Below are positions 1 to 60,723 of a stretch of DNA of 60,723 nt, in pieces; within the stretch, counting starts at the first letter, position 1, and each line of letters starts with the position of its first letter. Made by a program: the position numbers and the translations under genes. The notes beneath the pieces were generated by a model that was not told where the DNA came from, made no database searches, and worked only from the letters and a program-made list of their open reading frames with translations. Where the stretch lies: IMG/VR virus record IMGVR_UViG_3300042868_002569, positions 1 through 60,723 of that record; one strand, 5' to 3'. Source of the DNA: a virus (taxonomy: Duplodnaviria; Caudoviricetes).

Positions 1-391
1 TGAAGCCGTTGTTCAATACGTTAGCAGCTTTTACTTGCTTTGTGTACGCCATAGCGCGAGCTAATGCTTTAGTGTAGCGACCAGACAATGAATCATACAA
101 GTTGTCTTCGATAGCCTCTTCAGTCAAGCTGAAGCCTAAAGCGATTGTTTCGTGTGTATAACGAGCTGTAAACGCTTCCTGTGCGTTGTCATATGCCAAT
201 GAAGAACCTTCGTTCTTTACTGGAGCGGCACTAAAGCCTGACAACTTAGTTTCTTCTTCGAACGAACGCTCAGAAGTCTCTGTATCGTAGATTTCTTTGT
301 GTTGTTCACCGTATGTTGCGTACTCAAGTCCGAACAATGCGTTCAATCCTGGTAATAGCTCTTTTAAGAGTTGTGCGCGTGAAATAGCCAT
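1..391 (-). CDS. Major capsid protein, 5' part (runs off the left edge of the window)
   Basis: Manual translation from ATG at 391 (RBS GGAG upstream): MAISRAQLLKELLPGLNALFGLEY...SERSFEEETKLSGF...ARYTHETIALGFSLTEEAIEDNLY, which I recognise as a phage major capsid family; lies downstream of portal and scaffold. Confidence 0.9.
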   Translation of the reverse strand, partial: MAISRAQLLKELLPGLNALFGLEYATYGEQHKEIYDTETSERSFEEETKLSGFSAAPVKNEGSSLAYDNAQEAFTARYTHETIALGFSLTEEAIEDNLYDSLSGRYTKALARAMAYTKQVKAANVLNNGF

Positions 392-402
392 TTATATGCT
401 CC

Positions 403-1011
403 TTAAGAGAGGTTATTGCCAAGTGTAACTTCTAATTGTGGCTGATTTAGCTTAACGATAACTTCACGGAAGTTAGTTGCGTTAACGGCTGTTTCAGGAA
501 CAACGTCGATTACACGGACTGGAAGAATCGCTGTATTAGCAGCGGAACCTGATATTACTGACAAACCTGAATTACCTGTGGCGTTATTACCTGTGCCAGT
601 AGCAATTGCCATGTTTGTACCTACAACTGCACGTGTTACAGAAGTAACAACGCTTGTATTGCCAGATGTAGTAACTGCGGCTTTAAACGCAGCTTGTGGG
701 TCCAATACTACAAACGCAATAGCGCTTGTAACGCCAGTTGGGTAGTATTGAGCTTGCACAGTTTGACCTGAGCTGTTTACATATTGGCAACCTACAAACA
801 CGCCCAAAGATGGTTGTGCTGTAACGTTATCGCCAATTGCTGATTTTTCTACTACGCCACCAACGACTAGTTTAACAATGTCACCGTTGTAGATTGCTGT
901 TCCGTATGCAGATGTAATTGGAATCTGACGGATAGCGCCGGCATAAGGCATGCCGTCTACACGATTAATTGCTTGAAAGCCGTAGGGAGCAGAAACGGTT
1001 GGATAAGCCAT
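403..1011 (-). CDS. Putative head decoration / minor capsid protein
   Basis: 202 aa, beta-rich (G/A/V/T), immediately upstream of the capsid gene; function inferred from position. Confidence 0.55.
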   Translation of the reverse strand: MAYPTVSAPYGFQAINRVDGMPYAGAIRQIPITSAYGTAIYNGDIVKLVVGGVVEKSAIGDNVTAQPSLGVFVGCQYVNSSGQTVQAQYYPTGVTSAIAFVVLDPQAAFKAAVTTSGNTSVVTSVTRAVVGTNMAIATGTGNNATGNSGLSVISGSAANTAILPVRVIDVVPETAVNATNFREVIVKLNQPQLEVTLGNNLS

Positions 1012-1038
1012 TTTTAAAACTCCTTAAAATTAATAAAA

Positions 1039-1488
1039 TTATTTACCTTTACCAAACGACGTTGTGGATTTCTTTTCTGCGAAAAGGGGCATCCTTGGGT
1101 CGTTATCTCTCATAAAACTATTGTCTACAGCTCTCGTTTGGGATTCGGTAACGTTTGCATAATGGTCATTACGCTGTTGAACGAACTCCGCCGGAGTTTT
1201 GCATAACAATAATCCGCCAATCTCAATGTTGTCTTTATAACGACTTGAGGGGTCAGCTAGCAGTTTAAATTTTGGTTGTTCTTCAATACGAACAGGCTCC
1301 CAGCCTTCTCTCATCTTTGCAGATAAATTACGGGGGTCAGCGTTGTTTAGTGTTGAAACACGAATCCAGCGATAAGCGAAACCAGCCTGTTTGTCGGGCT
1401 CAGGGAGAAGGTCTGCAGGCATCCACTGTTTAGGACGCTCGGTTATTTCACGGGTTTCTAACTCACGAGTTAATCTGTTTTCAGCCAT
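1039..1488 (-). CDS. Phage head-module protein (YRWIR...REGWEPV motif), function unknown
   Basis: 149 aa ORF between scaffold and capsid genes, overlapping the scaffold stop. Confidence 0.6.
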   Translation of the reverse strand: MAENRLTRELETREITERPKQWMPADLLPEPDKQAGFAYRWIRVSTLNNADPRNLSAKMREGWEPVRIEEQPKFKLLADPSSRYKDNIEIGGLLLCKTPAEFVQQRNDHYANVTESQTRAVDNSFMRDNDPRMPLFAEKKSTTSFGKGK

Positions 1489-2485
1489 TTCGGGCCTCCA
1501 TTTTTAAAAGTTCACGGGCATATTGCTCTGGTGTAAGTCCTAGTTTGCGTGCTAGAGCTATCTGGCTTTGCTTCAAACGAATTTGTTTAGAACTCGTACT
1601 CCGCGTTGCCGGCGCTACAACCGTGCTTGGTTTAGTTTTTGTTTGAGTTTTTTGTGGCTCATCCTCTACATCAACCTTTGTTTGTGGTTCCAAAGTATCA
1701 AAATACTCTGAAAACACCTTACGCATTTCTTTGTCAATGCGTTGGAAATATTGGTCAGTACCAACAAACGTCTTGCCGTACTCATCAATCAATTCTTCAT
1801 GCAGTCCTAGAGCATAAGCAGTCATTGACTTTTTGGGGCCAAACCACTGATTCTTTTCGGTCCACTGCTGGGTTTTTGTGTCCGGCGCAATGGGTTTTTC
1901 CTGCAATTGAGGTATTTGTACCTCATTTTCTTCGTCTTGTAAAGTACTTGGACGGAAATTTTTTACTTTATCTGATTTTATTGCAGCATTGTTTAGTTTA
2001 GCCTGTGCTTCAACAATGCGGTCAGAGTCTCCGGTTTCTAGTGCTTCTTTGTATCCACGCTTGGCTACTTCAAGCTCTAACTCGGTGGCGTTCTGTACGG
2101 TTTCAATGTACGTTTTCTCGCCTGAAGAGTAAGCCTGCTTTAGTTTTTTGTTCTCTTCGATTACTCGTTTTGCTAGGTCAATAGCCTCTTGGCGCTCTCT
2201 GTCTGAAGAATCAGCGCGACGACGCTCGTCATGCCAAACCTTCTTCATTTGAACCATTTTTTCTTTGGCTTCAGCGCTGTACTTATCTAGCTCATCGACA
2301 TCTACTTCAAGCTTTTTGACGGCTTCGATGTCCATTGGCTTACGGCCACGGTCCTCTTCAGGCGTGTCATCGTCAATTTCAATCTCAATTCTGTCTTCTT
2401 CAGCTGAAACTGATACGTTTTTATCTTCTTCAAGCTCATGCGGAAACTTAAATTCCTGCATTCCAAATTCGTTATCTTGGGGCAT
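1481..2485 (-). CDS. Putative capsid scaffolding protein
   Basis: Acidic N-terminus, long coiled coil, C-terminal ARKLGLTPEQYA helix; lies between portal and capsid genes. Confidence 0.7.
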   Translation of the reverse strand: MPQDNEFGMQEFKFPHELEEDKNVSVSAEEDRIEIEIDDDTPEEDRGRKPMDIEAVKKLEVDVDELDKYSAEAKEKMVQMKKVWHDERRRADSSDRERQEAIDLAKRVIEENKKLKQAYSSGEKTYIETVQNATELELEVAKRGYKEALETGDSDRIVEAQAKLNNAAIKSDKVKNFRPSTLQDEENEVQIPQLQEKPIAPDTKTQQWTEKNQWFGPKKSMTAYALGLHEELIDEYGKTFVGTDQYFQRIDKEMRKVFSEYFDTLEPQTKVDVEDEPQKTQTKTKPSTVVAPATRSTSSKQIRLKQSQIALARKLGLTPEQYARELLKMEARNG

Positions 2486-2496
2486 TTTGTGGCTCC

Positions 2497-2892
2497 TTAT
2501 TTACGTTTAATACCGCGCGGGTCATCTACAATACCTTCGACTGAGTCGTCGTTAATAATGCGGAACTCTTTACCATGAATGACTAGTCTTGTGCCGGCGT
2601 TAGGGCGTACAAGGACAAAGTCACCTACCTGACACCAATCCCCTGTAGGGAAACGACTTGCGTCTTTATAGCAATCAGGGCCTTTTGCAACTACAAATAG
2701 CACTGTAGTAAGAACTTCTTCGTATTGCAGGGTTTGGTCTGCTTTTAATATACCGCTGTCGTACTCTTTTTCCTGCTCTGGAATAGCGCATAGGATGCGA
2801 TAACCAGACGGACGTGGTAATTGTGATGCTTTTTCGTCTGCTGTTTGTGGCAGTTCTGTACCGCTTTGTGTAGCGATAATTAGGTCACTCAT
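2497..2892 (-). CDS. GroES/Cpn10-like co-chaperonin
   Basis: PSGYRIL...SGIL...VVAKGPDCY...VGDFVL...EFRIINDDSVEGIV matches the Cpn10 pattern. Confidence 0.85.
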   Translation of the reverse strand: MSDLIIATQSGTELPQTADEKASQLPRPSGYRILCAIPEQEKEYDSGILKADQTLQYEEVLTTVLFVVAKGPDCYKDASRFPTGDWCQVGDFVLVRPNAGTRLVIHGKEFRIINDDSVEGIVDDPRGIKRK

Positions 2893-3082
2893 CAGAGTTC
2901 TCCATAGTTGATTTGAGGTCTGTAACTACTAAACATGCGGCTTCAAGACCTCGTAGTTGTCCGCATGAGTATTTATACTCGTCAAAGGTTGTGCATCCGC
3001 CTCTTGCAATTGCGTCTTGCAAAAGATTGATACGTTCACCGTATTTTTCAAGTAATAAATTTAGGATTTGTGTATCCATCAT
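2885..3082 (-). CDS. Small phage protein between portal and GroES-like gene
   Basis: 65 aa, EYKYSCGQLRGL motif, overlaps both neighbours. Confidence 0.6.
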   Translation of the reverse strand: MMDTQILNLLLEKYGERINLLQDAIARGGCTTFDEYKYSCGQLRGLEAACLVVTDLKSTMENSDE

Positions 3083-5544
3083 TCACCTTTTTTGTTAGGT
3101 TTTTCCATCTGTGCTTGGTTTTTTGCTATTTCAGAACCAATCCGTAGACCTTCAAGCTGTCCTTTAGATGCAAGTTCTGCTTTATCTTTGGCAACTTTGG
3201 CGCCAACTTGCATTCCAGCAATTTCTTTCTGGGCTGCAATTCTTTCTCTCTCAATGTCTTGCTGGTCGACTTTGGCGGCAGCGTCAATTTGAAGTTTCTT
3301 CTCTTTAATCTCAACTTCCTTAGCTTTAAGCTGCAATTCTTGTTGTTGCAACTGAATAAGTGGGTCTTGCTGCTGTTGTTGAGCCTGTTGTTGCTGTACT
3401 TCAGCTTGATTCTTCTGTAATAGCTGCTGACCTGCTTGGGCAGCCCTTTGAGAAATCTGCATCTCTAGCTCACGTGGGATATCTTCCTCATCACCATCTT
3501 CACTACGAGGAATCTCAATACCCATCATTTGTTCCATCTGTTTCTTATACTCAAAGCCTAAGTGCTCGGCAATGTGCGCCTGCATAGCAGCACCAATCTG
3601 TTGCGCCATTGGTGATTGACCAACTATTTGCATAATCTTAGGGTCTTGCATAGCAGCCATGTGAACGGTGATATGCGCTTGGTGGTCTTGATAGTAGAAA
3701 GCCTTGATTGGTTTCATACTTAAAGCATTTTGGTTCTCAGTAACTGGGTCTTCAGGCTTCTTGTCGCCTTCAAGCTTAATTAGTTTCTGAGCATTCTTAA
3801 TTCCCAACACATCTAGCATCTGACGATGTAGCTGTGCCAAATCATATAGTTGCGGCGCTGACTGGGCTAACTGTAGGGCTGCTTGATACTGAACAACTTT
3901 CTGTGACATTGTTGCAGCATTAGGGTCGCTAACAGGGATGACGTCCACCATGTCGTAATCAGACTGCTTGGCACGGCGAGAGCCAATCTCTGGCTCGTAT
4001 GGGTAGTCGGCTGGTGTGTAATCACGAATGATTTCCTTAAGTAGCTTAAGCTCTTGCTTCATTGAATAGTGCACGCGAGCCTGAACAGCTGACATCACCT
4101 TCAATGTTCTTTCCAAGATAGCAAGCGTAGTACCAACTGGTGAGTTGGCTGACATGTCGCTAATCTTCATATCAGCAGCAGATGCGAAGCGACGACCTTC
4201 TTCTACGATAGTGCCTAAGAGAGAATAGAGGACTTGCGACGGCTCTTTATAAGGAAGAGGTAATACGTTGTCTCGCATCGTTCCGCTTGGGACGTCGACG
4301 TCACGCCATTCTCCTGGGCTAATTGGCGTGTCATCGCCCTTAATTCTAAGTCCACGAGTTTTGAATCCACCAGGTAGATTAGATAAAGTACCAGCATCAA
4401 CAAGCTGACGTATGATAGAAGTGCCAGACTTAGCGAAGGCGCCAACGAGGTGAATAAGACCAAAGCAATAGAAGCCAAAGCCAGGTACATAGCCATAGTG
4501 AACAAAGTGGTTACGCTTTTGCTTCGTCTCGTCCTCAGGGCGCCAATTGCGTCGGATTGATAAGATTGTGCTCGAGCCTTTTTCGATTGTGACGATGTAG
4601 GGGAGCGCGATACCTGTCGGGTTTCCTTCGTCATCTTTGTCCTCATATCCTGGCAAGTCCAAATTAACTTGCATCTCAAGAAGTTTATATCTGTTGTCAG
4701 TAGTAGCCCGGAAGCCTAGCTTCTCAGCAATCTTCTTCTCTACTTCATCTAGTGTGTTGTCTGGCGCGCCTAGGTCAACGTCACGATAGAAGCCAGCGTA
4801 CTGCAAGCGCTTTAGCTCATTCTCAGTCTTGCGCATGACGTGTGTCACGCGGTCAGCTGTTTCTAAGTTAGATGCGCCATACGGCACAACTACGTCTTCG
4901 GCCGGTACAAAAATGGAAGTCTCTCGGTTTAAACCTGGGTCAAAGTAGACCTTCTTAAACGCGTTACCTGATAGACCAAGTCCCCAACACATGCGCTCAT
5001 GCTCGTTGCGATACTCAACCATCACATCTGTAATTCTGTAGTTCATGTCATCCTGAACACGCTCAGCAGCGTCTTTCTTCTCAGGAGTCTCACGTCCAAC
5101 GATTTGTGTCTTAACTGGGCCGGCTGCTGGCAATGTACTCATCACAGTCTCAGCTTGGAACTTAACCAACGCTTCACTTAATAGCGGGTGGTACACGCCA
5201 CAAGCACCTTCCCAAGGCTCAGAACGCTCTTCAATCTGCATACCCAATAGCTCTAAGCCATCAACGTATGTCTGCATCCAATCTTTGCGTGAACCTACGT
5301 CATCGTCGTAGTCACCAATTAAATCACCGGCTAGCTCAGCTAACGCGCCGTCGTCTAGAACATCCGCAATGTTCTCATCAAAGTCATCTTCTTCGTCGTC
5401 TTTCTCGATACGCAAAATGGGCATGCCATCGACGCCAATCTCTACAGACTCTGGGTCTTCAATAGTTATTTCTAAGTCTGGCTCGTCATTTAGAGCTTCT
5501 TCAATTCCTACAGGAGCTGCGTATAAACTTTTTTCAATCGACAT
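3079..5544 (-). CDS. Portal protein (large, P22-like, with Gln-rich C-terminal coiled coil)
   Basis: ~820 aa directly downstream of terL; start set at MSIEKSLY (ATG 5544, RBS AAGGA upstream). Confidence 0.85.
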   Translation of the reverse strand: MSIEKSLYAAPVGIEEALNDEPDLEITIEDPESVEIGVDGMPILRIEKDDEEDDFDENIADVLDDGALAELAGDLIGDYDDDVGSRKDWMQTYVDGLELLGMQIEERSEPWEGACGVYHPLLSEALVKFQAETVMSTLPAAGPVKTQIVGRETPEKKDAAERVQDDMNYRITDVMVEYRNEHERMCWGLGLSGNAFKKVYFDPGLNRETSIFVPAEDVVVPYGASNLETADRVTHVMRKTENELKRLQYAGFYRDVDLGAPDNTLDEVEKKIAEKLGFRATTDNRYKLLEMQVNLDLPGYEDKDDEGNPTGIALPYIVTIEKGSSTILSIRRNWRPEDETKQKRNHFVHYGYVPGFGFYCFGLIHLVGAFAKSGTSIIRQLVDAGTLSNLPGGFKTRGLRIKGDDTPISPGEWRDVDVPSGTMRDNVLPLPYKEPSQVLYSLLGTIVEEGRRFASAADMKISDMSANSPVGTTLAILERTLKVMSAVQARVHYSMKQELKLLKEIIRDYTPADYPYEPEIGSRRAKQSDYDMVDVIPVSDPNAATMSQKVVQYQAALQLAQSAPQLYDLAQLHRQMLDVLGIKNAQKLIKLEGDKKPEDPVTENQNALSMKPIKAFYYQDHQAHITVHMAAMQDPKIMQIVGQSPMAQQIGAAMQAHIAEHLGFEYKKQMEQMMGIEIPRSEDGDEEDIPRELEMQISQRAAQAGQQLLQKNQAEVQQQQAQQQQQDPLIQLQQQELQLKAKEVEIKEKKLQIDAAAKVDQQDIERERIAAQKEIAGMQVGAKVAKDKAELASKGQLEGLRIGSEIAKNQAQMEKPNKKGE

Positions 5545-5552
5545 GATGGTCC

Positions 5553-7091
5553 TTAATAGTATGCTTTCTTGCGTCGCTTCCAATCCGGAGCTTCGTCTTG
5601 CTCATCGGAGTCTAATGTGATAAAACCGCCTCTACGGAATCTTAACAGGGCCTGGGTCATACTGTCTACTAAGTCGTCGTGTTCTCCAGACGGAAAACTT
5701 GCTACTTCCTCAACAAGTTCTTCAGCCCAATTAGTCGCCGGCACCCAAACCCGTCCAGAAGCAAACATATCTGCCACTGAGTTTAGACGCGCAATCTTGT
5801 CACTTCCTTTAGAGGGTACGTACTCCTGTACCGGTATTCCTCTTGCCCTGAGCTCGAACACCAACGGCGCTCCAGACGCTTTCGCCTCGACAATGAGCGC
5901 ATCAGGCTCCCACTCCTTATAGTGCTCAAAGGCGGACTGCTTGAGCTCCGGGAACTCCATCCGTTCTTTGAAACTATTAAGAAGTATGATGTGCGGGACC
6001 ATGACCCCGACGTTGTTCTCCTGATAAAACACACCCCATGTCGTGCACGCACAGTAGTCGCTCCGTTCTGTCTTTAAAAACGCCGTATCCCAGCTCTGAA
6101 TAGTGAACTCACACATCGGTGGGTCGTCGTGCTCCCATATTCTCCACCACTCACGCTTCACAATAGCTGAAACTTCCGAGGTGGGGTTCTGCATGTACTG
6201 CGCCATCCACTTGGAGTTAGGCAACTCATTGCGTAGGGCTACAAGCTCTTCCCGCTTCCAAAACTCAGGCCATAGAGGCACGTCATCGTCAAATAATGCT
6301 GGAAATTCAATGACTTCCCAACCTTCTCCGCTACGTTGTGCATCAGCTTTAATCACTTTACCTGTCAGGTCTTTCTTCGACCAACGGGTCATAACTATAA
6401 TAATAGAGCCACCAGGCTGTAAACGCTGACGCGGGCCTGACGTATACCATTCGTAGGTCTTATCGTACACATCACTATTAGTCTCAGCTAGCGCTGCTTC
6501 CTGTTCCGAGTGAGGGTCGTCAATAATAAGTATGTCCGCACCTTTACCAGTAACTGCGCCGCCAATACCAATCGCAAAATAGTCTCCGCCTTTGTTAGTG
6601 GCCCATCGCCCAGCTGCTTTTGAGTCTGCTTGAAGACCAAGGCTGGGAAATATGCTCTTGTAGATATCAGAGTCCACCAAGTTACGTACTTTCCTACCAA
6701 ATCCCACGGCCAATTCAGCAGTATGTGAGGTTTGGATAACTTTTTTCTCTGGGTATTTACCCAAAAACCAAGCGGGTAACAGATAAGAGGCAAACTCAGA
6801 CTTAGTATGACGAGGAGGCATATTAATAATAAGCCGTTTACACTCTCCACGAGCCACTTTTTCAAATGCTGCAGCCATTTTTTCATGATGTTTTCCATGT
6901 ATGAAGTTAGGCCATACTTTTCTCACAAAGGCCATAAAATCGTCTTGTGCGGTTTCTTTTTCTTTAGCAACCACGGTTGTATCCGTGATTTTTAAGTAGG
7001 AACGGAGCTCCGCCTCGCTTAATTTGTCGAGGTTGTTGTAAAGAAAGACTAAATCTTCCTTAGTTAGCTCTTTATTCGGTGCTATCTGCAT
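5553..7091 (-). CDS. terL: Terminase large subunit
   Basis: Walker A-like INMPPRHTKS, Walker B LIIDDPH, VMTRW coupling motif, C-terminal nuclease SWDTA...HDDLVDS. Confidence 0.95.
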   Translation of the reverse strand: MQIAPNKELTKEDLVFLYNNLDKLSEAELRSYLKITDTTVVAKEKETAQDDFMAFVRKVWPNFIHGKHHEKMAAAFEKVARGECKRLIINMPPRHTKSEFASYLLPAWFLGKYPEKKVIQTSHTAELAVGFGRKVRNLVDSDIYKSIFPSLGLQADSKAAGRWATNKGGDYFAIGIGGAVTGKGADILIIDDPHSEQEAALAETNSDVYDKTYEWYTSGPRQRLQPGGSIIIVMTRWSKKDLTGKVIKADAQRSGEGWEVIEFPALFDDDVPLWPEFWKREELVALRNELPNSKWMAQYMQNPTSEVSAIVKREWWRIWEHDDPPMCEFTIQSWDTAFLKTERSDYCACTTWGVFYQENNVGVMVPHIILLNSFKERMEFPELKQSAFEHYKEWEPDALIVEAKASGAPLVFELRARGIPVQEYVPSKGSDKIARLNSVADMFASGRVWVPATNWAEELVEEVASFPSGEHDDLVDSMTQALLRFRRGGFITLDSDEQDEAPDWKRRKKAYY

Positions 7092-7692
7092 CTTTTTTTG
7101 AAGTTGTATCCTCTACATCTGTTACATCTAGCTCTTTTACTAGGTTTTCTGAGTGGGGAACCGTGTTTTTGTCCTCCATTTGAATCAATTTCTCAATCCG
7201 TGAGCGTAAAGCGTCCTTCAATTCGTCTGAAGTTTTGTGTGTAATGGTCAATTCAGCACGTTCTGTGAACAAATCACTTGCTTTGCCGAGTAATTCTAAG
7301 GCTTTTAGTGAGTATTTAGGGTCGTCGTGGTCTGAAATCTCAAGTAATCTATTAGTTACCAGGTTGCGAACTTGTATTTTGTCCTCAATTACCTGCTTAT
7401 CATAGTCACTTATATAATGTCCGAGGCGTAGGGCAACGCCTGTTTTATTTAATTCTTTGCGGATGGTCGATGCTTGTTCTTGGGTTTTCTTTTTGCCCAT
7501 TTGTTCGAACAATTGCTTGGCTTTTTCGTTATCCTCTGCAGTCATATCGAACGTGGCTTCGCCGTCAAGCTCCGCCAACATCATGGCAGTATTAGCTTTG
7601 ACACGAATCTCGTCGTCTATGTCATCCACCATTTGTGGGCGGGCAACGTCTGGTACAGGTTTGTCAAGGTTTGGCTCAACATTAATTGTCAT
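7072..7692 (-). CDS. Probable terminase small subunit
   Basis: 206 aa helical protein overlapping the terL start; LKALELLGK oligomerisation-like motif. Confidence 0.7.
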   Translation of the reverse strand: MTINVEPNLDKPVPDVARPQMVDDIDDEIRVKANTAMMLAELDGEATFDMTAEDNEKAKQLFEQMGKKKTQEQASTIRKELNKTGVALRLGHYISDYDKQVIEDKIQVRNLVTNRLLEISDHDDPKYSLKALELLGKASDLFTERAELTITHKTSDELKDALRSRIEKLIQMEDKNTVPHSENLVKELDVTDVEDTTSKKDADSTE

Positions 7693-7727
7693 ACGTAGCC
7701 TTTTGCGTAGGTTACAAGCGTAACCGA

Positions 7728-7757
7728 AGTATATATTAAAAAAATACTATATGCCAA
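7728..7757 (-). promoter_or_regulatory. Possible sigma70-type promoter for the packaging/head operon
   Basis: TTGGCA-18 bp-TATACT on the minus strand ~35 bp upstream of the terS ATG. Confidence 0.4.
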
Positions 7758-7780
7758 CATGGTACCTAATAAAAAGTGAC

Positions 7781-7974
7781 GGGGGGTGTTTCGCTGGCTG
7801 TAGTTTGCTGCGCTGCAACAGAAAAGCGAAGGGGGTGGGGGGTATTTTGAAAACGCGGTATCGCTTGTGCAAAACTGTGTATATATGTGTTGCTAGCATT
7901 GACGGGTCACATTTAGGGGGGCGGGGGTGCGTGGGGCTAACCAGTTATAAGTGTCGCTGGGGTAGCCCAGTGGG
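7781..7974 (+). other. G-tract cluster in the late/early divergent intergenic region
   Basis: G-runs at 7781-86, 7831-35, 7837-42, 7916-21, 7923-27, 7933-36, 7959-62 and 7972-74, all on the + strand. Confidence 0.6.
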
Positions 7975-8029
7975 ATATATTTGTCTTAGTGAAATAAATA
8001 CTGGATATATCCCAGTTACCCACTATAAT
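7971..8029 (+). promoter_or_regulatory. Possible first early promoter with an overlapping inverted repeat
   Basis: TATAAT at 8024-8029; weak -35 (CTGGAT 8001-8006, 17 bp spacer); inverted repeat TGGGATATAT (7971-80) / ATATATCCCA (8005-14). Confidence 0.45.
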
Positions 8030-8083
8030 TAAAGCGTGGAAGAATGGTTCTTTCACATATAACCTAAAAGGGATTTAATCAAA

Positions 8084-8737
8084 ATGAATGAAACTTTTAA
8101 ACTGAATGACCAGCAAGTAGCTGGCTTTATGGCTTGTGGAGCTACATTTGCTGAAAGTGAAACTGATATCGCTGGGGCTGTTAAAGCTTTTGTTGATTTA
8201 GTTACTGTAGGCAAAAATGGTAGCTGGATTAACGGTAGCTTTGTAGAGGATTTAAACAGCAACAAAGTACATAAAGTACCTGATTTTAATTTGTGGGTAG
8301 CTGGTATGGAAGAGGTAAAGCGTGGATACGCTAAGGTTAAAGGCTTATCAGGTGTTGACAATGAAGCCGTTAAGCAAATGTGGAAGCGATTTACTCGCAA
8401 CGTATCGGAGCAATTCGGTATCACTAAACCAGCTAAACCTACGGATACAGGTAAGGCAAAAGCAGAACAACGTAGCAAGGCTTTAATAGCTAAACAGGAA
8501 TTAGCTAAGCGTGATATTGATGATTTACAGGCTGAGATTATTGAGCTATCCGCTAAGCCATCAAAAGAAAATGTTAAGTTGACTAGCAAATTACTTGATG
8601 CTGTTGCATACAAGCAAAAGGCGGAAAATAAGGATTTTGACGTTGAGATTAAAGCTATTAAAAAGGAAATTAAAGAAAAGGTTACAAAGTGTGATGATTT
8701 ATCTTTATTGCAAGATATCGCTAACATGCTTGATTAA
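8084..8737 (+). CDS. Early hypothetical protein, paralogue A
   Basis: 217 aa helical protein, alignable along its length with 9473-10066. Confidence 0.75.
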   Translation: MNETFKLNDQQVAGFMACGATFAESETDIAGAVKAFVDLVTVGKNGSWINGSFVEDLNSNKVHKVPDFNLWVAGMEEVKRGYAKVKGLSGVDNEAVKQMWKRFTRNVSEQFGITKPAKPTDTGKAKAEQRSKALIAKQELAKRDIDDLQAEIIELSAKPSKENVKLTSKLLDAVAYKQKAENKDFDVEIKAIKKEIKEKVTKCDDLSLLQDIANMLD

Positions 8738-8789
8738 CCTATAACTTAGAAAAGGATAGGCTGGGGGTAACACCCCAGTCTAACTGAAT

Positions 8790-9029
8790 ATGCCTAGTAT
8801 GATAATTACCCCGTACCTAAAAGACTATGATTCAAAACCTGAGGTATTAACAGCGTGGAAAGCTGGTAGCGATTTTATTATCAAGAACTTTTACCATGCC
8901 TATTATGGTAAGCCAATGAGTATCAGGAATATTGATACTCTAATAGCAGAGGGTTTCACTCATGTAGAAATTAGGTACTACAAAATGACTAAATGCGTTT
9001 TTATTGATATTAGAAAGGAATTAAAATGA
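8790..9029 (+). CDS. Hypothetical protein
   Basis: 79 aa ORF in the early operon, ATGA overlap with next gene. Confidence 0.65.
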   Translation: MPSMIITPYLKDYDSKPEVLTAWKAGSDFIIKNFYHAYYGKPMSIRNIDTLIAEGFTHVEIRYYKMTKCVFIDIRKELK

Positions 9030-9220
9030 CAGGTAATTTAACAATATTTTTTGTAATCAATGCCAATGGCAAAAGTAAAACGGTAAACCTATTAAGGGAA
9101 TACCATATTAATGAAAAGGTAGCTGTTGAAACTAAAGCTAATTTCATTAAACTAAATGATAGGTTTCTTGATACGGATAGAATAGTATGTTTGTGGCAGC
9201 CTCTGGCCAGAGCAATATAA
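9026..9220 (+). CDS. Hypothetical protein
   Basis: 64 aa, RBS GAAAGGA, followed by a terminator. Confidence 0.55.
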   Translation: MTGNLTIFFVINANGKSKTVNLLREYHINEKVAVETKANFIKLNDRFLDTDRIVCLWQPLARAI

Positions 9221-9240
9221 CCCAGCAGCAAAATGTCTAA

Positions 9241-9264
9241 GCCGCCCTTCGGGGCGGTTTTTTT
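9241..9264 (+). terminator. Rho-independent terminator
   Basis: CCGCCC-TTCG-GGGCGG followed by T7. Confidence 0.9.
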
Positions 9265-9281
9265 GTCAGCAGAAAAAATGA

Positions 9282-9310
9282 GGGAACTGGTTGTAAGCGA
9301 CGCAATAGCC
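9282..9310 (+). repeat. 29 bp direct repeat, copy 1
   Basis: GGGAACTGGTTGTAAGCGACGCAATAGCC; 28/29 identical to 10199-10227. Confidence 0.9.
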
Positions 9311-9314
9311 TCGG

Positions 9315-9341
9315 GACAAAGTGGCGTGGTGACACTATGTC
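9315..9341. promoter_or_regulatory. Early-region palindrome (PAL) copy 1
   Basis: GACAAAGTGGCG-TGG-TGACACTATGTC, just upstream of the -35 at 9354. Confidence 0.85.
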
Positions 9342-9353
9342 TGGAACTTATCC

Positions 9354-9382
9354 TTGACTTTTCCCACTTTATAGACTATAAT
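9354..9382 (+). promoter_or_regulatory. Sigma70-type promoter
   Basis: TTGACT-17 bp-TATAAT. Confidence 0.85.
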
Positions 9383-9420
9383 GTATGTATGAGATTGAGA
9401 ATGGTTTGCCCAATTTCACG

Positions 9421-9447
9421 GACAGAGTGTCATGTTGACAAAATGTC
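9421..9447. promoter_or_regulatory. PAL copy 2
   Basis: GACAGAGTGTCA-TGT-TGACAAAATGTC in the leader of the 9473 gene. Confidence 0.85.
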
Positions 9448-9472
9448 CAACTTAGCAAACTTCGGAGATTGT

Positions 9473-10066
9473 ATGAAAAATTCTAAACCCGTAGTACAAA
9501 CAGGCGAAATGGTTGAGATGTTTAACGACCAAGAAATCGCTACCCTTAACGCATCTGCTACTGCATACGCAGACGCAGACGACGACCAAAACGAAGCGGT
9601 CAAAGAAATCGCCAAGGTACTTGGTGCAAAGCCAACTTGGTCACGTTACGAAGCTGGTCGTATCCGCATCTTCGCAGTACTCAAAGAAATCGGCAAAGGT
9701 GACGAGGCTATCAAATCGGTTTGGCGTCGTATGCGTGCCAACTTGGGTATCACGATACCAAGCTCGGACAATCCTGAATCGCAGAAAAAAGCGGAACAGC
9801 GTGCCAAGGCGAAAGTTGAAGCTCGTAAGGTGTACGACGGAAAGTCAGATTCGGTTTTGCAAACTGAAATCAAAACTTTGCTTGCGAACCCAACTTTGGC
9901 GAACATTGCCAACGCAGGGAAAATCACGAAAGAGCTTGAGGTTCGCTTTGACGATGCGAACAAAGCTCACGAAGATGATATGAAGCAGTTGCGTGATAAC
10001 TTGCGTGATTGGATTAAGACTGCGACCTATAAGCAGTTGCAAGATGCTTGGCATCATGTTGCGTAA
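9473..10066 (+). CDS. Early hypothetical protein, paralogue B
   Basis: Start set at MKNSKPV (RBS GGAG); the longer track ORF (9233) runs through a terminator and a promoter; similar to 8084-8737. Confidence 0.75.
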   Translation: MKNSKPVVQTGEMVEMFNDQEIATLNASATAYADADDDQNEAVKEIAKVLGAKPTWSRYEAGRIRIFAVLKEIGKGDEAIKSVWRRMRANLGITIPSSDNPESQKKAEQRAKAKVEARKVYDGKSDSVLQTEIKTLLANPTLANIANAGKITKELEVRFDDANKAHEDDMKQLRDNLRDWIKTATYKQLQDAWHHVA

Positions 10067-10084
10067 GCATTGCTTGCGTAGGGA

Positions 10085-10108
10085 AAGCCCACTTCGGTGG
10101 GCTTTTTT
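10085..10108 (+). terminator. Rho-independent terminator
   Basis: AAGCCCAC-TTCG-GTGGGCTT followed by further Ts. Confidence 0.9.
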
Positions 10109-10117
10109 ATTACATTG

Positions 10118-10144
10118 GACAAAGTGTCACGATGACACTCTGTC
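10118..10144. promoter_or_regulatory. PAL copy 3
   Basis: GACAAAGTGTCA-CGA-TGACACTCTGTC just after the terminator. Confidence 0.9.
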
Positions 10145-10151
10145 CTTTTTG

Positions 10152-10196
10152 TTATGCTCTGGTACAGAGCATAATCTAGTTTGTTTTATTTGTCAA
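10152..10196 (-). promoter_or_regulatory. Leftward sigma70-type promoter overlapped by a perfect 10-3-10 palindrome
   Basis: Minus strand TTGACA (10196-91)-17 bp-TATGCT (10173-68); TTATGCTCTG-GTA-CAGAGCATAA at 10152-10174. Confidence 0.7.
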
Positions 10197-10198
10197 GG

Positions 10199-10227
10199 GG
10201 GAACTGGTGGTAAGCGACGCAATAGCC
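10199..10227 (+). repeat. 29 bp direct repeat, copy 2
   Basis: GGGAACTGGTGGTAAGCGACGCAATAGCC. Confidence 0.9.
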
Positions 10228-10232
10228 CATGC

Positions 10233-10561
10233 AATGTTCCGTAAGTTCCGTGTAATGTTCCAGCTAAGTCGTTGATTATTAAGTAATGTTCTAATGTTCC
10301 TAATGTTCCGAGCTTTTTAGTAACTTTGGAAACGGAGAAAGCAAGACCCCCTTCAGATAGTGCAAGTCCTACGCAACAACTAATTTTAGTAATGGAGCCC
10401 GTCTACTATACTTATTAGAACATTAGAACATTATATATATATAGCTATAAATCTATTTTGTTCCGCTTATAAATCAACAACTTAGCAATGTTCCGCACTC
10501 TCAGAACATTCTAGAACATTACGGAACATTCGGAACAGTCCTTATAAATCAACAACTTAGC
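10233..10561. repeat. Putative replication origin: iteron arrays, AT-rich core and IHF-consensus sites
   Basis: About 14 full or partial AATGTTCY/RGAACATT units in both orientations; TA run at 10432-10443; WATCAANNNNTTR matches at 10265-77 (-), 10472-84 and 10547-59; 21 bp direct repeat CTTATAAATCAACAACTTAGC at 10466 and 10541. Confidence 0.7.
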
Positions 10562-10573
10562 CTAGACAAGCAC

Positions 10574-10602
10574 TTGACATTGTAAGCTATCTGTGGTAAA
10601 CT
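10574..10602 (+). promoter_or_regulatory. Strong sigma70-type early promoter
   Basis: TTGACA-17 bp-TAAACT with extended -10 TG. Confidence 0.85.
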
Positions 10603-10638
10603 AGAGGGGTGAGTGGGAAATTTTTTTTATTAACTTAC

Positions 10639-10666
10639 GACAGAGTGTCACCTTTGACACTTTGTC
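10639..10666. promoter_or_regulatory. PAL copy 4
   Basis: GACAGAGTGTCA-CCTT-TGACACTTTGTC followed by ACCAAGGAG RBS. Confidence 0.9.
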
Positions 10667-10683
10667 CTACCAAGGAGATTGTG

Positions 10684-10878
10684 ATGGCTATGTGTTGGTG
10701 TTGCGGTGAAAGCTTCCCCGATGAACGCAAGGTGCTAGGTTACAGCGTGTGCTTAGTGTGTGGCGATGAATTTGCCCATGCTCGCAAGTTCACAGTAGCA
10801 TGCAGTAACAAACAAGGGTATGAGCTAATCACAGACATATCCTTCCTTAAACAACTTAACCCAAAGAGGACAACATGA
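10684..10878 (+). CDS. C4 zinc-finger protein (DksA/TraR-like finger pattern)
   Basis: CWCCGESFPDERKVLGYSVCLVC; start set at MAMCW after the RBS. Confidence 0.65.
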   Translation: MAMCWCCGESFPDERKVLGYSVCLVCGDEFAHARKFTVACSNKQGYELITDISFLKQLNPKRTT

Positions 10879-11102
10879 CAACAATCAGGCAAATCATTAA
10901 CGAGATGGATACGACATGGTCAATCCACGATGAAGCATCGCACCGAGGCTTTAATTACGCAGAACATTGGATAGAAGAAACAAAGACCTTATTGCGTGAC
11001 GAGGGCATGACCTTGCACTCTGTAATGAAAACTGCATATATAGAAGGCTTTTTGCATGGCTTTGAGCACAAGTTTGATAGCACTAACTACGAGGAGAAAT
11101 GA
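10875..11102 (+). CDS. Hypothetical protein
   Basis: 75 aa, RBS GAGGA, ATGA overlap. Confidence 0.65.
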   Translation: MTTIRQIINEMDTTWSIHDEASHRGFNYAEHWIEETKTLLRDEGMTLHSVMKTAYIEGFLHGFEHKFDSTNYEEK

Positions 11103-11293
11103 TGGCAACACACTATAAGGGCGAACGGATTGATGAACTGTTGGGAGAAATCTCAACCTTGCAAGAAGTCCTAGACCAAAACCGAGAGGCAGGTAACATT
11201 CTGCCTTTCACGGAAATTCATGTGGCACAAGCCTACGCTACGCTTGCGTTGCGGAAAGCACAACTAACTTCGCTAAGGGGTGGTGATGCCTAA
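11099..11293 (+). CDS. Hypothetical protein
   Basis: 64 aa, RBS GAGGAG, ATGA overlap. Confidence 0.65.
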   Translation: MMATHYKGERIDELLGEISTLQEVLDQNREAGNILPFTEIHVAQAYATLALRKAQLTSLRGGDA

Positions 11294-11567
11294 AGCTATA
11301 CCTAAACCTATTATTAACCCAAACAACTTAGGTCAAGAGAGGTCAATAAATGAGCTACTAGGTCAACCTATTCTCAAGGATAGTTTGGACAGTAGCGTTC
11401 TGGCATTGACCGCAGTAATTAACGACCTTGATATGGCAACCAAAAAGGGTGTGACTGCTGACCATCGCAGACTACTTATTTGGAAGGCAAGAAACCAAAC
11501 CGAAGTGATTATCAAACTATTGGACATAGTGTCAAAATGCCACTCTGTCTCACAGGAGAAACCATGA
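11286..11567 (+). CDS. Hypothetical protein
   Basis: ~93 aa; its 3' end reads through PAL copy 5. Confidence 0.55.
   Translation: MPKAIPKPIINPNNLGQERSINELLGQPILKDSLDSSVLALTAVINDLDMATKKGVTADHRRLLIWKARNQTEVIIKLLDIVSKCHSVSQEKP
11523..11549. promoter_or_regulatory. PAL copy 5
   Basis: GACATAGTGTCA-AAA-TGCCACTCTGTC followed by CAGGAG RBS. Confidence 0.85.
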
Positions 11568-11740
11568 GAACCATAGTTAAAGAACGACACCGCAAGAAAG
11601 AACCAAGACCGCAAGACCGTATGCTTGCAGACTTTTTGCGTGCACCAACGGCTGAACAGAAACGCAAAGTCATTGAGCAGTTTGCACCGTTTTACTTTGC
11701 ACTAACCCCACGACAGGAGGAACAAAATGAAACTGTTTGA
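11564..11740 (+). CDS. Small basic hypothetical protein
   Basis: Start MRTIVKERHRKK after RBS AGGAG. Confidence 0.6.
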   Translation: MRTIVKERHRKKEPRPQDRMLADFLRAPTAEQKRKVIEQFAPFYFALTPRQEEQNETV

Positions 11741-11864
11741 AGATAAAGCGGACTACGAGGACTTCGTAGATTTCGCAGTAGGAACAGCTTGGGTATTACT
11801 ACTCACACTCATAGCATCAGGTATTGCTTTGATGGTGATGGTAGCACTAGGTTGGGTATTATAA
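11727..11864 (+). CDS. Small single-pass membrane protein (45 aa, not in ORF track)
   Basis: RBS AGGAGG; MKLFEDKADYEDFVDFAVGTAWVLLLTLIASGIALMVMVALGWVL. Confidence 0.65.
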   Translation: MKLFEDKADYEDFVDFAVGTAWVLLLTLIASGIALMVMVALGWVL

Positions 11865-11880
11865 GTTGTTGTTTAACATA

Positions 11881-11908
11881 GACAAAGTGTCAATGGTGAC
11901 ACTAAGTC
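11881..11908. promoter_or_regulatory. PAL copy 6
   Basis: GACAAAGTGTCA-ATGG-TGACACTAAGTC followed by TTAACCAAGGAGAAGTAAATG. Confidence 0.9.
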
Positions 11909-11926
11909 TTAACCAAGGAGAAGTAA

Positions 11927-12466
11927 ATGGACTTACCAATTGAAGTAATCAACGCAGTAAAACCAAAACCAAAGGCACGCAAGCCGTATGCACGTAAGCT
12001 AACTAAGCGTATCTTGCAAGCTATCGGTAGTGGGCTACGCACTTCAGCATCTATTGCTAAGGCATTGGATGTTGATAAAGCTAGGATTCAGTCTAACTTG
12101 CATCACATCAAGAACCGTGGGCTTGTCCATGCAACCAAGCAAGAAGGCAAGGTCGAGCTCAAGTATCACTTGGCAACGGAGACGGCAAAGCCGAAGGCAC
12201 GCAAGCCATATGCCAAGCGTGTGGCAAAAGTGGCAAAAGTGGCAAAAGTGGCAACGGTGGAAGTAAAACCAACTCTAATGCTAGGCAATTACGCCCGAGA
12301 ACTAGAAGTTAAGGTAGACCACATCACGAGCAAGCTCGTTTACTTGGAACAATCCTTGATAGATAAGGAGAAGGAAGTGTGGACTCTTGAGTGCGAAGTC
12401 TTTGATAAGAAAGCAATTATTAAATACTTGGAAGAGAAACTCTTTGCCCTTGGGGTGCGTGTATGA
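11927..12466 (+). CDS. Winged-helix DNA-binding protein with basic repeats and C-terminal coiled coil
   Basis: ILQAI..GLRTSASIAKALDVDKARIQSNLHHIKNRGLV is a wHTH pattern; KPKARKPYA occurs twice. Confidence 0.7.
   Translation: MDLPIEVINAVKPKPKARKPYARKLTKRILQAIGSGLRTSASIAKALDVDKARIQSNLHHIKNRGLVHATKQEGKVELKYHLATETAKPKARKPYAKRVAKVAKVAKVATVEVKPTLMLGNYARELEVKVDHITSKLVYLEQSLIDKEKEVWTLECEVFDKKAIIKYLEEKLFALGVRV
12221..12254 (+). repeat. 9 bp in-frame tandem repeat (GTGGCAAAA) x3 plus partial
   Basis: Encodes VAKVAKVAKVA. Confidence 0.9.
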
Positions 12467-13407
12467 GCCTAACCTCAATGCCTAACCACGCAGGCTTGCC
12501 TGTGTTGAAGGACTACTACCAAGCCAAGCAACACTTTGAAAATGTGAAGTCTATTCGTGGTAGGAAAGAAGACATCAAGCCACTTGGTCGTGAACGCAGG
12601 TATGACCAATACCTCATTCAGCAAACCATGCGAGCCGACCAATCGCAGGGTGTCACGCATATAGATTATGTGTGTGCCTTGTATAACTCGCCTGTCGTGA
12701 CCTTCATGCAAGATGGGCGAGTCACGCTAAATAGTAGTTGGAATAGTGTGCCTACTCGCTGCGTTATGCAGTATGTATTACGTGAGCATGGTGTGGTGGA
12801 TAGCCAAAGCGGTAAGTGGTACTTCATCAACAAGCGGAAAGAGGCTTTCTTAATTGGCAAAGAGATAACTCTGAAGTTTGATGCCGAGGGTATCTTGACA
12901 GGCGATATGCAACAGGAACATAAGCACTTGCTTAAACGCAAAGTGATGAACGACCTGCGGAATAAGTACAAGTTCTTTACGGACTATGCCTATACCATGC
13001 TATCGCTTGACCCAAGCACGCTACGCTTGGAAGTTGCCGAGGCTAGTCATGGACTAAACTTTAAAACACAACCAACATTTATCGGGCATAGACAGGGGTA
13101 TTGGGTGCAACAAATGAAAGACCACACCCCACCCAATAACAGGGCAAAGCTTTTCCAAGCATTGGATAGACCTAACGCTTCGGCCGATGCGTTGTTGCTT
13201 TACGAGCTTGCAACTTGTATTGCGTATGTCGTGGGTAGGTATGACTACACAATATGTAAGTCTGTGTGTGAGCCTAAGGCTTTCATTGAATCATTTAATG
13301 AGATTCTTAAGTATCACTTTGCAGATGCAGTATTTGAGAAGGTAGAGCAACCGCTTGGCTCATTGTTTATTGACAAGAACGCTAAGTACATTCCATACAA
13401 GAAGTAA
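12463..13407 (+). CDS. Hypothetical protein
   Basis: 314 aa ORF; stop codon abuts PAL copy 7. Confidence 0.75.
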   Translation: MSLTSMPNHAGLPVLKDYYQAKQHFENVKSIRGRKEDIKPLGRERRYDQYLIQQTMRADQSQGVTHIDYVCALYNSPVVTFMQDGRVTLNSSWNSVPTRCVMQYVLREHGVVDSQSGKWYFINKRKEAFLIGKEITLKFDAEGILTGDMQQEHKHLLKRKVMNDLRNKYKFFTDYAYTMLSLDPSTLRLEVAEASHGLNFKTQPTFIGHRQGYWVQQMKDHTPPNNRAKLFQALDRPNASADALLLYELATCIAYVVGRYDYTICKSVCEPKAFIESFNEILKYHFADAVFEKVEQPLGSLFIDKNAKYIPYKK

Positions 13408-13434
13408 GACAGAGTGTCATGGTGACACTATGTC
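13408..13434. promoter_or_regulatory. PAL copy 7
   Basis: GACAGAGTGTCA-TGG-TGACACTATGTC starting right after the TAA. Confidence 0.9.
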
Positions 13435-13462
13435 CATTTAACCAAACCGAAAGGAACTAAAA

Positions 13463-14557
13463 ATGTCAGAAGTATTTATGCACCGCACCGTAACCCTCAA
13501 AGAAGCAGAGGACTTAATCGTATCAATGGGTTCTGATGCAACGGCTCACCTTGTAGGAGAACCGGGGGTTGGTAAGACCTCTATGTTCAACAATATTGTT
13601 AAGAGAACTGGCTATAAAGGGATTTACATTGACGCACCGAACATCGAGTTGGGCGAGTTGGGTGTTCCGATTCCCAATCACGAAACCAAAACGACACGCA
13701 TCTATCCAAACGAGCAATGGGGTTTTCATCTTGACGAGCCATTGGTTATCTTTGTTGACGAGTTCACCAAGGCACACCAAGCAGTTAAGAATATGTTGCA
13801 TCCGATGCTCAATGAACCAAGGCAAATCATGGGTATCCCATTGCACAAGGATACGATAGTCGTAACGGCAGGCAATTACTCAGGCGATGGTGTTGGCGAC
13901 CACATGATGAGTCACTCTCGCAATCGTATTACTGTGCTGACAGTCAAGAAACCACACGCAGGCTTTAACATTGATGGTTCTATTGACGATGATTCATGGG
14001 GTAAGTGGGCTATCTCAAGTGACATTGCACCTGAGATTCTTGCGTGGGTGAAGGAGAATCCGCACACTCTCGCATCCTATACTGACGCATCACAGGCAGG
14101 CAACAAGTATATCTTCAACCCAAAGGAATCGCAGAAGTCTTTTGTCAGTCCTCGTTCCCTTGCTAGAGCAAGTAATATTCTTAAGAAACGCCATATGGTC
14201 ACAGTCAACGCAACGATTACCGCACTACAGGGTACGATTGGAGCACCTGCTGCGAATGACTTGATGTCATATGTGGAAGTAGCCGATTCACTACCAACAT
14301 GGGAAAGTATTATCAAAGACCCGAAAACTGCACAAGTGCCAACATCACCTGCCGCTTTATGTCTATTGGCTTTCTCAGCAGTTCAGCGTGTGGACAGAGA
14401 AACTATTAGTAAGTTCTTTGAGTACCTACAACGCACACCGAAAGAGTTGCAGTCTGTGTTCTGTATTACAGGTATGAAGAACGACGATAAGAAGAAGCTA
14501 TTCCTTACTAGCCAATCATTCGTTGAGTGGATGCGTACCAATCAGTATTTATTCTAA
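13463..14557 (+). CDS. MoxR-type (dynein-related) AAA+ ATPase
   Basis: Walker A GEPGVGKT, Walker B IFVDE, sensor TAGN, R-finger region RNR, sensor-2 SPRS. Confidence 0.85.
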   Translation: MSEVFMHRTVTLKEAEDLIVSMGSDATAHLVGEPGVGKTSMFNNIVKRTGYKGIYIDAPNIELGELGVPIPNHETKTTRIYPNEQWGFHLDEPLVIFVDEFTKAHQAVKNMLHPMLNEPRQIMGIPLHKDTIVVTAGNYSGDGVGDHMMSHSRNRITVLTVKKPHAGFNIDGSIDDDSWGKWAISSDIAPEILAWVKENPHTLASYTDASQAGNKYIFNPKESQKSFVSPRSLARASNILKKRHMVTVNATITALQGTIGAPAANDLMSYVEVADSLPTWESIIKDPKTAQVPTSPAALCLLAFSAVQRVDRETISKFFEYLQRTPKELQSVFCITGMKNDDKKKLFLTSQSFVEWMRTNQYLF

Positions 14558-14584
14558 GACGGGGTGTCATGTTGACACTTTGTC
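14558..14584. promoter_or_regulatory. PAL copy 8
   Basis: GACGGGGTGTCA-TGT-TGACACTTTGTC right after the TAA, then AACCAAGGAGAAGTAAATG. Confidence 0.9.
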
Positions 14585-14601
14585 CAACCAAGGAGAAGTA
14601 A

Positions 14602-14877
14602 ATGGAAGAAAAAGAAATGAAAGCTAGGAAGGAACAGTTAATCCAAATGCGAGATGCATTGGGTTCTTACTTCGAGAAGGAAGATATGGAAGTGGGCATG
14701 GTAATGTCCGTGCTACTTACCATGCTAGTTGAAACAATGATAGAGCACGCAAAAATGGAACCTCATACTGCCATGCTTGTTATGACTAAGGCTGTTGCTC
14801 ATGCATACGAGGGACTTAACGATGATGAAGAAGATGATAACGATGACACTAAAGGAGAAACACAATGGCTAAACTAA
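14602..14877 (+). CDS. Hypothetical protein
   Basis: 91 aa with acidic tail, strong RBS. Confidence 0.65.
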   Translation: MEEKEMKARKEQLIQMRDALGSYFEKEDMEVGMVMSVLLTMLVETMIEHAKMEPHTAMLVMTKAVAHAYEGLNDDEEDDNDDTKGETQWLN

Positions 14878-16094
14878 CTGCCGAGCAACGCATCGAGAAG
14901 GCTCATGTCCGCTTGATGCGACACCCAAACTATTGCTTGTTCTCAGGCTTATTCATGGTGGGTAAAGTAACAGTCGATGATGCAGTCGAGACTGCTAAGA
15001 CCAACGGTGTAGATGTAATCTATGGTAGAGAATTCGTTGACCGACTTAACGACAAGGAACTTGCTTTCCTTATCTTGCATGAGAATATGCACAAGGCTTA
15101 TCGCCACTTGATTGTGTGGGAATCTCTGTATCGCAAGAATCCACAGCTTGCTAACATGGCGTGTGACTATGTAATCAATCTGCAAATCCGTGATTACGAC
15201 CCACAATGCAATGAAACCGAGATGCCCAAAGATGCAGATGGTGAAGTCATGGGCTTGATTGACGAACAGTATCGTGGCATGGATGCATACCAAGTCTATA
15301 TATTGCTAGAGAAGGAGGAAAAGCAAGGCGGTAGCGGTGGTAGCGGTGATGGTAGCGGTCAGCCACAAGGCAATGGGAATGGTAAGCCACAACTTGACGA
15401 CCACGATTGGGAAGGTGCAAAGCAACAGACCGCCCAAGAGAAGGAACAAACAACTCGTGAAATTGAAGGTGCGTTGCGACAAGGTGCGTTACTTGCAGGC
15501 AAGATGAAAGGTAATCTCAGCCGAGAGATGCAAGACTTACTCACACCCAAGGTGAATTGGCGAGATGCATTGCGTGACTTCGTCAAGTCCTCAACTCAAG
15601 GCAAAGACCAAACCACATGGCGAAGATTGCATAAGCGTTACATTGGTATGGATATTATTATGCCGAGCACCTATGACGAGAAGGTGGGTAGCATCATGGT
15701 AGCCGTAGACACATCAGGTTCTATCGGTGGTGCAGAGCTTGCTCAGTTCTTGAGTGAGGTCAAGTCTATCTGTGAAGAAGTAAGTCCTGAGAAGATTGAC
15801 TTAATCTATTGGGATACTGAAGTTGCAGGTCATGAAACCTATCAAAGCAACGAGCTATCAAACATTACGCAAGTAACAGAAGCTAAGGGTGGTGGCGGTA
15901 CAGACCCATCATGCGTGCCTAAGTATGTAACTAAAAACAGACTTGAGCCTGAGTGCGTAATCATGCTAACCGACGGCTACATTGGGAGACAGAATGAAAA
16001 CGATTATCAGATTGGTAAGCCGTTTATGTGGTGCATCAAAGGTAATCCAAACTTCAACGAAGATGTCGTTGGAAAGGTTGTCCATGTCGAATGA
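14865..16094 (+). CDS. Metallopeptidase-like + VWA domain protein (DUF2201-type), partner of the AAA ATPase
   Basis: HENMH (HExxH), NMACDYVIN, MIDAS DTSGS, GGGGT, LTDGY. Confidence 0.85.
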   Translation: MAKLTAEQRIEKAHVRLMRHPNYCLFSGLFMVGKVTVDDAVETAKTNGVDVIYGREFVDRLNDKELAFLILHENMHKAYRHLIVWESLYRKNPQLANMACDYVINLQIRDYDPQCNETEMPKDADGEVMGLIDEQYRGMDAYQVYILLEKEEKQGGSGGSGDGSGQPQGNGNGKPQLDDHDWEGAKQQTAQEKEQTTREIEGALRQGALLAGKMKGNLSREMQDLLTPKVNWRDALRDFVKSSTQGKDQTTWRRLHKRYIGMDIIMPSTYDEKVGSIMVAVDTSGSIGGAELAQFLSEVKSICEEVSPEKIDLIYWDTEVAGHETYQSNELSNITQVTEAKGGGGTDPSCVPKYVTKNRLEPECVIMLTDGYIGRQNENDYQIGKPFMWCIKGNPNFNEDVVGKVVHVE

Positions 16095-16341
16095 CGATAC
16101 CCCATTTATTATTAGCGTAGCTAATGTCGTGCTAGACAAAGACGAACTAGCCGAGCTCATGTCTTTCTTGCGTAGTAAGAAGTTCTTGTATCGTGAATAC
16201 AAAGGCGCAAACAAGGGCTTTGATGGTGGCGAGTATGACTTCTCGTTTGTCAGATGTGATGAGAAATCAAGGGTAGAGATTTCGCCTGTCAATGAAGCAT
16301 TGTGGTTGTACTTAAATACTTTTGGAAAGGAAACTAAATGA
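16084..16341 (+). CDS. Hypothetical protein
   Basis: Start set at MSNDDTPF. Confidence 0.55.
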   Translation: MSNDDTPFIISVANVVLDKDELAELMSFLRSKKFLYREYKGANKGFDGGEYDFSFVRCDEKSRVEISPVNEALWLYLNTFGKETK

Positions 16342-16523
16342 CTACCGTACCTAAAGGTCGTGCTAAAGATGGCAAGGTCAATGTCAGTCTTAATCCTGAG
16401 ACTGTGGAGATGCTTGCCGTTATCAAAGATAAGATGGCTGAGGATATGGGGTTCAAGCTAACCTATTCTCAAGCAATCCAACATTTAATTAAGTATTACG
16501 AAAACGACAGAGTGTCAAACTGA
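16338..16523 (+). CDS. Possible ribbon-helix-helix DNA-binding protein
   Basis: KVNVSL beta-strand then two helices (ETVEMLAVIKDKM / TYSQAIQHLIKY); 3' end overlaps PAL copy 9. Confidence 0.5.
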   Translation: MTTVPKGRAKDGKVNVSLNPETVEMLAVIKDKMAEDMGFKLTYSQAIQHLIKYYENDRVSN

Positions 16524-16532
16524 CACTCTGTC
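16506..16532. promoter_or_regulatory. PAL copy 9 (perfect 12-3-12)
   Basis: GACAGAGTGTCA-AAC-TGACACTCTGTC then TTAACCAAGGAGAAGTAAATG. Confidence 0.95.
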
Positions 16533-16550
16533 TTAACCAAGGAGAAGTAA

Positions 16551-17420
16551 ATGAACACGAATAACAGTATAAGTATTGCATCATCAGCGATGCTAGTTGA
16601 ACTAAGCATCAGCGGTTGGACTGCACGCAAGTTGGATAAGAAAGTATCTGCCGAGATTGATGTGGCTAAAGGCACGCAGACTCAAGCAGGTAATTACAAC
16701 AAGAACCTACTAGCAGGCACAGGGTTCTTGGATACTATCACTAAGTATGCCTCTAGTTCTAGAGCATGGCATATTTCTCAGACCTTACCTTGGTCAGATA
16801 GTGGTGTGCGTTTGTTACCTGTGTCTAACTTCATCGCTTACAAGGAACAACTAAATAAGCTAGAAGAAAACTACACCGCCCTAGTCCACAAGTTTGTAGA
16901 TGCGTACCCTAACTTAGTGACAGCGGCTGCGTTTCAATTGGGCAATCTATTCGACAGAACAGAATACCCCGATGCGGATAAGATATTCCACAAGTTCAAG
17001 TTCAGTTGTAACTTCTTTCCTGTCCCGCAGGCAGGTGACTTCCGAGTAGACATAGGCGAGGAAGCCAAGCAAGAACTAGCTAACTCATGCCAACACGCAT
17101 ACGAGGAAAGACTTAACAACGCTATGGGTGAGGTATGGCAACGATTGCATAAGTGTCTATCCAATGTTAGCGAAAGGCTTACGCTCAATAGTGACGGGGA
17201 AGAAAAGTTATTCCGAGATAGCTTGGTTGGTAATGCTCACGAACTAATCGAACTGCTGACACACCTTAACATCACGAAAGACCCCAAGCTTGAGCAAGCT
17301 CGCATAGAGTTGAACGAGGCTATCGGGCATCATGATGCCGATTCCCTACGCAGAAGTGTGGTTGCCAAAGAAGCAGTCAAGAGCAAAGTTGATTCAATCT
17401 TATCTAAATTTGAATTTTGA
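16551..17420 (+). CDS. Phage protein of a type found beside AAA/VWA pairs (possibly DUF3150-like)
   Basis: 289 aa; LVELSISGWTARKLD...TLPWSDSGVRLLP motifs; family assignment from memory. Confidence 0.6.
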   Translation: MNTNNSISIASSAMLVELSISGWTARKLDKKVSAEIDVAKGTQTQAGNYNKNLLAGTGFLDTITKYASSSRAWHISQTLPWSDSGVRLLPVSNFIAYKEQLNKLEENYTALVHKFVDAYPNLVTAAAFQLGNLFDRTEYPDADKIFHKFKFSCNFFPVPQAGDFRVDIGEEAKQELANSCQHAYEERLNNAMGEVWQRLHKCLSNVSERLTLNSDGEEKLFRDSLVGNAHELIELLTHLNITKDPKLEQARIELNEAIGHHDADSLRRSVVAKEAVKSKVDSILSKFEF

Positions 17421-17431
17421 AAGAAACAAAC

Positions 17432-18295
17432 ATGGTCAATGTAAATAAACTAGAACTATCCGACAACAAGCGACACTTACCCTACGGTGATAACCTAGAA
17501 GAGTTTCTTAACCTTGTCGCCCTAGCCAAACCATTATGCACATTTGCGGTTGATAACCAATGCGTGCGTAGTGAGTGGGTTCGCAACACCGATAACGGCT
17601 CTGAGTATATGGAAGTCCTTAACACTATCAAGGTATACGAAGATGGTGAAGCCATCGGTTCTATCTCAGTAGGTAGGCGATACCGAAGTGGTGGGCGAGA
17701 AGGTGTGTATGGTGTTGAGTCTTTCCGTATCCACAGGGAACGAGGTGATAGGAACACGACCTATGTCAAGGACATCAAGGTTGCCATGCGTAATGTCAAG
17801 AAGTTCTTTACAGGTAGGCAGGATAACGAAGTTAAAGAATTGATTACGCACAATGTAAAAAAAGGCATGGAAGCAGTAACTCATAGTGCAATTCAAAGTA
17901 TTAGTTGGTCAATAGATTCAAGAGAGATTGCATTTAACTATGTCATGCAAGCCTATCACGCACACAAACGAGATGATACCGCTGTGGCTATGCCTGTCAG
18001 AATACCTACAGTCGTAGACCAAGAAAAACTGTTTAGTAAATGCGAGGAAGTGATACAAGCCACGACGCTTGACGACCACTACAAAGGTAACAACGGATAT
18101 GGTGTTCAAATGCGGGTAGACAACAGTGTCGTAACCTATTCTTACGCATCAGATAAGATTACAAAGTACCGTAGCTTTGATGATGTACCGACCAACATTC
18201 AAGAAAAACTTGCCATGTTCAAAGTCTTGGAGAAAGGCGAAGCTTATGCCGACTTTGGTGTTAAGTTTGATGATGGGTTCTTCTACATACCGTAA
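17432..18295 (+). CDS. Hypothetical protein
   Basis: ~287 aa, last gene of the early block; start may be TTG at 17417 instead. Confidence 0.7.
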   Translation: MVNVNKLELSDNKRHLPYGDNLEEFLNLVALAKPLCTFAVDNQCVRSEWVRNTDNGSEYMEVLNTIKVYEDGEAIGSISVGRRYRSGGREGVYGVESFRIHRERGDRNTTYVKDIKVAMRNVKKFFTGRQDNEVKELITHNVKKGMEAVTHSAIQSISWSIDSREIAFNYVMQAYHAHKRDDTAVAMPVRIPTVVDQEKLFSKCEEVIQATTLDDHYKGNNGYGVQMRVDNSVVTYSYASDKITKYRSFDDVPTNIQEKLAMFKVLEKGEAYADFGVKFDDGFFYIP

Positions 18296-18301
18296 ATAAA
18301 C

Positions 18302-18330
18302 TTGAATAAAAATAGCAGTAGCACTATACT
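18302..18330 (+). promoter_or_regulatory. Sigma70-type promoter of putative sRNA1
   Basis: TTGAAT-17 bp-TATACT; no convincing ORF before the downstream terminator. Confidence 0.75.
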
Positions 18331-18336
18331 GATAGT

Positions 18337-18534
18337 GAACTCTACCTCCTTGGTTAAGTTCCTTTCAAGGTTGCTCTTGGTTTTGCCTAGTAGATGTATT
18401 ACCAAGAGATGGCTAACGCCAGCAATCTCCCTTACCGTAAGTAGGATGCGGAATCTACTTTTGCCTACATAGCTTTAGCTAACATTGCATTACCTCCGAC
18501 CCCCTAGTCCTGCAAGATTAGGGGGTTTTCTTTT
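18337..18534 (+). ncRNA. Putative structured antisense sRNA (sRNA1) against early-gene ribosome-binding leaders
   Basis: Bounded by promoter and terminator; 18346-58 is the exact reverse complement of 11908-20 and 16532-44; 18357-66 is the reverse complement of 13449-58; internal stems present. Confidence 0.7.
18500..18534 (+). terminator. Rho-independent terminator
   Basis: CCCCCTAGTC-CTGCAA-GATTAGGGGG followed by TTTTCTTTT. Confidence 0.85.
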
Positions 18535-18535
18535 G

Positions 18536-18562
18536 GACAAAGTGTCAAGTTGACACTGTGTC
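18536..18562. promoter_or_regulatory. PAL copy 10
   Basis: GACAAAGTGTCA-AGT-TGACACTGTGTC between the terminator and the next promoter. Confidence 0.9.
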
Positions 18563-18602
18563 CTATTAGGGTATGCACCTATAAAATAATTTAAAGTTTC
18601 GC

Positions 18603-18631
18603 TTGATTTCCTAAAACATGGGAACTATACT
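18603..18631 (+). promoter_or_regulatory. Sigma70-type promoter, replication operon 1
   Basis: TTGATT-17 bp-TATACT. Confidence 0.75.
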
Positions 18632-18663
18632 GTGTATAGAATCACTACACAAAAGCCGAAACC

Positions 18664-18978
18664 ATGACAACTCCTGAGACAAAGGTTAAACAAGCCGTCG
18701 TCAAAATACTTGACAAGCACGGTGCCTACCACTTCTTTCCAGCCACCCACGGCTATGGTCGTAGCGGTGTGCCTGATATTGTAGCGTGCCACAATGGTAG
18801 GTTCATCGGCATCGAATGTAAGGCGGGCAAAGGTGTTCCTACTGCACTACAAGAACGAGAGCTACGCTTAATACAACAAGCTGGCGGTATCTCTATGATT
18901 ATTCGTGAGGATACCACTAACCTACTTGACCACATTTTGTCCACCCCCACCAGTTCCCAAGAAAGGACAAATGTATGA
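18664..18978 (+). CDS. VRR-NUC domain nuclease
   Basis: TPETKVK...GRSGVPDIVAC..GRFIGIECKA...TALQ. Confidence 0.85.
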   Translation: MTTPETKVKQAVVKILDKHGAYHFFPATHGYGRSGVPDIVACHNGRFIGIECKAGKGVPTALQERELRLIQQAGGISMIIREDTTNLLDHILSTPTSSQERTNV

Positions 18979-19193
18979 ATGATGGCGTAAAACTTTTGCT
19001 TGACCGCATGGAAACCAATCCCGAAGAGTTTACAACCAAAGATTTCTCAGGGCACACTCGTTGGTCGCATCTTACAAACTACTACGACGGTGTGCTAACC
19101 GACGAAGAAAGAAACTCACTTAAAACTAAACAGACAGAACTCCTACGCAAAGAACTTACGCAAGCAGTTATGCAGGAGCTACTAAAGAAATGA
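18975..19193 (+). CDS. Hypothetical protein
   Basis: 72 aa, ATGA overlaps on both sides. Confidence 0.65.
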   Translation: MNDGVKLLLDRMETNPEEFTTKDFSGHTRWSHLTNYYDGVLTDEERNSLKTKQTELLRKELTQAVMQELLKK

Positions 19194-21025
19194 ACATCTT
19201 AACCATAGACTTCGAGACTTTTTATTCGCAGACTTACTCGTTGTCCAAGCTGACGACTGAAGAGTACATTCGTGGCGATGATTTTGAGGTCATTGGTGTA
19301 TCTGTCCAAGTGGATGATGGCAAACCACAATGGTTTAGTGGGACACATTCCGAGATAAAAGACTGGCTCAACCAATTTAACTGGAGCGACGCCCTTGCTC
19401 TAGCCCACAATGCCATGTTTGATTCCGCAATTCTTTCTTGGATATTCGACATCAGACCAAAAGCGTGGTTAGATACACTGGCTATGGCTCGTGCAACCGA
19501 TGGCTTAGAAGCAGGTAATAGCCTAGCAAAACTAGGTGAGAGATACAACGTCGGCACGAAAGGCACTGAAGTGTTAAACGCACTTGGTAAACGACGCCAT
19601 GACTTTAGCCTCATCGACCTAGCAAAATATGGCTCATACTGCAATAACGATGTAAGCATGACTTACTTGTTGTTTCAAATCTTGGTTAAACGGTTTTCAA
19701 TGTCTGAGCTTAAGTTAATTGACCTAACACTATCTATGTTCTACAACCCTGTGTTGCGTTTAGATACACCATTGCTTGAACAACACTTGATGCAAGTTAA
19801 GTCTCGCAAAGAGAAACTACTTGAGGCTTGCATATCAGATAAAGATACTTTGATGTCTAACCCCAAATTAGCCGAGTTGCTAGTCAGTTTGGGTATTGAG
19901 CCACCGATGAAGATAAGTCCTGCTAACGGAAAGGAAACATATGCCTTTGCAAAGAACGATGAAGGGTTTAAAGCCCTTGCAGAAAATCCTGATGAAAGAG
20001 TCCAAGCCATTGTCGCTGCTCGCTTGGGCACGAAGTCTACCCTTGAAGAGACAAGAACAGAACGTTTTATTGGTATATCTCTCAGGGGCAAGATGCCCGT
20101 ACCGCTTAGATACTATGCGGCACATACAGGACGATGGGGAGGAGACGACAAACTTAATCTCCAAAACCTACCGAGAAAATCGTTGCTCAAGAAAGCGATT
20201 GTTGCACCCAAAGGCTACGTGCTAGTCGATGCCGACTCATCACAGATTGAAGCTCGTACGGTTGCATGGCTATCAGGACAGAATGACCTTGTGAAAGCAT
20301 TTGATGACAAACAAGACGTATACAAAATCATGGCATCTTCTATATACGGCAAGAGAGAAGATGAAATCACGGCGGATGAAAGGTTCGTGGGTAAGACGAC
20401 AATCCTTGGAGCAGGTTACGGTATGGGTGCTATTAAGTTCTCGCTACAGCTCAAAACTTTTGGAGTGGAAATTGATGATGCGGAGGCGGCTAGGATTATT
20501 AGTGTCTACCGTGAAACATACGGATGGATTCCTAACTTGTGGAAAGAAGCTAATCGTTCCCTTGAAGCCCTTTGTAACAAGCAAACTGCGAAAGTTGGGT
20601 GCCAGTCGCAAGCACTTTCACTTACGGATAGCGGTTTTTTATTGCCCAGTGGACTACATCTCAACTACCCCGACTTAAGAAAAGATAGCGACGACCAGTG
20701 GAGTTACTCAAATCGACGTGGTCGCATTAAGATTTACGGTGGTAAGGTTGTAGAGAATGTATGCCAAGCATTAGCTCGTTGCGTTATTGGTGAGCAGATG
20801 CTTCGTATATCAAAAAGATACAAGGTTGCGTTAACCGTACACGATGCGGTGATGGCGGTTGTTAAGGAAGAAGAACGTGATGATGCCATAAGATACGTAG
20901 CCGAATGCATGAGTTGGAGACCTAAGTGGGCGCAGACACTACCGCTTGCTTGTGAGATTGGCGCAGGCCAAAACTATTCGGATTGTAGTGATAAGAAATC
21001 AATTGAAAAATGGGGGTTGGTATGA
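19190..21025 (+). CDS. DNA polymerase, family A, with 3'-5' exonuclease
   Basis: ExoI IDFET, ExoII HNAMFD, ExoIII YCNND; TGRW, NLQNLP, motif A DSSQIEAR, motif B RFVGKTTILGAGYG, motif C VHDA. Confidence 0.95.
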   Translation: MNILTIDFETFYSQTYSLSKLTTEEYIRGDDFEVIGVSVQVDDGKPQWFSGTHSEIKDWLNQFNWSDALALAHNAMFDSAILSWIFDIRPKAWLDTLAMARATDGLEAGNSLAKLGERYNVGTKGTEVLNALGKRRHDFSLIDLAKYGSYCNNDVSMTYLLFQILVKRFSMSELKLIDLTLSMFYNPVLRLDTPLLEQHLMQVKSRKEKLLEACISDKDTLMSNPKLAELLVSLGIEPPMKISPANGKETYAFAKNDEGFKALAENPDERVQAIVAARLGTKSTLEETRTERFIGISLRGKMPVPLRYYAAHTGRWGGDDKLNLQNLPRKSLLKKAIVAPKGYVLVDADSSQIEARTVAWLSGQNDLVKAFDDKQDVYKIMASSIYGKREDEITADERFVGKTTILGAGYGMGAIKFSLQLKTFGVEIDDAEAARIISVYRETYGWIPNLWKEANRSLEALCNKQTAKVGCQSQALSLTDSGFLLPSGLHLNYPDLRKDSDDQWSYSNRRGRIKIYGGKVVENVCQALARCVIGEQMLRISKRYKVALTVHDAVMAVVKEEERDDAIRYVAECMSWRPKWAQTLPLACEIGAGQNYSDCSDKKSIEKWGLV

Positions 21026-22155
21026 CTGCAATTATTGAATGGCTTGGTAGTGGATTAATTAAAATTCTTGATATGTTCAAGAACCCTGAGTTGATTAAAC
21101 CTGAACCACAAATAATAGAAGTAGAAGAAACTCTTGACAAACGGTTAACAATTGATGGTGTAGAAAAGGGCGAGTTCCCAAAGACACTTAGTCAGTTACT
21201 TGATAACTTGGACGCTACGTTTGATGCATACAAAACGCCTAGTTTTAATAGTTGGATTACTACCGATGAACGGATTGGGTTGAAGAAGTTAGGTGCACAC
21301 GTACCAAACCCTTGGTTGTTTAATACTTACAAGCATGGTGATTTAAAAGTATCAAGCACTGAAAAGATGCCTAGCTTAATGATGATTTCTTTGGATGCTA
21401 GAGAGTCACATGGCACTAAGAGTATCTCACCCAGCTTCATGTATGCAGTTAAACAAAAGACGCACCCTTGGTTTGTGCAGAAAAAGAAGGGCACTGTGTA
21501 TAAAGTAGGCGCAGCTTATTTTTTAAACAAGCTGTATTGGGCGTGTGCTTGGCTTGTTGTAAAAGAAGACGGCACAGTTGAGTTATGCAAGGAACACAGA
21601 GCCGACCCAATTGTAATAAAGAAAGGTAGACATAAAGGTTACTCATATAACAAAAAAGTTTATGACATGCCCGACATATGTCATGATTGGGACGACGGCG
21701 AACACGTCCTAAAAGAAATATTTTTAAACCTGTTTGAGTGGTGGATTAAACGTGATGAGCGTTGGAACGTAACAGTTAAGAAGAACGGCGACAGAGTTAC
21801 TTTTTGTGTAAACAAAGAGCTTACTAAGAAATACTTTGCCGACAGAGATAAGTCAGTAAAGACAAGCACAGGACAAACTAAACGCATCATTCACTTTGTG
21901 AAAGAGCACGAACGAAACTACGGAGACAAAATACGCACGGTGAAAGAACACATCAGAGGTTTAAATAAATTTAGTTGGAAAGGTTATCAGTGTATTGTGT
22001 CAGCACCTGAATTTGGGATGCATTTATCATCTGTAATGTTTGATTTAACCCCTGACGTGGAGCTTAATGATGGGGAAATAAGAGAAGGTTACGTATCAAT
22101 AAGTAAAGTTGGGTTGATGCTTGCCCAAGATGAAGAGCGAAGAGCAGAAAGATAA
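21022..22155 (+). CDS. Hypothetical protein
   Basis: ~377 aa; C-terminal HFVKEHER...VKEHIRG basic motif. Confidence 0.7.
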   Translation: MTAIIEWLGSGLIKILDMFKNPELIKPEPQIIEVEETLDKRLTIDGVEKGEFPKTLSQLLDNLDATFDAYKTPSFNSWITTDERIGLKKLGAHVPNPWLFNTYKHGDLKVSSTEKMPSLMMISLDARESHGTKSISPSFMYAVKQKTHPWFVQKKKGTVYKVGAAYFLNKLYWACAWLVVKEDGTVELCKEHRADPIVIKKGRHKGYSYNKKVYDMPDICHDWDDGEHVLKEIFLNLFEWWIKRDERWNVTVKKNGDRVTFCVNKELTKKYFADRDKSVKTSTGQTKRIIHFVKEHERNYGDKIRTVKEHIRGLNKFSWKGYQCIVSAPEFGMHLSSVMFDLTPDVELNDGEIREGYVSISKVGLMLAQDEERRAER

Positions 22156-22157
22156 CA

Positions 22158-22337
22158 ATGGAAAAAGTAGATTACAGCCCTTCCTACCTAGAAGCAAAGA
22201 AGTGTTTAGAGCTAGCGCATGATGCGTTAACAGTGGGTAAGTTTCAAATTGCCTATGACCATTGCTTAAATGCACAGGTTGAGATGCGGTTGATGAGCAC
22301 AGCGGTTAAATCTTGGATGCCTAGGAAGGATGATTGA
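22158..22337 (+). CDS. Small hypothetical protein (59 aa, not in ORF track)
   Basis: MEKVDYSPSYLEAKK...KSWMPRKDD fills the gap and overlaps the next start. Confidence 0.55.
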   Translation: MEKVDYSPSYLEAKKCLELAHDALTVGKFQIAYDHCLNAQVEMRLMSTAVKSWMPRKDD

Positions 22338-23011
22338 TGAGCAATTTAAAATGGTCTTACTCTTCGTTGGGTTTATTCCAACAATGCCCACGTAAGTATT
22401 ATCACTTGCGTGTGGTCAAGGACATCAAAGAACCTGAGACAACGGCGATTCTATACGGCAAAGAAGTGCACCTTGCTTTAGAAGAATACATCCGTGACGG
22501 TAAACCCATACCTGCTCAGTTCAAAGAGTTCACTGATATAGCAGATATGTTAAAGGCAATGCCAGGGGATAAGTTATGCGAATACAAGATGGGACTAACA
22601 AAAGATATACAAGCGTGTGGTTTTTTCGACGAGAACGTATGGTTCAGAGGAGTCGCCGACTTGCTCATCATCAACGGGGATACAGCACGGGTTATTGACT
22701 ACAAGACTGGTAAGTCATCTGAGTTTGCCGACAAGAAACAACTTGAGTTAATGGCGTTGGCGTTGTTCAAACACTTCCCAAAGGTACGCACAGTTAAAGC
22801 AGGGCTTATCTTTTTGGTTGCCAACGACTTCATAAAAGCCAACTTTGAGAAGAAAGACGCACCGATTACATGGCTTAAATGGATTCAAGAAACAGACCGA
22901 CTAGAAGAAGCACACGAAGTTAATGTTTGGAACCCTAAACCAAACTTTACCTGCCGTAAGTATTGTTTGGTAAAAGATTGTGAACATAACGGAAAAGGAC
23001 ATTACAGATGA
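22334..23011 (+). CDS. Cas4/RecB-like PD-(D/E)XK exonuclease
   Basis: WSYSSL..FQQCP, G..VH, RGVAD...IDYKTG, QLELMA, C-terminal CxxC..C. Confidence 0.9.
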   Translation: MMSNLKWSYSSLGLFQQCPRKYYHLRVVKDIKEPETTAILYGKEVHLALEEYIRDGKPIPAQFKEFTDIADMLKAMPGDKLCEYKMGLTKDIQACGFFDENVWFRGVADLLIINGDTARVIDYKTGKSSEFADKKQLELMALALFKHFPKVRTVKAGLIFLVANDFIKANFEKKDAPITWLKWIQETDRLEEAHEVNVWNPKPNFTCRKYCLVKDCEHNGKGHYR

Positions 23012-23226
23012 CATGGGATTTGAAATGTAACGTATCCACAATAATTGTGGATGTTGAAGGGTTCATCGGGTACTTACATACACCCGAACTTAATTACCCT
23101 GACATGTCTGCAACTATAAAAATGTTTAGTTCAATAGACCCTGAGATACAAAAGATTATGTGTGTCGTAGGTGGTGAACCTGATGTTCAATATATTAGAC
23201 ACAAAGATGGGTGGGTAGCAGTATGA
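23008..23226 (+). CDS. Hypothetical protein
   Basis: 72 aa, overlaps both neighbours. Confidence 0.55.
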   Translation: MTWDLKCNVSTIIVDVEGFIGYLHTPELNYPDMSATIKMFSSIDPEIQKIMCVVGGEPDVQYIRHKDGWVAV

Positions 23227-23411
23227 ATGAAGAAGAGTTGAGAGATTGCTTTGCTATGTTTGCAATGATGGGTATCGTAATGAAGCATGGCACAGAGCGG
23301 GAGTTACTAGAAGACGATGCTTATCTAATGGCTGACCGAATGTTACAAGCACGTAAACCAAAAGACGAAGCGGGTATTGCCTCAGTTAAACGAACAAGGA
23401 AAACAAAATGA
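23223..23411 (+). CDS. Small phage protein (LRDCFAMFAM...AYLMADRMLQAR)
   Basis: RDxFAxxAM...AYxxADxMLxxR motif that I recognise from small phage proteins. Confidence 0.65.
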   Translation: MNEEELRDCFAMFAMMGIVMKHGTERELLEDDAYLMADRMLQARKPKDEAGIASVKRTRKTK

Positions 23412-23599
23412 ACGAAGAAATTAAAGACGACAAGGCTTGGATTGCTAAGCTAAGAAACTTTTTGATTGTGCTAATGGTTGGATTTGCCATCGGCAGCATA
23501 ACAACTAACGCTACCTTCACTTACCACTTGCAACAGGACTGTGATACGTTGAAGCAGTTCCGTATTGGGAAGTTAGCTTATACCTGCATGGTGAGATGA
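23408..23599 (+). CDS. Small membrane protein
   Basis: One hydrophobic segment FLIVLMVGFAIGSI. Confidence 0.6.
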   Translation: MNEEIKDDKAWIAKLRNFLIVLMVGFAIGSITTNATFTYHLQQDCDTLKQFRIGKLAYTCMVR

Positions 23600-24234
23600 T
23601 GACATTTTTAGTAGCCAACATTCCACCAGTTAAATGCTTTGTGCGTAAGGAATTTTTATACAACCACGAATCAGGTCATGGTGAATTAGAGCCGTGCGTG
23701 TGGATGACCGCCAAGGCAATCAAGGGACAAGCGTTTCGTATCGAATCAATGCTAACTAACTACGGGGCACTGTACGATAAGTTACCTATCAGTGCTTACG
23801 TATGGAAAGAAGTAACTGACCCGCTACCACTAGATTTTTTACAGATATGGGATTGCCTGTCTTACGACATGGCTGTGATTGAGAAGTCTAACTTGCGTGG
23901 GCTTAAGGTTAAATACTTTGGCAAGGATAAACAGTTTCATTTTGGTAACTACTTGTTCACGATTGACTTCGCCAGTCCTGATACTAATCGTTTAGATACT
24001 AGCTTTAGTGAAGGGGTCGAGGAGCATAAGTCGTACAACTTTATCAAGCTAGATAACGGTCAATTTGCCTGCCAACCAAACAACAGATGCCTATGGTATG
24101 ACGTATCCTTGGTGCCTGCCGTACTCAAGACACCTGACTTTAAGATACCAACCAAAGTGTATAGCGTAGAGAACCACGCCAAATGGACTGCAAAAGATGA
24201 GTGGTTTTATAACTTTGAAGAGTTAAACAAATGA
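23596..24234 (+). CDS. Phage hypothetical protein
   Basis: 212 aa; ANIPP...GALYDKLPISA...QIWDC...GQFACQPNNR. Confidence 0.75.
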   Translation: MMTFLVANIPPVKCFVRKEFLYNHESGHGELEPCVWMTAKAIKGQAFRIESMLTNYGALYDKLPISAYVWKEVTDPLPLDFLQIWDCLSYDMAVIEKSNLRGLKVKYFGKDKQFHFGNYLFTIDFASPDTNRLDTSFSEGVEEHKSYNFIKLDNGQFACQPNNRCLWYDVSLVPAVLKTPDFKIPTKVYSVENHAKWTAKDEWFYNFEELNK

Positions 24235-24410
24235 AACTTAAGAAACCAAACGCTGTCCAATTACTTGATTACGACGGCATGAATCAACAAGAAGTTGCAG
24301 ATGCGCTAGGTATTAGTAGAGCCTCAGTGCAACACATTGAACGTCGTGCTTATAAAAAGTTTAAGCGTGAGTTAGCTAAAAGAATAAAGCACATTACCGA
24401 TTTATTATGA
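24231..24410 (+). CDS. Stand-alone sigma-70 region 4-like HTH protein (59 aa, not in ORF track)
   Basis: MKLKKPNAVQLLDYDGMNQQEVADALGISRASVQHIERRAYKKFKRELAKRIKHITDLL; ATGA overlap with upstream gene. Confidence 0.75.
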   Translation: MKLKKPNAVQLLDYDGMNQQEVADALGISRASVQHIERRAYKKFKRELAKRIKHITDLL

Positions 24411-24437
24411 CACCGCAAGAACAACAGAGAGAAGAAC

Positions 24438-24605
24438 GTGAACAACGAAAACGAAAAAACAAAGAACAAAACGATTAGCCGAGAGCAGATTATTTTATGG
24501 TCATACGAAGCGGGGTTCCCGACAAACTATGCACGTAACGAGATAGCACGCTTTGAAACATTTGCACGCCTTGTGCAGAAACACTTAGAAAGGGATTACA
24601 AATGA
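24438..24605 (+). CDS. Possible small protein (55 aa, GTG start)
   Basis: Open frame ...SREQIILWSYEAGF...FARLVQKHLERDYK ending in an ATGA overlap with the next gene. Confidence 0.4.
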   Translation: MNNENEKTKNKTISREQIILWSYEAGFPTNYARNEIARFETFARLVQKHLERDYK

Positions 24606-25384
24606 GCATTGAAACAGTAAACATCAACAAAGAAAAACCAAGCCTGATGATTGCAACACCTATGTATGGTGGTATGTGTACAGGTAACTTTATGGTTGGT
24701 GTATTACAGACTATAAACAAGATGCAGTCTATCGGGGTGCAAGTCTACTTCGTACAGATGGGCAACGAGTCTTTAATTACCCGTGCTCGTAACGAACTAA
24801 CACGTATCTTCTTAGAGAAAAACTTTGATTACTTGATGTTTATTGATGCTGACATTGGCTTTGATGGGCAAGCAGTTGCTCAGTTGATGGCGGCGGATAA
24901 AGATATTGCTTGTGGTATTTACCCCAAAAAAGAAGTTGATTGGGTTGCAGTTGAGAAGGCTGTGGCATTAGGCAAAACTACAGGATTAAAAGATTACTCA
25001 GGCGCTTTTGTGTTGAACTTCGCACATGAGCTAGGTCAAGAGCTACATACAGACCCGTCAGGTTGTATTGAGGTACGTCACGGTGGTACAGGCTTCATGC
25101 TAATTAAGCGTAAAGTGTTTGATGATTTAGCCGACAAGGTTCCTACATACAGACCAAGCACAGTTAAAGATGCTAGCGGTAACTACCTCAAGCCCGAAGT
25201 AAAAGAATACTTTGCTACAAGTATTGACGAAAGCGGTTGCTTGTTATCTGAAGACTACCATTTCTGTGAGTTGTTCCGTAAGAACGGCGGTAAGATATAC
25301 GCCAACCCATTCATTAAATTAGACCACGTAGGTACGTATGTGTATGGTGGTGACATCATCAAAGCGGGTGGTAATCTTAAATGA
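24602..25384 (+). CDS. GT-A fold glycosyltransferase-like protein
   Basis: IATPMYGG, ESLITRARN, DxD motif FIDADI, GTGFMLIKR, SEDYHFC, DHVG. Confidence 0.7.
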   Translation: MSIETVNINKEKPSLMIATPMYGGMCTGNFMVGVLQTINKMQSIGVQVYFVQMGNESLITRARNELTRIFLEKNFDYLMFIDADIGFDGQAVAQLMAADKDIACGIYPKKEVDWVAVEKAVALGKTTGLKDYSGAFVLNFAHELGQELHTDPSGCIEVRHGGTGFMLIKRKVFDDLADKVPTYRPSTVKDASGNYLKPEVKEYFATSIDESGCLLSEDYHFCELFRKNGGKIYANPFIKLDHVGTYVYGGDIIKAGGNLK

Positions 25385-25890
25385 TTAAAGTTTATGATGG
25401 CTTAGTAAGTCCTGATTACATTGAGCGTATTAACTCGTTTATCCAAGGTTCTTATTTTAAAATTGGTAATCAAGATGGCGATATGTTAGGTACGGCGACA
25501 CATCAATATGTATATTCTGAGTATTCAGAAAACGACCTAAAGCTTAGCGGGTTTGTTGATGCCATACAAGGGACTGAAGTTGGTGACTTATATAACCGTA
25601 GCAAATGGGTTAGGACTGTAGCCAATTTATCAACACCATCAGATTCTAATTTTTTACACACGCATTTTGGGTGCAAAGTAATTTTGTATTACGTTAATAA
25701 TCTTTGGGAAACAAATTGGGGTGGTGAAACAGTTTTTTACAACAATGCAAAGACTGAAGTAATAAAGTCTGTAAATTTAGTTCCGGGGAGAATAGCTGTG
25801 TTTGACGGCAACATACTGCACTCCATTCGCCCACAACAATCCATAGCACCGCATTATCGGTTCACTATGGGTATATCTGTCAAGGAATAA
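25381..25890 (+). CDS. 2OG-Fe(II) oxygenase (prolyl-hydroxylase-like)
   Basis: HTH metal site (HxH rather than HxD), ILYYVN..W...WGGET.F, GRIAVFDG..LHS, terminal R. Confidence 0.75.
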   Translation: MIKVYDGLVSPDYIERINSFIQGSYFKIGNQDGDMLGTATHQYVYSEYSENDLKLSGFVDAIQGTEVGDLYNRSKWVRTVANLSTPSDSNFLHTHFGCKVILYYVNNLWETNWGGETVFYNNAKTEVIKSVNLVPGRIAVFDGNILHSIRPQQSIAPHYRFTMGISVKE

Positions 25891-25892
25891 AT

Positions 25893-26645
25893 ATGTTTTG
25901 GAATAAACCAAAAATAACTTTTGATTGCCTAGTTCCAGGGGTTGAGCGCATCATGCCTATGATTCCCGCAAAAGAATTAAAGCACCCTTGGGTACATAGA
26001 GCACAACAAGAACTTTCTGCGATGCGTAAAAGCTCTGCATGGGGTAAAGAAAAATTAGTACACACTGCTAAATGCCCCGGAATTTTTAATTTACAAAGGC
26101 ACGGTTGGGTAATGCGCACTTGGCAAGACATCACTATTGAAACATACGGCGATGGAAAAACGTTTAACTGGACTACGCCTATTGACCAAAAAAAATTGAG
26201 CTCAATTGCTAATGACTACATAGGCTCACATCCCGAAATACAACTAGCTAACTTCATGGAGCATTGGAGACCCGATACGTTACGTACGTTGATAAAAGTA
26301 CAATCACCTTGGCGTTGCACAGTGCCTAAAGGCTATCACTTATTGGAAATGCCGATTCCATACCTAGATGAAGATAGGTTTACTACGGTTCAAGGGTTCT
26401 TTAGCAGAGAGCAAGGGATAGCGCAGATGAATCCACAGCTTTTGTGGCATGTACCTATTGGTAAAACTTTGATTAAAGCAGGGACGCCCATAGCTCAATA
26501 CATACTTGTGCCTAAAGATAATTTTGATATGAGCATGAAGGTTGAAGGCACAACTAATGAGCACGAGTTCTTTGAATTAGCAAACAGCTTTAGGTTCGTA
26601 AAAAGTTATGGCGAAGTTAAACGGTTATTTGGAGAAACAAAATGA
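25893..26645 (+). CDS. Phage protein of unknown function (KCPG...SPW...PKGY...IKAGTPIAQ)
   Basis: 250 aa in the modification cluster. Confidence 0.65.
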   Translation: MFWNKPKITFDCLVPGVERIMPMIPAKELKHPWVHRAQQELSAMRKSSAWGKEKLVHTAKCPGIFNLQRHGWVMRTWQDITIETYGDGKTFNWTTPIDQKKLSSIANDYIGSHPEIQLANFMEHWRPDTLRTLIKVQSPWRCTVPKGYHLLEMPIPYLDEDRFTTVQGFFSREQGIAQMNPQLLWHVPIGKTLIKAGTPIAQYILVPKDNFDMSMKVEGTTNEHEFFELANSFRFVKSYGEVKRLFGETK

Positions 26646-27352
26646 GCCTACCTGAAATACATTTAGCAACAGACGGAGACCTGAACTATGCTCTATTTAA
26701 GCATAACGATATTGTTAGCAATGGCGTGCGTAATGGTGGTTACGAAAAAGAACTTCAAGAATTATCAACGAAACTTTTGGCTGGGTACACTGATGGTATC
26801 GTTCTTGATATCGGTGCTAATTTGGGGAGTTATGTTGTACCACTCGCAAAGCAACACCCTCAACTACAATTTGAGGTCTTTGAACCACAGCGTATTGTTT
26901 ACTACCAACTATGTGCCAACATATTCTTAAACCGATTAAGTAATGTGTACGCACATAACGTAGGACTGAGTAACGAACAGCGCATAACCAACTACGTGTT
27001 GCCAAACTATGCGGAAGAAACAAACATCGGTGCGTTCAGTATTGATTTCGATACTCGCCTTAAGGACTATGAGGTTAAGTCTGAAGGTGTTACTGAGCGC
27101 ATGATTATTATTCCGCTTGACTCAATGCAGTATGAGAAGGTTCGGCTAATTAAGATTGACGTAGAGGGGCATGAGCTACAGGTACTTCAGGGTGCAGAAC
27201 ACACTCTCCGTGAGAACAACTACCCACCGATTATCTTTGAGGCATGGACTTGGAAGTTCCCTGAGAAGCGTCAAGCAGTATTGGCTCACTTAGAAAACCT
27301 AGGGTATACCATTACTGAGCTTGGACAAAACAATTTGGCGGTTAAAAAATGA
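26642..27352 (+). CDS. FkbM-family SAM methyltransferase
   Basis: VLDIGANLG, FEPQ, LIKIDVEGHELQVLQGA. Confidence 0.9.
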   Translation: MSLPEIHLATDGDLNYALFKHNDIVSNGVRNGGYEKELQELSTKLLAGYTDGIVLDIGANLGSYVVPLAKQHPQLQFEVFEPQRIVYYQLCANIFLNRLSNVYAHNVGLSNEQRITNYVLPNYAEETNIGAFSIDFDTRLKDYEVKSEGVTERMIIIPLDSMQYEKVRLIKIDVEGHELQVLQGAEHTLRENNYPPIIFEAWTWKFPEKRQAVLAHLENLGYTITELGQNNLAVKK

Positions 27353-27534
27353 CGAAAGACGAAATGGATATGATATTAAGACAAGCTGGTATTGACCCCG
27401 CAGTTGTGCCAAAATATGAGGTATTACCTGACGGAACCGTCTATTTTTACACAAAACAGGAGGATAAAGATGCCCTACGTGAACAAACCCCGCCCGTACA
27501 AGAAAGAATATCAACAGCAAAAGGCTCGAAATGA
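27349..27534 (+). CDS. Possible small protein
   Basis: 61 aa, ATGA overlap upstream but overlaps the HNH gene by 65 bp. Confidence 0.35.
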   Translation: MTKDEMDMILRQAGIDPAVVPKYEVLPDGTVYFYTKQEDKDALREQTPPVQERISTAKGSK

Positions 27535-27781
27535 ACAGCCTTCACGGAACGCCAGAGAACGTGCAAGGTACGCCGTTGACAAAGATGGGGTCGACGCCAA
27601 CAACAATGGAAAGGCAGACCGACGTGAGGGTAAAGACATCGACCACGTCATCCCACTATCCAAAGGCGGAACTAATTCTAAATCAAATCTTAAAGTACGA
27701 GCATCAAAGAGCAACCGTTCGTTCTCAAGGAACTCAGACCATACAGTCAAAGTTAACAGGCCTAAAAAATCTGCCAAGTGA
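27470..27781 (+). CDS. HNH endonuclease-like protein
   Basis: Start MPYVNKPRPYKKEY (RBS GGAGG); DIDHVIPLSKGGTN...NL...N. Confidence 0.8.
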   Translation: MPYVNKPRPYKKEYQQQKARNEQPSRNARERARYAVDKDGVDANNNGKADRREGKDIDHVIPLSKGGTNSKSNLKVRASKSNRSFSRNSDHTVKVNRPKKSAK

Positions 27782-27787
27782 GGCAGT

Positions 27788-29341
27788 ATGAAAATATTAA
27801 ATAATAACCAATTACTTATAACAACAAGGCGCCCACAATTAATAACTGAGTGCATACCAAAAAGCAAAATTATTGATTCTAATGGTGACTTGTACATGGT
27901 CGCCGTTCATTGGGGCTTAGACGAAGCTCAAACCTTGGCTAAACTTAAAGTCAAGAAGGTACCATCCCCAATCATGCGTGACTATAAGTGGCCTGGTGTT
28001 TTCCCACCAATGGCACACCAAAAAGATACTGCGGCATTCTTAACTCTTAATCAACGTGCATTCTGTTTTAACGAACAAGGTACAGGTAAGACGGCGTCTG
28101 CTATATGGGCGGCTGATTACTTGTTAAACATAGGTAAGATAAAGCGAGTGCTTATCATATGCCCGCTATCTATCATGCAATCAGCATGGCAGGCAGACTT
28201 GTTTAAGTTTGCAGTGCACCGCCGTGTAGGTGTGGCATACGGAGAGAAGCGCAAGCGCCAAGCGGTTATAGGTAACGATGCCGATTTTATTATTATTAAC
28301 TACGACGGTATTGAGATTGTTGCCGAGGACATAGCCCGTAATAAGTTTGACTTGATTATTATTGACGAAGCCAATGCTTACAAAACTCCTACAACAAAGC
28401 GCTGGAAAACACTTAACAGACTAATTACTCCAAACACTTGGGTATGGATGATGACAGGTACACCTGCGGCACAGAGCCCTACAGATGCTTACGGCTTGGC
28501 TAAGATGTGCGTGCCTGAGAAAGTAGACCGTTTCTTTGGTTCTTTCCGTGACCGAGTCATGGTTAATGTAAGTAAGTTTCGCTGGTTGCCAAGACCAAAC
28601 GCAGACCAAATAGTATTTGAATCTTTACAACCCGCCATTCGCTTTACTAAAGAAGAATGCTTAGACCTACCGGAGATAACCCATGTGTTTCGGGACGCCC
28701 CCCTTACTGCGCAACAGGAGAAATACTACAAAGTCCTCAAGAAAGATATGCTCATGGTGGCAGGAGGTGAAGAGATTAGTACTGTTAACGCCGCAACTAA
28801 TCTTAATAAACTGCTTCAAATTTCTGGTGGCGCTGTGTATTCTGATAACGGCAGCGTTATTGAGTTTGATGTTTCTAATCGCTTACGTGTTATCCAAGAA
28901 GTAATAGAAGAAGCAAGCCATAAAGTTCTTGTCTTTGTTCCGTTCACGCATACAATAGAACTACTCAAAGCGCATTTGAGAGGGGCAGGTATTCCCTGTG
29001 AAGTTATCAACGGTGCCGTGCCTGTTCACAAACGTACTGAAATATTTAAAGATTTTCAAGAAACAGAAAATATCAAGGTACTTATAATACAACCCCAGGC
29101 AGCTGCACACGGAGTCACACTAACTGCTGCTAACGTAATCATTTGGTATTCACCAGTAACATCTATTGAGACTTACCTGCAGGCTAACGCCCGTATTGAC
29201 CGTAATGGTCAGAAGAACACAATGACTGTTGTGCACATTAAGGGTAGTCCCGTAGAGACACGGTTATACGGAATGTTGCAAAATAAACTAGATGTACACA
29301 CAAAAATAATTGACCTGTACAATAACGAAATAAATACTTGA
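27788..29341 (+). CDS. SNF2-like superfamily 2 helicase
   Basis: EQGTGKT, IIDEA, MTGTP, HGVTLT, QANARIDRNGQ. Confidence 0.9.
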   Translation: MKILNNNQLLITTRRPQLITECIPKSKIIDSNGDLYMVAVHWGLDEAQTLAKLKVKKVPSPIMRDYKWPGVFPPMAHQKDTAAFLTLNQRAFCFNEQGTGKTASAIWAADYLLNIGKIKRVLIICPLSIMQSAWQADLFKFAVHRRVGVAYGEKRKRQAVIGNDADFIIINYDGIEIVAEDIARNKFDLIIIDEANAYKTPTTKRWKTLNRLITPNTWVWMMTGTPAAQSPTDAYGLAKMCVPEKVDRFFGSFRDRVMVNVSKFRWLPRPNADQIVFESLQPAIRFTKEECLDLPEITHVFRDAPLTAQQEKYYKVLKKDMLMVAGGEEISTVNAATNLNKLLQISGGAVYSDNGSVIEFDVSNRLRVIQEVIEEASHKVLVFVPFTHTIELLKAHLRGAGIPCEVINGAVPVHKRTEIFKDFQETENIKVLIIQPQAAAHGVTLTAANVIIWYSPVTSIETYLQANARIDRNGQKNTMTVVHIKGSPVETRLYGMLQNKLDVHTKIIDLYNNEINT

Positions 29342-29366
29342 CAAGGTCAAGTTCTTGCACTAATAT
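29336..29366 (+). promoter_or_regulatory. Sigma70-type promoter, replication operon 2, with a palindrome over the -35
   Basis: TTGACA (29338-43)-17 bp-TAATAT (29361-66); ACTTGAC-AAG-GTCAAGT at 29336-52. Confidence 0.8.
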
Positions 29367-29399
29367 AAATAAAACACTCACAACCTAAGGAAACCAAAA

Positions 29400-29798
29400 A
29401 TGGCAGATGATATTTCTGTAGATAAACTAGTCTCCGTCTTTATTAAGATACGAGACACACGTGATGAAGAAGAGCGTGCATGGGAAGCCAAGAAAGCTGA
29501 CTACACAGAACAGCTAGAGCTTATCAATCAACAATTACTTGAGATTTGTAAAAGTACTGATGCCGATAGTATTCGTACTGCGCATGGCACAGTAATCCGT
29601 TCGGTTAAATCTCGTTACTGGACTAACGACTGGGAGCATTTCCACAAGTTTATGTTGGAGTGGGAAGCACCTGAGTTATTAGAGAAGCGTATACATCAAA
29701 GCAACATGAAACAGTTTTTAGAAGACAACCCCGGTACACTGCCAGCCGGTTTAAATATGGACAGTGCGTACTCAATCACAGTAAGGAGAAGTAAATGA
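29400..29798 (+). CDS. Replication-module protein (N-terminal coiled coil), function unknown
   Basis: 132 aa; RBS TAAGGA. Confidence 0.7.
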   Translation: MADDISVDKLVSVFIKIRDTRDEEERAWEAKKADYTEQLELINQQLLEICKSTDADSIRTAHGTVIRSVKSRYWTNDWEHFHKFMLEWEAPELLEKRIHQSNMKQFLEDNPGTLPAGLNMDSAYSITVRRSK

Positions 29799-30664
29799 GT
29801 GAATTAGCTTTATTTAAAAATAACCTACCCGACTATTTAAAAGAGGTAGCATTAGACGACGTAACCAAAGCCCTTGCGGGTGGCGGTGGTGGTAGCAAAC
29901 GTATTTCGTTGCGTGGCGGTGTATTCCGCATGGTTATCGGTGGCGAAGAAGTTGCTAAAAACGAAAGCCGTTCAATGAACGTAGTTATTGTTAATGCCGC
30001 CAAAGAAGTATCACGTACATTTTATGCAAAAGCATACAACCCAAGCCAAGATGCAACAGCGCCTGATTGCTGGTCTGCTAACGGTCAAAAACCTGATGCG
30101 TCTATTGAATCGCCTCAAAACCACAACTGCGCCGAATGCCCACAGAACATCAAGGGTTCAGGTCAGGGTGATACACGTGCGTGCCGTTTTTCACGCCGTT
30201 TAGCTTTAGCTTTGGCTGATGATTTGGAAGGCGACATTTTCCAATTAGTATTGCCATCTAAATCTATCTTCGGTAAAGGTGACTTAGACCATATGCCGTT
30301 TGAGCAATATGCCAAGTACGTTGGTTCACAGGGTTACAACCTCAATACACTAATCACTGAAATGAAGTTTGACAGTGACAGTGATAACCCTAAGCTAACT
30401 TTCCGCCCAGTTAACTTCTTATCAAAGGAACAGTGGGAAATTGCAAAACGTCAAGGCGAAACTCTTTCAGCTAAGAACGCTATCACTATGACTGTTTCAC
30501 AAACTGATGGTGTTAAAACTCCTAAGCTCGAAGCCCCTAAAGCTGAAAAGGTAGTTGCTGAAGAAGTAGCTGAGCCTAAGAAGCGTGAGGATAAGAAAAC
30601 GCAGCCTACTGAAAAGAAAGACCTTAAATCAATCATGAGTGGTTGGTCTACTGACGACGAATGA
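29795..30664 (+). CDS. Putative single-stranded DNA-binding protein
   Basis: Beta-rich core with PDCWS..CAECP..C; flexible K/E/P tail ending WSTDDE; located before the primase; function inferred. Confidence 0.55.
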   Translation: MSELALFKNNLPDYLKEVALDDVTKALAGGGGGSKRISLRGGVFRMVIGGEEVAKNESRSMNVVIVNAAKEVSRTFYAKAYNPSQDATAPDCWSANGQKPDASIESPQNHNCAECPQNIKGSGQGDTRACRFSRRLALALADDLEGDIFQLVLPSKSIFGKGDLDHMPFEQYAKYVGSQGYNLNTLITEMKFDSDSDNPKLTFRPVNFLSKEQWEIAKRQGETLSAKNAITMTVSQTDGVKTPKLEAPKAEKVVAEEVAEPKKREDKKTQPTEKKDLKSIMSGWSTDDE

Positions 30665-30903
30665 GTTTAAGGGGCTATAGCTTTCGATTGGTGCGAGCTA
30701 ACCAAGCTGCCAACTCCAAGAAGATTGGGGTGGTGCTTGGGCGGTACTGCATCGCTAAGGATATATCTGTTGCTGAGATTGCAGAAAAGTTTGATGTGTC
30801 TCGAATGACAATATATTCTTGGTTTACAGGCGTTGCGGAACCACATCGCTCGAAAGCCGAACAGATTGCAGCGATGCTAAAGAGAGCTAGGTTTAGCGTT
30901 TAG
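30661..30903 (+). CDS. Cro/CI-like HTH protein
   Basis: ISVAEIAEKFDVSRMTIYSWFTG..EP. Confidence 0.75.
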   Translation: MSLRGYSFRLVRANQAANSKKIGVVLGRYCIAKDISVAEIAEKFDVSRMTIYSWFTGVAEPHRSKAEQIAAMLKRARFSV

Positions 30904-30909
30904 TTTACA

Positions 30910-30964
30910 GGGGTAGCTAGTTTGACGGAACGAACAGGGGATTCGCCGCACCCCGTGCTACCCC
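30910..30964 (+). promoter_or_regulatory. Structured element in the primase leader
   Basis: Outer stem GGGGTAGC/GCTACCCC enclosing inner stem GGGG/CCCC. Confidence 0.5.
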
Positions 30965-30989
30965 ATCTTTATTGCGGACAGAGGCGACA

Positions 30990-33812
30990 ATGGCTACAAC
31001 AGATTTACTAAAAGTAGTGTTACCTCCCGAGGGGGAAGGTGTTTACTGCTTGCTAGGGTTAAAACAAGGGGGTGGCTATCCAAAACAGTTGTGGGCTGAA
31101 ACGCTTGCAGATGCCGAGAAACATATAGCTGACTTGCTAAACGATTTATATGACGTGTATTTTGCGTGTGCTAAATACACTAATGAAGCTGAAGGACGAA
31201 TACAAAAAAATAGTAATTACTTTAAGAGCTTTTGGTTGGACGTTGATTGTGGTGTTGGAAAGCCATACGCAGACCAAGAAGAAGGATTAGCTGCGCTTAA
31301 AGAGTTTTGTATAAAGATAGACTTACCGTTGCCTACAGTAGTTAATTCCGGTCGTGGTGTGCATGCGTATTGGAACTTAACTACTACAATCGACCGTGAG
31401 CATTGGCTTCCTGTAGCAACTCGTATCAAAGCACTGTGTGAAGAACATGGCTTTGAAGCTGACGGTAGTCGCACTGCTGAGAGTGCTTCGGTATTGCGTG
31501 TGCCTGAGACTTGGAACTTTAAGAACGACCCGCCTTTCCCAGTAGAAATCTTAAAGATTGCTAAGGATATTGAGTACGACGAAGTTAAACGTCGACTCGG
31601 GGTGTTAGTTGCACCTAGTTACATCCCACGTAGTTTTAGCGAAGCGTCTCAAGCAATACGCAGTAACATACAAAGCCGCTTTAAAACCATTATGCTTAAG
31701 ACCATAGATGGTAGTGGATGCGCACAGATTAAAAACTTGGTTGAGAACCAAGACAATATGGATGAGCCACGCTGGAGAGCAGTGCTTAGTATTGCAGCAC
31801 ACTGTATTGACAGAGACACAGCTATCCATATGGTTAGTAATGGGCACCCTGATTACAACGCCGAAGCTACAGAAGAAAAGGCTAATGAGATTAAGGGCCC
31901 CTACACTTGCGCAAAGATGGAGTATTACAACCCAGGGTTCTGTGGTGACTGCCCACACAAGGACAAGATTAAGAACCCTATTCAGTTAGGCAATGAAGTA
32001 ATTGCCGCCGAAACAAACGAGATAGTTGAAAAAGAAGAAGATGGCACCACATCTGTATATACAGTACCTGAGTTGCCTTATCCGTACTTTCGAGGTAAGA
32101 ACGGTGGTGTGTACCGTGCAACTACGGAAGAAGATGGCGAGCCATCGTTAATTTATGAACATGACTTGTACGTAGTTAAGCGTTTATTTGACCCACGTAA
32201 AGGCGATGCAATTTGGATTAGGTTGCACTTACCTAGGGATGGCGTACGTGAGTTTTCTATCCCACAAACAGAGGCACTAACTCACGAGAAGTTGCGTGAT
32301 AAGTTAGCTTGGTACGGCGTTGTTGCTGCTAAGAAGCAGATGGACAACATCATGAACTATTTAATAACGTTTGTAAAAGAACTACAACATAAATCAGAGG
32401 TAGAAATAATGAGAACACAATTTGGATGGACAGACGACAACGACCAATTTATTCTAGGAGACCAAGAAATATCTGCGGATAAAGTTTCGTACAGTCCACC
32501 GTCAAGCTCTACAGGTAGCTTAGCTACATTCATGGCTCCAACAGGTGACTTTAAAGAATGGCAACGTATCGCAAACATTTACAACGCTCCTGGGTTTGAG
32601 CCACATGCATTTGGATTTTTTACTGCTTTCGGCGCACCGTTGCTTAAGCACCTCAACCTACGTGGCGCTATTATTAACTTGATTAACAATCGTTCAGGTA
32701 CAGGTAAGTCGACTATTCTTAAGATGTGCAACAGCGTATGGGGGCACCCTGAAGAGTTAATGCTCCAATGGAAAGATACGCAGAACTCTATGATTCACCG
32801 TCTTGGCATAATGAACACGCTTCCTGTGACTATTGACGAGATTACAAAGCTATCAGGCGACCACTTTTCTGATTTGGTATATAGCATATCCCAAGGACGT
32901 GGCAAGAATCGCATGCAACAACATGACAACGCCGAGCGCCTCAACACAACAAAGTGGTCAACCATTGCGCTATGTTCTGCCAACGCTTCTTTCTACGATA
33001 AATTAGCTACGTTAAAAGCTACACCAGACGGCGAGATGATGCGTCTTATTGAATACAAGATTGAGATGACTGACACTCTTTCCAAAGAAGAAGCTGACAC
33101 AATTTTTAACGGCTTGTACACCCACTACGGGCACGCTGGGTTTGAGTACGCTAAGTATCTTGTAGCTAACTTAGAGACAGCAATTGATACAGTTATGCAA
33201 GTTCAGCAGAAGTTAGACCAAGAGGTAGGGTTTACCAGTAGAGAACGCTTTTGGTCAGGCGTAGCTGCATGTAACATTGCAGGTGCTTTGATGGCTAAAG
33301 ACCTAGGCATTATTCCTGACTTCAACGTTGGTCGTGTCTACAAGTGGTTGACACAGATGCTTAAGACTATGCGCACCGACATCAAGGCTCCAGCCAATAA
33401 CAACATAACCTCTGTGTTTGAGTTTATGAACGACCACCGTGCTGAGACTTTGGTTATTAACGGCAACGCAGACCGTCGGTCAGGTATGCAAGAGCTACCT
33501 ATTGCCGAGCCTAAGTTTAGTGATATTAAGGTACGTATAGAACCGGATACAGGTGTGCTTATGTTAAGAGCTAAAGCCTTCCGTGATTTCTGCGCTAAAA
33601 ACCAGATTACTTTGAAAGATTTACTGGATGGATTACACCAAGACAAAATCTTTATCAAGCTAGACAAGAAGCGTATTGGCAAAGGCACCAAGATTCCTTG
33701 TGGTTCAGTCGACGTATATATTTTTAACATGGAGCACGATGATTTCTTTGATACCAAGGAAGCCATAATTGAGGCGGTTAAAGACTCTACAAATGCTGAT
33801 ACACGGAATTGA
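30990..33812 (+). CDS. Primase-helicase (RepB-like primase N-terminus, DUF927-type helicase region)
   Basis: WLDVD, SGRGVHAYW, LRVPETWN, PYTC..CGDCPH, QFGW, SGTGKST, TIDE; start at MATTDLL. Confidence 0.85.
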   Translation: MATTDLLKVVLPPEGEGVYCLLGLKQGGGYPKQLWAETLADAEKHIADLLNDLYDVYFACAKYTNEAEGRIQKNSNYFKSFWLDVDCGVGKPYADQEEGLAALKEFCIKIDLPLPTVVNSGRGVHAYWNLTTTIDREHWLPVATRIKALCEEHGFEADGSRTAESASVLRVPETWNFKNDPPFPVEILKIAKDIEYDEVKRRLGVLVAPSYIPRSFSEASQAIRSNIQSRFKTIMLKTIDGSGCAQIKNLVENQDNMDEPRWRAVLSIAAHCIDRDTAIHMVSNGHPDYNAEATEEKANEIKGPYTCAKMEYYNPGFCGDCPHKDKIKNPIQLGNEVIAAETNEIVEKEEDGTTSVYTVPELPYPYFRGKNGGVYRATTEEDGEPSLIYEHDLYVVKRLFDPRKGDAIWIRLHLPRDGVREFSIPQTEALTHEKLRDKLAWYGVVAAKKQMDNIMNYLITFVKELQHKSEVEIMRTQFGWTDDNDQFILGDQEISADKVSYSPPSSSTGSLATFMAPTGDFKEWQRIANIYNAPGFEPHAFGFFTAFGAPLLKHLNLRGAIINLINNRSGTGKSTILKMCNSVWGHPEELMLQWKDTQNSMIHRLGIMNTLPVTIDEITKLSGDHFSDLVYSISQGRGKNRMQQHDNAERLNTTKWSTIALCSANASFYDKLATLKATPDGEMMRLIEYKIEMTDTLSKEEADTIFNGLYTHYGHAGFEYAKYLVANLETAIDTVMQVQQKLDQEVGFTSRERFWSGVAACNIAGALMAKDLGIIPDFNVGRVYKWLTQMLKTMRTDIKAPANNNITSVFEFMNDHRAETLVINGNADRRSGMQELPIAEPKFSDIKVRIEPDTGVLMLRAKAFRDFCAKNQITLKDLLDGLHQDKIFIKLDKKRIGKGTKIPCGSVDVYIFNMEHDDFFDTKEAIIEAVKDSTNADTRN

Positions 33813-33990
33813 CTTTAAGATAAATTGGCGTAATTTTGTGGTGGGGTCTTCGTTTTTTATACCGTGCTTAGACCACGAACACGCTCGAGAACAGATTCAC
33901 AGGGCTACAAAACGATTGAAATACCCTATTAAAACGCAAATAGTGATAGAAAAAGGCATCTATGGTTTGCGTGTTTGGCGAATTAAGTAG
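33793..33990 (+). CDS. Small protein after the primase
   Basis: INWRNFVVGSSFFIPCLD...GLRVWR. Confidence 0.65.
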   Translation: MLIHGIDFKINWRNFVVGSSFFIPCLDHEHAREQIHRATKRLKYPIKTQIVIEKGIYGLRVWRIK

Positions 33991-34002
33991 TATCATTCAC
34001 CT

Positions 34003-34079
34003 GTAGACGATTGGTTTCGGCTACTTTCCTTAGTGAGTGAGTGATTTAAGCCCCGGCGTAAAACCCCGGGGTCTTTTTT
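34003..34079 (+). ncRNA. Putative antisense sRNA (sRNA2) against replication-operon leaders
   Basis: Possible promoter TTGCGT (33967-72)-18 bp-TATCAT (33991-96); 34012-22 is the reverse complement of 18654-64; 34025-33 and 34037-43 are reverse complements of 29385-93 and 29375-81. Confidence 0.6.
34050..34079 (+). terminator. Rho-independent terminator at the replication/virion convergence
   Basis: CCCCGG-9 nt-CCGGGG followed by TCTTTTTT. Confidence 0.8.
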
Positions 34080-37000
34080 AATCTTGAGAATAGTCCAGCA
34101 TACCTTGTAGTTGCGGCATTAAGTTCTTATTAATGCTAATACCACCGGTAATGTTTGCTAGCGCACGGTCTTGGTAACGTTTGTTTACTGATTTAAATAA
34201 ACTATTTGGGTCAATACCCACCATCGGATTAGTTGCATTAAACGTAACAATCTTCTCAAGCACTCTTTCTAACATATCAGAATCGCCAGTATCTACAGAC
34301 ATAAAGAATGCGTTAAGCAAGTCAGTGCGACGACCTATAATCTTCTCGTTAACGTTCTTCATTTCAATTGAAGCTTTTTGTTTCTGAGCGGTGTCTTCTG
34401 GAGAAAAGCCTAGCATCTGAGCAAGGGCTGAAGCGGCAGGTATATCGGCATCTACTTCGTTACCTTTTAGGGTTACGGCTCTACCTTCAACCATATAGCG
34501 TGTACCAACCATAAGGTTTTTAATTGCCGCAGGCATCATGACTTCTAATGCACGTTCTGTGTGTCCGTCATTAAAACGTTTTAGAGCTTCGCCATAGTTA
34601 ATAGCTGCGCCTGCTGTAGGTCCAAGTAAGTTAATAAACATATTCTGTAAATAAGATACTTCGTCGTTGCTCTTACGCACGTCAGGGAACCACATGTCCG
34701 TTAAGTTGGTGTTCATACGGTCTGCAAAGTTAAGCCCGGTAGCTTGAGATGCAAAACCACGAGATATAGAATCACCGATAAACCCACCAAATGTGCGGTT
34801 AGTCCAGTTTTTAAACCAATTTTCTGGGTCAAATGGCTCGTCGTCATCACCAAACACAGCATGGAATGCAGAAGCTATGCCAGAGAATATAAAGAACAAC
34901 GGCATACCTGTGAAACCAGCGGTTATAAATGTCATACCCATCAGGCCAAGAAACGCATCACGAGCTTCTTTCTTCATTTCATCTAGTTCAGCACGTTTCT
35001 TTTCCATGCTCTTGGCTTTTTCATCGGGGGTAGCGGTGGCTAAACTACGTTCATGACGGGCTAGTTCGGCTTCCATACCTTGTCCAATAGCTTGCTGAAA
35101 CGTGCGGAACATAAACACGCTCATGTGTTGCGGGTATAACTTAAACTGCAATAAAACGTTACGTAAGTCACCACGGAAGTAACGTGGCTTATTAGTACTG
35201 TTGTAGTTAAACATTGTTTTCTGAGTAACATCACGTGCTTCTTGTAAAGCACGCTCATAGGCTTTGTCAGGAGTTAACCCAGCATCCAATGCTTTCCTAT
35301 ACCCCATGTCAAACGTAGACATATAGGCCATCTCACGGTTAAATTTTTCAGCCGAGTGGAAAGGTAAACTGACGTAGTACATAATTTTGTTCCAACGACC
35401 TGTGACTTCGTTAGACGGAGTTTCACCAAGGTTGGCAGCTTCGTGCGATTGCGTAACGTTAATGATGCCTCGAGCCACACCTTCGTTGTATACATCTGCT
35501 AAAGTCTTACCTTGCGGAAGCGCCTTGGAATCGGCATCGGTTCCTACGGTATTACGAGTCTCAAGTTTTGCACGGCTTAATGACAAGAACTCGTAACGCC
35601 CAGTCTCATCACTAACATATTTAGTACCGCCTAACATGCGAGCATACCTAGAAAGAGTCGTAGTTACGTTGCTTACACCACCGTACTTAGCCGCAGCAAC
35701 CGGAGCATAAATACCAGGAATAGCCATTGCGTTTATAAAAGCAGAAGCAGGTGCCGACAAGAACTGTATAAAACCAAAGTTTGTGGCAAATGTAGTAAAG
35801 CCGCTTTGTTTTGGTGGTTCTAAAATAGCTGTGCGTAAGTTAAGTTCTAACTCTTTTACATAGTCACGTAGGCGAGTGCGTTCATCTAACTCTAACCCTG
35901 TTTTAGGGTCTAAATAATCATTGGCTGCTTTAACGATATTAAATAACTGCGGCATGTGCTGAAAACGAGCACGTTGATAAGCCACACGTTGACGTGATAC
36001 AGAGAAGGCACGGAGCATATCTTGGCTAGGACCGGCAATATTGCCACGGTGCATAAACATCTTTTGAATACTCTCAGATGGCATTAGCTCTAAGTATAAC
36101 TGTCCAAACTCATCACGCAGTCTAGCGCGCAATGCTTCAACTTCATTGGCTTTAACTAAGGGGTCAACACTTAAACTAATGTCTTGACTAGTTTTGTCAA
36201 TAAGGTCGTAGATTCTATTAAGGTGTTGAATGTCGGCAAGACGTCCGCTTAGTGATTCACTAAAGCCTTGACCAGCATCTAAATTGTCTTCAGCATCTTT
36301 TAGTGCTTTTTCTTGTGCAACTTCATCAGTATCACCAGCAGCTTTGTATTTACTTACGTAGCTCTTAGCTAACTTATCTTTAAACTTATCTAGCTCAGCA
36401 TCTCTGGCGTAGGCGTCTTCAAACTGCATAAAGATTTTCTTTTGGCCTGTACCAACTTGTAACCAGTATTCACCGAAACGCTTGATTGGGAAGTACGGAC
36501 GGATAATTTCTTTGTTAATCTCATCAGATTTCTCTTTAACTAGCTTCTGTATCTCGGCATCAGGGGTGCCTTTAAGACGCTCACGCTCAGCAACTCTTTC
36601 TAGTTGAATCTTAGTATACTCATTCATACGGCGCTCATAAAACGCACGAACTTGACGATATACCTGCAACGCTACATCGCCATCTTTACCAGTAATCATT
36701 TCTAACCAAGCGGCTTTTAGTTCAGGGTCGGCATTGAACTTAGTGGCATCGTGCCCAGTACCTTGAGAGTCTGGGTCTAAACGCTTAAGCGTAGCCTCAA
36801 TCATTACCTTGCCTAATTGCTCAGCTTTCTGTGGATTAGACTCAAGTAAGTTACTCCACACCTTAATAATAGGGTCGCCTTCAGCCAAGATTTGGTTACG
36901 AGTGTTAAGCATCGCATCCACTTCTTTTACATATAACTTAAACTGCGGCATCTGGTCGCCGACAATATCCGTCAACTGGTCTAACGTCAATGCGCCTAAT

Positions 37001-40000
37001 AAGTACTTGCGAGTCTGAGCGTTGGTGCTGCTTAGGAACTTCGTAAAGTTCTTCTTGTCCAAGTCTTTCCACTTGACTCGGCCTTTGATAAGATTGTTAA
37101 ACGTATCCCATATCTTAGAACCAGAGCGCTCAGCAGTATTGAGCACAAACCTACCTGCACGGACACTGAGCCTGTCAGGTGCCCATAACTCAGAAGGCTG
37201 GCCCGACACAGTGCTGTCTACGTTAGCAGAGAATAGAACGTCAGCGTTAGCAAGTGTGTGGAACAACACGTTCTCAACACCGAATAGCTTAGCAACTGTC
37301 TGTATAAACTTAGACCATGCGGACATGTCGGAGTCCATAACCCGTTTCATAGCACGCAGTTCCATTTGGAATGCTGGGTTACTAAACGCTTCGGCTACGA
37401 ACTCATGTAGGTTTGTATAGCCGTATGCGCCTGGGTCTTTGGTGTGTAGCTTAGCGTAGTTAAACAAATCGGTAAGGTTGTCTAAAGCTTTCTGTTGCTT
37501 TGCATCAAGCAAGTCACGATTGTTAATAGCCCAGTGAGTAGCAGCGTGCGCTATCTCATGCATTACAGTGTAGTTACTTGTGCCATCTTCGCTACGGAAA
37601 GTAGCTGTGTTCTGATTAATAAAGAATGTAGCGGGGGACGCTAATGAGCGCATACCATCCCTATACACTCTGGCAACGTCTGCTATGTCTTCTCTAATAG
37701 ATTCGACGCGTAGTGGTTTACCGTCCGCGGTGGTAATCGCACCCTGTTCTAGAGCATTGAATGCTTCAGCCAAGTCGATGTATGGCGAAGTAGAATCACC
37801 TACATTGAAATACTGCATATAAACAACAGGATAGACTGCACGCATCCACTGAAGGATTCGGTCTTTTTGATTCTTAACTTTCTCAGCTTCTTCTAAAACT
37901 AAGTCGTAGTGTTCGTCAAAAGTAAGACGAGTAGTAAGGTTAAGCCCAAGCAAACGAGTTGCCAAAGCAGATAAGAACTTACCGCCCGTATCTCGGATTC
38001 CTCTAAGCGTAGCTTGTACATCGTTGTTTTTAACACCTTCAACAACACTTGGATGGGCAGTAGCAAATAGTTGGTCATTAGAGTTTAGTGAATCTTTCTT
38101 AGGGCTTGTGTTATCTTCTTGTGCTTTAGAGTTAGCACCTTTCTTTTTACTACGTTGTCTAGCCGCAGCTACGGTGTCTTCTTTAACTTTAATACCGCCG
38201 AGTTCAGGAATGTACTTGGCAAACAGCTCTGTCTGCTGCTCAGGAGTCATTGCCTCACTGCCAAACTTAATCGCATTATTAATGTCAACGGCCATGTTAG
38301 ACCCTTTTGGGGTCATCGTTAGACGACCGTTGCCATCTTCCGTAATTATCCCGTTAGCTTTAAGCGACTCTATTACAGCCGGAGATGCTATAGACTTATT
38401 GATTGGCGTGCGGTTCATCGCATCAACCAAGCCGTTGTAGTAATCACTTAATACACCAGTATCTGTTTCTTCAGTAACAGATGGTGCTACGGCTTCTGGT
38501 GCTTTAGCTTGCGCATCAAATTCTGCGGTTAGAGCATCACCTTCTGCAAGGTTTGCTTCTAATTTTTCTTTTAATACGTCTCTTTCATCTTGATATTTGT
38601 ACTTATCACCTTCAAGAATACCTTGTTGCTCTAAATCATAATATCGGTTGTTTAGCTCTGTATATTCTGTACTGTTTTTATCTATACGTTCAGCAATGGT
38701 TTCTTCGGCAGTTGGTTCTGCTGTTTCTGTTGTTTCAGTAACCGCAGGTGTTTCTTTAGCTTTAAGGTTTGGATACTTAGCAAAAAACTCTTCTTGTGAC
38801 AAAGTAGCTAAGTCCGTTGCTTCTTGTGCAGCTTTCTTAGTGGGGTATACACCTATCTCTTTGCCGGTAGCATCTTTAGCTACATATTCATAGTATGTGC
38901 CAGACCTACCTCTTGAAGCTTGTTCTCTACGCTCTACCGTTGGCGCTGCCGCTGGTGTTCCCGTAGCAGGCTGGCTATCAACTCGGCCTAACGCTTCACG
39001 GATACGTGCAATAGTATCTAGTGGTTTGTCACCCTTCTTAACTTCTAAACCTAAGTCACGTGCAATAGTGTTAACTTTGCGGGTGTTAAGAGCTAGACCG
39101 CCTTGGTCTACTGAACTAATCAATGAACGTGCAGCTAGTATTTCGGCTGGTTCTTCTAGTGTACTCGGCTCTTTTCCTTTTCCAACATCAGTAGTATCAG
39201 CAGTTGTTCTATCTCCACCCACGTCTGATGCGGTAGATGCTGCAGTTCCTTCGGCAATTCCGGATACCACTCCGGGTTCTCCAGCACCTGGAACGCCTTG
39301 CTGACTATCTCCGGTGTCAAGTCCACTGCTTTCATTTTTAGCCCTTTCGTCAGCTGCTTCTTTGATAATCTTCATAGCATTATCTGTAGCAGCGTCAAGT
39401 TGTTCTTCTGTAAGCTCCTGCCCGTTAGCTTTAGTATCTTCACGAATTATTTCTTTCATCTCTTCGCGAGTAGCTCCAGTAGGGGCAGCAGGGGCAGTTC
39501 GAGATGGTAGAGCGCCGATAGTACCGGCAGTCATACCGCCAATTACGGCATCACGTGCAGCGGCACCAGCAACTCCAGAGAATGTTCCAACGTCAAAGCC
39601 TTGACGCTGCAAAGCTAAGTTGGAAGCAAGTTGTTCTTGACCAGCTTGTACACCTTCCATAGGTGCTTCTTTAATAGCAGCTTCGCTTACACGACGTACA
39701 AAACCTTGTTTAGCAATTTCTTCTGCGGTCTCACCAGCTATCTTCTTACCAATTAAAGGCTCAACACCATACCTTGCGGCGGCGGCACCTAGACCAGCAC
39801 CAACAGCAATATCTAAAAAGTTCTCACCTAAATAATTTTGTGCTTCCTTAGCTTTAGCTTTAGCTTCGGCTTCGCCCATACCGGATTTAATTAACTCATC
39901 TTTGACGTTGTCGTATATGGAGCCTTTGATAGTACCCGCACCTTGAGCCGCACCAACAACGGTGTTCAAAGCTAAAAGCGCTGGACGACCAAGCTTGGCT

Positions 40001-40491
40001 ATAGCGCCAACCACACCAGTTCCCACGTAAGGAATAATAGAACCTAGACCTTGTGCAAGGGATTGCAACGGAGCTTCGGCTACGCCACCAAGGAATGCGC
40101 TAATCTCTTGAGTAATGCTGTCAGACTCAGACGCTTGCTTCTCTATAGCCTGACGGCGGGCCATCTCAGCTGCACGCTCAGGAGAATACCCAGCTTGGAT
40201 AGATTTCTGTACGCCACCTAAGGCTTCGGATGCAAAGTTATCTGCACCAAACACATCGGTTAAAGATTTACCTGCACCAACTACGCCTGAACCTAAAGCA
40301 CGTAGAGTATCACCAACAGAGAATCCTGCATCAACTTCTGGTGGGATTTCTGTTTTGCTTTGTTTTTTCAGCCATTCGTCAGGACTTAACGCAACAGACT
40401 CTTCTTTTTGCGTTTTTAACCATTCGTCAGGACTTAGCGCATTAGGTTTTTTCTCTTCCTTCTGCGACTTTAACCAAGCATCAGGACTCAT
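34078..40491 (-). CDS. Large internal virion / ejection protein with zincin-like motif (polyvalent-protein type)
   Basis: 2137 aa, last gene of the virion block; HEIAH...HEFVAEAFSN; Gly/Ala-rich amphipathic N-terminal region. Confidence 0.7.
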   Translation of the reverse strand: MSPDAWLKSQKEEKKPNALSPDEWLKTQKEESVALSPDEWLKKQSKTEIPPEVDAGFSVGDTLRALGSGVVGAGKSLTDVFGADNFASEALGGVQKSIQAGYSPERAAEMARRQAIEKQASESDSITQEISAFLGGVAEAPLQSLAQGLGSIIPYVGTGVVGAIAKLGRPALLALNTVVGAAQGAGTIKGSIYDNVKDELIKSGMGEAEAKAKAKEAQNYLGENFLDIAVGAGLGAAAARYGVEPLIGKKIAGETAEEIAKQGFVRRVSEAAIKEAPMEGVQAGQEQLASNLALQRQGFDVGTFSGVAGAAARDAVIGGMTAGTIGALPSRTAPAAPTGATREEMKEIIREDTKANGQELTEEQLDAATDNAMKIIKEAADERAKNESSGLDTGDSQQGVPGAGEPGVVSGIAEGTAASTASDVGGDRTTADTTDVGKGKEPSTLEEPAEILAARSLISSVDQGGLALNTRKVNTIARDLGLEVKKGDKPLDTIARIREALGRVDSQPATGTPAAAPTVERREQASRGRSGTYYEYVAKDATGKEIGVYPTKKAAQEATDLATLSQEEFFAKYPNLKAKETPAVTETTETAEPTAEETIAERIDKNSTEYTELNNRYYDLEQQGILEGDKYKYQDERDVLKEKLEANLAEGDALTAEFDAQAKAPEAVAPSVTEETDTGVLSDYYNGLVDAMNRTPINKSIASPAVIESLKANGIITEDGNGRLTMTPKGSNMAVDINNAIKFGSEAMTPEQQTELFAKYIPELGGIKVKEDTVAAARQRSKKKGANSKAQEDNTSPKKDSLNSNDQLFATAHPSVVEGVKNNDVQATLRGIRDTGGKFLSALATRLLGLNLTTRLTFDEHYDLVLEEAEKVKNQKDRILQWMRAVYPVVYMQYFNVGDSTSPYIDLAEAFNALEQGAITTADGKPLRVESIREDIADVARVYRDGMRSLASPATFFINQNTATFRSEDGTSNYTVMHEIAHAATHWAINNRDLLDAKQQKALDNLTDLFNYAKLHTKDPGAYGYTNLHEFVAEAFSNPAFQMELRAMKRVMDSDMSAWSKFIQTVAKLFGVENVLFHTLANADVLFSANVDSTVSGQPSELWAPDRLSVRAGRFVLNTAERSGSKIWDTFNNLIKGRVKWKDLDKKNFTKFLSSTNAQTRKYLLGALTLDQLTDIVGDQMPQFKLYVKEVDAMLNTRNQILAEGDPIIKVWSNLLESNPQKAEQLGKVMIEATLKRLDPDSQGTGHDATKFNADPELKAAWLEMITGKDGDVALQVYRQVRAFYERRMNEYTKIQLERVAERERLKGTPDAEIQKLVKEKSDEINKEIIRPYFPIKRFGEYWLQVGTGQKKIFMQFEDAYARDAELDKFKDKLAKSYVSKYKAAGDTDEVAQEKALKDAEDNLDAGQGFSESLSGRLADIQHLNRIYDLIDKTSQDISLSVDPLVKANEVEALRARLRDEFGQLYLELMPSESIQKMFMHRGNIAGPSQDMLRAFSVSRQRVAYQRARFQHMPQLFNIVKAANDYLDPKTGLELDERTRLRDYVKELELNLRTAILEPPKQSGFTTFATNFGFIQFLSAPASAFINAMAIPGIYAPVAAAKYGGVSNVTTTLSRYARMLGGTKYVSDETGRYEFLSLSRAKLETRNTVGTDADSKALPQGKTLADVYNEGVARGIINVTQSHEAANLGETPSNEVTGRWNKIMYYVSLPFHSAEKFNREMAYMSTFDMGYRKALDAGLTPDKAYERALQEARDVTQKTMFNYNSTNKPRYFRGDLRNVLLQFKLYPQHMSVFMFRTFQQAIGQGMEAELARHERSLATATPDEKAKSMEKKRAELDEMKKEARDAFLGLMGMTFITAGFTGMPLFFIFSGIASAFHAVFGDDDEPFDPENWFKNWTNRTFGGFIGDSISRGFASQATGLNFADRMNTNLTDMWFPDVRKSNDEVSYLQNMFINLLGPTAGAAINYGEALKRFNDGHTERALEVMMPAAIKNLMVGTRYMVEGRAVTLKGNEVDADIPAASALAQMLGFSPEDTAQKQKASIEMKNVNEKIIGRRTDLLNAFFMSVDTGDSDMLERVLEKIVTFNATNPMVGIDPNSLFKSVNKRYQDRALANITGGISINKNLMPQLQGMLDYSQD

Positions 40492-40493
40492 GA

Positions 40494-42986
40494 TTAACCT
40501 TTAACAGAATTTACATAATCCGACCATTGTTTATCAGTCATGTTAGGGTAGTCTGAACGCTTATACGATTTGTTACCAACAGCAACACTTGTAGGTATAT
40601 CTGCGGGAGCTGTATCATCAGTTTTAGCAATTTGTCCTAAACGTGCGTTAAGCGCTGCTCGTTGGTCCATTAACTTTTTCTTAGTCGCTTCGTCTTTAAT
40701 TGGCATCATTAGCTGCTGGTTAATGTCAACTAGCTGAGTCTTAATAGCTTGAACCGCAACACTATCGTTACCTTTTATAGCCTGCATAGTTTGTAAATAC
40801 TTTGGGTCTTTCATAGCACGTTCAACTACACGATTCTCTCTGTCGGCACCATACATAGATGCTTCAGCACTCTTAAGATGACCTTCACGTTGTACTTGAC
40901 GATTTTCGTAATTGTCGTAAGCTTTCTGAGCGGCGTCATAGTCGCCACGGGCTTCAGCACGCTGACCTTTCTCAAGTTCAACTGACATTCTTTTATCGGC
41001 AAGGTCGGCTGCACGTAGTTCTTTCTTCGCACCAGCTTCACCTTCAGCAAAACCACCCAATGCTGTAGAAGCAGATGACATGAAAGGTCCGGCTGTAGAA
41101 CCAAACTGCGCAAAAGCTTTTGCCATACGTAAATAGCGGTCTTGTCCAGCTTCAGACTGACGACGTTGTTTACCTTCTTTAATGTAATCCATCAAGTTAC
41201 GAGTCTCTTCGCCCATGCCAGGAGTAACACCACGTTCTGCTAACGCTTGCTCTTTTTCAGATAAAATCTTAGCAATTCCAATTTTTTGGTCGCCACCTGT
41301 TGGAGGCGCTGCTGGAGGTTTTTCTAAAGGAGCCGCCGCTGGAGGTTTTACTAAAGGAGCTGCCGCAGGTGCAGCTACCGGAGCCCTTACTTCTAAATTA
41401 GGGTTTTCCTTAAGCATTTTTTCCGCAGCTACAGGAGACATAGCTTTTACACTTTCATAGTGCTTACGTTTCTCAGCAAGTTGGGTTTCGTCAACACGTA
41501 ATTGGTCCAAAGCCATAGCTTCTGGACTTGAGCCAAAGCCGTCAATTAACTCGCCTGCATAAAACCCAGGTACATCGCCGCCTTCTTCAAAAGCAATGAT
41601 ACCGCCACCAGCCATGTTGCGACCTAACTCACCAGCATTTCCCAAAGCAATACCAGATAGGATTTCTTTACCCATATCTTTTACTTCTTTACTGCTAGAT
41701 TGAGCAATTAACTTTTTTAACCCTTGTGGGTTTGTTTCAGCCATAGTCTCAAGGCGGTCACGCATACTATCTACTACACCACGATTAGCGTAGCCTAAAC
41801 CAACTGAACCCCCCTCGGCGTACTCTTTAATAGTACCACCTTCACGCTTCATTGCGCCGTAAAGAGACGCGCCTGTACCTAGCAAACCAATACCTTGTTG
41901 CAATGCGCTAGGTTGAGCTTGATACTGCTGAGTAGACATACCTTGCATTGGTAAACCACGTAGCAAGTTGGACATAGTCGACAACTGCATAAACGGATAC
42001 TGTTGCTGAGTAGCGTAATCTTGAATCTGTTGATTGATAATGTTCTGTTGGTAAGCTTGTTGTTCTTTTCCTGTTTGTTGCTGGAACCCTAAGCGAGCTA
42101 AATCGGCTTGTTGTTGTGCACCACCTAGTTGACCTAGAGTAGACGCAGCTTGACCTGCACCAGCATAACCAGCTTGTTGCGCACCAACACCTTGAAGTCC
42201 TTGTCCAACACCTTGCATACCAGCTTGAACGCCTTGAAGCCCAGTCTGAATACCTTGTAGACCCAAATTAGCCCCAAATTGCTGAGTTTGCATAGCTTTA
42301 TCAAAAGCGGATTGAGAACCCTGTGCTTGGATATTAGCTAAGTTAGACATTAAATTCTTTTCACGCTCAGACTGAGCTAACGCTTGTCTAGCGCCACCAT
42401 AAGTACCTTGACGTGCTGAGCCAAGATTGGCTTGTTGCTGAGCAAGTTGGGCATTACGAACAGCATCTGCTTTAGCAATATCGGTAACTTGTTGTTGGTA
42501 CGGGCTCATATATTGAGCCATTGAATTAGGGTCGGTTACTTGTTGAGCAAACTGTTGTCCAGCACCGAAGGCTGGCATTGCCTGCATAGCACCAGCTGCG
42601 CCGAGTGCAGTTCCTAAACCACCATACATACCAGCTTGTTGGGCGGTACCTAACTGCCCCATGCCAGACATACCAGCTAAGCCTTGGGCTTGACCATAAG
42701 CACCTGGAGTTTGCATCTGACCAGCTTCGTTGTACACACCACGTTGTAGTGAAGAAGGACCAGCAAAGTATTGGGTTGGGTCGTTTGAATATGGGGTATA
42801 TGGTTTAAAACCTGTAATTTCGCCTGGTGTAGTCGTACCATCAGCATTAGTTGTGCCAGGGGAAGTTGTAAACAACTGATTCTGGGCAGCGCCCAGCATG
42901 TTCATTACATACGGCTTAGCGTATTCCGGTAAATTGGTCTGATATGCCGTTGTACTAGTTGGTTGTGAACCGCCGCCTTTACCCAT
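40494..42986 (-). CDS. Putative internal virion / DNA-transfer protein
   Basis: 830 aa, Q/G/A-rich; LPEYAKPY and YMSPYQQQV motifs; position before the large ejection gene. Confidence 0.6.
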   Translation of the reverse strand: MGKGGGSQPTSTTAYQTNLPEYAKPYVMNMLGAAQNQLFTTSPGTTNADGTTTPGEITGFKPYTPYSNDPTQYFAGPSSLQRGVYNEAGQMQTPGAYGQAQGLAGMSGMGQLGTAQQAGMYGGLGTALGAAGAMQAMPAFGAGQQFAQQVTDPNSMAQYMSPYQQQVTDIAKADAVRNAQLAQQQANLGSARQGTYGGARQALAQSEREKNLMSNLANIQAQGSQSAFDKAMQTQQFGANLGLQGIQTGLQGVQAGMQGVGQGLQGVGAQQAGYAGAGQAASTLGQLGGAQQQADLARLGFQQQTGKEQQAYQQNIINQQIQDYATQQQYPFMQLSTMSNLLRGLPMQGMSTQQYQAQPSALQQGIGLLGTGASLYGAMKREGGTIKEYAEGGSVGLGYANRGVVDSMRDRLETMAETNPQGLKKLIAQSSSKEVKDMGKEILSGIALGNAGELGRNMAGGGIIAFEEGGDVPGFYAGELIDGFGSSPEAMALDQLRVDETQLAEKRKHYESVKAMSPVAAEKMLKENPNLEVRAPVAAPAAAPLVKPPAAAPLEKPPAAPPTGGDQKIGIAKILSEKEQALAERGVTPGMGEETRNLMDYIKEGKQRRQSEAGQDRYLRMAKAFAQFGSTAGPFMSSASTALGGFAEGEAGAKKELRAADLADKRMSVELEKGQRAEARGDYDAAQKAYDNYENRQVQREGHLKSAEASMYGADRENRVVERAMKDPKYLQTMQAIKGNDSVAVQAIKTQLVDINQQLMMPIKDEATKKKLMDQRAALNARLGQIAKTDDTAPADIPTSVAVGNKSYKRSDYPNMTDKQWSDYVNSVKG

Positions 42987-43413
42987 TGTCTTTCTCCATA
43001 TCTAATGGCAACTCATAAGTTACCCAAGTAGCTTTGCAGCCGTCATTCTGAAATATTTTAGTCCATCCTGGACGTCCTGTCGACTCAATTGCTTCACACC
43101 CTAAATCACGAGCAAACATTCTTAAAAGAGCTAACATTGGCTCTTTCCATGTATCTAGTTCATCCCCACCACAAAACTGCATACCTAGCAACTTACGTTG
43201 AGGGTAAGTAATAATATTAGTCACTACCGCGCCCTTAAAAACAGGACCATCAAAAGCAATCCAAAGCTGATAATCATCTTCTTTTACAAGGTCATAAATG
43301 TTACCAACCGTGTACCTACCGTAAGTATACTCCGCTGCTTTAGCTATAAAACCCTCAATCTTGTCCCAGCAAGTGTCAACATACTCACGAGGTACTAGAG
43401 AGACTTCAATCAT
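42979..43413 (-). CDS. Possible GNAT-like acetyltransferase-fold protein
   Basis: FARDLGCEAIESTGRPGW pattern; podovirus tail-region position. Confidence 0.5.
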   Translation of the reverse strand: MIEVSLVPREYVDTCWDKIEGFIAKAAEYTYGRYTVGNIYDLVKEDDYQLWIAFDGPVFKGAVVTNIITYPQRKLLGMQFCGGDELDTWKEPMLALLRMFARDLGCEAIESTGRPGWTKIFQNDGCKATWVTYELPLDMEKDNG

Positions 43414-44786
43414 GCAGGCATATACTTACTTGTTTTAATTGCTGGAGCTTGCTTCTTTTTACCTGTTCTTGCCGTACGAATTTTGTCCATCATGCTATAT
43501 AGTTTCTTAGCGCCGGCATCAGTAGAGCCATTACCTAAATGAGACACAACATCAGCAGGCACAACAAATTCACCGTCGGCTAATCTAGCTGGTTGGCGTT
43601 TACCAATCATTGCAGGAATGCTATCAGACATACCGTCGCCAGGACCTTTAAGCATACGACCACCGTCTGAGTACCCACCGATTGAACCACCACCAGCTGC
43701 GGTTTTAATCTGACCCAACCTAGCAATACCAGATTTAGGCATCTCTTTGGGCTTTAGGTTAGCTGCGGCAAATTGTTTTTCTATGCGTTTCATGGCTGCG
43801 TCGTAAGCACCTAAACTAGCTGTGTCGGTGTCTGTATCACGATACATACCCTCGCCAGGACTCATAGTCTTCATTTTTAAACCACCAGCTGCATAGCCAG
43901 CGATACCACCAGCAGCCATACCTGAATTGTCGCCCATAGGCTCATCGTCATAAGAACCGCCGGCAGCCATCATAATATCGTTAGTACTACCACCTTGAGC
44001 GGCGTAACCTAACCCTGTAGGGGTGTAGTATGGGTTTGGTCTAGTTGGGGTATACCCTGAGAAGTTAGATGCTAAGTTATAGCGATATGGTGCACCTTTG
44101 TAACGCTCTTCTTCTTCTGGTTGACCCGGAATTGGGGGTGCTTCTGGGGTCATTGCACCTAATAAAGATGCACCAGCTGCGGGTATTGTTCCAATTGGCG
44201 CCGCTTTCATAAACGCTTCTCTACCAGCGCTTCCACCCAATTCACCAATACCTTGACCTGCTTGACTTAAATTACCCATAAATGTTGATGGGGCTGCGGC
44301 TGTAGTACCTTGGGCTAAAGTAGCTGCTGGGTTAATCCCTTGAACCGCTGAACTTACACCTGGAGGCAGACCAACGGTACCCGCTGCATCTACAACGCCT
44401 GGAGTTATGTTTGCTGCACCTGCACTTGCACCTGCAGCTGTTAAGCCTTGACCAAGACCAGCACCACCATAGGCACCTAGACCAGCCATCAAACCTTTAC
44501 CAATATCACCTGTACGAGCCGCTTCAAAGCCACCAACACCCAAACCAATTAATGCGCCAGAGCCAGGAAACATAGCATTTAAACCAATACCAGCAATCAT
44601 AGGTAGTAGGTTTTTAAGAAAACTTGCCTCGGCTAAACCTGTATCAGGGTTAATACTTAGAGAGCCGCCATGCGCCATTGCAAGAGCTTGCAAGCCTTTT
44701 ACCTCACCTGGAGACATGTGAACAAGCGTTGAATCGCCGTCGCGGCCTTTAGATGCTAAGTGTTGTGCTGCTACATGTAGGCTCAT
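43410..44786 (-). CDS. Putative virion protein
   Basis: GRDGDSTLVHMSPGEV N-terminus; C-terminal GPGDGMSDSIPA..ARLADGEFVVPADVV. Confidence 0.65.
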   Translation of the reverse strand: MSLHVAAQHLASKGRDGDSTLVHMSPGEVKGLQALAMAHGGSLSINPDTGLAEASFLKNLLPMIAGIGLNAMFPGSGALIGLGVGGFEAARTGDIGKGLMAGLGAYGGAGLGQGLTAAGASAGAANITPGVVDAAGTVGLPPGVSSAVQGINPAATLAQGTTAAAPSTFMGNLSQAGQGIGELGGSAGREAFMKAAPIGTIPAAGASLLGAMTPEAPPIPGQPEEEERYKGAPYRYNLASNFSGYTPTRPNPYYTPTGLGYAAQGGSTNDIMMAAGGSYDDEPMGDNSGMAAGGIAGYAAGGLKMKTMSPGEGMYRDTDTDTASLGAYDAAMKRIEKQFAAANLKPKEMPKSGIARLGQIKTAAGGGSIGGYSDGGRMLKGPGDGMSDSIPAMIGKRQPARLADGEFVVPADVVSHLGNGSTDAGAKKLYSMMDKIRTARTGKKKQAPAIKTSKYMPA

Positions 44787-44825
44787 TGTTGCCCCGCTGG
44801 GTTAATTATGTTGAAGTTTATCATA

Positions 44826-45164
44826 TTAAATCGTTGTAACTGTTACAGTTCCAGTTAATCCTCTTGTTGTTGACCCCGTAGTTAATGTGCTTACTGGATG
44901 ATGCCCTAAAGCGTCTACCCAATATTCACCATCCCACCAAACAGGGTAGCCAAGGGTGGTATCAAAATAAAACTGCCCAACCTGTAAATTTTGAGTTGGT
45001 CTGTTTGCAGTTGTTCCGTTTTGTGGCGTAGATATAACAGTTAAAAAGTTATCTAAATTATTAAAATATATACGTAAATTTTGGTTAAGCTGGTCGTCCC
45101 TACGTTGGTCGTACTCAATCGGTGCAGTTGGCAATGCGGGGGCAACGAACTTTTTAATCGTCAT
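44826..45164 (-). CDS. Hypothetical virion-module protein
   Basis: 112 aa; GTTANRP...GQFYFDTTLG.PVWWDG motif. Confidence 0.6.
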   Translation of the reverse strand: MTIKKFVAPALPTAPIEYDQRRDDQLNQNLRIYFNNLDNFLTVISTPQNGTTANRPTQNLQVGQFYFDTTLGYPVWWDGEYWVDALGHHPVSTLTTGSTTRGLTGTVTVTTI

Positions 45165-47053
45165 TTTTTACCATCCGTCCTCATATCTAAACGTGGACTG
45201 CCTAGCTGCCATTGTGTATTTAAACCAGTAGATTCAATCTTTAATGCAACTTGACGAGCACGAGCTCTCATAAATACTTGATTGGTGTACTGGTTAACCG
45301 TTGTTTGTATGACACGCTGCGTATTGCTAGCATTAGACTGATAAGCACCGCCTGGGAAGTTGCGTGGTCGAATAACAAAATTAACTTCTGGGTTAGTAGC
45401 CGTAGACCCATCAAAATTAATGTCCGGTATTATGCGGCGTGTAAGCATTAGTTGGTCGCCATCCATTAAGTCAAAATCAGAAGACTGGATATATGCAGTT
45501 AATGCAACGCCGTCGTCATTAGTGCCGTCTTCGTGGTTAAGTAAGTAGCTACGTTCTAATGCATCGTCAGTATAAGAAGCTTGTGGAAAATCACGCAACG
45601 GGCTGTCTAGCCAAGCATTGCGCTCAATATCGCCGTAATACCAAATTCTTTCTAAATGATTGTAGATAATATAGGCGTTATTTGTCTGGCTATCAGCTGT
45701 AGGGTACATCCACCAAACTTCATTCCAACCTTCGTTAGTGCCAGATACAATCTGGTCGGCTTGGTTAAAGTTAATATTAGTAAATACGTGGTTACGTAGT
45801 GTGCAAGGTAGTGTTTCTACTCGGCCTGTGTATACGTAGAACTTATCTTTACCCATCCAGAAGGTCATATTATTAACTACAGTAACAGCGCGAGGTCCAA
45901 TAATAGACAAGTTATCACCAATTTCTTGTAACGCAAACACATCATTTGTACCAGTAAACTGTAAAGAATTTAACGTAGCTTCTGTAAATACAAGAATCTC
46001 TTGCTTGGTTGGTATAGCACGAATAATTAAAGAACCACGAGAAACACGAATAAATCCTGCAGAATTAGTCACCAAAGGTGTCCACATGCCTGGGTCGTCT
46101 TGAGATGCCCAACGAATTAATAGTGGGTCAAAGTCTGTAGCTCCACCCGCGTAAGGTTGGCAACCAAAAGCCAATAAGTGTCTATCGTTCTGTGATACTA
46201 AAGTTTGCATAGCCGCAGTAGGCACATCAGCTGCGCCGGATAAAGAACTTAAAGATATAGCTCTAGTTGCTAGGGATGCGTCTGGTGTTGCATTAGTACC
46301 GCGTTCCCAATAGTAAATACGGCCGTTGCGGATGTTCATAACCAAATCATTATCAAACTGGTCAAACCACCAATCTTGTTGAGGTAAAAAAACACCATCT
46401 GGACTACCTAAACCCCAACCAAAATTACCGTCCCATGTACCAGTACCCCAACCATAGCCTAAAGTTTGTAATGCGTTTCCCGTGTCAATCTCAAAGCTTA
46501 AGTTAATGCCTGTACCGCCTCCAGTAGCACTAGATGAAGCATTTACACCCACAATAAAAGTAAACGCGTTAACGTTAATAACAGTAGCTACTTGGTGTGT
46601 AGCATTGAGTATAGTTGCAGTAATACCTCCAACAGCTGTGGCCCCAGCAATATCTACATAGTTACCCACATCAGCATCTGAGCCAACAGCCACAATAGTT
46701 ACTGTGCCCGAACCGTTAGCTGTAGTAATACAGTTATCTGTAACTGTAGTTGTTAAAGTTGGGTTTGTAGCGCGTAATGGGGTGATGTCGTAGAAATACC
46801 CGCCTACCTCGATGTAGACCTTTTCGTTGGTACCGCACGCTAAAAAGTTATCGTTATAAGACGTAATCCACCCAAACATCTGGCGGCAATATCCAAGCAT
46901 GTATTCTGTAGTAGTCTTAAGCCAACCGCCAATTTTCTCTGGATAACCAGAACGAAAACGAATTTTGTCGCACTCATTCCAACCGCCCTCGTTAGAGTAG
47001 TTAGTTTGGTCTCTGTTAATTCCTGGCTTAAATTGTAGCTTCTGGAACGGCAT
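45161..47053 (-). CDS. Tail hub / packaged-DNA stabilisation (nozzle-type) protein
   Basis: 630 aa beta-rich with propeller-like segments (IRWASQDD, TFWMG); position upstream of ejection genes. Confidence 0.65.
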   Translation of the reverse strand: MPFQKLQFKPGINRDQTNYSNEGGWNECDKIRFRSGYPEKIGGWLKTTTEYMLGYCRQMFGWITSYNDNFLACGTNEKVYIEVGGYFYDITPLRATNPTLTTTVTDNCITTANGSGTVTIVAVGSDADVGNYVDIAGATAVGGITATILNATHQVATVINVNAFTFIVGVNASSSATGGGTGINLSFEIDTGNALQTLGYGWGTGTWDGNFGWGLGSPDGVFLPQQDWWFDQFDNDLVMNIRNGRIYYWERGTNATPDASLATRAISLSSLSGAADVPTAAMQTLVSQNDRHLLAFGCQPYAGGATDFDPLLIRWASQDDPGMWTPLVTNSAGFIRVSRGSLIIRAIPTKQEILVFTEATLNSLQFTGTNDVFALQEIGDNLSIIGPRAVTVVNNMTFWMGKDKFYVYTGRVETLPCTLRNHVFTNINFNQADQIVSGTNEGWNEVWWMYPTADSQTNNAYIIYNHLERIWYYGDIERNAWLDSPLRDFPQASYTDDALERSYLLNHEDGTNDDGVALTAYIQSSDFDLMDGDQLMLTRRIIPDINFDGSTATNPEVNFVIRPRNFPGGAYQSNASNTQRVIQTTVNQYTNQVFMRARARQVALKIESTGLNTQWQLGSPRLDMRTDGKK

Positions 47054-47061
47054 AATTTACC

Positions 47062-47538
47062 TTAAGATTCGTATAGGGCTTTTTCGCCCCTGCGACGTTT
47101 ATCTAACCCTTTTAACACTTTACCACCAGCCTTGTTCCACTTCAAGAACTCTTCTGCTGCGGCCCTAAATTCTTTTCTGTTGTGCTTCATGCGCAACGTG
47201 CTGTTTTGCAAGTTACCAAGACCTACGTTAAAAGAAAAACTCACCAAAGCATCAAACTGACCTTGTGTCATGTCACCTGGGCATAGGCGATGAACGCCCG
47301 TCTCAAAGCGGGCTAGGTCTTGTTTAAGGATGTTGTTGACTTCATCCATGTTTAAAACCCGATTCCAACCGTCAGGAATAGGTAGCGCTTTTCTGTCTTC
47401 TAACTTAACTCTAGCGTGATTAGGGTCAATAACATGACCCACGCCACACGTCCAAAGTAAAGCGGGGCACTGATAAGGGGAGGTCTTTACCCCCTCGTCG
47501 TGCTTAATCATCTCAATAAGCTTAACGCTTACGTTCAC
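47062..47538 (-). CDS. Endolysin, GH24 lysozyme
   Basis: HDEG...YQCPA..WTCGVGH, QFDALVSFSFNVG, KWNKAGGKVLKGL..RR..E. Confidence 0.92.
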   Translation of the reverse strand: MNVSVKLIEMIKHDEGVKTSPYQCPALLWTCGVGHVIDPNHARVKLEDRKALPIPDGWNRVLNMDEVNNILKQDLARFETGVHRLCPGDMTQGQFDALVSFSFNVGLGNLQNSTLRMKHNRKEFRAAAEEFLKWNKAGGKVLKGLDKRRRGEKALYES

Positions 47539-48038
47539 TTTTTAGACCATCCACGTGAACCAAACCAGTAACCAATAATACCGCCTAGCATAGCCATCTC
47601 GTCATCACTAAAAATCTCATCAGAAATCTTTAACAAATCGTCAATACTGCCAATAACGCCTGGGTGCATAAACACATAGACGCCGATACCCACATTAATT
47701 ACAAACAACTCGGCTACAAACAAGTAAGTCACCATAGGGCGCACTGTAGCTACAAATGTAGAAGCCCACGGAGCCGCCTTAGCCAATACCCTAGCATCAT
47801 GCTCATAAGCCGCCTTGGTCATCTCTGCATCGGTCTGCATCGTTATGTGGTCGGTGCGAATCTCTTCTACCTTGGCTTGTGATGCGTAGCCACGCTCCAT
47901 CATCTGGATTTCACGTTCGGTCTGCATCTTGGCTAGGTCTAGCTCATGCGCTTTGTCAGACTTATCTTGAAAGAAACCCAGTACGTTTGGCAAGCCTGAG
48001 ATTAATAAGCCGCCTAGTGTTGAAATTAGCGATAACAT
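47535..48038 (-). CDS. Putative holin
   Basis: Hydrophobic segments, VRPMVTY and GYWFGSR motifs, adjacent to the endolysin. Confidence 0.7.
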   Translation of the reverse strand: MLSLISTLGGLLISGLPNVLGFFQDKSDKAHELDLAKMQTEREIQMMERGYASQAKVEEIRTDHITMQTDAEMTKAAYEHDARVLAKAAPWASTFVATVRPMVTYLFVAELFVINVGIGVYVFMHPGVIGSIDDLLKISDEIFSDDEMAMLGGIIGYWFGSRGWSKK

Positions 48039-48039
48039 A

Positions 48040-48492
48040 TTACTGTCCTAATCTGTTTGTGGTTGCACGTTTTAGTGTGTTCATCTCAGAGCGTAGTGTA
48101 GAACTTGTTACATCTAACTCAACCTTTTGTGCAGCCATGCCAGAACGTAGTTCTTTCTGTGTGCTTTCTGCAACAATCTTAGCTTCACGGGCTGCCATTA
48201 GCGCTTCGGCTAGGCGTTCTTGCATCTTAGCAATGACTTCACGCTGGTCGGCTACTTTTTCTTCTAGTAGCTTAACCTTACGCTCTGCGGCTGCTGCAGA
48301 GGCAGCTGTGTCGCTGTAGCCCTCATACATCTCTTTGACTTCGTTGAACTTGGTAATGCCTGTGTAGCCAGCACCTAAAATAACAGGTACGCCAGCAATA
48401 ATGAAGCCAGCCACCATCGTGTTCTGTTTGGCCCAAGTTACCCACTTATCTACAAAGCCTTGTACTTTATCTAGTTTCTCTAAATCGCTCAT
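48040..48492 (-). CDS. Membrane-anchored coiled-coil protein
   Basis: One TM segment (VAGFIIAGVPVILGAGY) followed by a long coiled coil. Confidence 0.65.
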   Translation of the reverse strand: MSDLEKLDKVQGFVDKWVTWAKQNTMVAGFIIAGVPVILGAGYTGITKFNEVKEMYEGYSDTAASAAAAERKVKLLEEKVADQREVIAKMQERLAEALMAAREAKIVAESTQKELRSGMAAQKVELDVTSSTLRSEMNTLKRATTNRLGQ

Positions 48493-49463
48493 TGTTCAAA
48501 TCCTAAATCTTGGTTGTAATCTGGCTGGCTAAAGCCGGTTTGTTGTAACAGGTCCATCATTATTAAGTCCTGCATCAGTATGTTGTTTGGTATCCCACTC
48601 ACTAGCTGTGGTTCGAAGAATACGTTCGGTTGCTGAAGTCCAGGTTTCACAAACAGCTCCAACGACAACACAAGGCCAACCACTGACTGTGTCTTTCCCT
48701 TTGGGGGCGGGGATGGGGATACCTGTGTAGTCAATGTTGTCGGCGAATCCGTCTTGGTTTGTGTCTGCTGAGTCTCTGTATTGGCGGTCGGGGTCGTTTC
48801 CGAGTTCGGCACAGAATTTGGGGTCGGCGCAGTTACAGGTGAGGATTGGATTGTTGGGGCAGATGTGTTCGAAGCTGGACTCAGGGGCGACACAGGCGAC
48901 GCAGGATTGGTCGGGTTGTTTATCGACTTCTTGCAAGTGTCTGATGTAGTCACCCAAGGTTGCCACGTTGGGCTCCCGTACGGATTTGGACACGTCGAGG
49001 AACGAGTCTGGGTAATGCTCCCCGTATAACCGGTCTGGCATTGTAGTGTTTGTTGTTGGCTGCTTACTTGGCATGTTGGCGGGTTTTGGACGCAGCTGTC
49101 TTGGATTTTGAACCAGTCGCTTTGGACTGGCTGACCATAGCTACCTGACGGGCAGTTAGTTTCTTTTTTCCAGGTTTGCGTGCCGCTGTAGTTGACGGAG
49201 CAGCTTCTTGTTTCGGTTTGCGCTGAGTAGGTGCAGGTGACGACTTGCGGGGGCGGGTTTGCTTGGGGGCAACTTGCGGAGATTCCTGGGTACGCTTGGC
49301 ACGCAACGGCTTGGCACTGGGCGAGGGTTGTTCCACCGTCAACGAAGAGGGAGCTGTAGACTGGCAACCCATTAGTCCACGTACTAGCATAACAAGCCGC
49401 TTGAACATCACTGCTCCTTAGTAGGGTTAGCAGCAAGGTCAACGAGAGGAGGAACCGAACCAT
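48489..49463 (-). CDS. Signal-peptide-bearing Cys/Thr/Pro-rich protein
   Basis: N-terminal signal ending VQA; two similar Cys repeats; S/T/P-rich linker. Confidence 0.65.
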   Translation of the reverse strand: MVRFLLSLTLLLTLLRSSDVQAACYASTWTNGLPVYSSLFVDGGTTLAQCQAVACQAYPGISASCPQANPPPQVVTCTYSAQTETRSCSVNYSGTQTWKKETNCPSGSYGQPVQSDWFKIQDSCVQNPPTCQVSSQQQTLQCQTGYTGSITQTRSSTCPNPYGSPTWQPWVTTSDTCKKSINNPTNPASPVSPLSPASNTSAPTIQSSPVTAPTPNSVPNSETTPTANTETQQTQTKTDSPTTLTTQVSPSPPPKGKTQSVVGLVLSLELFVKPGLQQPNVFFEPQLVSGIPNNILMQDLIMMDLLQQTGFSQPDYNQDLGFEQ

Positions 49464-49890
49464 ATAATTTCACAAACTTTTCAGGGTAACGTTTAATCCA
49501 CTCATTGCGAGCTGCATCACCAATGAGACCATCTATCGGACAAGGCGTGCCTGACATCATCATGGCATCCCAGTTTTCTTCACGAGCCGAACATGCAATA
49601 GCAACTGCAGCTACTTTAAGCCCGTTGTTAGACAAGAAAGCCGCCCATTTACGCCTTGAGCAATCTTCATCCATCATATACGAACCACCAGAAAATCCAA
49701 TGACTGTAGAGCTAATAGCCCCAGAGACGGCAACCAAACAGTTATCTTGGCTAAACGAACTAATAGATGGAGCCATCGCACCAGCAGGGGGTTGCCCCTT
49801 GTAGTTAATGGTTGTGTCTTGAGCTTTTGCGTTAGGAATAGCAAACATCAGACCTATTAAAACTGCCCATATAGCCGCTATTTCACGCAT
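49408..49890 (-). CDS. Signal-peptide-bearing Cys-containing protein
   Basis: Signal ending AKA; APS..DNC...CSRR..GLKVAAVAIAC...GTPCP. Confidence 0.7.
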   Translation of the reverse strand: MREIAAIWAVLIGLMFAIPNAKAQDTTINYKGQPPAGAMAPSISSFSQDNCLVAVSGAISSTVIGFSGGSYMMDEDCSRRKWAAFLSNNGLKVAAVAIACSAREENWDAMMMSGTPCPIDGLIGDAARNEWIKRYPEKFVKLYGSVPPLVDLAANPTKEQ

Positions 49891-50108
49891 TATTGCCCCC
49901 AGATTTTAGTGCCAATCGGTTTAGACGTTACATTAATAGCCACATGTTGTTTAGGCGTAGATAAGTCAGCACCACAATCGTTGCACTTTTGAGCAGCTAA
50001 TTCAGCTTCATCTACATCGCGACTGCAGCTTGGGCATAGGATTTCTACCTTGTGCTTAGCTACTAAGGTACCGTCTTCTAGTTTTACCGCAGCGTTGTCT
50101 TGAATCAT
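49890..50108 (-). CDS. Small zinc-ribbon protein
   Basis: CPSC...CNDC. Confidence 0.65.
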   Translation of the reverse strand: MIQDNAAVKLEDGTLVAKHKVEILCPSCSRDVDEAELAAQKCNDCGADLSTPKQHVAINVTSKPIGTKIWGQ

Positions 50109-50647
50109 TGTTTCTCCAATAGGTCCAATACTTCTTTATAAGTAAGTACTTCAGTGCTTAATGTAAGCGCTATTCTATCTTCATTACTATCTTTAGTAAC
50201 TCTTACCAATCCATGAGGTTTAGTTACATCCAATAGGTAAACATCGTTAGATTCGGCAATAAAGTTACTTATTTCGGTGACATCTTCATGGTTATAAATA
50301 TTGCCGTTAGTTTGATTTCTTATCTTCTTTAGTGTGGAGCTACTATTGGCAACTTTGTAAAAACTAGTTTTAAAATCACTAGGTTTTAAATAAAAATTAA
50401 TACAACAAAAAATTCCACTATCTGTATGAATAGCTATGTCTGAGTTTGCTATCATAAGAGACAACGAAAAATGCCTATGGTAGTTTTTAGGAATAATACT
50501 AAAGATAGAATCCTTAGCCGAGGTATTTACTTCGTAGTATTGTAACCCTTTGAATCCTTCAGAAGTATCATACCCATACCCAATACTTTTTTGCCCTTGA
50601 ATAAAATCCAAGACTTTTATGTCTGTATTTATTTTTGTAAACGGCAT
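50105..50647 (-). CDS. Cupin/2OG-oxygenase-like protein
   Basis: IHTD...INFY...LLDVTKPHGL...RIAL; AT-rich DNA. Confidence 0.55.
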   Translation of the reverse strand: MPFTKINTDIKVLDFIQGQKSIGYGYDTSEGFKGLQYYEVNTSAKDSIFSIIPKNYHRHFSLSLMIANSDIAIHTDSGIFCCINFYLKPSDFKTSFYKVANSSSTLKKIRNQTNGNIYNHEDVTEISNFIAESNDVYLLDVTKPHGLVRVTKDSNEDRIALTLSTEVLTYKEVLDLLEKQ

Positions 50648-50655
50648 TTTTTAAA

Positions 50656-50856
50656 TTATTTAATAGTTAGGTTTGTGTCGATGGCTGACGGAGTCCAAGC
50701 ATAATCACCGTGTTCATTAACTATTTTTTCATCAATGGTAGGTGTGTTTAAAGCGTAAAACTCTTTAATATAGCTTAACAATACTTCACGAGCTTCTTCT
50801 TTTGTGCCACACTTTGTGTAAGACCCTGTTAACGGATTAAATACTTGATAATTCAT
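50656..50856 (-). CDS. Small hypothetical protein
   Basis: 66 aa; resembles the C-terminal half of 50864-51292. Confidence 0.6.
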   Translation of the reverse strand: MNYQVFNPLTGSYTKCGTKEEAREVLLSYIKEFYALNTPTIDEKIVNEHGDYAWTPSAIDTNLTIK

Positions 50857-50863
50857 AATAATC

Positions 50864-51292
50864 CTATTCTATTACTATCGTTGATAAGAAATCTTCATTA
50901 CAATCAACCCACGTAGTATTGCCGTTTTCATCTTCATGCTCTTCTTTAACATTAAAATTATGTTTAACAAGAAGCTGTTTTACTTGGTTTATAATAAACG
51001 CTTTTACCTCATCTTTGTTTTGTAATTCAACTGTTTCGTTAGTTATAAAGTTTATTGTTTTATATTTTTCAACAGATATTTCAGAACCGTTTTGTTTAAC
51101 AAACATGGGGGTACGCTTTAGTGATATTACCCAAGCAGCTTCTTCTCTATAACCATGTTCCCTAAGCCTGTCAGCAGCTTCGTCTAGCGATAAACCATAG
51201 TTATTAAGGTCATTCATTATTGTTCGGCCCTGTTCACAAAAATCTACACTCTGTAAGAAGGCATCTATTTGTTCGTTTGTCCAATTTATCAT
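50864..51292 (-). CDS. Hypothetical protein
   Basis: 142 aa in the AT-rich block. Confidence 0.65.
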   Translation of the reverse strand: MINWTNEQIDAFLQSVDFCEQGRTIMNDLNNYGLSLDEAADRLREHGYREEAAWVISLKRTPMFVKQNGSEISVEKYKTINFITNETVELQNKDEVKAFIINQVKQLLVKHNFNVKEEHEDENGNTTWVDCNEDFLSTIVIE

Positions 51293-51855
51293 ACTAAAAC
51301 CTCAAATTCTTTAACAACTTTATTAAACGGTAAATCAATAAAATAAACCTGAATCATATCTCTAATATAGTTTTGTTCAACACTTGCTGCTACTTGATGT
51401 GGCTGTATAGTTGTTAATATCCAAGCATCGTTATCTGAAGCTTTAAATGACTCAACTTTCGTAAGACCATCCGTTTTTATCATTCTGTATAAGTTATAGT
51501 TATCTATAACCGCTTCATCGTCTGTTTCTAAAGCACCTTCATAAAAAGAAGTTTCTTCACCATTTGTTTTTATGTAAAAGTTTAAAACACATTTTTCTAC
51601 TGTATGCACATGCGGCTTAATGTCGTTTTCAAAATGTGTTAAATCAATAGTTGTTCGACTAATAGCAATATTTGCAGTTTGAAGAGTTTTAGGTAGCGCA
51701 GCTCTAATCATGTCTTCTTGTCGCTTGGGTATGTAATACCTGACTAAAGCCGGGTCATCTTCTTCTTTACGCTTAGCATGTTCAGTCAGCACAACAGTCG
51801 CTTTGTGCATATATCTAAGTTCAGGAGAAAATTTTACTTTAGCCGCATATTTCAT
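51289..51855 (-). CDS. Cupin/2OG-oxygenase-like protein
   Basis: PHVH...LNFY...ILTTIQPHQV...RDM; start set at MKYAAK. Confidence 0.55.
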   Translation of the reverse strand: MKYAAKVKFSPELRYMHKATVVLTEHAKRKEEDDPALVRYYIPKRQEDMIRAALPKTLQTANIAISRTTIDLTHFENDIKPHVHTVEKCVLNFYIKTNGEETSFYEGALETDDEAVIDNYNLYRMIKTDGLTKVESFKASDNDAWILTTIQPHQVAASVEQNYIRDMIQVYFIDLPFNKVVKEFEVLV

Positions 51856-52865
51856 TAGCTTACCGCCCCGTAAACACGAGTTGTATTGCCTGAAGTCCAA
51901 GTAAGAGATTTGCCATTTAGGTTGACCGCTTTACCACCACTACCGCCACCAACATTTGAACTACCACCAGAAGAGCCCCAACCGGCGCCCCCACCACCAC
52001 CAGCACCATTGGCAAAATTAGCAGCGTTACCGCCGCCAGCATTTGAACTACCACCAGCACCACCAGAAGCAGTGCCCGCTGATTTACCAGTAGAATTATT
52101 TGTGGTTGAAGTGCCACCACCACCACCCGCACCTCCACCACCTCCACCACCTCCACCGCCTGAACCTGGGAGTATTCTACCGCCACCACCGCCACTATTG
52201 CCACCACCATTAGAACCACTAGCACCTACTCCACCGCCAGCACCGCCACTGCCACTGCCACCTGTACCACCTGTTCCAGCACCCGCTCCACCACCACCGC
52301 CACCAGCACCACCAGCTACATTTGTTGAAAAACCGCCACCACCGCCACCACCGCCACCAGCAATATAAGCAGAGCCGTTTGTGTTGTTAATAGTGCACGC
52401 TGACATTCCAAAGTTAAGATTTAATGCTGGTCCACCTGATGCACCTACATTACTAGATACAGCACCACCATTACCACCTCGACCAAGAATAAATCCATTA
52501 TTTACAATGGTTAATGTGTCGCCTGTTGTACCGCCCGATATTGCTAAAGCGTAGTTACCTGTTGATGTAGCATAAAGATAAACACCGCTATTAATAGTTA
52601 CGGTAATGTCAGATTTGCCTGAAACATAGCCACTAATTGCAGAAAGATTTAATGTTGAATCGGTTGAGTTTGATGTGAATGTGAAGCTAATAGCAACTCT
52701 ATTAGTTTTATTCTGTAGATTCTGCATTGAGATAACCGTACCAGAACCACCAACACCCGCCAACGTACGTACGTTAGCTTGGTTCATTTGTATTAGCGTT
52801 GTGCCAGCAAAGCCTAACTCAACGTTTACATCATTAAGTGATATTTGTCCTGAAGGCGTTGTCAT
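51855..52865 (-). CDS. Glycine-rich tail-fibre adhesin (T-even gp38-like)
   Basis: LTIVNNGFILGRGGNGG...GGPAL...IAGGGGGGGGG, polyglycine blocks, C-terminal RVYGAVS. Confidence 0.7.
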   Translation of the reverse strand: MTTPSGQISLNDVNVELGFAGTTLIQMNQANVRTLAGVGGSGTVISMQNLQNKTNRVAISFTFTSNSTDSTLNLSAISGYVSGKSDITVTINSGVYLYATSTGNYALAISGGTTGDTLTIVNNGFILGRGGNGGAVSSNVGASGGPALNLNFGMSACTINNTNGSAYIAGGGGGGGGGFSTNVAGGAGGGGGGAGAGTGGTGGSGSGGAGGGVGASGSNGGGNSGGGGGRILPGSGGGGGGGGGGAGGGGGTSTTNNSTGKSAGTASGGAGGSSNAGGGNAANFANGAGGGGGAGWGSSGGSSNVGGGSGGKAVNLNGKSLTWTSGNTTRVYGAVS

Positions 52866-54025
52866 TATTTAGCCTCCAAAACCTCTATACGTTTAACAAG
52901 CTCAGCAATAGCTGCAAAGGCTAGAGCGCTTAATTTTTCATAGTCAACCGCTAATGAACCATCTGGACGGGTTCTAATTGCTTGTGGGAATACTGCTTGT
53001 ACGTCTTGGGCAATAACGCCAAAGTCAGCTTTCTGAATAAAGTACCCATCTTCACCACCGTGCTCAGCAATGTAAGCATCAGTCCAATCAAAGTATTTAC
53101 CACCAATTGCTGCTACTTTAGCTGTTGCATCATCAATAACACGTACGTTTTCTTTAAACTTAGCGTCAGAAGAGTAGTACGCAGTAATGTTGTTTGTTGC
53201 ACGAATCTCGCCAGTAGTGCCTGAAGCTGCTGTACCTATACCTAAAGAACCTACTTGGTAGCTTGTCCCAGTGCCAAGTGCTGTAATGCCAGAACCAGAA
53301 CCGTTAAATGTAGTTGCATTGATTGTTGTGCCAGTAATAACTGCGCCAGCAAAGTTACCTGAAGCATCGCGGGCTACAATTGTGCTTGCGCCGTTAGCTG
53401 AAGCTGCTGTTGTTCTTGCATTATCTAGAGTACCGCTTGATACCGCTGAAGCGTTTAATGATGTTACGTTAGCCCCAGAAAATGCTGCTGTAGCAGAGCC
53501 TGTTCCGCCGTTAGCTACTGGAAGAACCCCAGTTACGTTTGACTGTAAATTTGCATAAGTAGTAGATGTTGACCCTGTACCGCCAGAAGCGATTGGTAAT
53601 GCAGTGCCTAATGTCAATGAAGTTAGGTGGGTAGATACGTCAACTACGTTTGTGCCGTTGTTATAAACCCACATTGTTTTACCAGCTGGAACCGCAATAC
53701 CTGTACCGCCAGAGTTCTTAATTGTGATGGCATCGGCGCAGCCGTTGTTAACTATATAGACCTTTTCAATAGCGGGAACTATCAAGTTCTGTGCGCCGCC
53801 TGAAGTACCTGTTAGGTTTAAACGTAAATTACGCGCTGTCTGCGTAGAGTTTGTGTCTGTAAGCGCTAGCGTTACAGTAGTACTAGCAAAAGTAACATCC
53901 GCTGAGCCAACAATGGCTTCTTCAAGGGCTGTGCCTAAATTGACGTTAGTAACGTTACCCCACGTGCCTGAGTTCTCACCCGTGGTCATGAGCTGAATTT
54001 TTAAAGCTGAATATGTACTTGCCAT
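52865..54025 (-). CDS. Tail fibre with C-terminal intramolecular chaperone (peptidase S74-type)
   Basis: LPIASGGTG / LPVANGGTG repeats; SDAKFKENV autocleavage motif, GVIAQDV, VDYEKL. Confidence 0.85.
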   Translation of the reverse strand: MASTYSALKIQLMTTGENSGTWGNVTNVNLGTALEEAIVGSADVTFASTTVTLALTDTNSTQTARNLRLNLTGTSGGAQNLIVPAIEKVYIVNNGCADAITIKNSGGTGIAVPAGKTMWVYNNGTNVVDVSTHLTSLTLGTALPIASGGTGSTSTTYANLQSNVTGVLPVANGGTGSATAAFSGANVTSLNASAVSSGTLDNARTTAASANGASTIVARDASGNFAGAVITGTTINATTFNGSGSGITALGTGTSYQVGSLGIGTAASGTTGEIRATNNITAYYSSDAKFKENVRVIDDATAKVAAIGGKYFDWTDAYIAEHGGEDGYFIQKADFGVIAQDVQAVFPQAIRTRPDGSLAVDYEKLSALAFAAIAELVKRIEVLEAK

Positions 54026-54034
54026 TTATTACTC

Positions 54035-54946
54035 CTAAGCCGCTATGGGCACCCAGTTTGGTGTTTGTGATGTATCTATCAAGCCCCAGACCAGAGGTCT
54101 AGCTACTCGACCAGTAGCACTTACGCCCGTTAATATTACACTAGCATCGCCGTTTATAGCAACACTACCTAAAGAAATTGTTCCTAATACCCCTGTAACT
54201 ACTACATTAGCATCAGTATCTACTTCATCTTCGCCTAATCCTACAGTACCTGCTACTCCAGTGACGTTAACTATGGCTTTACCATCAATTTCTATAGTAC
54301 CAAGTGTGCCAGTACCAAAAACACCCGTCGGGAATACATTAGCCTTGGCATCAATCTCTTCTTCGCCTAATTGGCCTGTGCCAGATACGCCAGTAACAAA
54401 TACCTTATTTATACTTCGTGCGTCTACAGTGCCTACCGCTGTATTGGCTTGAACTCCTGTTACGTTAACAAAAGCTATACCAGTTACGGTTACATTGCCC
54501 GCGCTACCTGAAGCATTTAGTCCAGTTACGACAGCATTAACTTTAGCGTCTACTTCTTCTTCGCCTAAAGAAGTTGTTAACCCAAACCCAGTTACGCTAA
54601 TAATATTGTTGGTTATTAAAGAAACTTGACCTGTAGAAGCAGTTGCAGATGTACCAACCACACCGTGATTAGTATCGGCATTAATCTGAACTTGGCCAAT
54701 ATTTACAGTAGCAGCTTCACCAACCACCCCGTGATTAGAACCAGCGTCTACAGCTACTCCAACTTCAATGGCACCAAGCGCAGCTTCGCCAGTTAAAACT
54801 ACTGACGCTTTTGCTTCTATAGTTACAGAACCTACAGAACCTGACGCAGCTACGCCGTCAACTGATACTTCTAATACATCAAGCCCCCAGGCGCCACGCG
54901 ACCAGGGACCACTACCCCACCCAACGTACTCGATAGATGAGGGCAT
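54035..54946 (-). CDS. Repetitive beta-rich virion protein
   Basis: About 11 repeats of V(T/V)GVxxTxxxGxxx. Confidence 0.6.
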   Translation of the reverse strand: MPSSIEYVGWGSGPWSRGAWGLDVLEVSVDGVAASGSVGSVTIEAKASVVLTGEAALGAIEVGVAVDAGSNHGVVGEAATVNIGQVQINADTNHGVVGTSATASTGQVSLITNNIISVTGFGLTTSLGEEEVDAKVNAVVTGLNASGSAGNVTVTGIAFVNVTGVQANTAVGTVDARSINKVFVTGVSGTGQLGEEEIDAKANVFPTGVFGTGTLGTIEIDGKAIVNVTGVAGTVGLGEDEVDTDANVVVTGVLGTISLGSVAINGDASVILTGVSATGRVARPLVWGLIDTSQTPNWVPIAA

Positions 54947-54953
54947 AACTTAA

Positions 54954-55430
54954 TTAAGCTATGCGGATAATAGCGTTAGACGCATCAAACGCTGGGAAAA
55001 TAATAGTAAAGTCACCTGCAGTAGATGTTTTATCACCACCAAAATCCAACACACAAACAGCCGCATTAGTCAACGCTGAGTTAGCATTGTCGTTAGCAGA
55101 AGGTGTTGTGTTATAAATCAACGCGCCACGAGCTGTTGTAGTTACGTTTGAAAACACTAAATCGCTAAAATCAGTAAAGCCTGTACCAGCGGTAGCGTTA
55201 GTATTTGTTGTACCAACACCAAGGTTAGTCAAAGCTAAACCACCAGCAGTAACGCCAGTAGCCTCATTTGAAGCTGAGTAAGTAGTTGTATTAGCATCTA
55301 GTGAAGCTGAAGATGTATACAAAGCTAGTTTGAAAGTGTCTGCACCTGCTTGTGCTGCTGGACGGAAATCGTGAACACCTAGCAAAAGCTGAGCTTTGAA
55401 AGACGTGCACATTGCTTGAGTAATAGCCAT
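54954..55430 (-). CDS. Virion structural protein
   Basis: MAITQAMCTSFK...FKLALYT...ARGALIYN...VLDFGGDKTST. Confidence 0.65.
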   Translation of the reverse strand: MAITQAMCTSFKAQLLLGVHDFRPAAQAGADTFKLALYTSSASLDANTTTYSASNEATGVTAGGLALTNLGVGTTNTNATAGTGFTDFSDLVFSNVTTTARGALIYNTTPSANDNANSALTNAAVCVLDFGGDKTSTAGDFTIIFPAFDASNAIIRIA

Positions 55431-55441
55431 TTAAGGACTCC

Positions 55442-55732
55442 TTAATCTTTTAATAAAATAGTTAACTCAGGATAACCAGCTTCTCTTAAACGATTAGCAA
55501 TGGTCGTACGGTCTGAGCGGACCGCTTGTTGCAAATACTGCAATAAAACAACCCGTAAGTTATTTTTAAATGTTTCTGCCTGGTCACGAATCACTGGGTG
55601 AGACTTTGACCCAACATAAACAATCTTGTCTAGCGCCATTTCGGCTAACTCTTCTGGTGTAAAACCACGCCCAGATGTTGAAAGCACTGAAACATTGCCT
55701 CCTATGAAGCCGTCTACTGTATCTAAGTTCAT
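55442..55732 (-). CDS. Hypothetical protein
   Basis: RGFTPEELAE...IRDQA...SDRTT. Confidence 0.65.
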   Translation of the reverse strand: MNLDTVDGFIGGNVSVLSTSGRGFTPEELAEMALDKIVYVGSKSHPVIRDQAETFKNNLRVVLLQYLQQAVRSDRTTIANRLREAGYPELTILLKD

Positions 55733-56418
55733 CGTACTGGTATCCTTGCTTGCATTGTTCTGTAGGTATCTTGACGATTCTTACCTTCACCAAGTTGTTT
55801 AAGCAACAGTATAGACTCATCATAGCGCTTTGAATACTGCCCAATTACATCTGCCTCACCCTTCATAAAGGTGTACGCTTCGATTAATGAGCCATATAAC
55901 AAAACCTGGTCAAAGTTATCACCCAACCATGAAGTGCCGCTAGGTGAATTTACGATAGAAATCGGATAATAAAAGTAATGCAACTCCATGTTGTAATCAG
56001 CGTCAGGAGTTGGCCCTAGAATAAACGTTGTGTCGTCAAATATAGCGTAATGGGCTGGCGTGCCGGTTGCTGTTGGTATTGGATAGGCTTCTCTAATAAA
56101 CTCTACGTCTTTATTTAGCAAGTAAGATTGCGCGCCTGTTACAGGGTCAATAGCAGCTAAAGAAAATGTTGCTAACCAATCTGAAGGCACGTTTAGAAAT
56201 CTATTACTAGTTGTAGCCTGACCAGTTACGTTCTTACGAAAGTCTGGAAGCTGAACTGAGTTAAAAATACGTTGTTCGGCTTGGTATATAAAAGTATTAA
56301 TTTGGGTAGTGCCACTAACTGTAGCCGTGCCCGTACCCGCCGTATCGGTCCAGTCCTGATTAGGAAAGTCGTTTTCGACGTAACTTTTAATTAATCCAAA
56401 CAGCGATGTATAATTCAT
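55729..56418 (-). CDS. Probable head-tail adaptor / tail tubular A-like protein
   Basis: FIYQAEQRI...GTPAHYA...LGPTPD..Y...LLYGSLIEAY. Confidence 0.6.
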   Translation of the reverse strand: MNYTSLFGLIKSYVENDFPNQDWTDTAGTGTATVSGTTQINTFIYQAEQRIFNSVQLPDFRKNVTGQATTSNRFLNVPSDWLATFSLAAIDPVTGAQSYLLNKDVEFIREAYPIPTATGTPAHYAIFDDTTFILGPTPDADYNMELHYFYYPISIVNSPSGTSWLGDNFDQVLLYGSLIEAYTFMKGEADVIGQYSKRYDESILLLKQLGEGKNRQDTYRTMQARIPVR

Positions 56419-56430
56419 TAGGGTTTACCC

Positions 56431-56691
56431 TTAAGCCATTGGACCGCGTGCTTTAGTGCCTTTAGTAGCTGCACCTGTGCCACGAATCTTCATTTCGCCA
56501 TGCTTGTTATCAGGAGCATAGTTGCCCTTGGTAAAACCACCAACAGACATGTTTACTTTATCTATGCCATTGCCTGGCTTAGTTACTGCGTCTTTAACGT
56601 TTTTCATCTTTTTACCGTCCATAGTATGTGGCTCAGCATATACAGAAGCTGGACCTACTTCTTTCCCGCCTTTTTTCATACTGTAAGCCAT
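56431..56691 (-). CDS. Small basic protein
   Basis: C-terminal RGTGAATKG motif. Confidence 0.65.
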   Translation of the reverse strand: MAYSMKKGGKEVGPASVYAEPHTMDGKKMKNVKDAVTKPGNGIDKVNMSVGGFTKGNYAPDNKHGEMKIRGTGAATKGTKARGPMA

Positions 56692-56693
56692 AA

Positions 56694-56888
56694 TTAACCT
56701 CGCTTTTGAGCAGCGACTTTAGCTAAGCCACGACCCATAGTTTTCATATCAATATTGCGCTTACCACCGCCAGAGCCTTTGCCGCCCTTACCTTTTAGCG
56801 CTGCTACTGTTGGACCTGAATCACCAAGGTTTTTACCCTTAGTTTTGCCTTGTTTAGTAATACCGTCTGCACCTGATTTATACGCCAT
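56694..56888 (-). CDS. Small basic protein
   Basis: ADGITKQGKTKG motif. Confidence 0.6.
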   Translation of the reverse strand: MAYKSGADGITKQGKTKGKNLGDSGPTVAALKGKGGKGSGGGKRNIDMKTMGRGLAKVAAQKRG

Positions 56889-56897
56889 GATTTACTC

Positions 56898-57320
56898 CTA
56901 AGAAGTTGTTATTGTAACTGTACCAAGTTGTGCCTGTCCTATCAAGGTATTTGGTGTTAATCCAAAGTCATTACCCATTCCTACAGGATTCCAACCCCAG
57001 TAAATCTCTCTACTACCACCAGCAGGAAATCCAATGCCTTGAATACTTGTGCTATCTGTTAATAATTCTTGCAAGCCAGTTGTACCGGAAACTATATAAC
57101 TTAAGTCAGGACGTGGTTCACGAATTGCCTGTGGGTCATTGACCGGATACATACCCAATTGTAACTGTGGTTGGTCTGGATTCCAACAGGACTTGCATAC
57201 TTTTATCTTAAATGGCTTAGTTTTTACAGTCTCGGTTCTAAGGTCTTTAAGCTTAAATCTAAAGTCACAACGGTCGCATTGTGCAATTGCATTCTTACCA
57301 GAGGCGAACTTAGTAGGCAT
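56898..57320 (-). CDS. Zinc-binding hypothetical protein
   Basis: CDRC...CKSC, DPQAIREPRPD. Confidence 0.7.
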   Translation of the reverse strand: MPTKFASGKNAIAQCDRCDFRFKLKDLRTETVKTKPFKIKVCKSCWNPDQPQLQLGMYPVNDPQAIREPRPDLSYIVSGTTGLQELLTDSTSIQGIGFPAGGSREIYWGWNPVGMGNDFGLTPNTLIGQAQLGTVTITTS

Positions 57321-57322
57321 GC

Positions 57323-58255
57323 TTACCTGTAATAGAACATGTTACGTGGAACAAAACGCACTGACGCTTTGTCTCGGTCCTCAGAAGAAGCTAGGTCCCA
57401 TTGTTTCTCATAGTCGGCTTGCAACATCATTATTCTGTTTGGGTCTACTTCAGGTTTCTTCATAGACATGTGATACGCCAACCCTGCTACAAAGCATGGC
57501 AACAAGCGGAACGGAATATCTTGTTCATACGTGCCACCTGCACCAGCGTCTTGCATGCGACGTAGCCTGTAATACACAAATGTGTACTGATTGCCTGGCG
57601 GGTTAGGCGTAGGCCATAGGTTTACGCACGGTAAGTTCTGTACGGTAATCGCTGCGCCAGTTGTGTGCGCAGCTGCCGTTGTACCGTTTTGTCCACGGTA
57701 GCAGTTAACTAGTTGATTGCCACTGATGTTTGAGTAGCTAATTGTCTCACTGTCAATCTTAATAAAACCTACAGAAGCTAAGTTAGCTGTAGAGCTAAGA
57801 GTGATAGTAGTATCGGTAGCGCTAATAGTGCCGTTTAACGTAACAGTTGTAGCGTTGTCCATGCCTGATTGGCGGTTGACGTACATCTGAATTGGACGTC
57901 CAGTTGTTAGCTTGTTCGGGATTGACATATACGTCGGCTCTGCAATACGGCTGATGTTGATGTCAATCTGGTTAGATGTGCTACCGTTTTGTGTACGAAT
58001 AACTGCATCAAGAATGTCGATAGTATCAACAGGCAACGGATAGATAGGCTGTCCAGTCACCATAGGAATAGACTGTTGCTCAACTGTCCAAAGATTAATA
58101 CCTCGATTTGCCCACTCAATTGCCATCAAGTTCATTGAACGTCTAGCAGTTTTTAGGTCATAGCCTGTGCGTGACTCTAGCCCACAACGCTCGAACGCTT
58201 CTTCAACGATGTTGTTTAGGTCTAGATTAAAGGACGTTGTACCTGATGTGCTCAT
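57323..58255 (-). CDS. Probable head-completion / neck virion protein
   Basis: EEAFERCG...ARRSMNL..EWANRGINLW...GLAY. Confidence 0.6.
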   Translation of the reverse strand: MSTSGTTSFNLDLNNIVEEAFERCGLESRTGYDLKTARRSMNLMAIEWANRGINLWTVEQQSIPMVTGQPIYPLPVDTIDILDAVIRTQNGSTSNQIDINISRIAEPTYMSIPNKLTTGRPIQMYVNRQSGMDNATTVTLNGTISATDTTITLSSTANLASVGFIKIDSETISYSNISGNQLVNCYRGQNGTTAAAHTTGAAITVQNLPCVNLWPTPNPPGNQYTFVYYRLRRMQDAGAGGTYEQDIPFRLLPCFVAGLAYHMSMKKPEVDPNRIMMLQADYEKQWDLASSEDRDKASVRFVPRNMFYYR

Positions 58256-58506
58256 TATTTAACCTTTCGGTACGGCTTTACTTTTTGTTTAACACTCTTA
58301 GGCTGGGCTACAAACTGTTTTCCAGCTGCTTTTCCTGCTCGTTTTGCTTTGGTTGTTGCTGCGTATTCAGCAGGTGACAACGCTTTGATTGCTTTTTCTG
58401 GCAAGTATCGTTCTCCAGTATCACTTGAACGTTTCCCAGACTTAGTCGTCCACTTCTGGTCACCCCAAGATTTAAGAGAGCGCTGACTTTTTGCAAGGCC
58501 ACTCAC
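58255..58506 (-). CDS. Small basic phage protein
   Basis: SLKSWGDQKWTT...ERYLP. Confidence 0.7.
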   Translation of the reverse strand: MSGLAKSQRSLKSWGDQKWTTKSGKRSSDTGERYLPEKAIKALSPAEYAATTKAKRAGKAAGKQFVAQPKSVKQKVKPYRKVK

Positions 58507-58788
58507 TTACTTATACCCGCCGCCAGACGCTTTATAGCGCTTGGCTAATAGCTGAGCCTTACGAGCACTCCACTGACCCGCAGCGGTGCCCTGAACGGCT
58601 GAGTTCTTAATACTGTTAAACATAGCTTTACGCTTGCCTGGTTGGGTGTAGTTACCCGCAGCATTTACCTTAGAAACTTTACCGCCTTCAGCGTATTGCG
58701 TGAAGTCAGTATCGTCCCTACGGGCTTTCTTCTTCCCTTTAGGCATCTTGCTTGGGTTAATTGCGCCCATACCACGACTAGGTCTCAT
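58507..58788 (-). CDS. Small basic phage protein
   Basis: Start MRPSRGMG; GQWSARKAQLLAKRYKASGGGY. Confidence 0.7.
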   Translation of the reverse strand: MRPSRGMGAINPSKMPKGKKKARRDDTDFTQYAEGGKVSKVNAAGNYTQPGKRKAMFNSIKNSAVQGTAAGQWSARKAQLLAKRYKASGGGYK

Positions 58789-58789
58789 A

Positions 58790-59206
58790 TTAAGCTCTTG
58801 TTTTTCCACGGATAGCTATGCCATCGGCGCGCTTAGAAGCTGAAGATACTTTACCGCCAGCCTTGTAGTTCATCTTCTTCATCTTGTCCATCTTGTCTGA
58901 CGGCATGCCGCCACCACCGCCACCACTAGTTCTTGACATGGCTTTTTCTCTTTTGTTTTCAGCTTCAGCCTCTTTGTATCCAGCTTTATCGTTAGCATCT
59001 TTAAGGGCAACTTCTTTTGCGGTGCGGTCTCGCCCATACTTTGACCCAAAGTCATCATTGCTCAAACTTAGAACATCCGTCCTTAAACTAGCTTTGGTTT
59101 TTTGTATATCTGCTCTTCGAGCTTCTTGCGCTTCCACTCTTTTTTGCATATCGGTATCGTACTTTTTACGATATTCTGGGTCTATGTCGTATAAATCCTG
59201 GTCCAT
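58790..59206 (-). CDS. Small protein with shared C-terminal SASKRADG..RGKT tag
   Basis: Ends YKAGGKVSSASKRADGIAIRGKTRA. Confidence 0.7.
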   Translation of the reverse strand: MDQDLYDIDPEYRKKYDTDMQKRVEAQEARRADIQKTKASLRTDVLSLSNDDFGSKYGRDRTAKEVALKDANDKAGYKEAEAENKREKAMSRTSGGGGGGMPSDKMDKMKKMNYKAGGKVSSASKRADGIAIRGKTRA

Positions 59207-59208
59207 GA

Positions 59209-59460
59209 TTACACCATCCTTCCACGGGTTTTACCCTTAATAGCGCATCCGTCTGCACGCTTAGATGCTGAGCCAACCATACCACCCTTAGCCTTCTTAA
59301 CTGGCTCTTTGGTCGGCTTAACTTTTTCAATCATGCGGTTTACTTTAGCCTGTGTTGTATCTGGGTTTTTAGCATCTTGTTCAGCCATTTCTTTCTTGGC
59401 TTTCTCATTTTGCTCTTCAGTACCCATAACGTTGTCTTTAAGCTTTTGTAAGAGACTCAT
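59209..59460 (-). CDS. Small protein with shared C-terminal tag
   Basis: Ends KAKGGMVGSASKRADGCAIKGKTRGRMV. Confidence 0.7.
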   Translation of the reverse strand: MSLLQKLKDNVMGTEEQNEKAKKEMAEQDAKNPDTTQAKVNRMIEKVKPTKEPVKKAKGGMVGSASKRADGCAIKGKTRGRMV

Positions 59461-59462
59461 AG

Positions 59463-59858
59463 TTACACCATTCTCCCACGAGTCTTACCACGTTGAGCAA
59501 TACCATCACCACGCTTAGAAGCTGAAGATTTAACCATACCGCCTTTTTTAGCTCCGACGACATCACTCATCTTACCTTCAGCAGCCCTACCAGGAAGTGA
59601 TTTGCGTTTTGTAGGTTCTTTAGGCTTAGAAGGAGCCATCTCAGTCGTGTACTTTTTACCACGCCATTCAAATGATTTATCACCTTCTTTGCGAGCTGCA
59701 GCAAAAGCTTCTTTAAACGTCATATCCGCGTTTAAATTAGGGTTCATACCCTTGTCAACTTTATACTGAGCTACAGCAGCACCTTGCTGTGCTTTGTCTT
59801 CATCGCTAGGCTCGCGTTCGTAGTCAGGTAGACCACCGTCGTTATAACTTTTTTTCAT
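59463..59858 (-). CDS. Small protein with shared C-terminal tag
   Basis: Ends AKKGGMVKSSASKRGDGIAQRGKTRGRMV. Confidence 0.7.
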   Translation of the reverse strand: MKKSYNDGGLPDYEREPSDEDKAQQGAAVAQYKVDKGMNPNLNADMTFKEAFAAARKEGDKSFEWRGKKYTTEMAPSKPKEPTKRKSLPGRAAEGKMSDVVGAKKGGMVKSSASKRGDGIAQRGKTRGRMV

Positions 59859-60181
59859 TAGCAGCTCCCGCCACGCGTCATCTTAATCATCTTACCTTTA
59901 GTCTTGCCGCGTACTTCAATGCCACCGCCTTTAGCAAGCTTAGATAAGTTAGATTTCTTGCCGCTATGCAATTGCTTTTCGTGCATGCCAACGGCCTTCT
60001 TAACTACCTTCTTGTCCATTTTGACGTCTTCGTGCATACCGCCCTTAGCCATCTTTTTTGATTTGTCTGCTTTCATAAACTCTTCTCCTACGGATTTAGG
60101 TACGCCAGCTTTTTTGGCGAACTTTGGGTTATTGGCTATAGCAGCCATGAAATTATGTTGTTTTTTACTCGTGCTCGGCAT
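59858..60181 (-). CDS. Small basic protein
   Basis: MPSTSKKQHNFMAA...; ends LAKGGGIEVRGKTKGKMIKMTRGGSC. Confidence 0.7.
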   Translation of the reverse strand: MPSTSKKQHNFMAAIANNPKFAKKAGVPKSVGEEFMKADKSKKMAKGGMHEDVKMDKKVVKKAVGMHEKQLHSGKKSNLSKLAKGGGIEVRGKTKGKMIKMTRGGSC

Positions 60182-60356
60182 CTTTTTTACCTAACAATTT
60201 TTGAACTGTTTTGCTTTCGTATATACGTAGCACAGTCCAAATAATACTTAGTAGCGCTGCTACTGCTGGCAACCAACTCATCAATGTTCCTAATACAGTA
60301 AGTAAAGACACGCCGTCTAAAAAGTGCTTTGTACCTTCGTTTAAATGGTCTTTCAT
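60165..60356 (-). CDS. Small membrane protein (holin-like hydrophobicity)
   Basis: VSLLTVLGTLMSWLPAVAALLSIIWTVLRIY. Confidence 0.65.
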   Translation of the reverse strand: MKDHLNEGTKHFLDGVSLLTVLGTLMSWLPAVAALLSIIWTVLRIYESKTVQKLLGKKDAEHE

Positions 60357-60613
60357 TAGCATTTCCACCGTTTTAGTGAGGCTGCCTTACGTGTAGGGCG
60401 ACCTTTTTCGTCTTTCATTGGGCCAGGCATGCCTGACATACGTGCGCAGAATGATTTCTTACGTGGACCACCTTCAGGCTGTGGAGCCTTTAGATTAGAG
60501 CCTGTAGCTGCGTTGTACTTAGCACGGCCTTTAGCAGTAAGCCCCGCACCTTTTGATACGGGTAACTTTTCGCCACGACCTACAGCTAGGGATACACCCT
60601 TTTTCTTAGCCAT
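60356..60613 (-). CDS. Small basic phage protein
   Basis: GLTAKGRAKYN...RKKSFCARM...LKRWKC. Confidence 0.7.
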   Translation of the reverse strand: MAKKKGVSLAVGRGEKLPVSKGAGLTAKGRAKYNAATGSNLKAPQPEGGPRKKSFCARMSGMPGPMKDEKGRPTRKAASLKRWKC

Positions 60614-60722
60614 AGTACACCGTTGCAGTTACAGAAGCGCCACATCCTACAAAAATACCGTTAGGGCAGTAAATACCTTCTCCTGGGATTAAAACAGGTA
60701 AACCAACTGAGCTAAAAGTATC
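60606..60722 (-). CDS. 3' end of a virion-module gene (runs off the right edge)
   Basis: ...LPVLIPGEGIYCPNGIFVGCGASVTATVYYG-stop. Confidence 0.65.
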   Translation of the reverse strand, partial: DTFSSVGLPVLIPGEGIYCPNGIFVGCGASVTATVYYG

Positions 60723-60723
60723 A

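What the first reader, a model, noticed from the sequence alone, without database searches (positions are those of the whole stretch)
33967..34079. sRNA2: ~75 nt unit antisense to the 5' leaders of both replication transcripts
Seen: 34012-22 TGGTTTCGGCT pairs with AGCCGAAACCA (18654-64, including the A of the VRR-NUC start codon), and 34040-46 pairs with AATCACT (18640-46) in the same leader. 34025-33 TTTCCTTAG pairs with CTAAGGAAA (29385-93, the RBS) and 34037-43 with CACTCAC (29375-81), in register across a 3x3 loop. 34022-32 can pair with TAAGGAGAAGTA (29782-93, RBS of the SSB-like gene) with one bulge. Almost the whole pre-terminator sequence is thus accounted for by these targets. Inference: a translational repressor of replication genes, made from its own weak promoter or processed from the operon's 3' UTR as negative feedback.
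Basis: partly seen in the sequence, partly recalled or inferred. Interest (0 to 1): 0.88.

Follow-up and report, generated by a model that had tools for sequence, protein, structure and literature searches.

The report
Phage small RNA targeting replication-gene leaders
At the end of a phage replication operon sits a gene for a ~77-base RNA that, in this phage and dozens of uncultured relatives, stays complementary to the ribosome-binding region of the operon's first gene, so it most likely acts as an RNA brake on replication-gene translation.

Summary
All stated complementarities are at the stated coordinates.

Window 33967-34079 holds a small-RNA gene on the + strand:
- a -35 TTGCGT, 33967-72, inside the last small ORF;
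- an 18-nt spacer;
- a -10 TATCAT, 33991-96, directly after the stop codon;
- a predicted start at G34003;
- a 5' stem-loop, a CU-rich single strand and an intrinsic terminator ending at 34079.

Within the window the matches are only suggestive. Exact-match counts equal chance and a genome-wide energy scan does not rank the leaders. Among the translation initiation regions (TIRs) of 83 called genes, however, the VRR-NUC, 132-aa and 289-aa genes rank 1st, 3rd and 4th.

The decisive evidence comes from relatives:
- The element is in 62 of 82 related loci.
- Both of its helices covary.
- The Leu codon that forms the -35 is TTG in 30 of 31 bearers, against 2 of 15 non-bearers.
- Its free strand co-varies with the TIR of the 132-aa gene in 37 lineage clusters. 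No permutation of 50,000 reaches the observed value.
- It also co-varies with the VRR-NUC TIR in 18 lineages, with 0 of 20,000 permutations reaching it.

No expression data exist, so repression is inferred. I class it as a new variant of a known kind: a phage-encoded, trans-acting, self-feedback sRNA.

The parts
33967..33972 (+). -35 element TTGCGT of the sRNA promoter, formed by the Leu-Arg codons of the last small ORF (..GLRVWRIK*)
   Evidence: Sequence. In one search the Leu codon is TTG in 30 of 31 distinct element-bearing lineages with Leu here, against 2 of 15 lineages that lack the element.
33991..33996 (+). -10 element TATCAT, directly after the stop codon TAG (33988-90), with an 18-nt spacer to the -35
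   Evidence: A TAnnnT hexamer stands at +1 after the stop in 34 of 45 distinct intergenic sequences. In the other 11 a TATACT-type hexamer lies further downstream or the promoter is unclear.
34003..34079 (+). Predicted primary sRNA, about 77 nt. The 5' end is inferred as the 7th base after the -10; the 3' end lies in the U-run.
   Evidence: Fold, covariance-model hit at 34001-34078, architecture. The ends are not mapped.
34003..34024 (+). 5' stem-loop (GUAG.CG / CG.CUAC, loop AUUGGUUU). The loop and the 3' half (34012-22) are complementary to the VRR-NUC start region.
   Evidence: 6 pairs, 5 with compensatory changes, 94.2% of cells paired.
34025..34046 (+). Free CU-rich seed strand: UUUCCUUAG (anti-SD) and GUGAGUG pair with the 132-aa gene leader; AGUGAUU pairs with the VRR-NUC leader.
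   Evidence: co-variation with targets.
34051..34079 (+). Intrinsic terminator: a 6-7 bp G+C stem and 9-nt loop followed by UCUUUUUU. It also serves the convergent 2137-aa gene, whose stop is at 34078-80.
   Evidence: In some searches the helix has 8 pairs, 5 with compensatory changes, and 96.3% of cells paired. The simple scanner missed it because its loop limit is 8.
29373..29402 (+). Target 1: the predicted 27-nt leader, SD and start codon of the 132-aa gene, first gene of the operon that ends in the sRNA. Paired segments are 29375-81 and 29385-93.
   Evidence: Promoter TTGACA-17-TAATAT at 29338-29366. Pairing. Co-variation in 37 clusters.
18638..18666 (+). Target 2: the predicted 26-nt SD-less leader and start codon of the VRR-NUC/Hjc-like gene, first gene of the PolA operon. 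Paired segments are 18640-46 and 18654-64.
   Evidence: Promoter TTGATT(18603-08)-17-TATACT(18626-31), read by eye. Pairing. Rank 1 of 83 TIRs. Relatives.
29782..29793 (+). Possible weaker site: the RBS of the 289-aa gene (6+5 bp with one bulge).
   Evidence: Rank 4 of 83 by energy. In relatives the mean longest helix is 6.9, against 8.8 for the 132-aa gene.
33805..33990 (+). Last small ORF of the operon (about 61 aa from the ATG at 33805; listed from a TTG at 33769). It is conserved as protein in relatives, and its 3' codons carry the -35.
   Evidence: (tblastn 46-69% identity).

Best explanation
Window 33967-34079 is a small-RNA gene of a lytic-looking, uncultured 60.7-kb phage.

A weak host-type promoter (TTGCGT-18-TATCAT) is half buried in the last ORF of the operon that encodes the 132-aa protein, the 289-aa protein, an HTH protein and the DUF927 primase-helicase. 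It starts a transcript of about 77 nt at roughly G34003, which ends at the bidirectional intrinsic terminator.

The RNA has a 5' stem-loop, a free CU-rich strand and the terminator hairpin. The free strand pairs with the Shine-Dalgarno-to-AUG region of the 132-aa gene, the first cistron of its own operon. The loop plus the 3' half of the 5' stem pair with the short SD-less leader and the AUG of the VRR-NUC gene, the first cistron of the PolA operon.

Pairing occludes 30S binding, so translation of the promoter-proximal cistrons falls. By loss of coupling, decay or polarity, the rest of both replication units probably falls too.

Because the RNA is made from the phage genome, and sits at the 3' end of one of its own targets, its level should rise with template number and operon output. 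That gives negative feedback, or a timed shut-off, of replication-gene expression.

Shown here: the anatomy, the conservation, the structure covariation, the promoter signals, and the seed-target co-variation.

Inferred: transcription, the 5' end, repression rather than activation, and the feedback logic.
For: 1. Anatomy and synteny. The element is in 62 of 82 related loci. Five have only a terminator and 15 have none. A covariance model built from 20 sequences finds one copy in the window. Its 13 hits at E<=0.1 in 1.13 Mb are all on the + strand. Twelve begin within -5..+16 nt of the small-ORF stop, and the 13th lies 19 nt after the primase gene in a lineage that lacks the small ORF.

2. RNA structure. 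Of 14 consensus pairs, 10 show compensatory changes. 95.4% of cells are paired, against 83.6% in shuffles, and 0 of 500 shuffles reach the covariation score. Slid registers give 33-50% paired.

3. Promoter.
- The TAnnnT hexamer after the stop is conserved.
- The Leu codon TTG is used in 30 of 31 bearers against 2 of 15 non-bearers.
- Complete intergenic promoters occur in L066/L086 and L058/L059.
- The stretch between the -10 and the stem is variable in sequence but 6 nt long in most close relatives.

4. Target 1, the 132-aa gene, in 37 clusters.
- Own-pair duplex energy is -21.9 kcal/mol against -16.4 for cross pairs.
- The longest Watson-Crick helix is 8.8 against 6.2.
- 0 of 50,000 permutations reach either value.
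- The helices lie at -15..+2 of the start codon.
- The changes are compensatory. L153 has 13 bp, L095 and L166 have 12, and L108, L163, L039 and L098 have 11. L058 has switched to an AAAAUGAGG-type SD with a matching RNA.
- The 132-aa TIR is strictly the best of up to seven TIRs of the locus in 21 of 37 clusters.

5. Target 2, VRR-NUC, in 18 lineages.
- Own helix is 7.6 against 5.8 for cross pairs, and 0 of 20,000 permutations reach it.
- Helices of at least 9 bp occur in the window, L095, L098, L131, L113/L116 and L130.

6. Within the window, the three named TIRs rank 1st, 3rd and 4th of 83, and 0 of 1000 shuffles reach both main targets.
Against: - There are no transcript data. The four RNA-type runs held only contigs of about 90% relatives and show no ends.
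- The -35 matches TTGACA at 3 of 6 positions, and the simple promoter scan did not list this promoter.
- The fold of the 77-mer is not exceptional: z = -1.79, and 9 of 200 shuffles fold as well.
- Exact-match counts in the window equal chance. A genome-wide energy scan finds 24 non-self windows at -30 kcal/mol or below, better than the 132-aa leader.
- Part of the signal is generic anti-SD/SD pairing. The SNF2 and 289-aa TIRs reach mean helices of 6.8-6.9, and equal the 132-aa TIR in some lineages, for example L109, L166 and L156.
- There are exceptions. L111 and L169 have only 5-bp helices with their own 132-aa TIR. The own TIR ranks 17th, 18th and 24th of 37 in three clusters.
- The VRR-NUC pairing is absent in about half of the 18 lineages, at 4-6 bp.
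- The lineages are related, so the permutation counts are not true probabilities.
- In 20 of 34 sequences the bases just 5' of the predicted start fold onto the CU-rich strand. This hints that a longer read-through form also matters.
Confidence: 0.7

Rival explanations
1. The same RNA element works without a promoter of its own. [quoted passage not shown]
For: It is the 3' end of the operon whose first cistron it matches. In 20 of 34 distinct sequences the 6 nt upstream of the predicted start pair with the CU-rich strand, as if they belonged to a functional RNA. The -35 is weak.
Against: The TAnnnT hexamer, the TTG codon bias (30 of 31 against 2 of 15) and the full promoters in L058/59 and L066/86 have no role in a processing-only model. 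The VRR-NUC leader lies in another transcription unit, so at least that pairing must act in trans. The two modes can coexist.
Confidence: 0.15
2. It is only the operon's terminator plus a protective 3' hairpin. The complementarity to leaders is generic pairing of CU-rich sequence with purine-rich SD and has no regulatory role.
For: Exact matches in the window are at chance level. Many coding windows give lower duplex energies. Other strong-SD genes also match at 6-7 bp. Some lineages manage with a bare terminator or with none (20 of 82 loci).
Against: Own-versus-cross co-variation extends beyond the SD core into gene-specific flanks and the start codon. Unusual SD contexts are mirrored: the L058 AAAAUGAGG type, L057 GAGAGAGAC, and L113 ACCAAGAGGA in both leaders. 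The promoter signals and the VRR-NUC pairing through the loop, which is not CU-rich, are not explained.
Confidence: 0.07
3. It is a real phage sRNA, but its main targets are host mRNAs, or relatives' mRNAs during co-infection. The phage leaders are secondary or coincidental matches.
For: Known phage sRNAs often act on host genes: PreS on dnaN, and VpdS on host and phage mRNAs (passages of PMC12197685). An anti-SD seed can reach many mRNAs. The host is unknown, so this could not be tested.
Against: A host target would hold the seed constant, yet the seed changes together with the phage's own leaders.
Confidence: 0.08

Closest known systems
OppZ and CarZ of Vibrio cholerae (autoregulatory 3'UTR-derived sRNAs; Hoyos et al. 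2020, seen only as described in passages of the review PMC9438474)
   Same: An sRNA lies at the 3' end of a polycistronic operon. It ends at the operon's terminator and base-pairs with a translation initiation region of its own operon mRNA, giving negative autoregulation.
   Different: Per the review, OppZ is made by RNase E processing, needs Hfq, targets the second cistron and acts through Rho-dependent termination. Here there is a conserved promoter of the RNA's own. The first cistron is the target, and a second operon (VRR-NUC/PolA) is also matched. The element is phage-encoded. Processing, Hfq and Rho could not be tested.
Phage antisense regulators: lambda OOP RNA and P22 sar RNA (passages of PMC12197685), and the P1/P7 c4 RNA (recalled, not read here)
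   Same: These are short phage-encoded RNAs of about 70-80 nt with their own promoter or processing, which block expression of phage regulatory genes by pairing. c4 (recalled) pairs through loops with a ribosome-binding region in the same operon, and its specificity differs between related phages.
   Different: OOP and sar are cis-antisense, transcribed opposite their target. Here the targets lie 4.6 kb and 15.3 kb away on the same strand, so pairing is partial and acts in trans. No lysogeny or immunity genes were found: there are 0 matches to the tyrosine-integrase family.
Plasmid copy-number antisense RNAs (CopA of R1, RNAI of ColE1/pT181; recalled from general knowledge, not read here)
   Same: An unregulated small RNA whose level follows template number inhibits expression of replication functions by pairing at or near the RBS, giving dosage-dependent feedback.
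   Different: Those RNAs are countertranscripts fully complementary to their target leader. This one is trans-encoded with 7-13 bp seeds and two targets. Dosage dependence is inference only.
Rfam RF02837 anti-hemB (Burkholderia RNA 7) and RF01719 Pseudomon-1/ErsA
   Same: These are the best Rfam matches on the + strand over 33997-34079 and 33967-34087. The shared feature is the terminator hairpin with its U-run.
   Different: The scores are 21.0 and 21.1 bits against gathering scores of 49.5 and 50. The alignment is carried by the terminator. The element is not a member of either family.

Membership tests
Trans-encoded base-pairing sRNA (general kind) | Own transcription start (promoter) separate from the neighbouring mRNA | tested here: met
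   Computational evidence only. The TAnnnT hexamer is conserved after the stop. TTG forms the -35 in 30 of 31 bearers against 2 of 15 non-bearers. Full promoters occur in L058/59 and L066/86. No 5'-end data exist.
Trans-encoded base-pairing sRNA (general kind) | Intrinsic terminator at the 3' end | tested here: met
   G+C hairpin plus U-run. The helix covaries: 5 of 8 pairs have compensatory changes.
Trans-encoded base-pairing sRNA (general kind) | Conserved seed whose complementarity to a target TIR is kept by compensatory change | tested here: met
   37 clusters, 0 of 50,000 permutations; 18 lineages, 0 of 20,000 permutations.
Trans-encoded base-pairing sRNA (general kind) | Accumulates as a discrete RNA and changes target expression | not testable with these tools
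   The runs are contigs of relatives, which cannot show transcript ends or levels.
Autoregulatory 3'UTR-derived sRNA (OppZ/CarZ type) | Located at the 3' end of the operon and pairs with that operon's own mRNA | tested here: met
Autoregulatory 3'UTR-derived sRNA (OppZ/CarZ type) | Produced by endonucleolytic (RNase E) processing of the parental mRNA, 1:1 with its target | tested here: inconclusive
   The promoter signals argue for a primary transcript. The upstream bases that fold onto the seed leave room for a read-through form. There are no RNA-end data.
Cis-antisense phage RNAs (OOP, sar) | Transcribed from the strand opposite the target, with full complementarity | tested here: not met
   The targets lie at 18638-66 and 29373-402 on the same strand as the RNA gene. 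On the opposite strand of the RNA gene there is no conserved ORF or start codon (read by eye).
Rfam RF02837 anti-hemB / RF01719 Pseudomon-1 | Score at or above the family's gathering threshold | tested here: not met
   21.0 against 49.5 bits and 21.1 against 50 bits. No family reaches gathering in the whole window.

The most novel reading that the evidence does not exclude
The RNA is a dosage-sensing timer and specificity determinant for a whole clade of uncultured freshwater phages. It is made constitutively from every genome copy and titrates the leaders of both replication transcription units. This closes replication-gene translation once template number is high, a trans-acting counterpart of plasmid copy-control RNAs.

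Its fast co-evolution with the leaders would make each lineage's RNA orthogonal to its relatives'. It would then also set which co-infecting or superinfecting relatives are shut down, an RNA-based heteroimmunity as between P1 and P7. The natural variants would form a ready-made library of orthogonal sRNA/leader pairs.
Probability: 0.2. Interest if true: 0.8.

Novelty: new variant of a known kind. Interest (0 to 1): 0.68.

Why it matters
Few phage sRNAs have known targets, and those reviewed in PMC12197685 (passages) are cis-antisense RNAs or act mainly on host genes.

This case is a phage-encoded, trans-acting RNA at the 3' end of a replication operon that matches the first cistron of its own operon and of a second replication operon. 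It has dozens of natural compensatory variants.

If confirmed, three things would follow:
- The autoregulatory 3'-end sRNA principle, described as first seen with OppZ and CarZ in the review PMC9438474 (passages), would extend to viruses.
- There would be an RNA-level control of phage replication-gene expression in a large clade known only from metagenomes. The nearest cultured phages are at or below 35% amino-acid identity.
- The roughly 37 natural RNA/leader pairs would give a test set for rules of seed-target recognition and orthogonality.

My three literature searches found no description of this element. Subscription journals and supplements were not searched.

Tried and rejected
**Expression data.** The look-up of sequencing runs gave four runs with small shares (0.05-0.10). 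Read laying showed only Logan contigs at 85-99% likeness, with no starts or ends. This says nothing about expression of the RNA.

**Genome-wide energy scan.** A sliding duplexfold scan (after timed out) did not single out the leaders. Raw duplex energy over 47 nt is not discriminating, so I used TIR-restricted ranking and comparative tests instead.

**Nucleotide and Rfam searches.**
- A nucleotide search of GenBank phages found no match.
- Rfam at gathering found none. At a lax E-value there were only terminator-driven sub-threshold matches.
- No tRNA or tmRNA was found.

**Cultured relatives.** Pseudomonas phage Rollin, the nearest cultured relative by primase at 31%, has overlapping genes and no intergenic space at the corresponding place. 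No cultured carrier was found.

**Opposite-strand reading.** The reverse complement looks like a leader with an SD. An ATG follows it only in the L008/L009/L011 group, giving a 7-codon or spurious ORF, and none follows in the window, L003 or L012 (read by eye). Rejected.

**Identity of the 132-aa target.**
- Pfam and NCBIfam gave nothing.
- PHROGs gave phrog_13900, labelled 'minor head protein'.
- PDB by sequence gave nothing.
- An AlphaFold model had pLDDT 89.
- Foldseek against PDB found nothing at E<=0.001.
- In BFVD, 14 matches reached E<=0.001, among them 'Siphovirus Gp157' and 'Host-nuclease inhibitor'. This is a lead only.

**Other searches.**
- The phage-RNAP search is uninformative because its control rang nowhere.
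- The integrase family gave 0 matches.

- The look-up of encoding contigs is marked closed and was not called.
- Supplementary files of papers were not opened. Table S1 of PMC12197685 lists 38 phage sRNAs without a described function and might bear on the novelty claim.
Full report
**Setting.** The window is a whole IMG/VR virus record of 60,723 bp, estimated 96% complete. On the + strand a replication module runs from 18664 to 33990. Its genes:

| Coordinates | Product |
|---|---|
| 18664 | VRR-NUC/Hjc-like nuclease |
| 19190 | family-A DNA polymerase |
| 27788 | SNF2 helicase |
| 29400 | 132-aa protein |
| 29795 | 289-aa protein |
| 30661 | HTH protein |
| 30972-33812 | DUF927 primase-helicase |
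| ends 33990 | small ORF |

A 2137-aa gene converges from the - strand, with its stop at 34078-80. The finding is the 88-nt gap between the two. No cultured phage is close. The best matches are 31% (primase, phage Rollin) and 35% (PolA, Rhizobium phage RHph_TM3_14A). There is no nucleotide match.

Within the window alone the case is moderate:
- Exact complementary words are as frequent as chance predicts. There are two 11-mers, four 10-mers and about sixteen 9-mers over both strands.
- A sliding duplex-energy scan of the genome does not rank the leaders. Over 12,136 windows the mean is -17.2 and the sd 4.0, and 24 non-self windows score -30 or below.
- Location is telling. With the sigma-70-type promoters upstream, TTGATT-17-TATACT at 18603-31 (by eye) and TTGACA-17-TAATAT at 29338-66, the predicted leaders are only 26 and 27 nt long. 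The paired segments fill most of them.
- Among the -35..+15 regions of 83 greedily called genes, the VRR-NUC start ranks 1st, the 132-aa gene 3rd by energy (2nd by helix) and the 289-aa gene 4th.
- Of 1000 dinucleotide shuffles of the RNA, 1 and 3 reach the observed energies and none reaches both.

**Relatives.** Scans with the primase and PolA proteins brought in 171 loci from IMG/VR, JGI metagenomes and one MAG. Primase identity ranges from 97% down to about 33%.

Of the 82 loci where the end of the small ORF and at least 60 nt beyond it were available:
- 62 carry an element of the same build, in 45 distinct sequences;
- 5 carry only a terminator;
- 15 carry nothing, and the ORF abuts the convergent gene.

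**Common plan.** A TAnnnT hexamer directly after the stop codon is followed, in the close relatives, by a 6-nt stretch of variable sequence. Then come a stem-loop, a CU-rich strand, and a G+C hairpin with a T-run.

A consensus fold of 20 distinct sequences gives two helices with a free middle strand:
- 10 of 14 pairs show compensatory changes;
- 95.4% of cells pair, against 83.6% in shuffles;
- 0 of 500 shuffles reach the covariation score, and slid registers give 33-50% paired.

A covariance model built from these 20 sequences finds one copy in the window (34001-34078). It gave 13 hits at E<=0.1 in 1.13 Mb of other loci, all on the + strand. Twelve begin within -5..+16 nt of the small-ORF stop. 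The 13th lies 19 nt after the primase gene of a lineage without the small ORF. Nine of the hits are distant lineages that were not used to build the model.

**Own promoter.** In the window the -10 TATCAT (33991-96) follows the stop TAG. Eighteen nt upstream, the Leu-Arg codons of the small ORF spell TTGCGT (33967-72).
- The amino-acid motif GLRVW is shared by bearers and non-bearers. The Leu codon is TTG in 30 of 31 distinct bearers with Leu, but in only 2 of 15 non-bearers, which otherwise use CTA, CTG or CTT. That is a synonymous-site signal of a -35.
- Divergent clades have unambiguous promoters. L066/L086 have TTGCAC-16-TATACT wholly in the intergenic space. L058/L059 have TTGACA-18-TATACT with the -35 in a C-terminal extension of the ORF.
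- The start is therefore predicted at about G34003, the base of the first stem, giving an RNA of about 77 nt.

Against this, the -35 matches the consensus at only 3 of 6 positions, and the simple scan did not list the promoter. The fold of the 77-mer is unremarkable (z = -1.79).

**Target 1: the 132-aa gene, first cistron of the RNA's own operon.**

| Measure (37 clusters, 80% identity) | Own pair | Cross pair | Permutations reaching |
|---|---|---|---|
| Duplex energy (kcal/mol) | -21.9 | -16.4 | 0 of 50,000 |
| Longest Watson-Crick helix (bp) | 8.8 | 6.2 | 0 of 50,000 |

- An earlier test on 28 lineages gave the same result.
- The helices lie between -15 and +2 of the start codon.
- The own TIR is first or tied first by helix in 17 of 37 clusters.
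- The changes are compensatory and gene-specific. L153 pairs 13 bp from the SD through the GUG start. L095 and L166 pair 12 bp, and L108, L163, L039 and L098 pair 11 bp.
- Unusual SD contexts are mirrored. L058 has an AAAAUGAGG-type SD and an RNA with UCAUUUUGG in place of the usual UCCUUUC. L057 has GAGAGAGAC opposite GUCUCUCUC.
- Within each locus the 132-aa TIR is strictly the best of up to seven TIRs in 21 of 37 clusters. Mean helices are 8.8 for the 132-aa gene, 6.9 for the 289-aa gene, 6.8 for SNF2 and about 5 for the rest.
- There are exceptions. L111 and L169 reach only 5 bp. Three clusters rank their own TIR 17th to 24th. In L109, L156, L166 and L125 the SNF2 TIR matches equally well.

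**Target 2: VRR-NUC.** Across 18 lineages with both parts on one contig, the own helix is 7.6 against 5.8 for cross pairs. No permutation of 20,000 reaches this.
- L095 keeps an 11-bp pairing of the loop (UUUGGUUUCGG) with CCGAAACCAAA before the AUG, as in the window.
- L098 pairs 11 bp through its CU-rich strand.
- L113/L116 have the same unusual ACCAAGAGGA in both the VRR-NUC and the 132-aa leaders, matching one RNA segment.
- L131 pairs 10 bp across the AUG.
- L006/L020 pair in two collinear pieces.
- Where VRR-NUC is internal to an operon or looks leaderless (L011, L108, L109, L121), there is no match.

The dual-target reading therefore holds in roughly half of the testable lineages.

**Mechanism.** Pairing across the SD and start codon is the classical way to block 30S binding. 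I therefore read the RNA as a translational repressor of the two promoter-proximal cistrons, with likely downstream effects on the PolA and primase units.

The gene sits at the end of one of its own targets and is copied with the genome. This suggests negative feedback or a dosage-dependent shut-off of replication-gene expression. None of it is shown.

One feature is unexplained. In 20 of 34 distinct sequences, the 6 nt between the -10 and the stem (often G-rich) fold onto the CU-rich strand. A read-through 3'UTR form would then mask the seed, while the promoter-derived form would expose it.

**Comparison with known systems.**
- No Rfam family is met.
- The closest concept is autoregulation by the 3'-end sRNAs OppZ and CarZ, read as passages of the review PMC9438474. 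Those are described as RNase E products that depend on Hfq and, for OppZ, act through Rho.
- Phage RNAs such as OOP and sar are cis-antisense, and PreS and VpdS act largely on host genes (passages of PMC12197685).
- Plasmid copy-control RNAs and the P1/P7 c4 RNA are analogies recalled from memory and not read here.
- Three literature searches returned nothing on this element.

**Target identity and host.**
- The 132-aa protein has no Pfam or NCBIfam family. It models well (pLDDT 89) and has no PDB neighbour. In BFVD it resembles proteins labelled Siphovirus Gp157 and host-nuclease inhibitor. This is a lead, not an assignment.
- No tyrosine integrase was found.
- One related contig is binned in a Ca. 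Nanopelagicales MAG with the same G+C content. This is a weak host hint.

**Verdict.** I rate it a new variant of a known kind, interest 0.68, with confidence 0.7 in the main reading.

Noticed in passing
window 18302-18534 (+): A second non-coding unit lies just upstream of the VRR-NUC promoter. It has TTGAAT-17-TATACT (18302-30), about 198 nt, a CU-rich CTACCTCCTTGG near its 5' end, and a hairpin CCCCCT/AGGGGG with a T-run (18500-34). A TATACT plus terminator unit sits at the same place in L011 (about 700-900) and L020.
   Followed up: no
window 29336-29352 and 18542-18556: Palindromes with CTTGAC/GTCAAG half-sites overlap the -35 of the 132-aa gene promoter and lie upstream of the VRR-NUC promoter. 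The same type of palindrome over the -35 recurs in relatives. It is a candidate operator for the HTH protein at 30661-30903, which would add transcriptional autoregulation.
   Followed up: no
relatives' leaders of the 132-aa gene (e.g. L003 about 3270-3300, L008, L027): Most relatives have a covarying hairpin at the 5' end of this leader (ACAGAC..UCUGU, CGAAC..UUCG, GGAC..UCC). The window's shorter leader lacks it.
   Followed up: no
33997-34002 in the window; the equivalent 6 nt in relatives: The stretch between the -10 and the first stem is often G-rich (CGGGGG, AAGGCC, AGAGGC). In 20 of 34 distinct sequences it folds onto the CU-rich seed. A read-through form would therefore hide the anti-SD.
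   Followed up: partly
L011 960-995: Here the VRR-NUC ATG follows the TATACT hexamer after 6 nt, so the mRNA looks leaderless. This lineage's RNA has a different loop and no match to that start.
   Followed up: partly
L173 (contig of a Ca. Nanopelagicales MAG): The same primase / small ORF / RNA module, with a 10-bp match to its own 132-aa leader, sits on a 16.7-kb contig binned in an actinobacterial MAG. G+C is 43.4%, against 43.6% in the window. This is a weak host hint and could be a binning artefact.
   Followed up: partly
L157 9998-10078: This lineage lacks the small ORF. A TACTAT hexamer, a CU-rich strand and a terminator follow the primase stop directly, so the element is tied to the operon end rather than to the small ORF.
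   Followed up: partly
L007 2790-5666: The primase reading frame of this relative contains one in-frame stop.
   Followed up: no
window 48248-48258 (- strand RNA): This is the only other 11-nt exact complement to the RNA (to 34017-27) in the window. I did not check whether it lies at a gene start.
   Followed up: no
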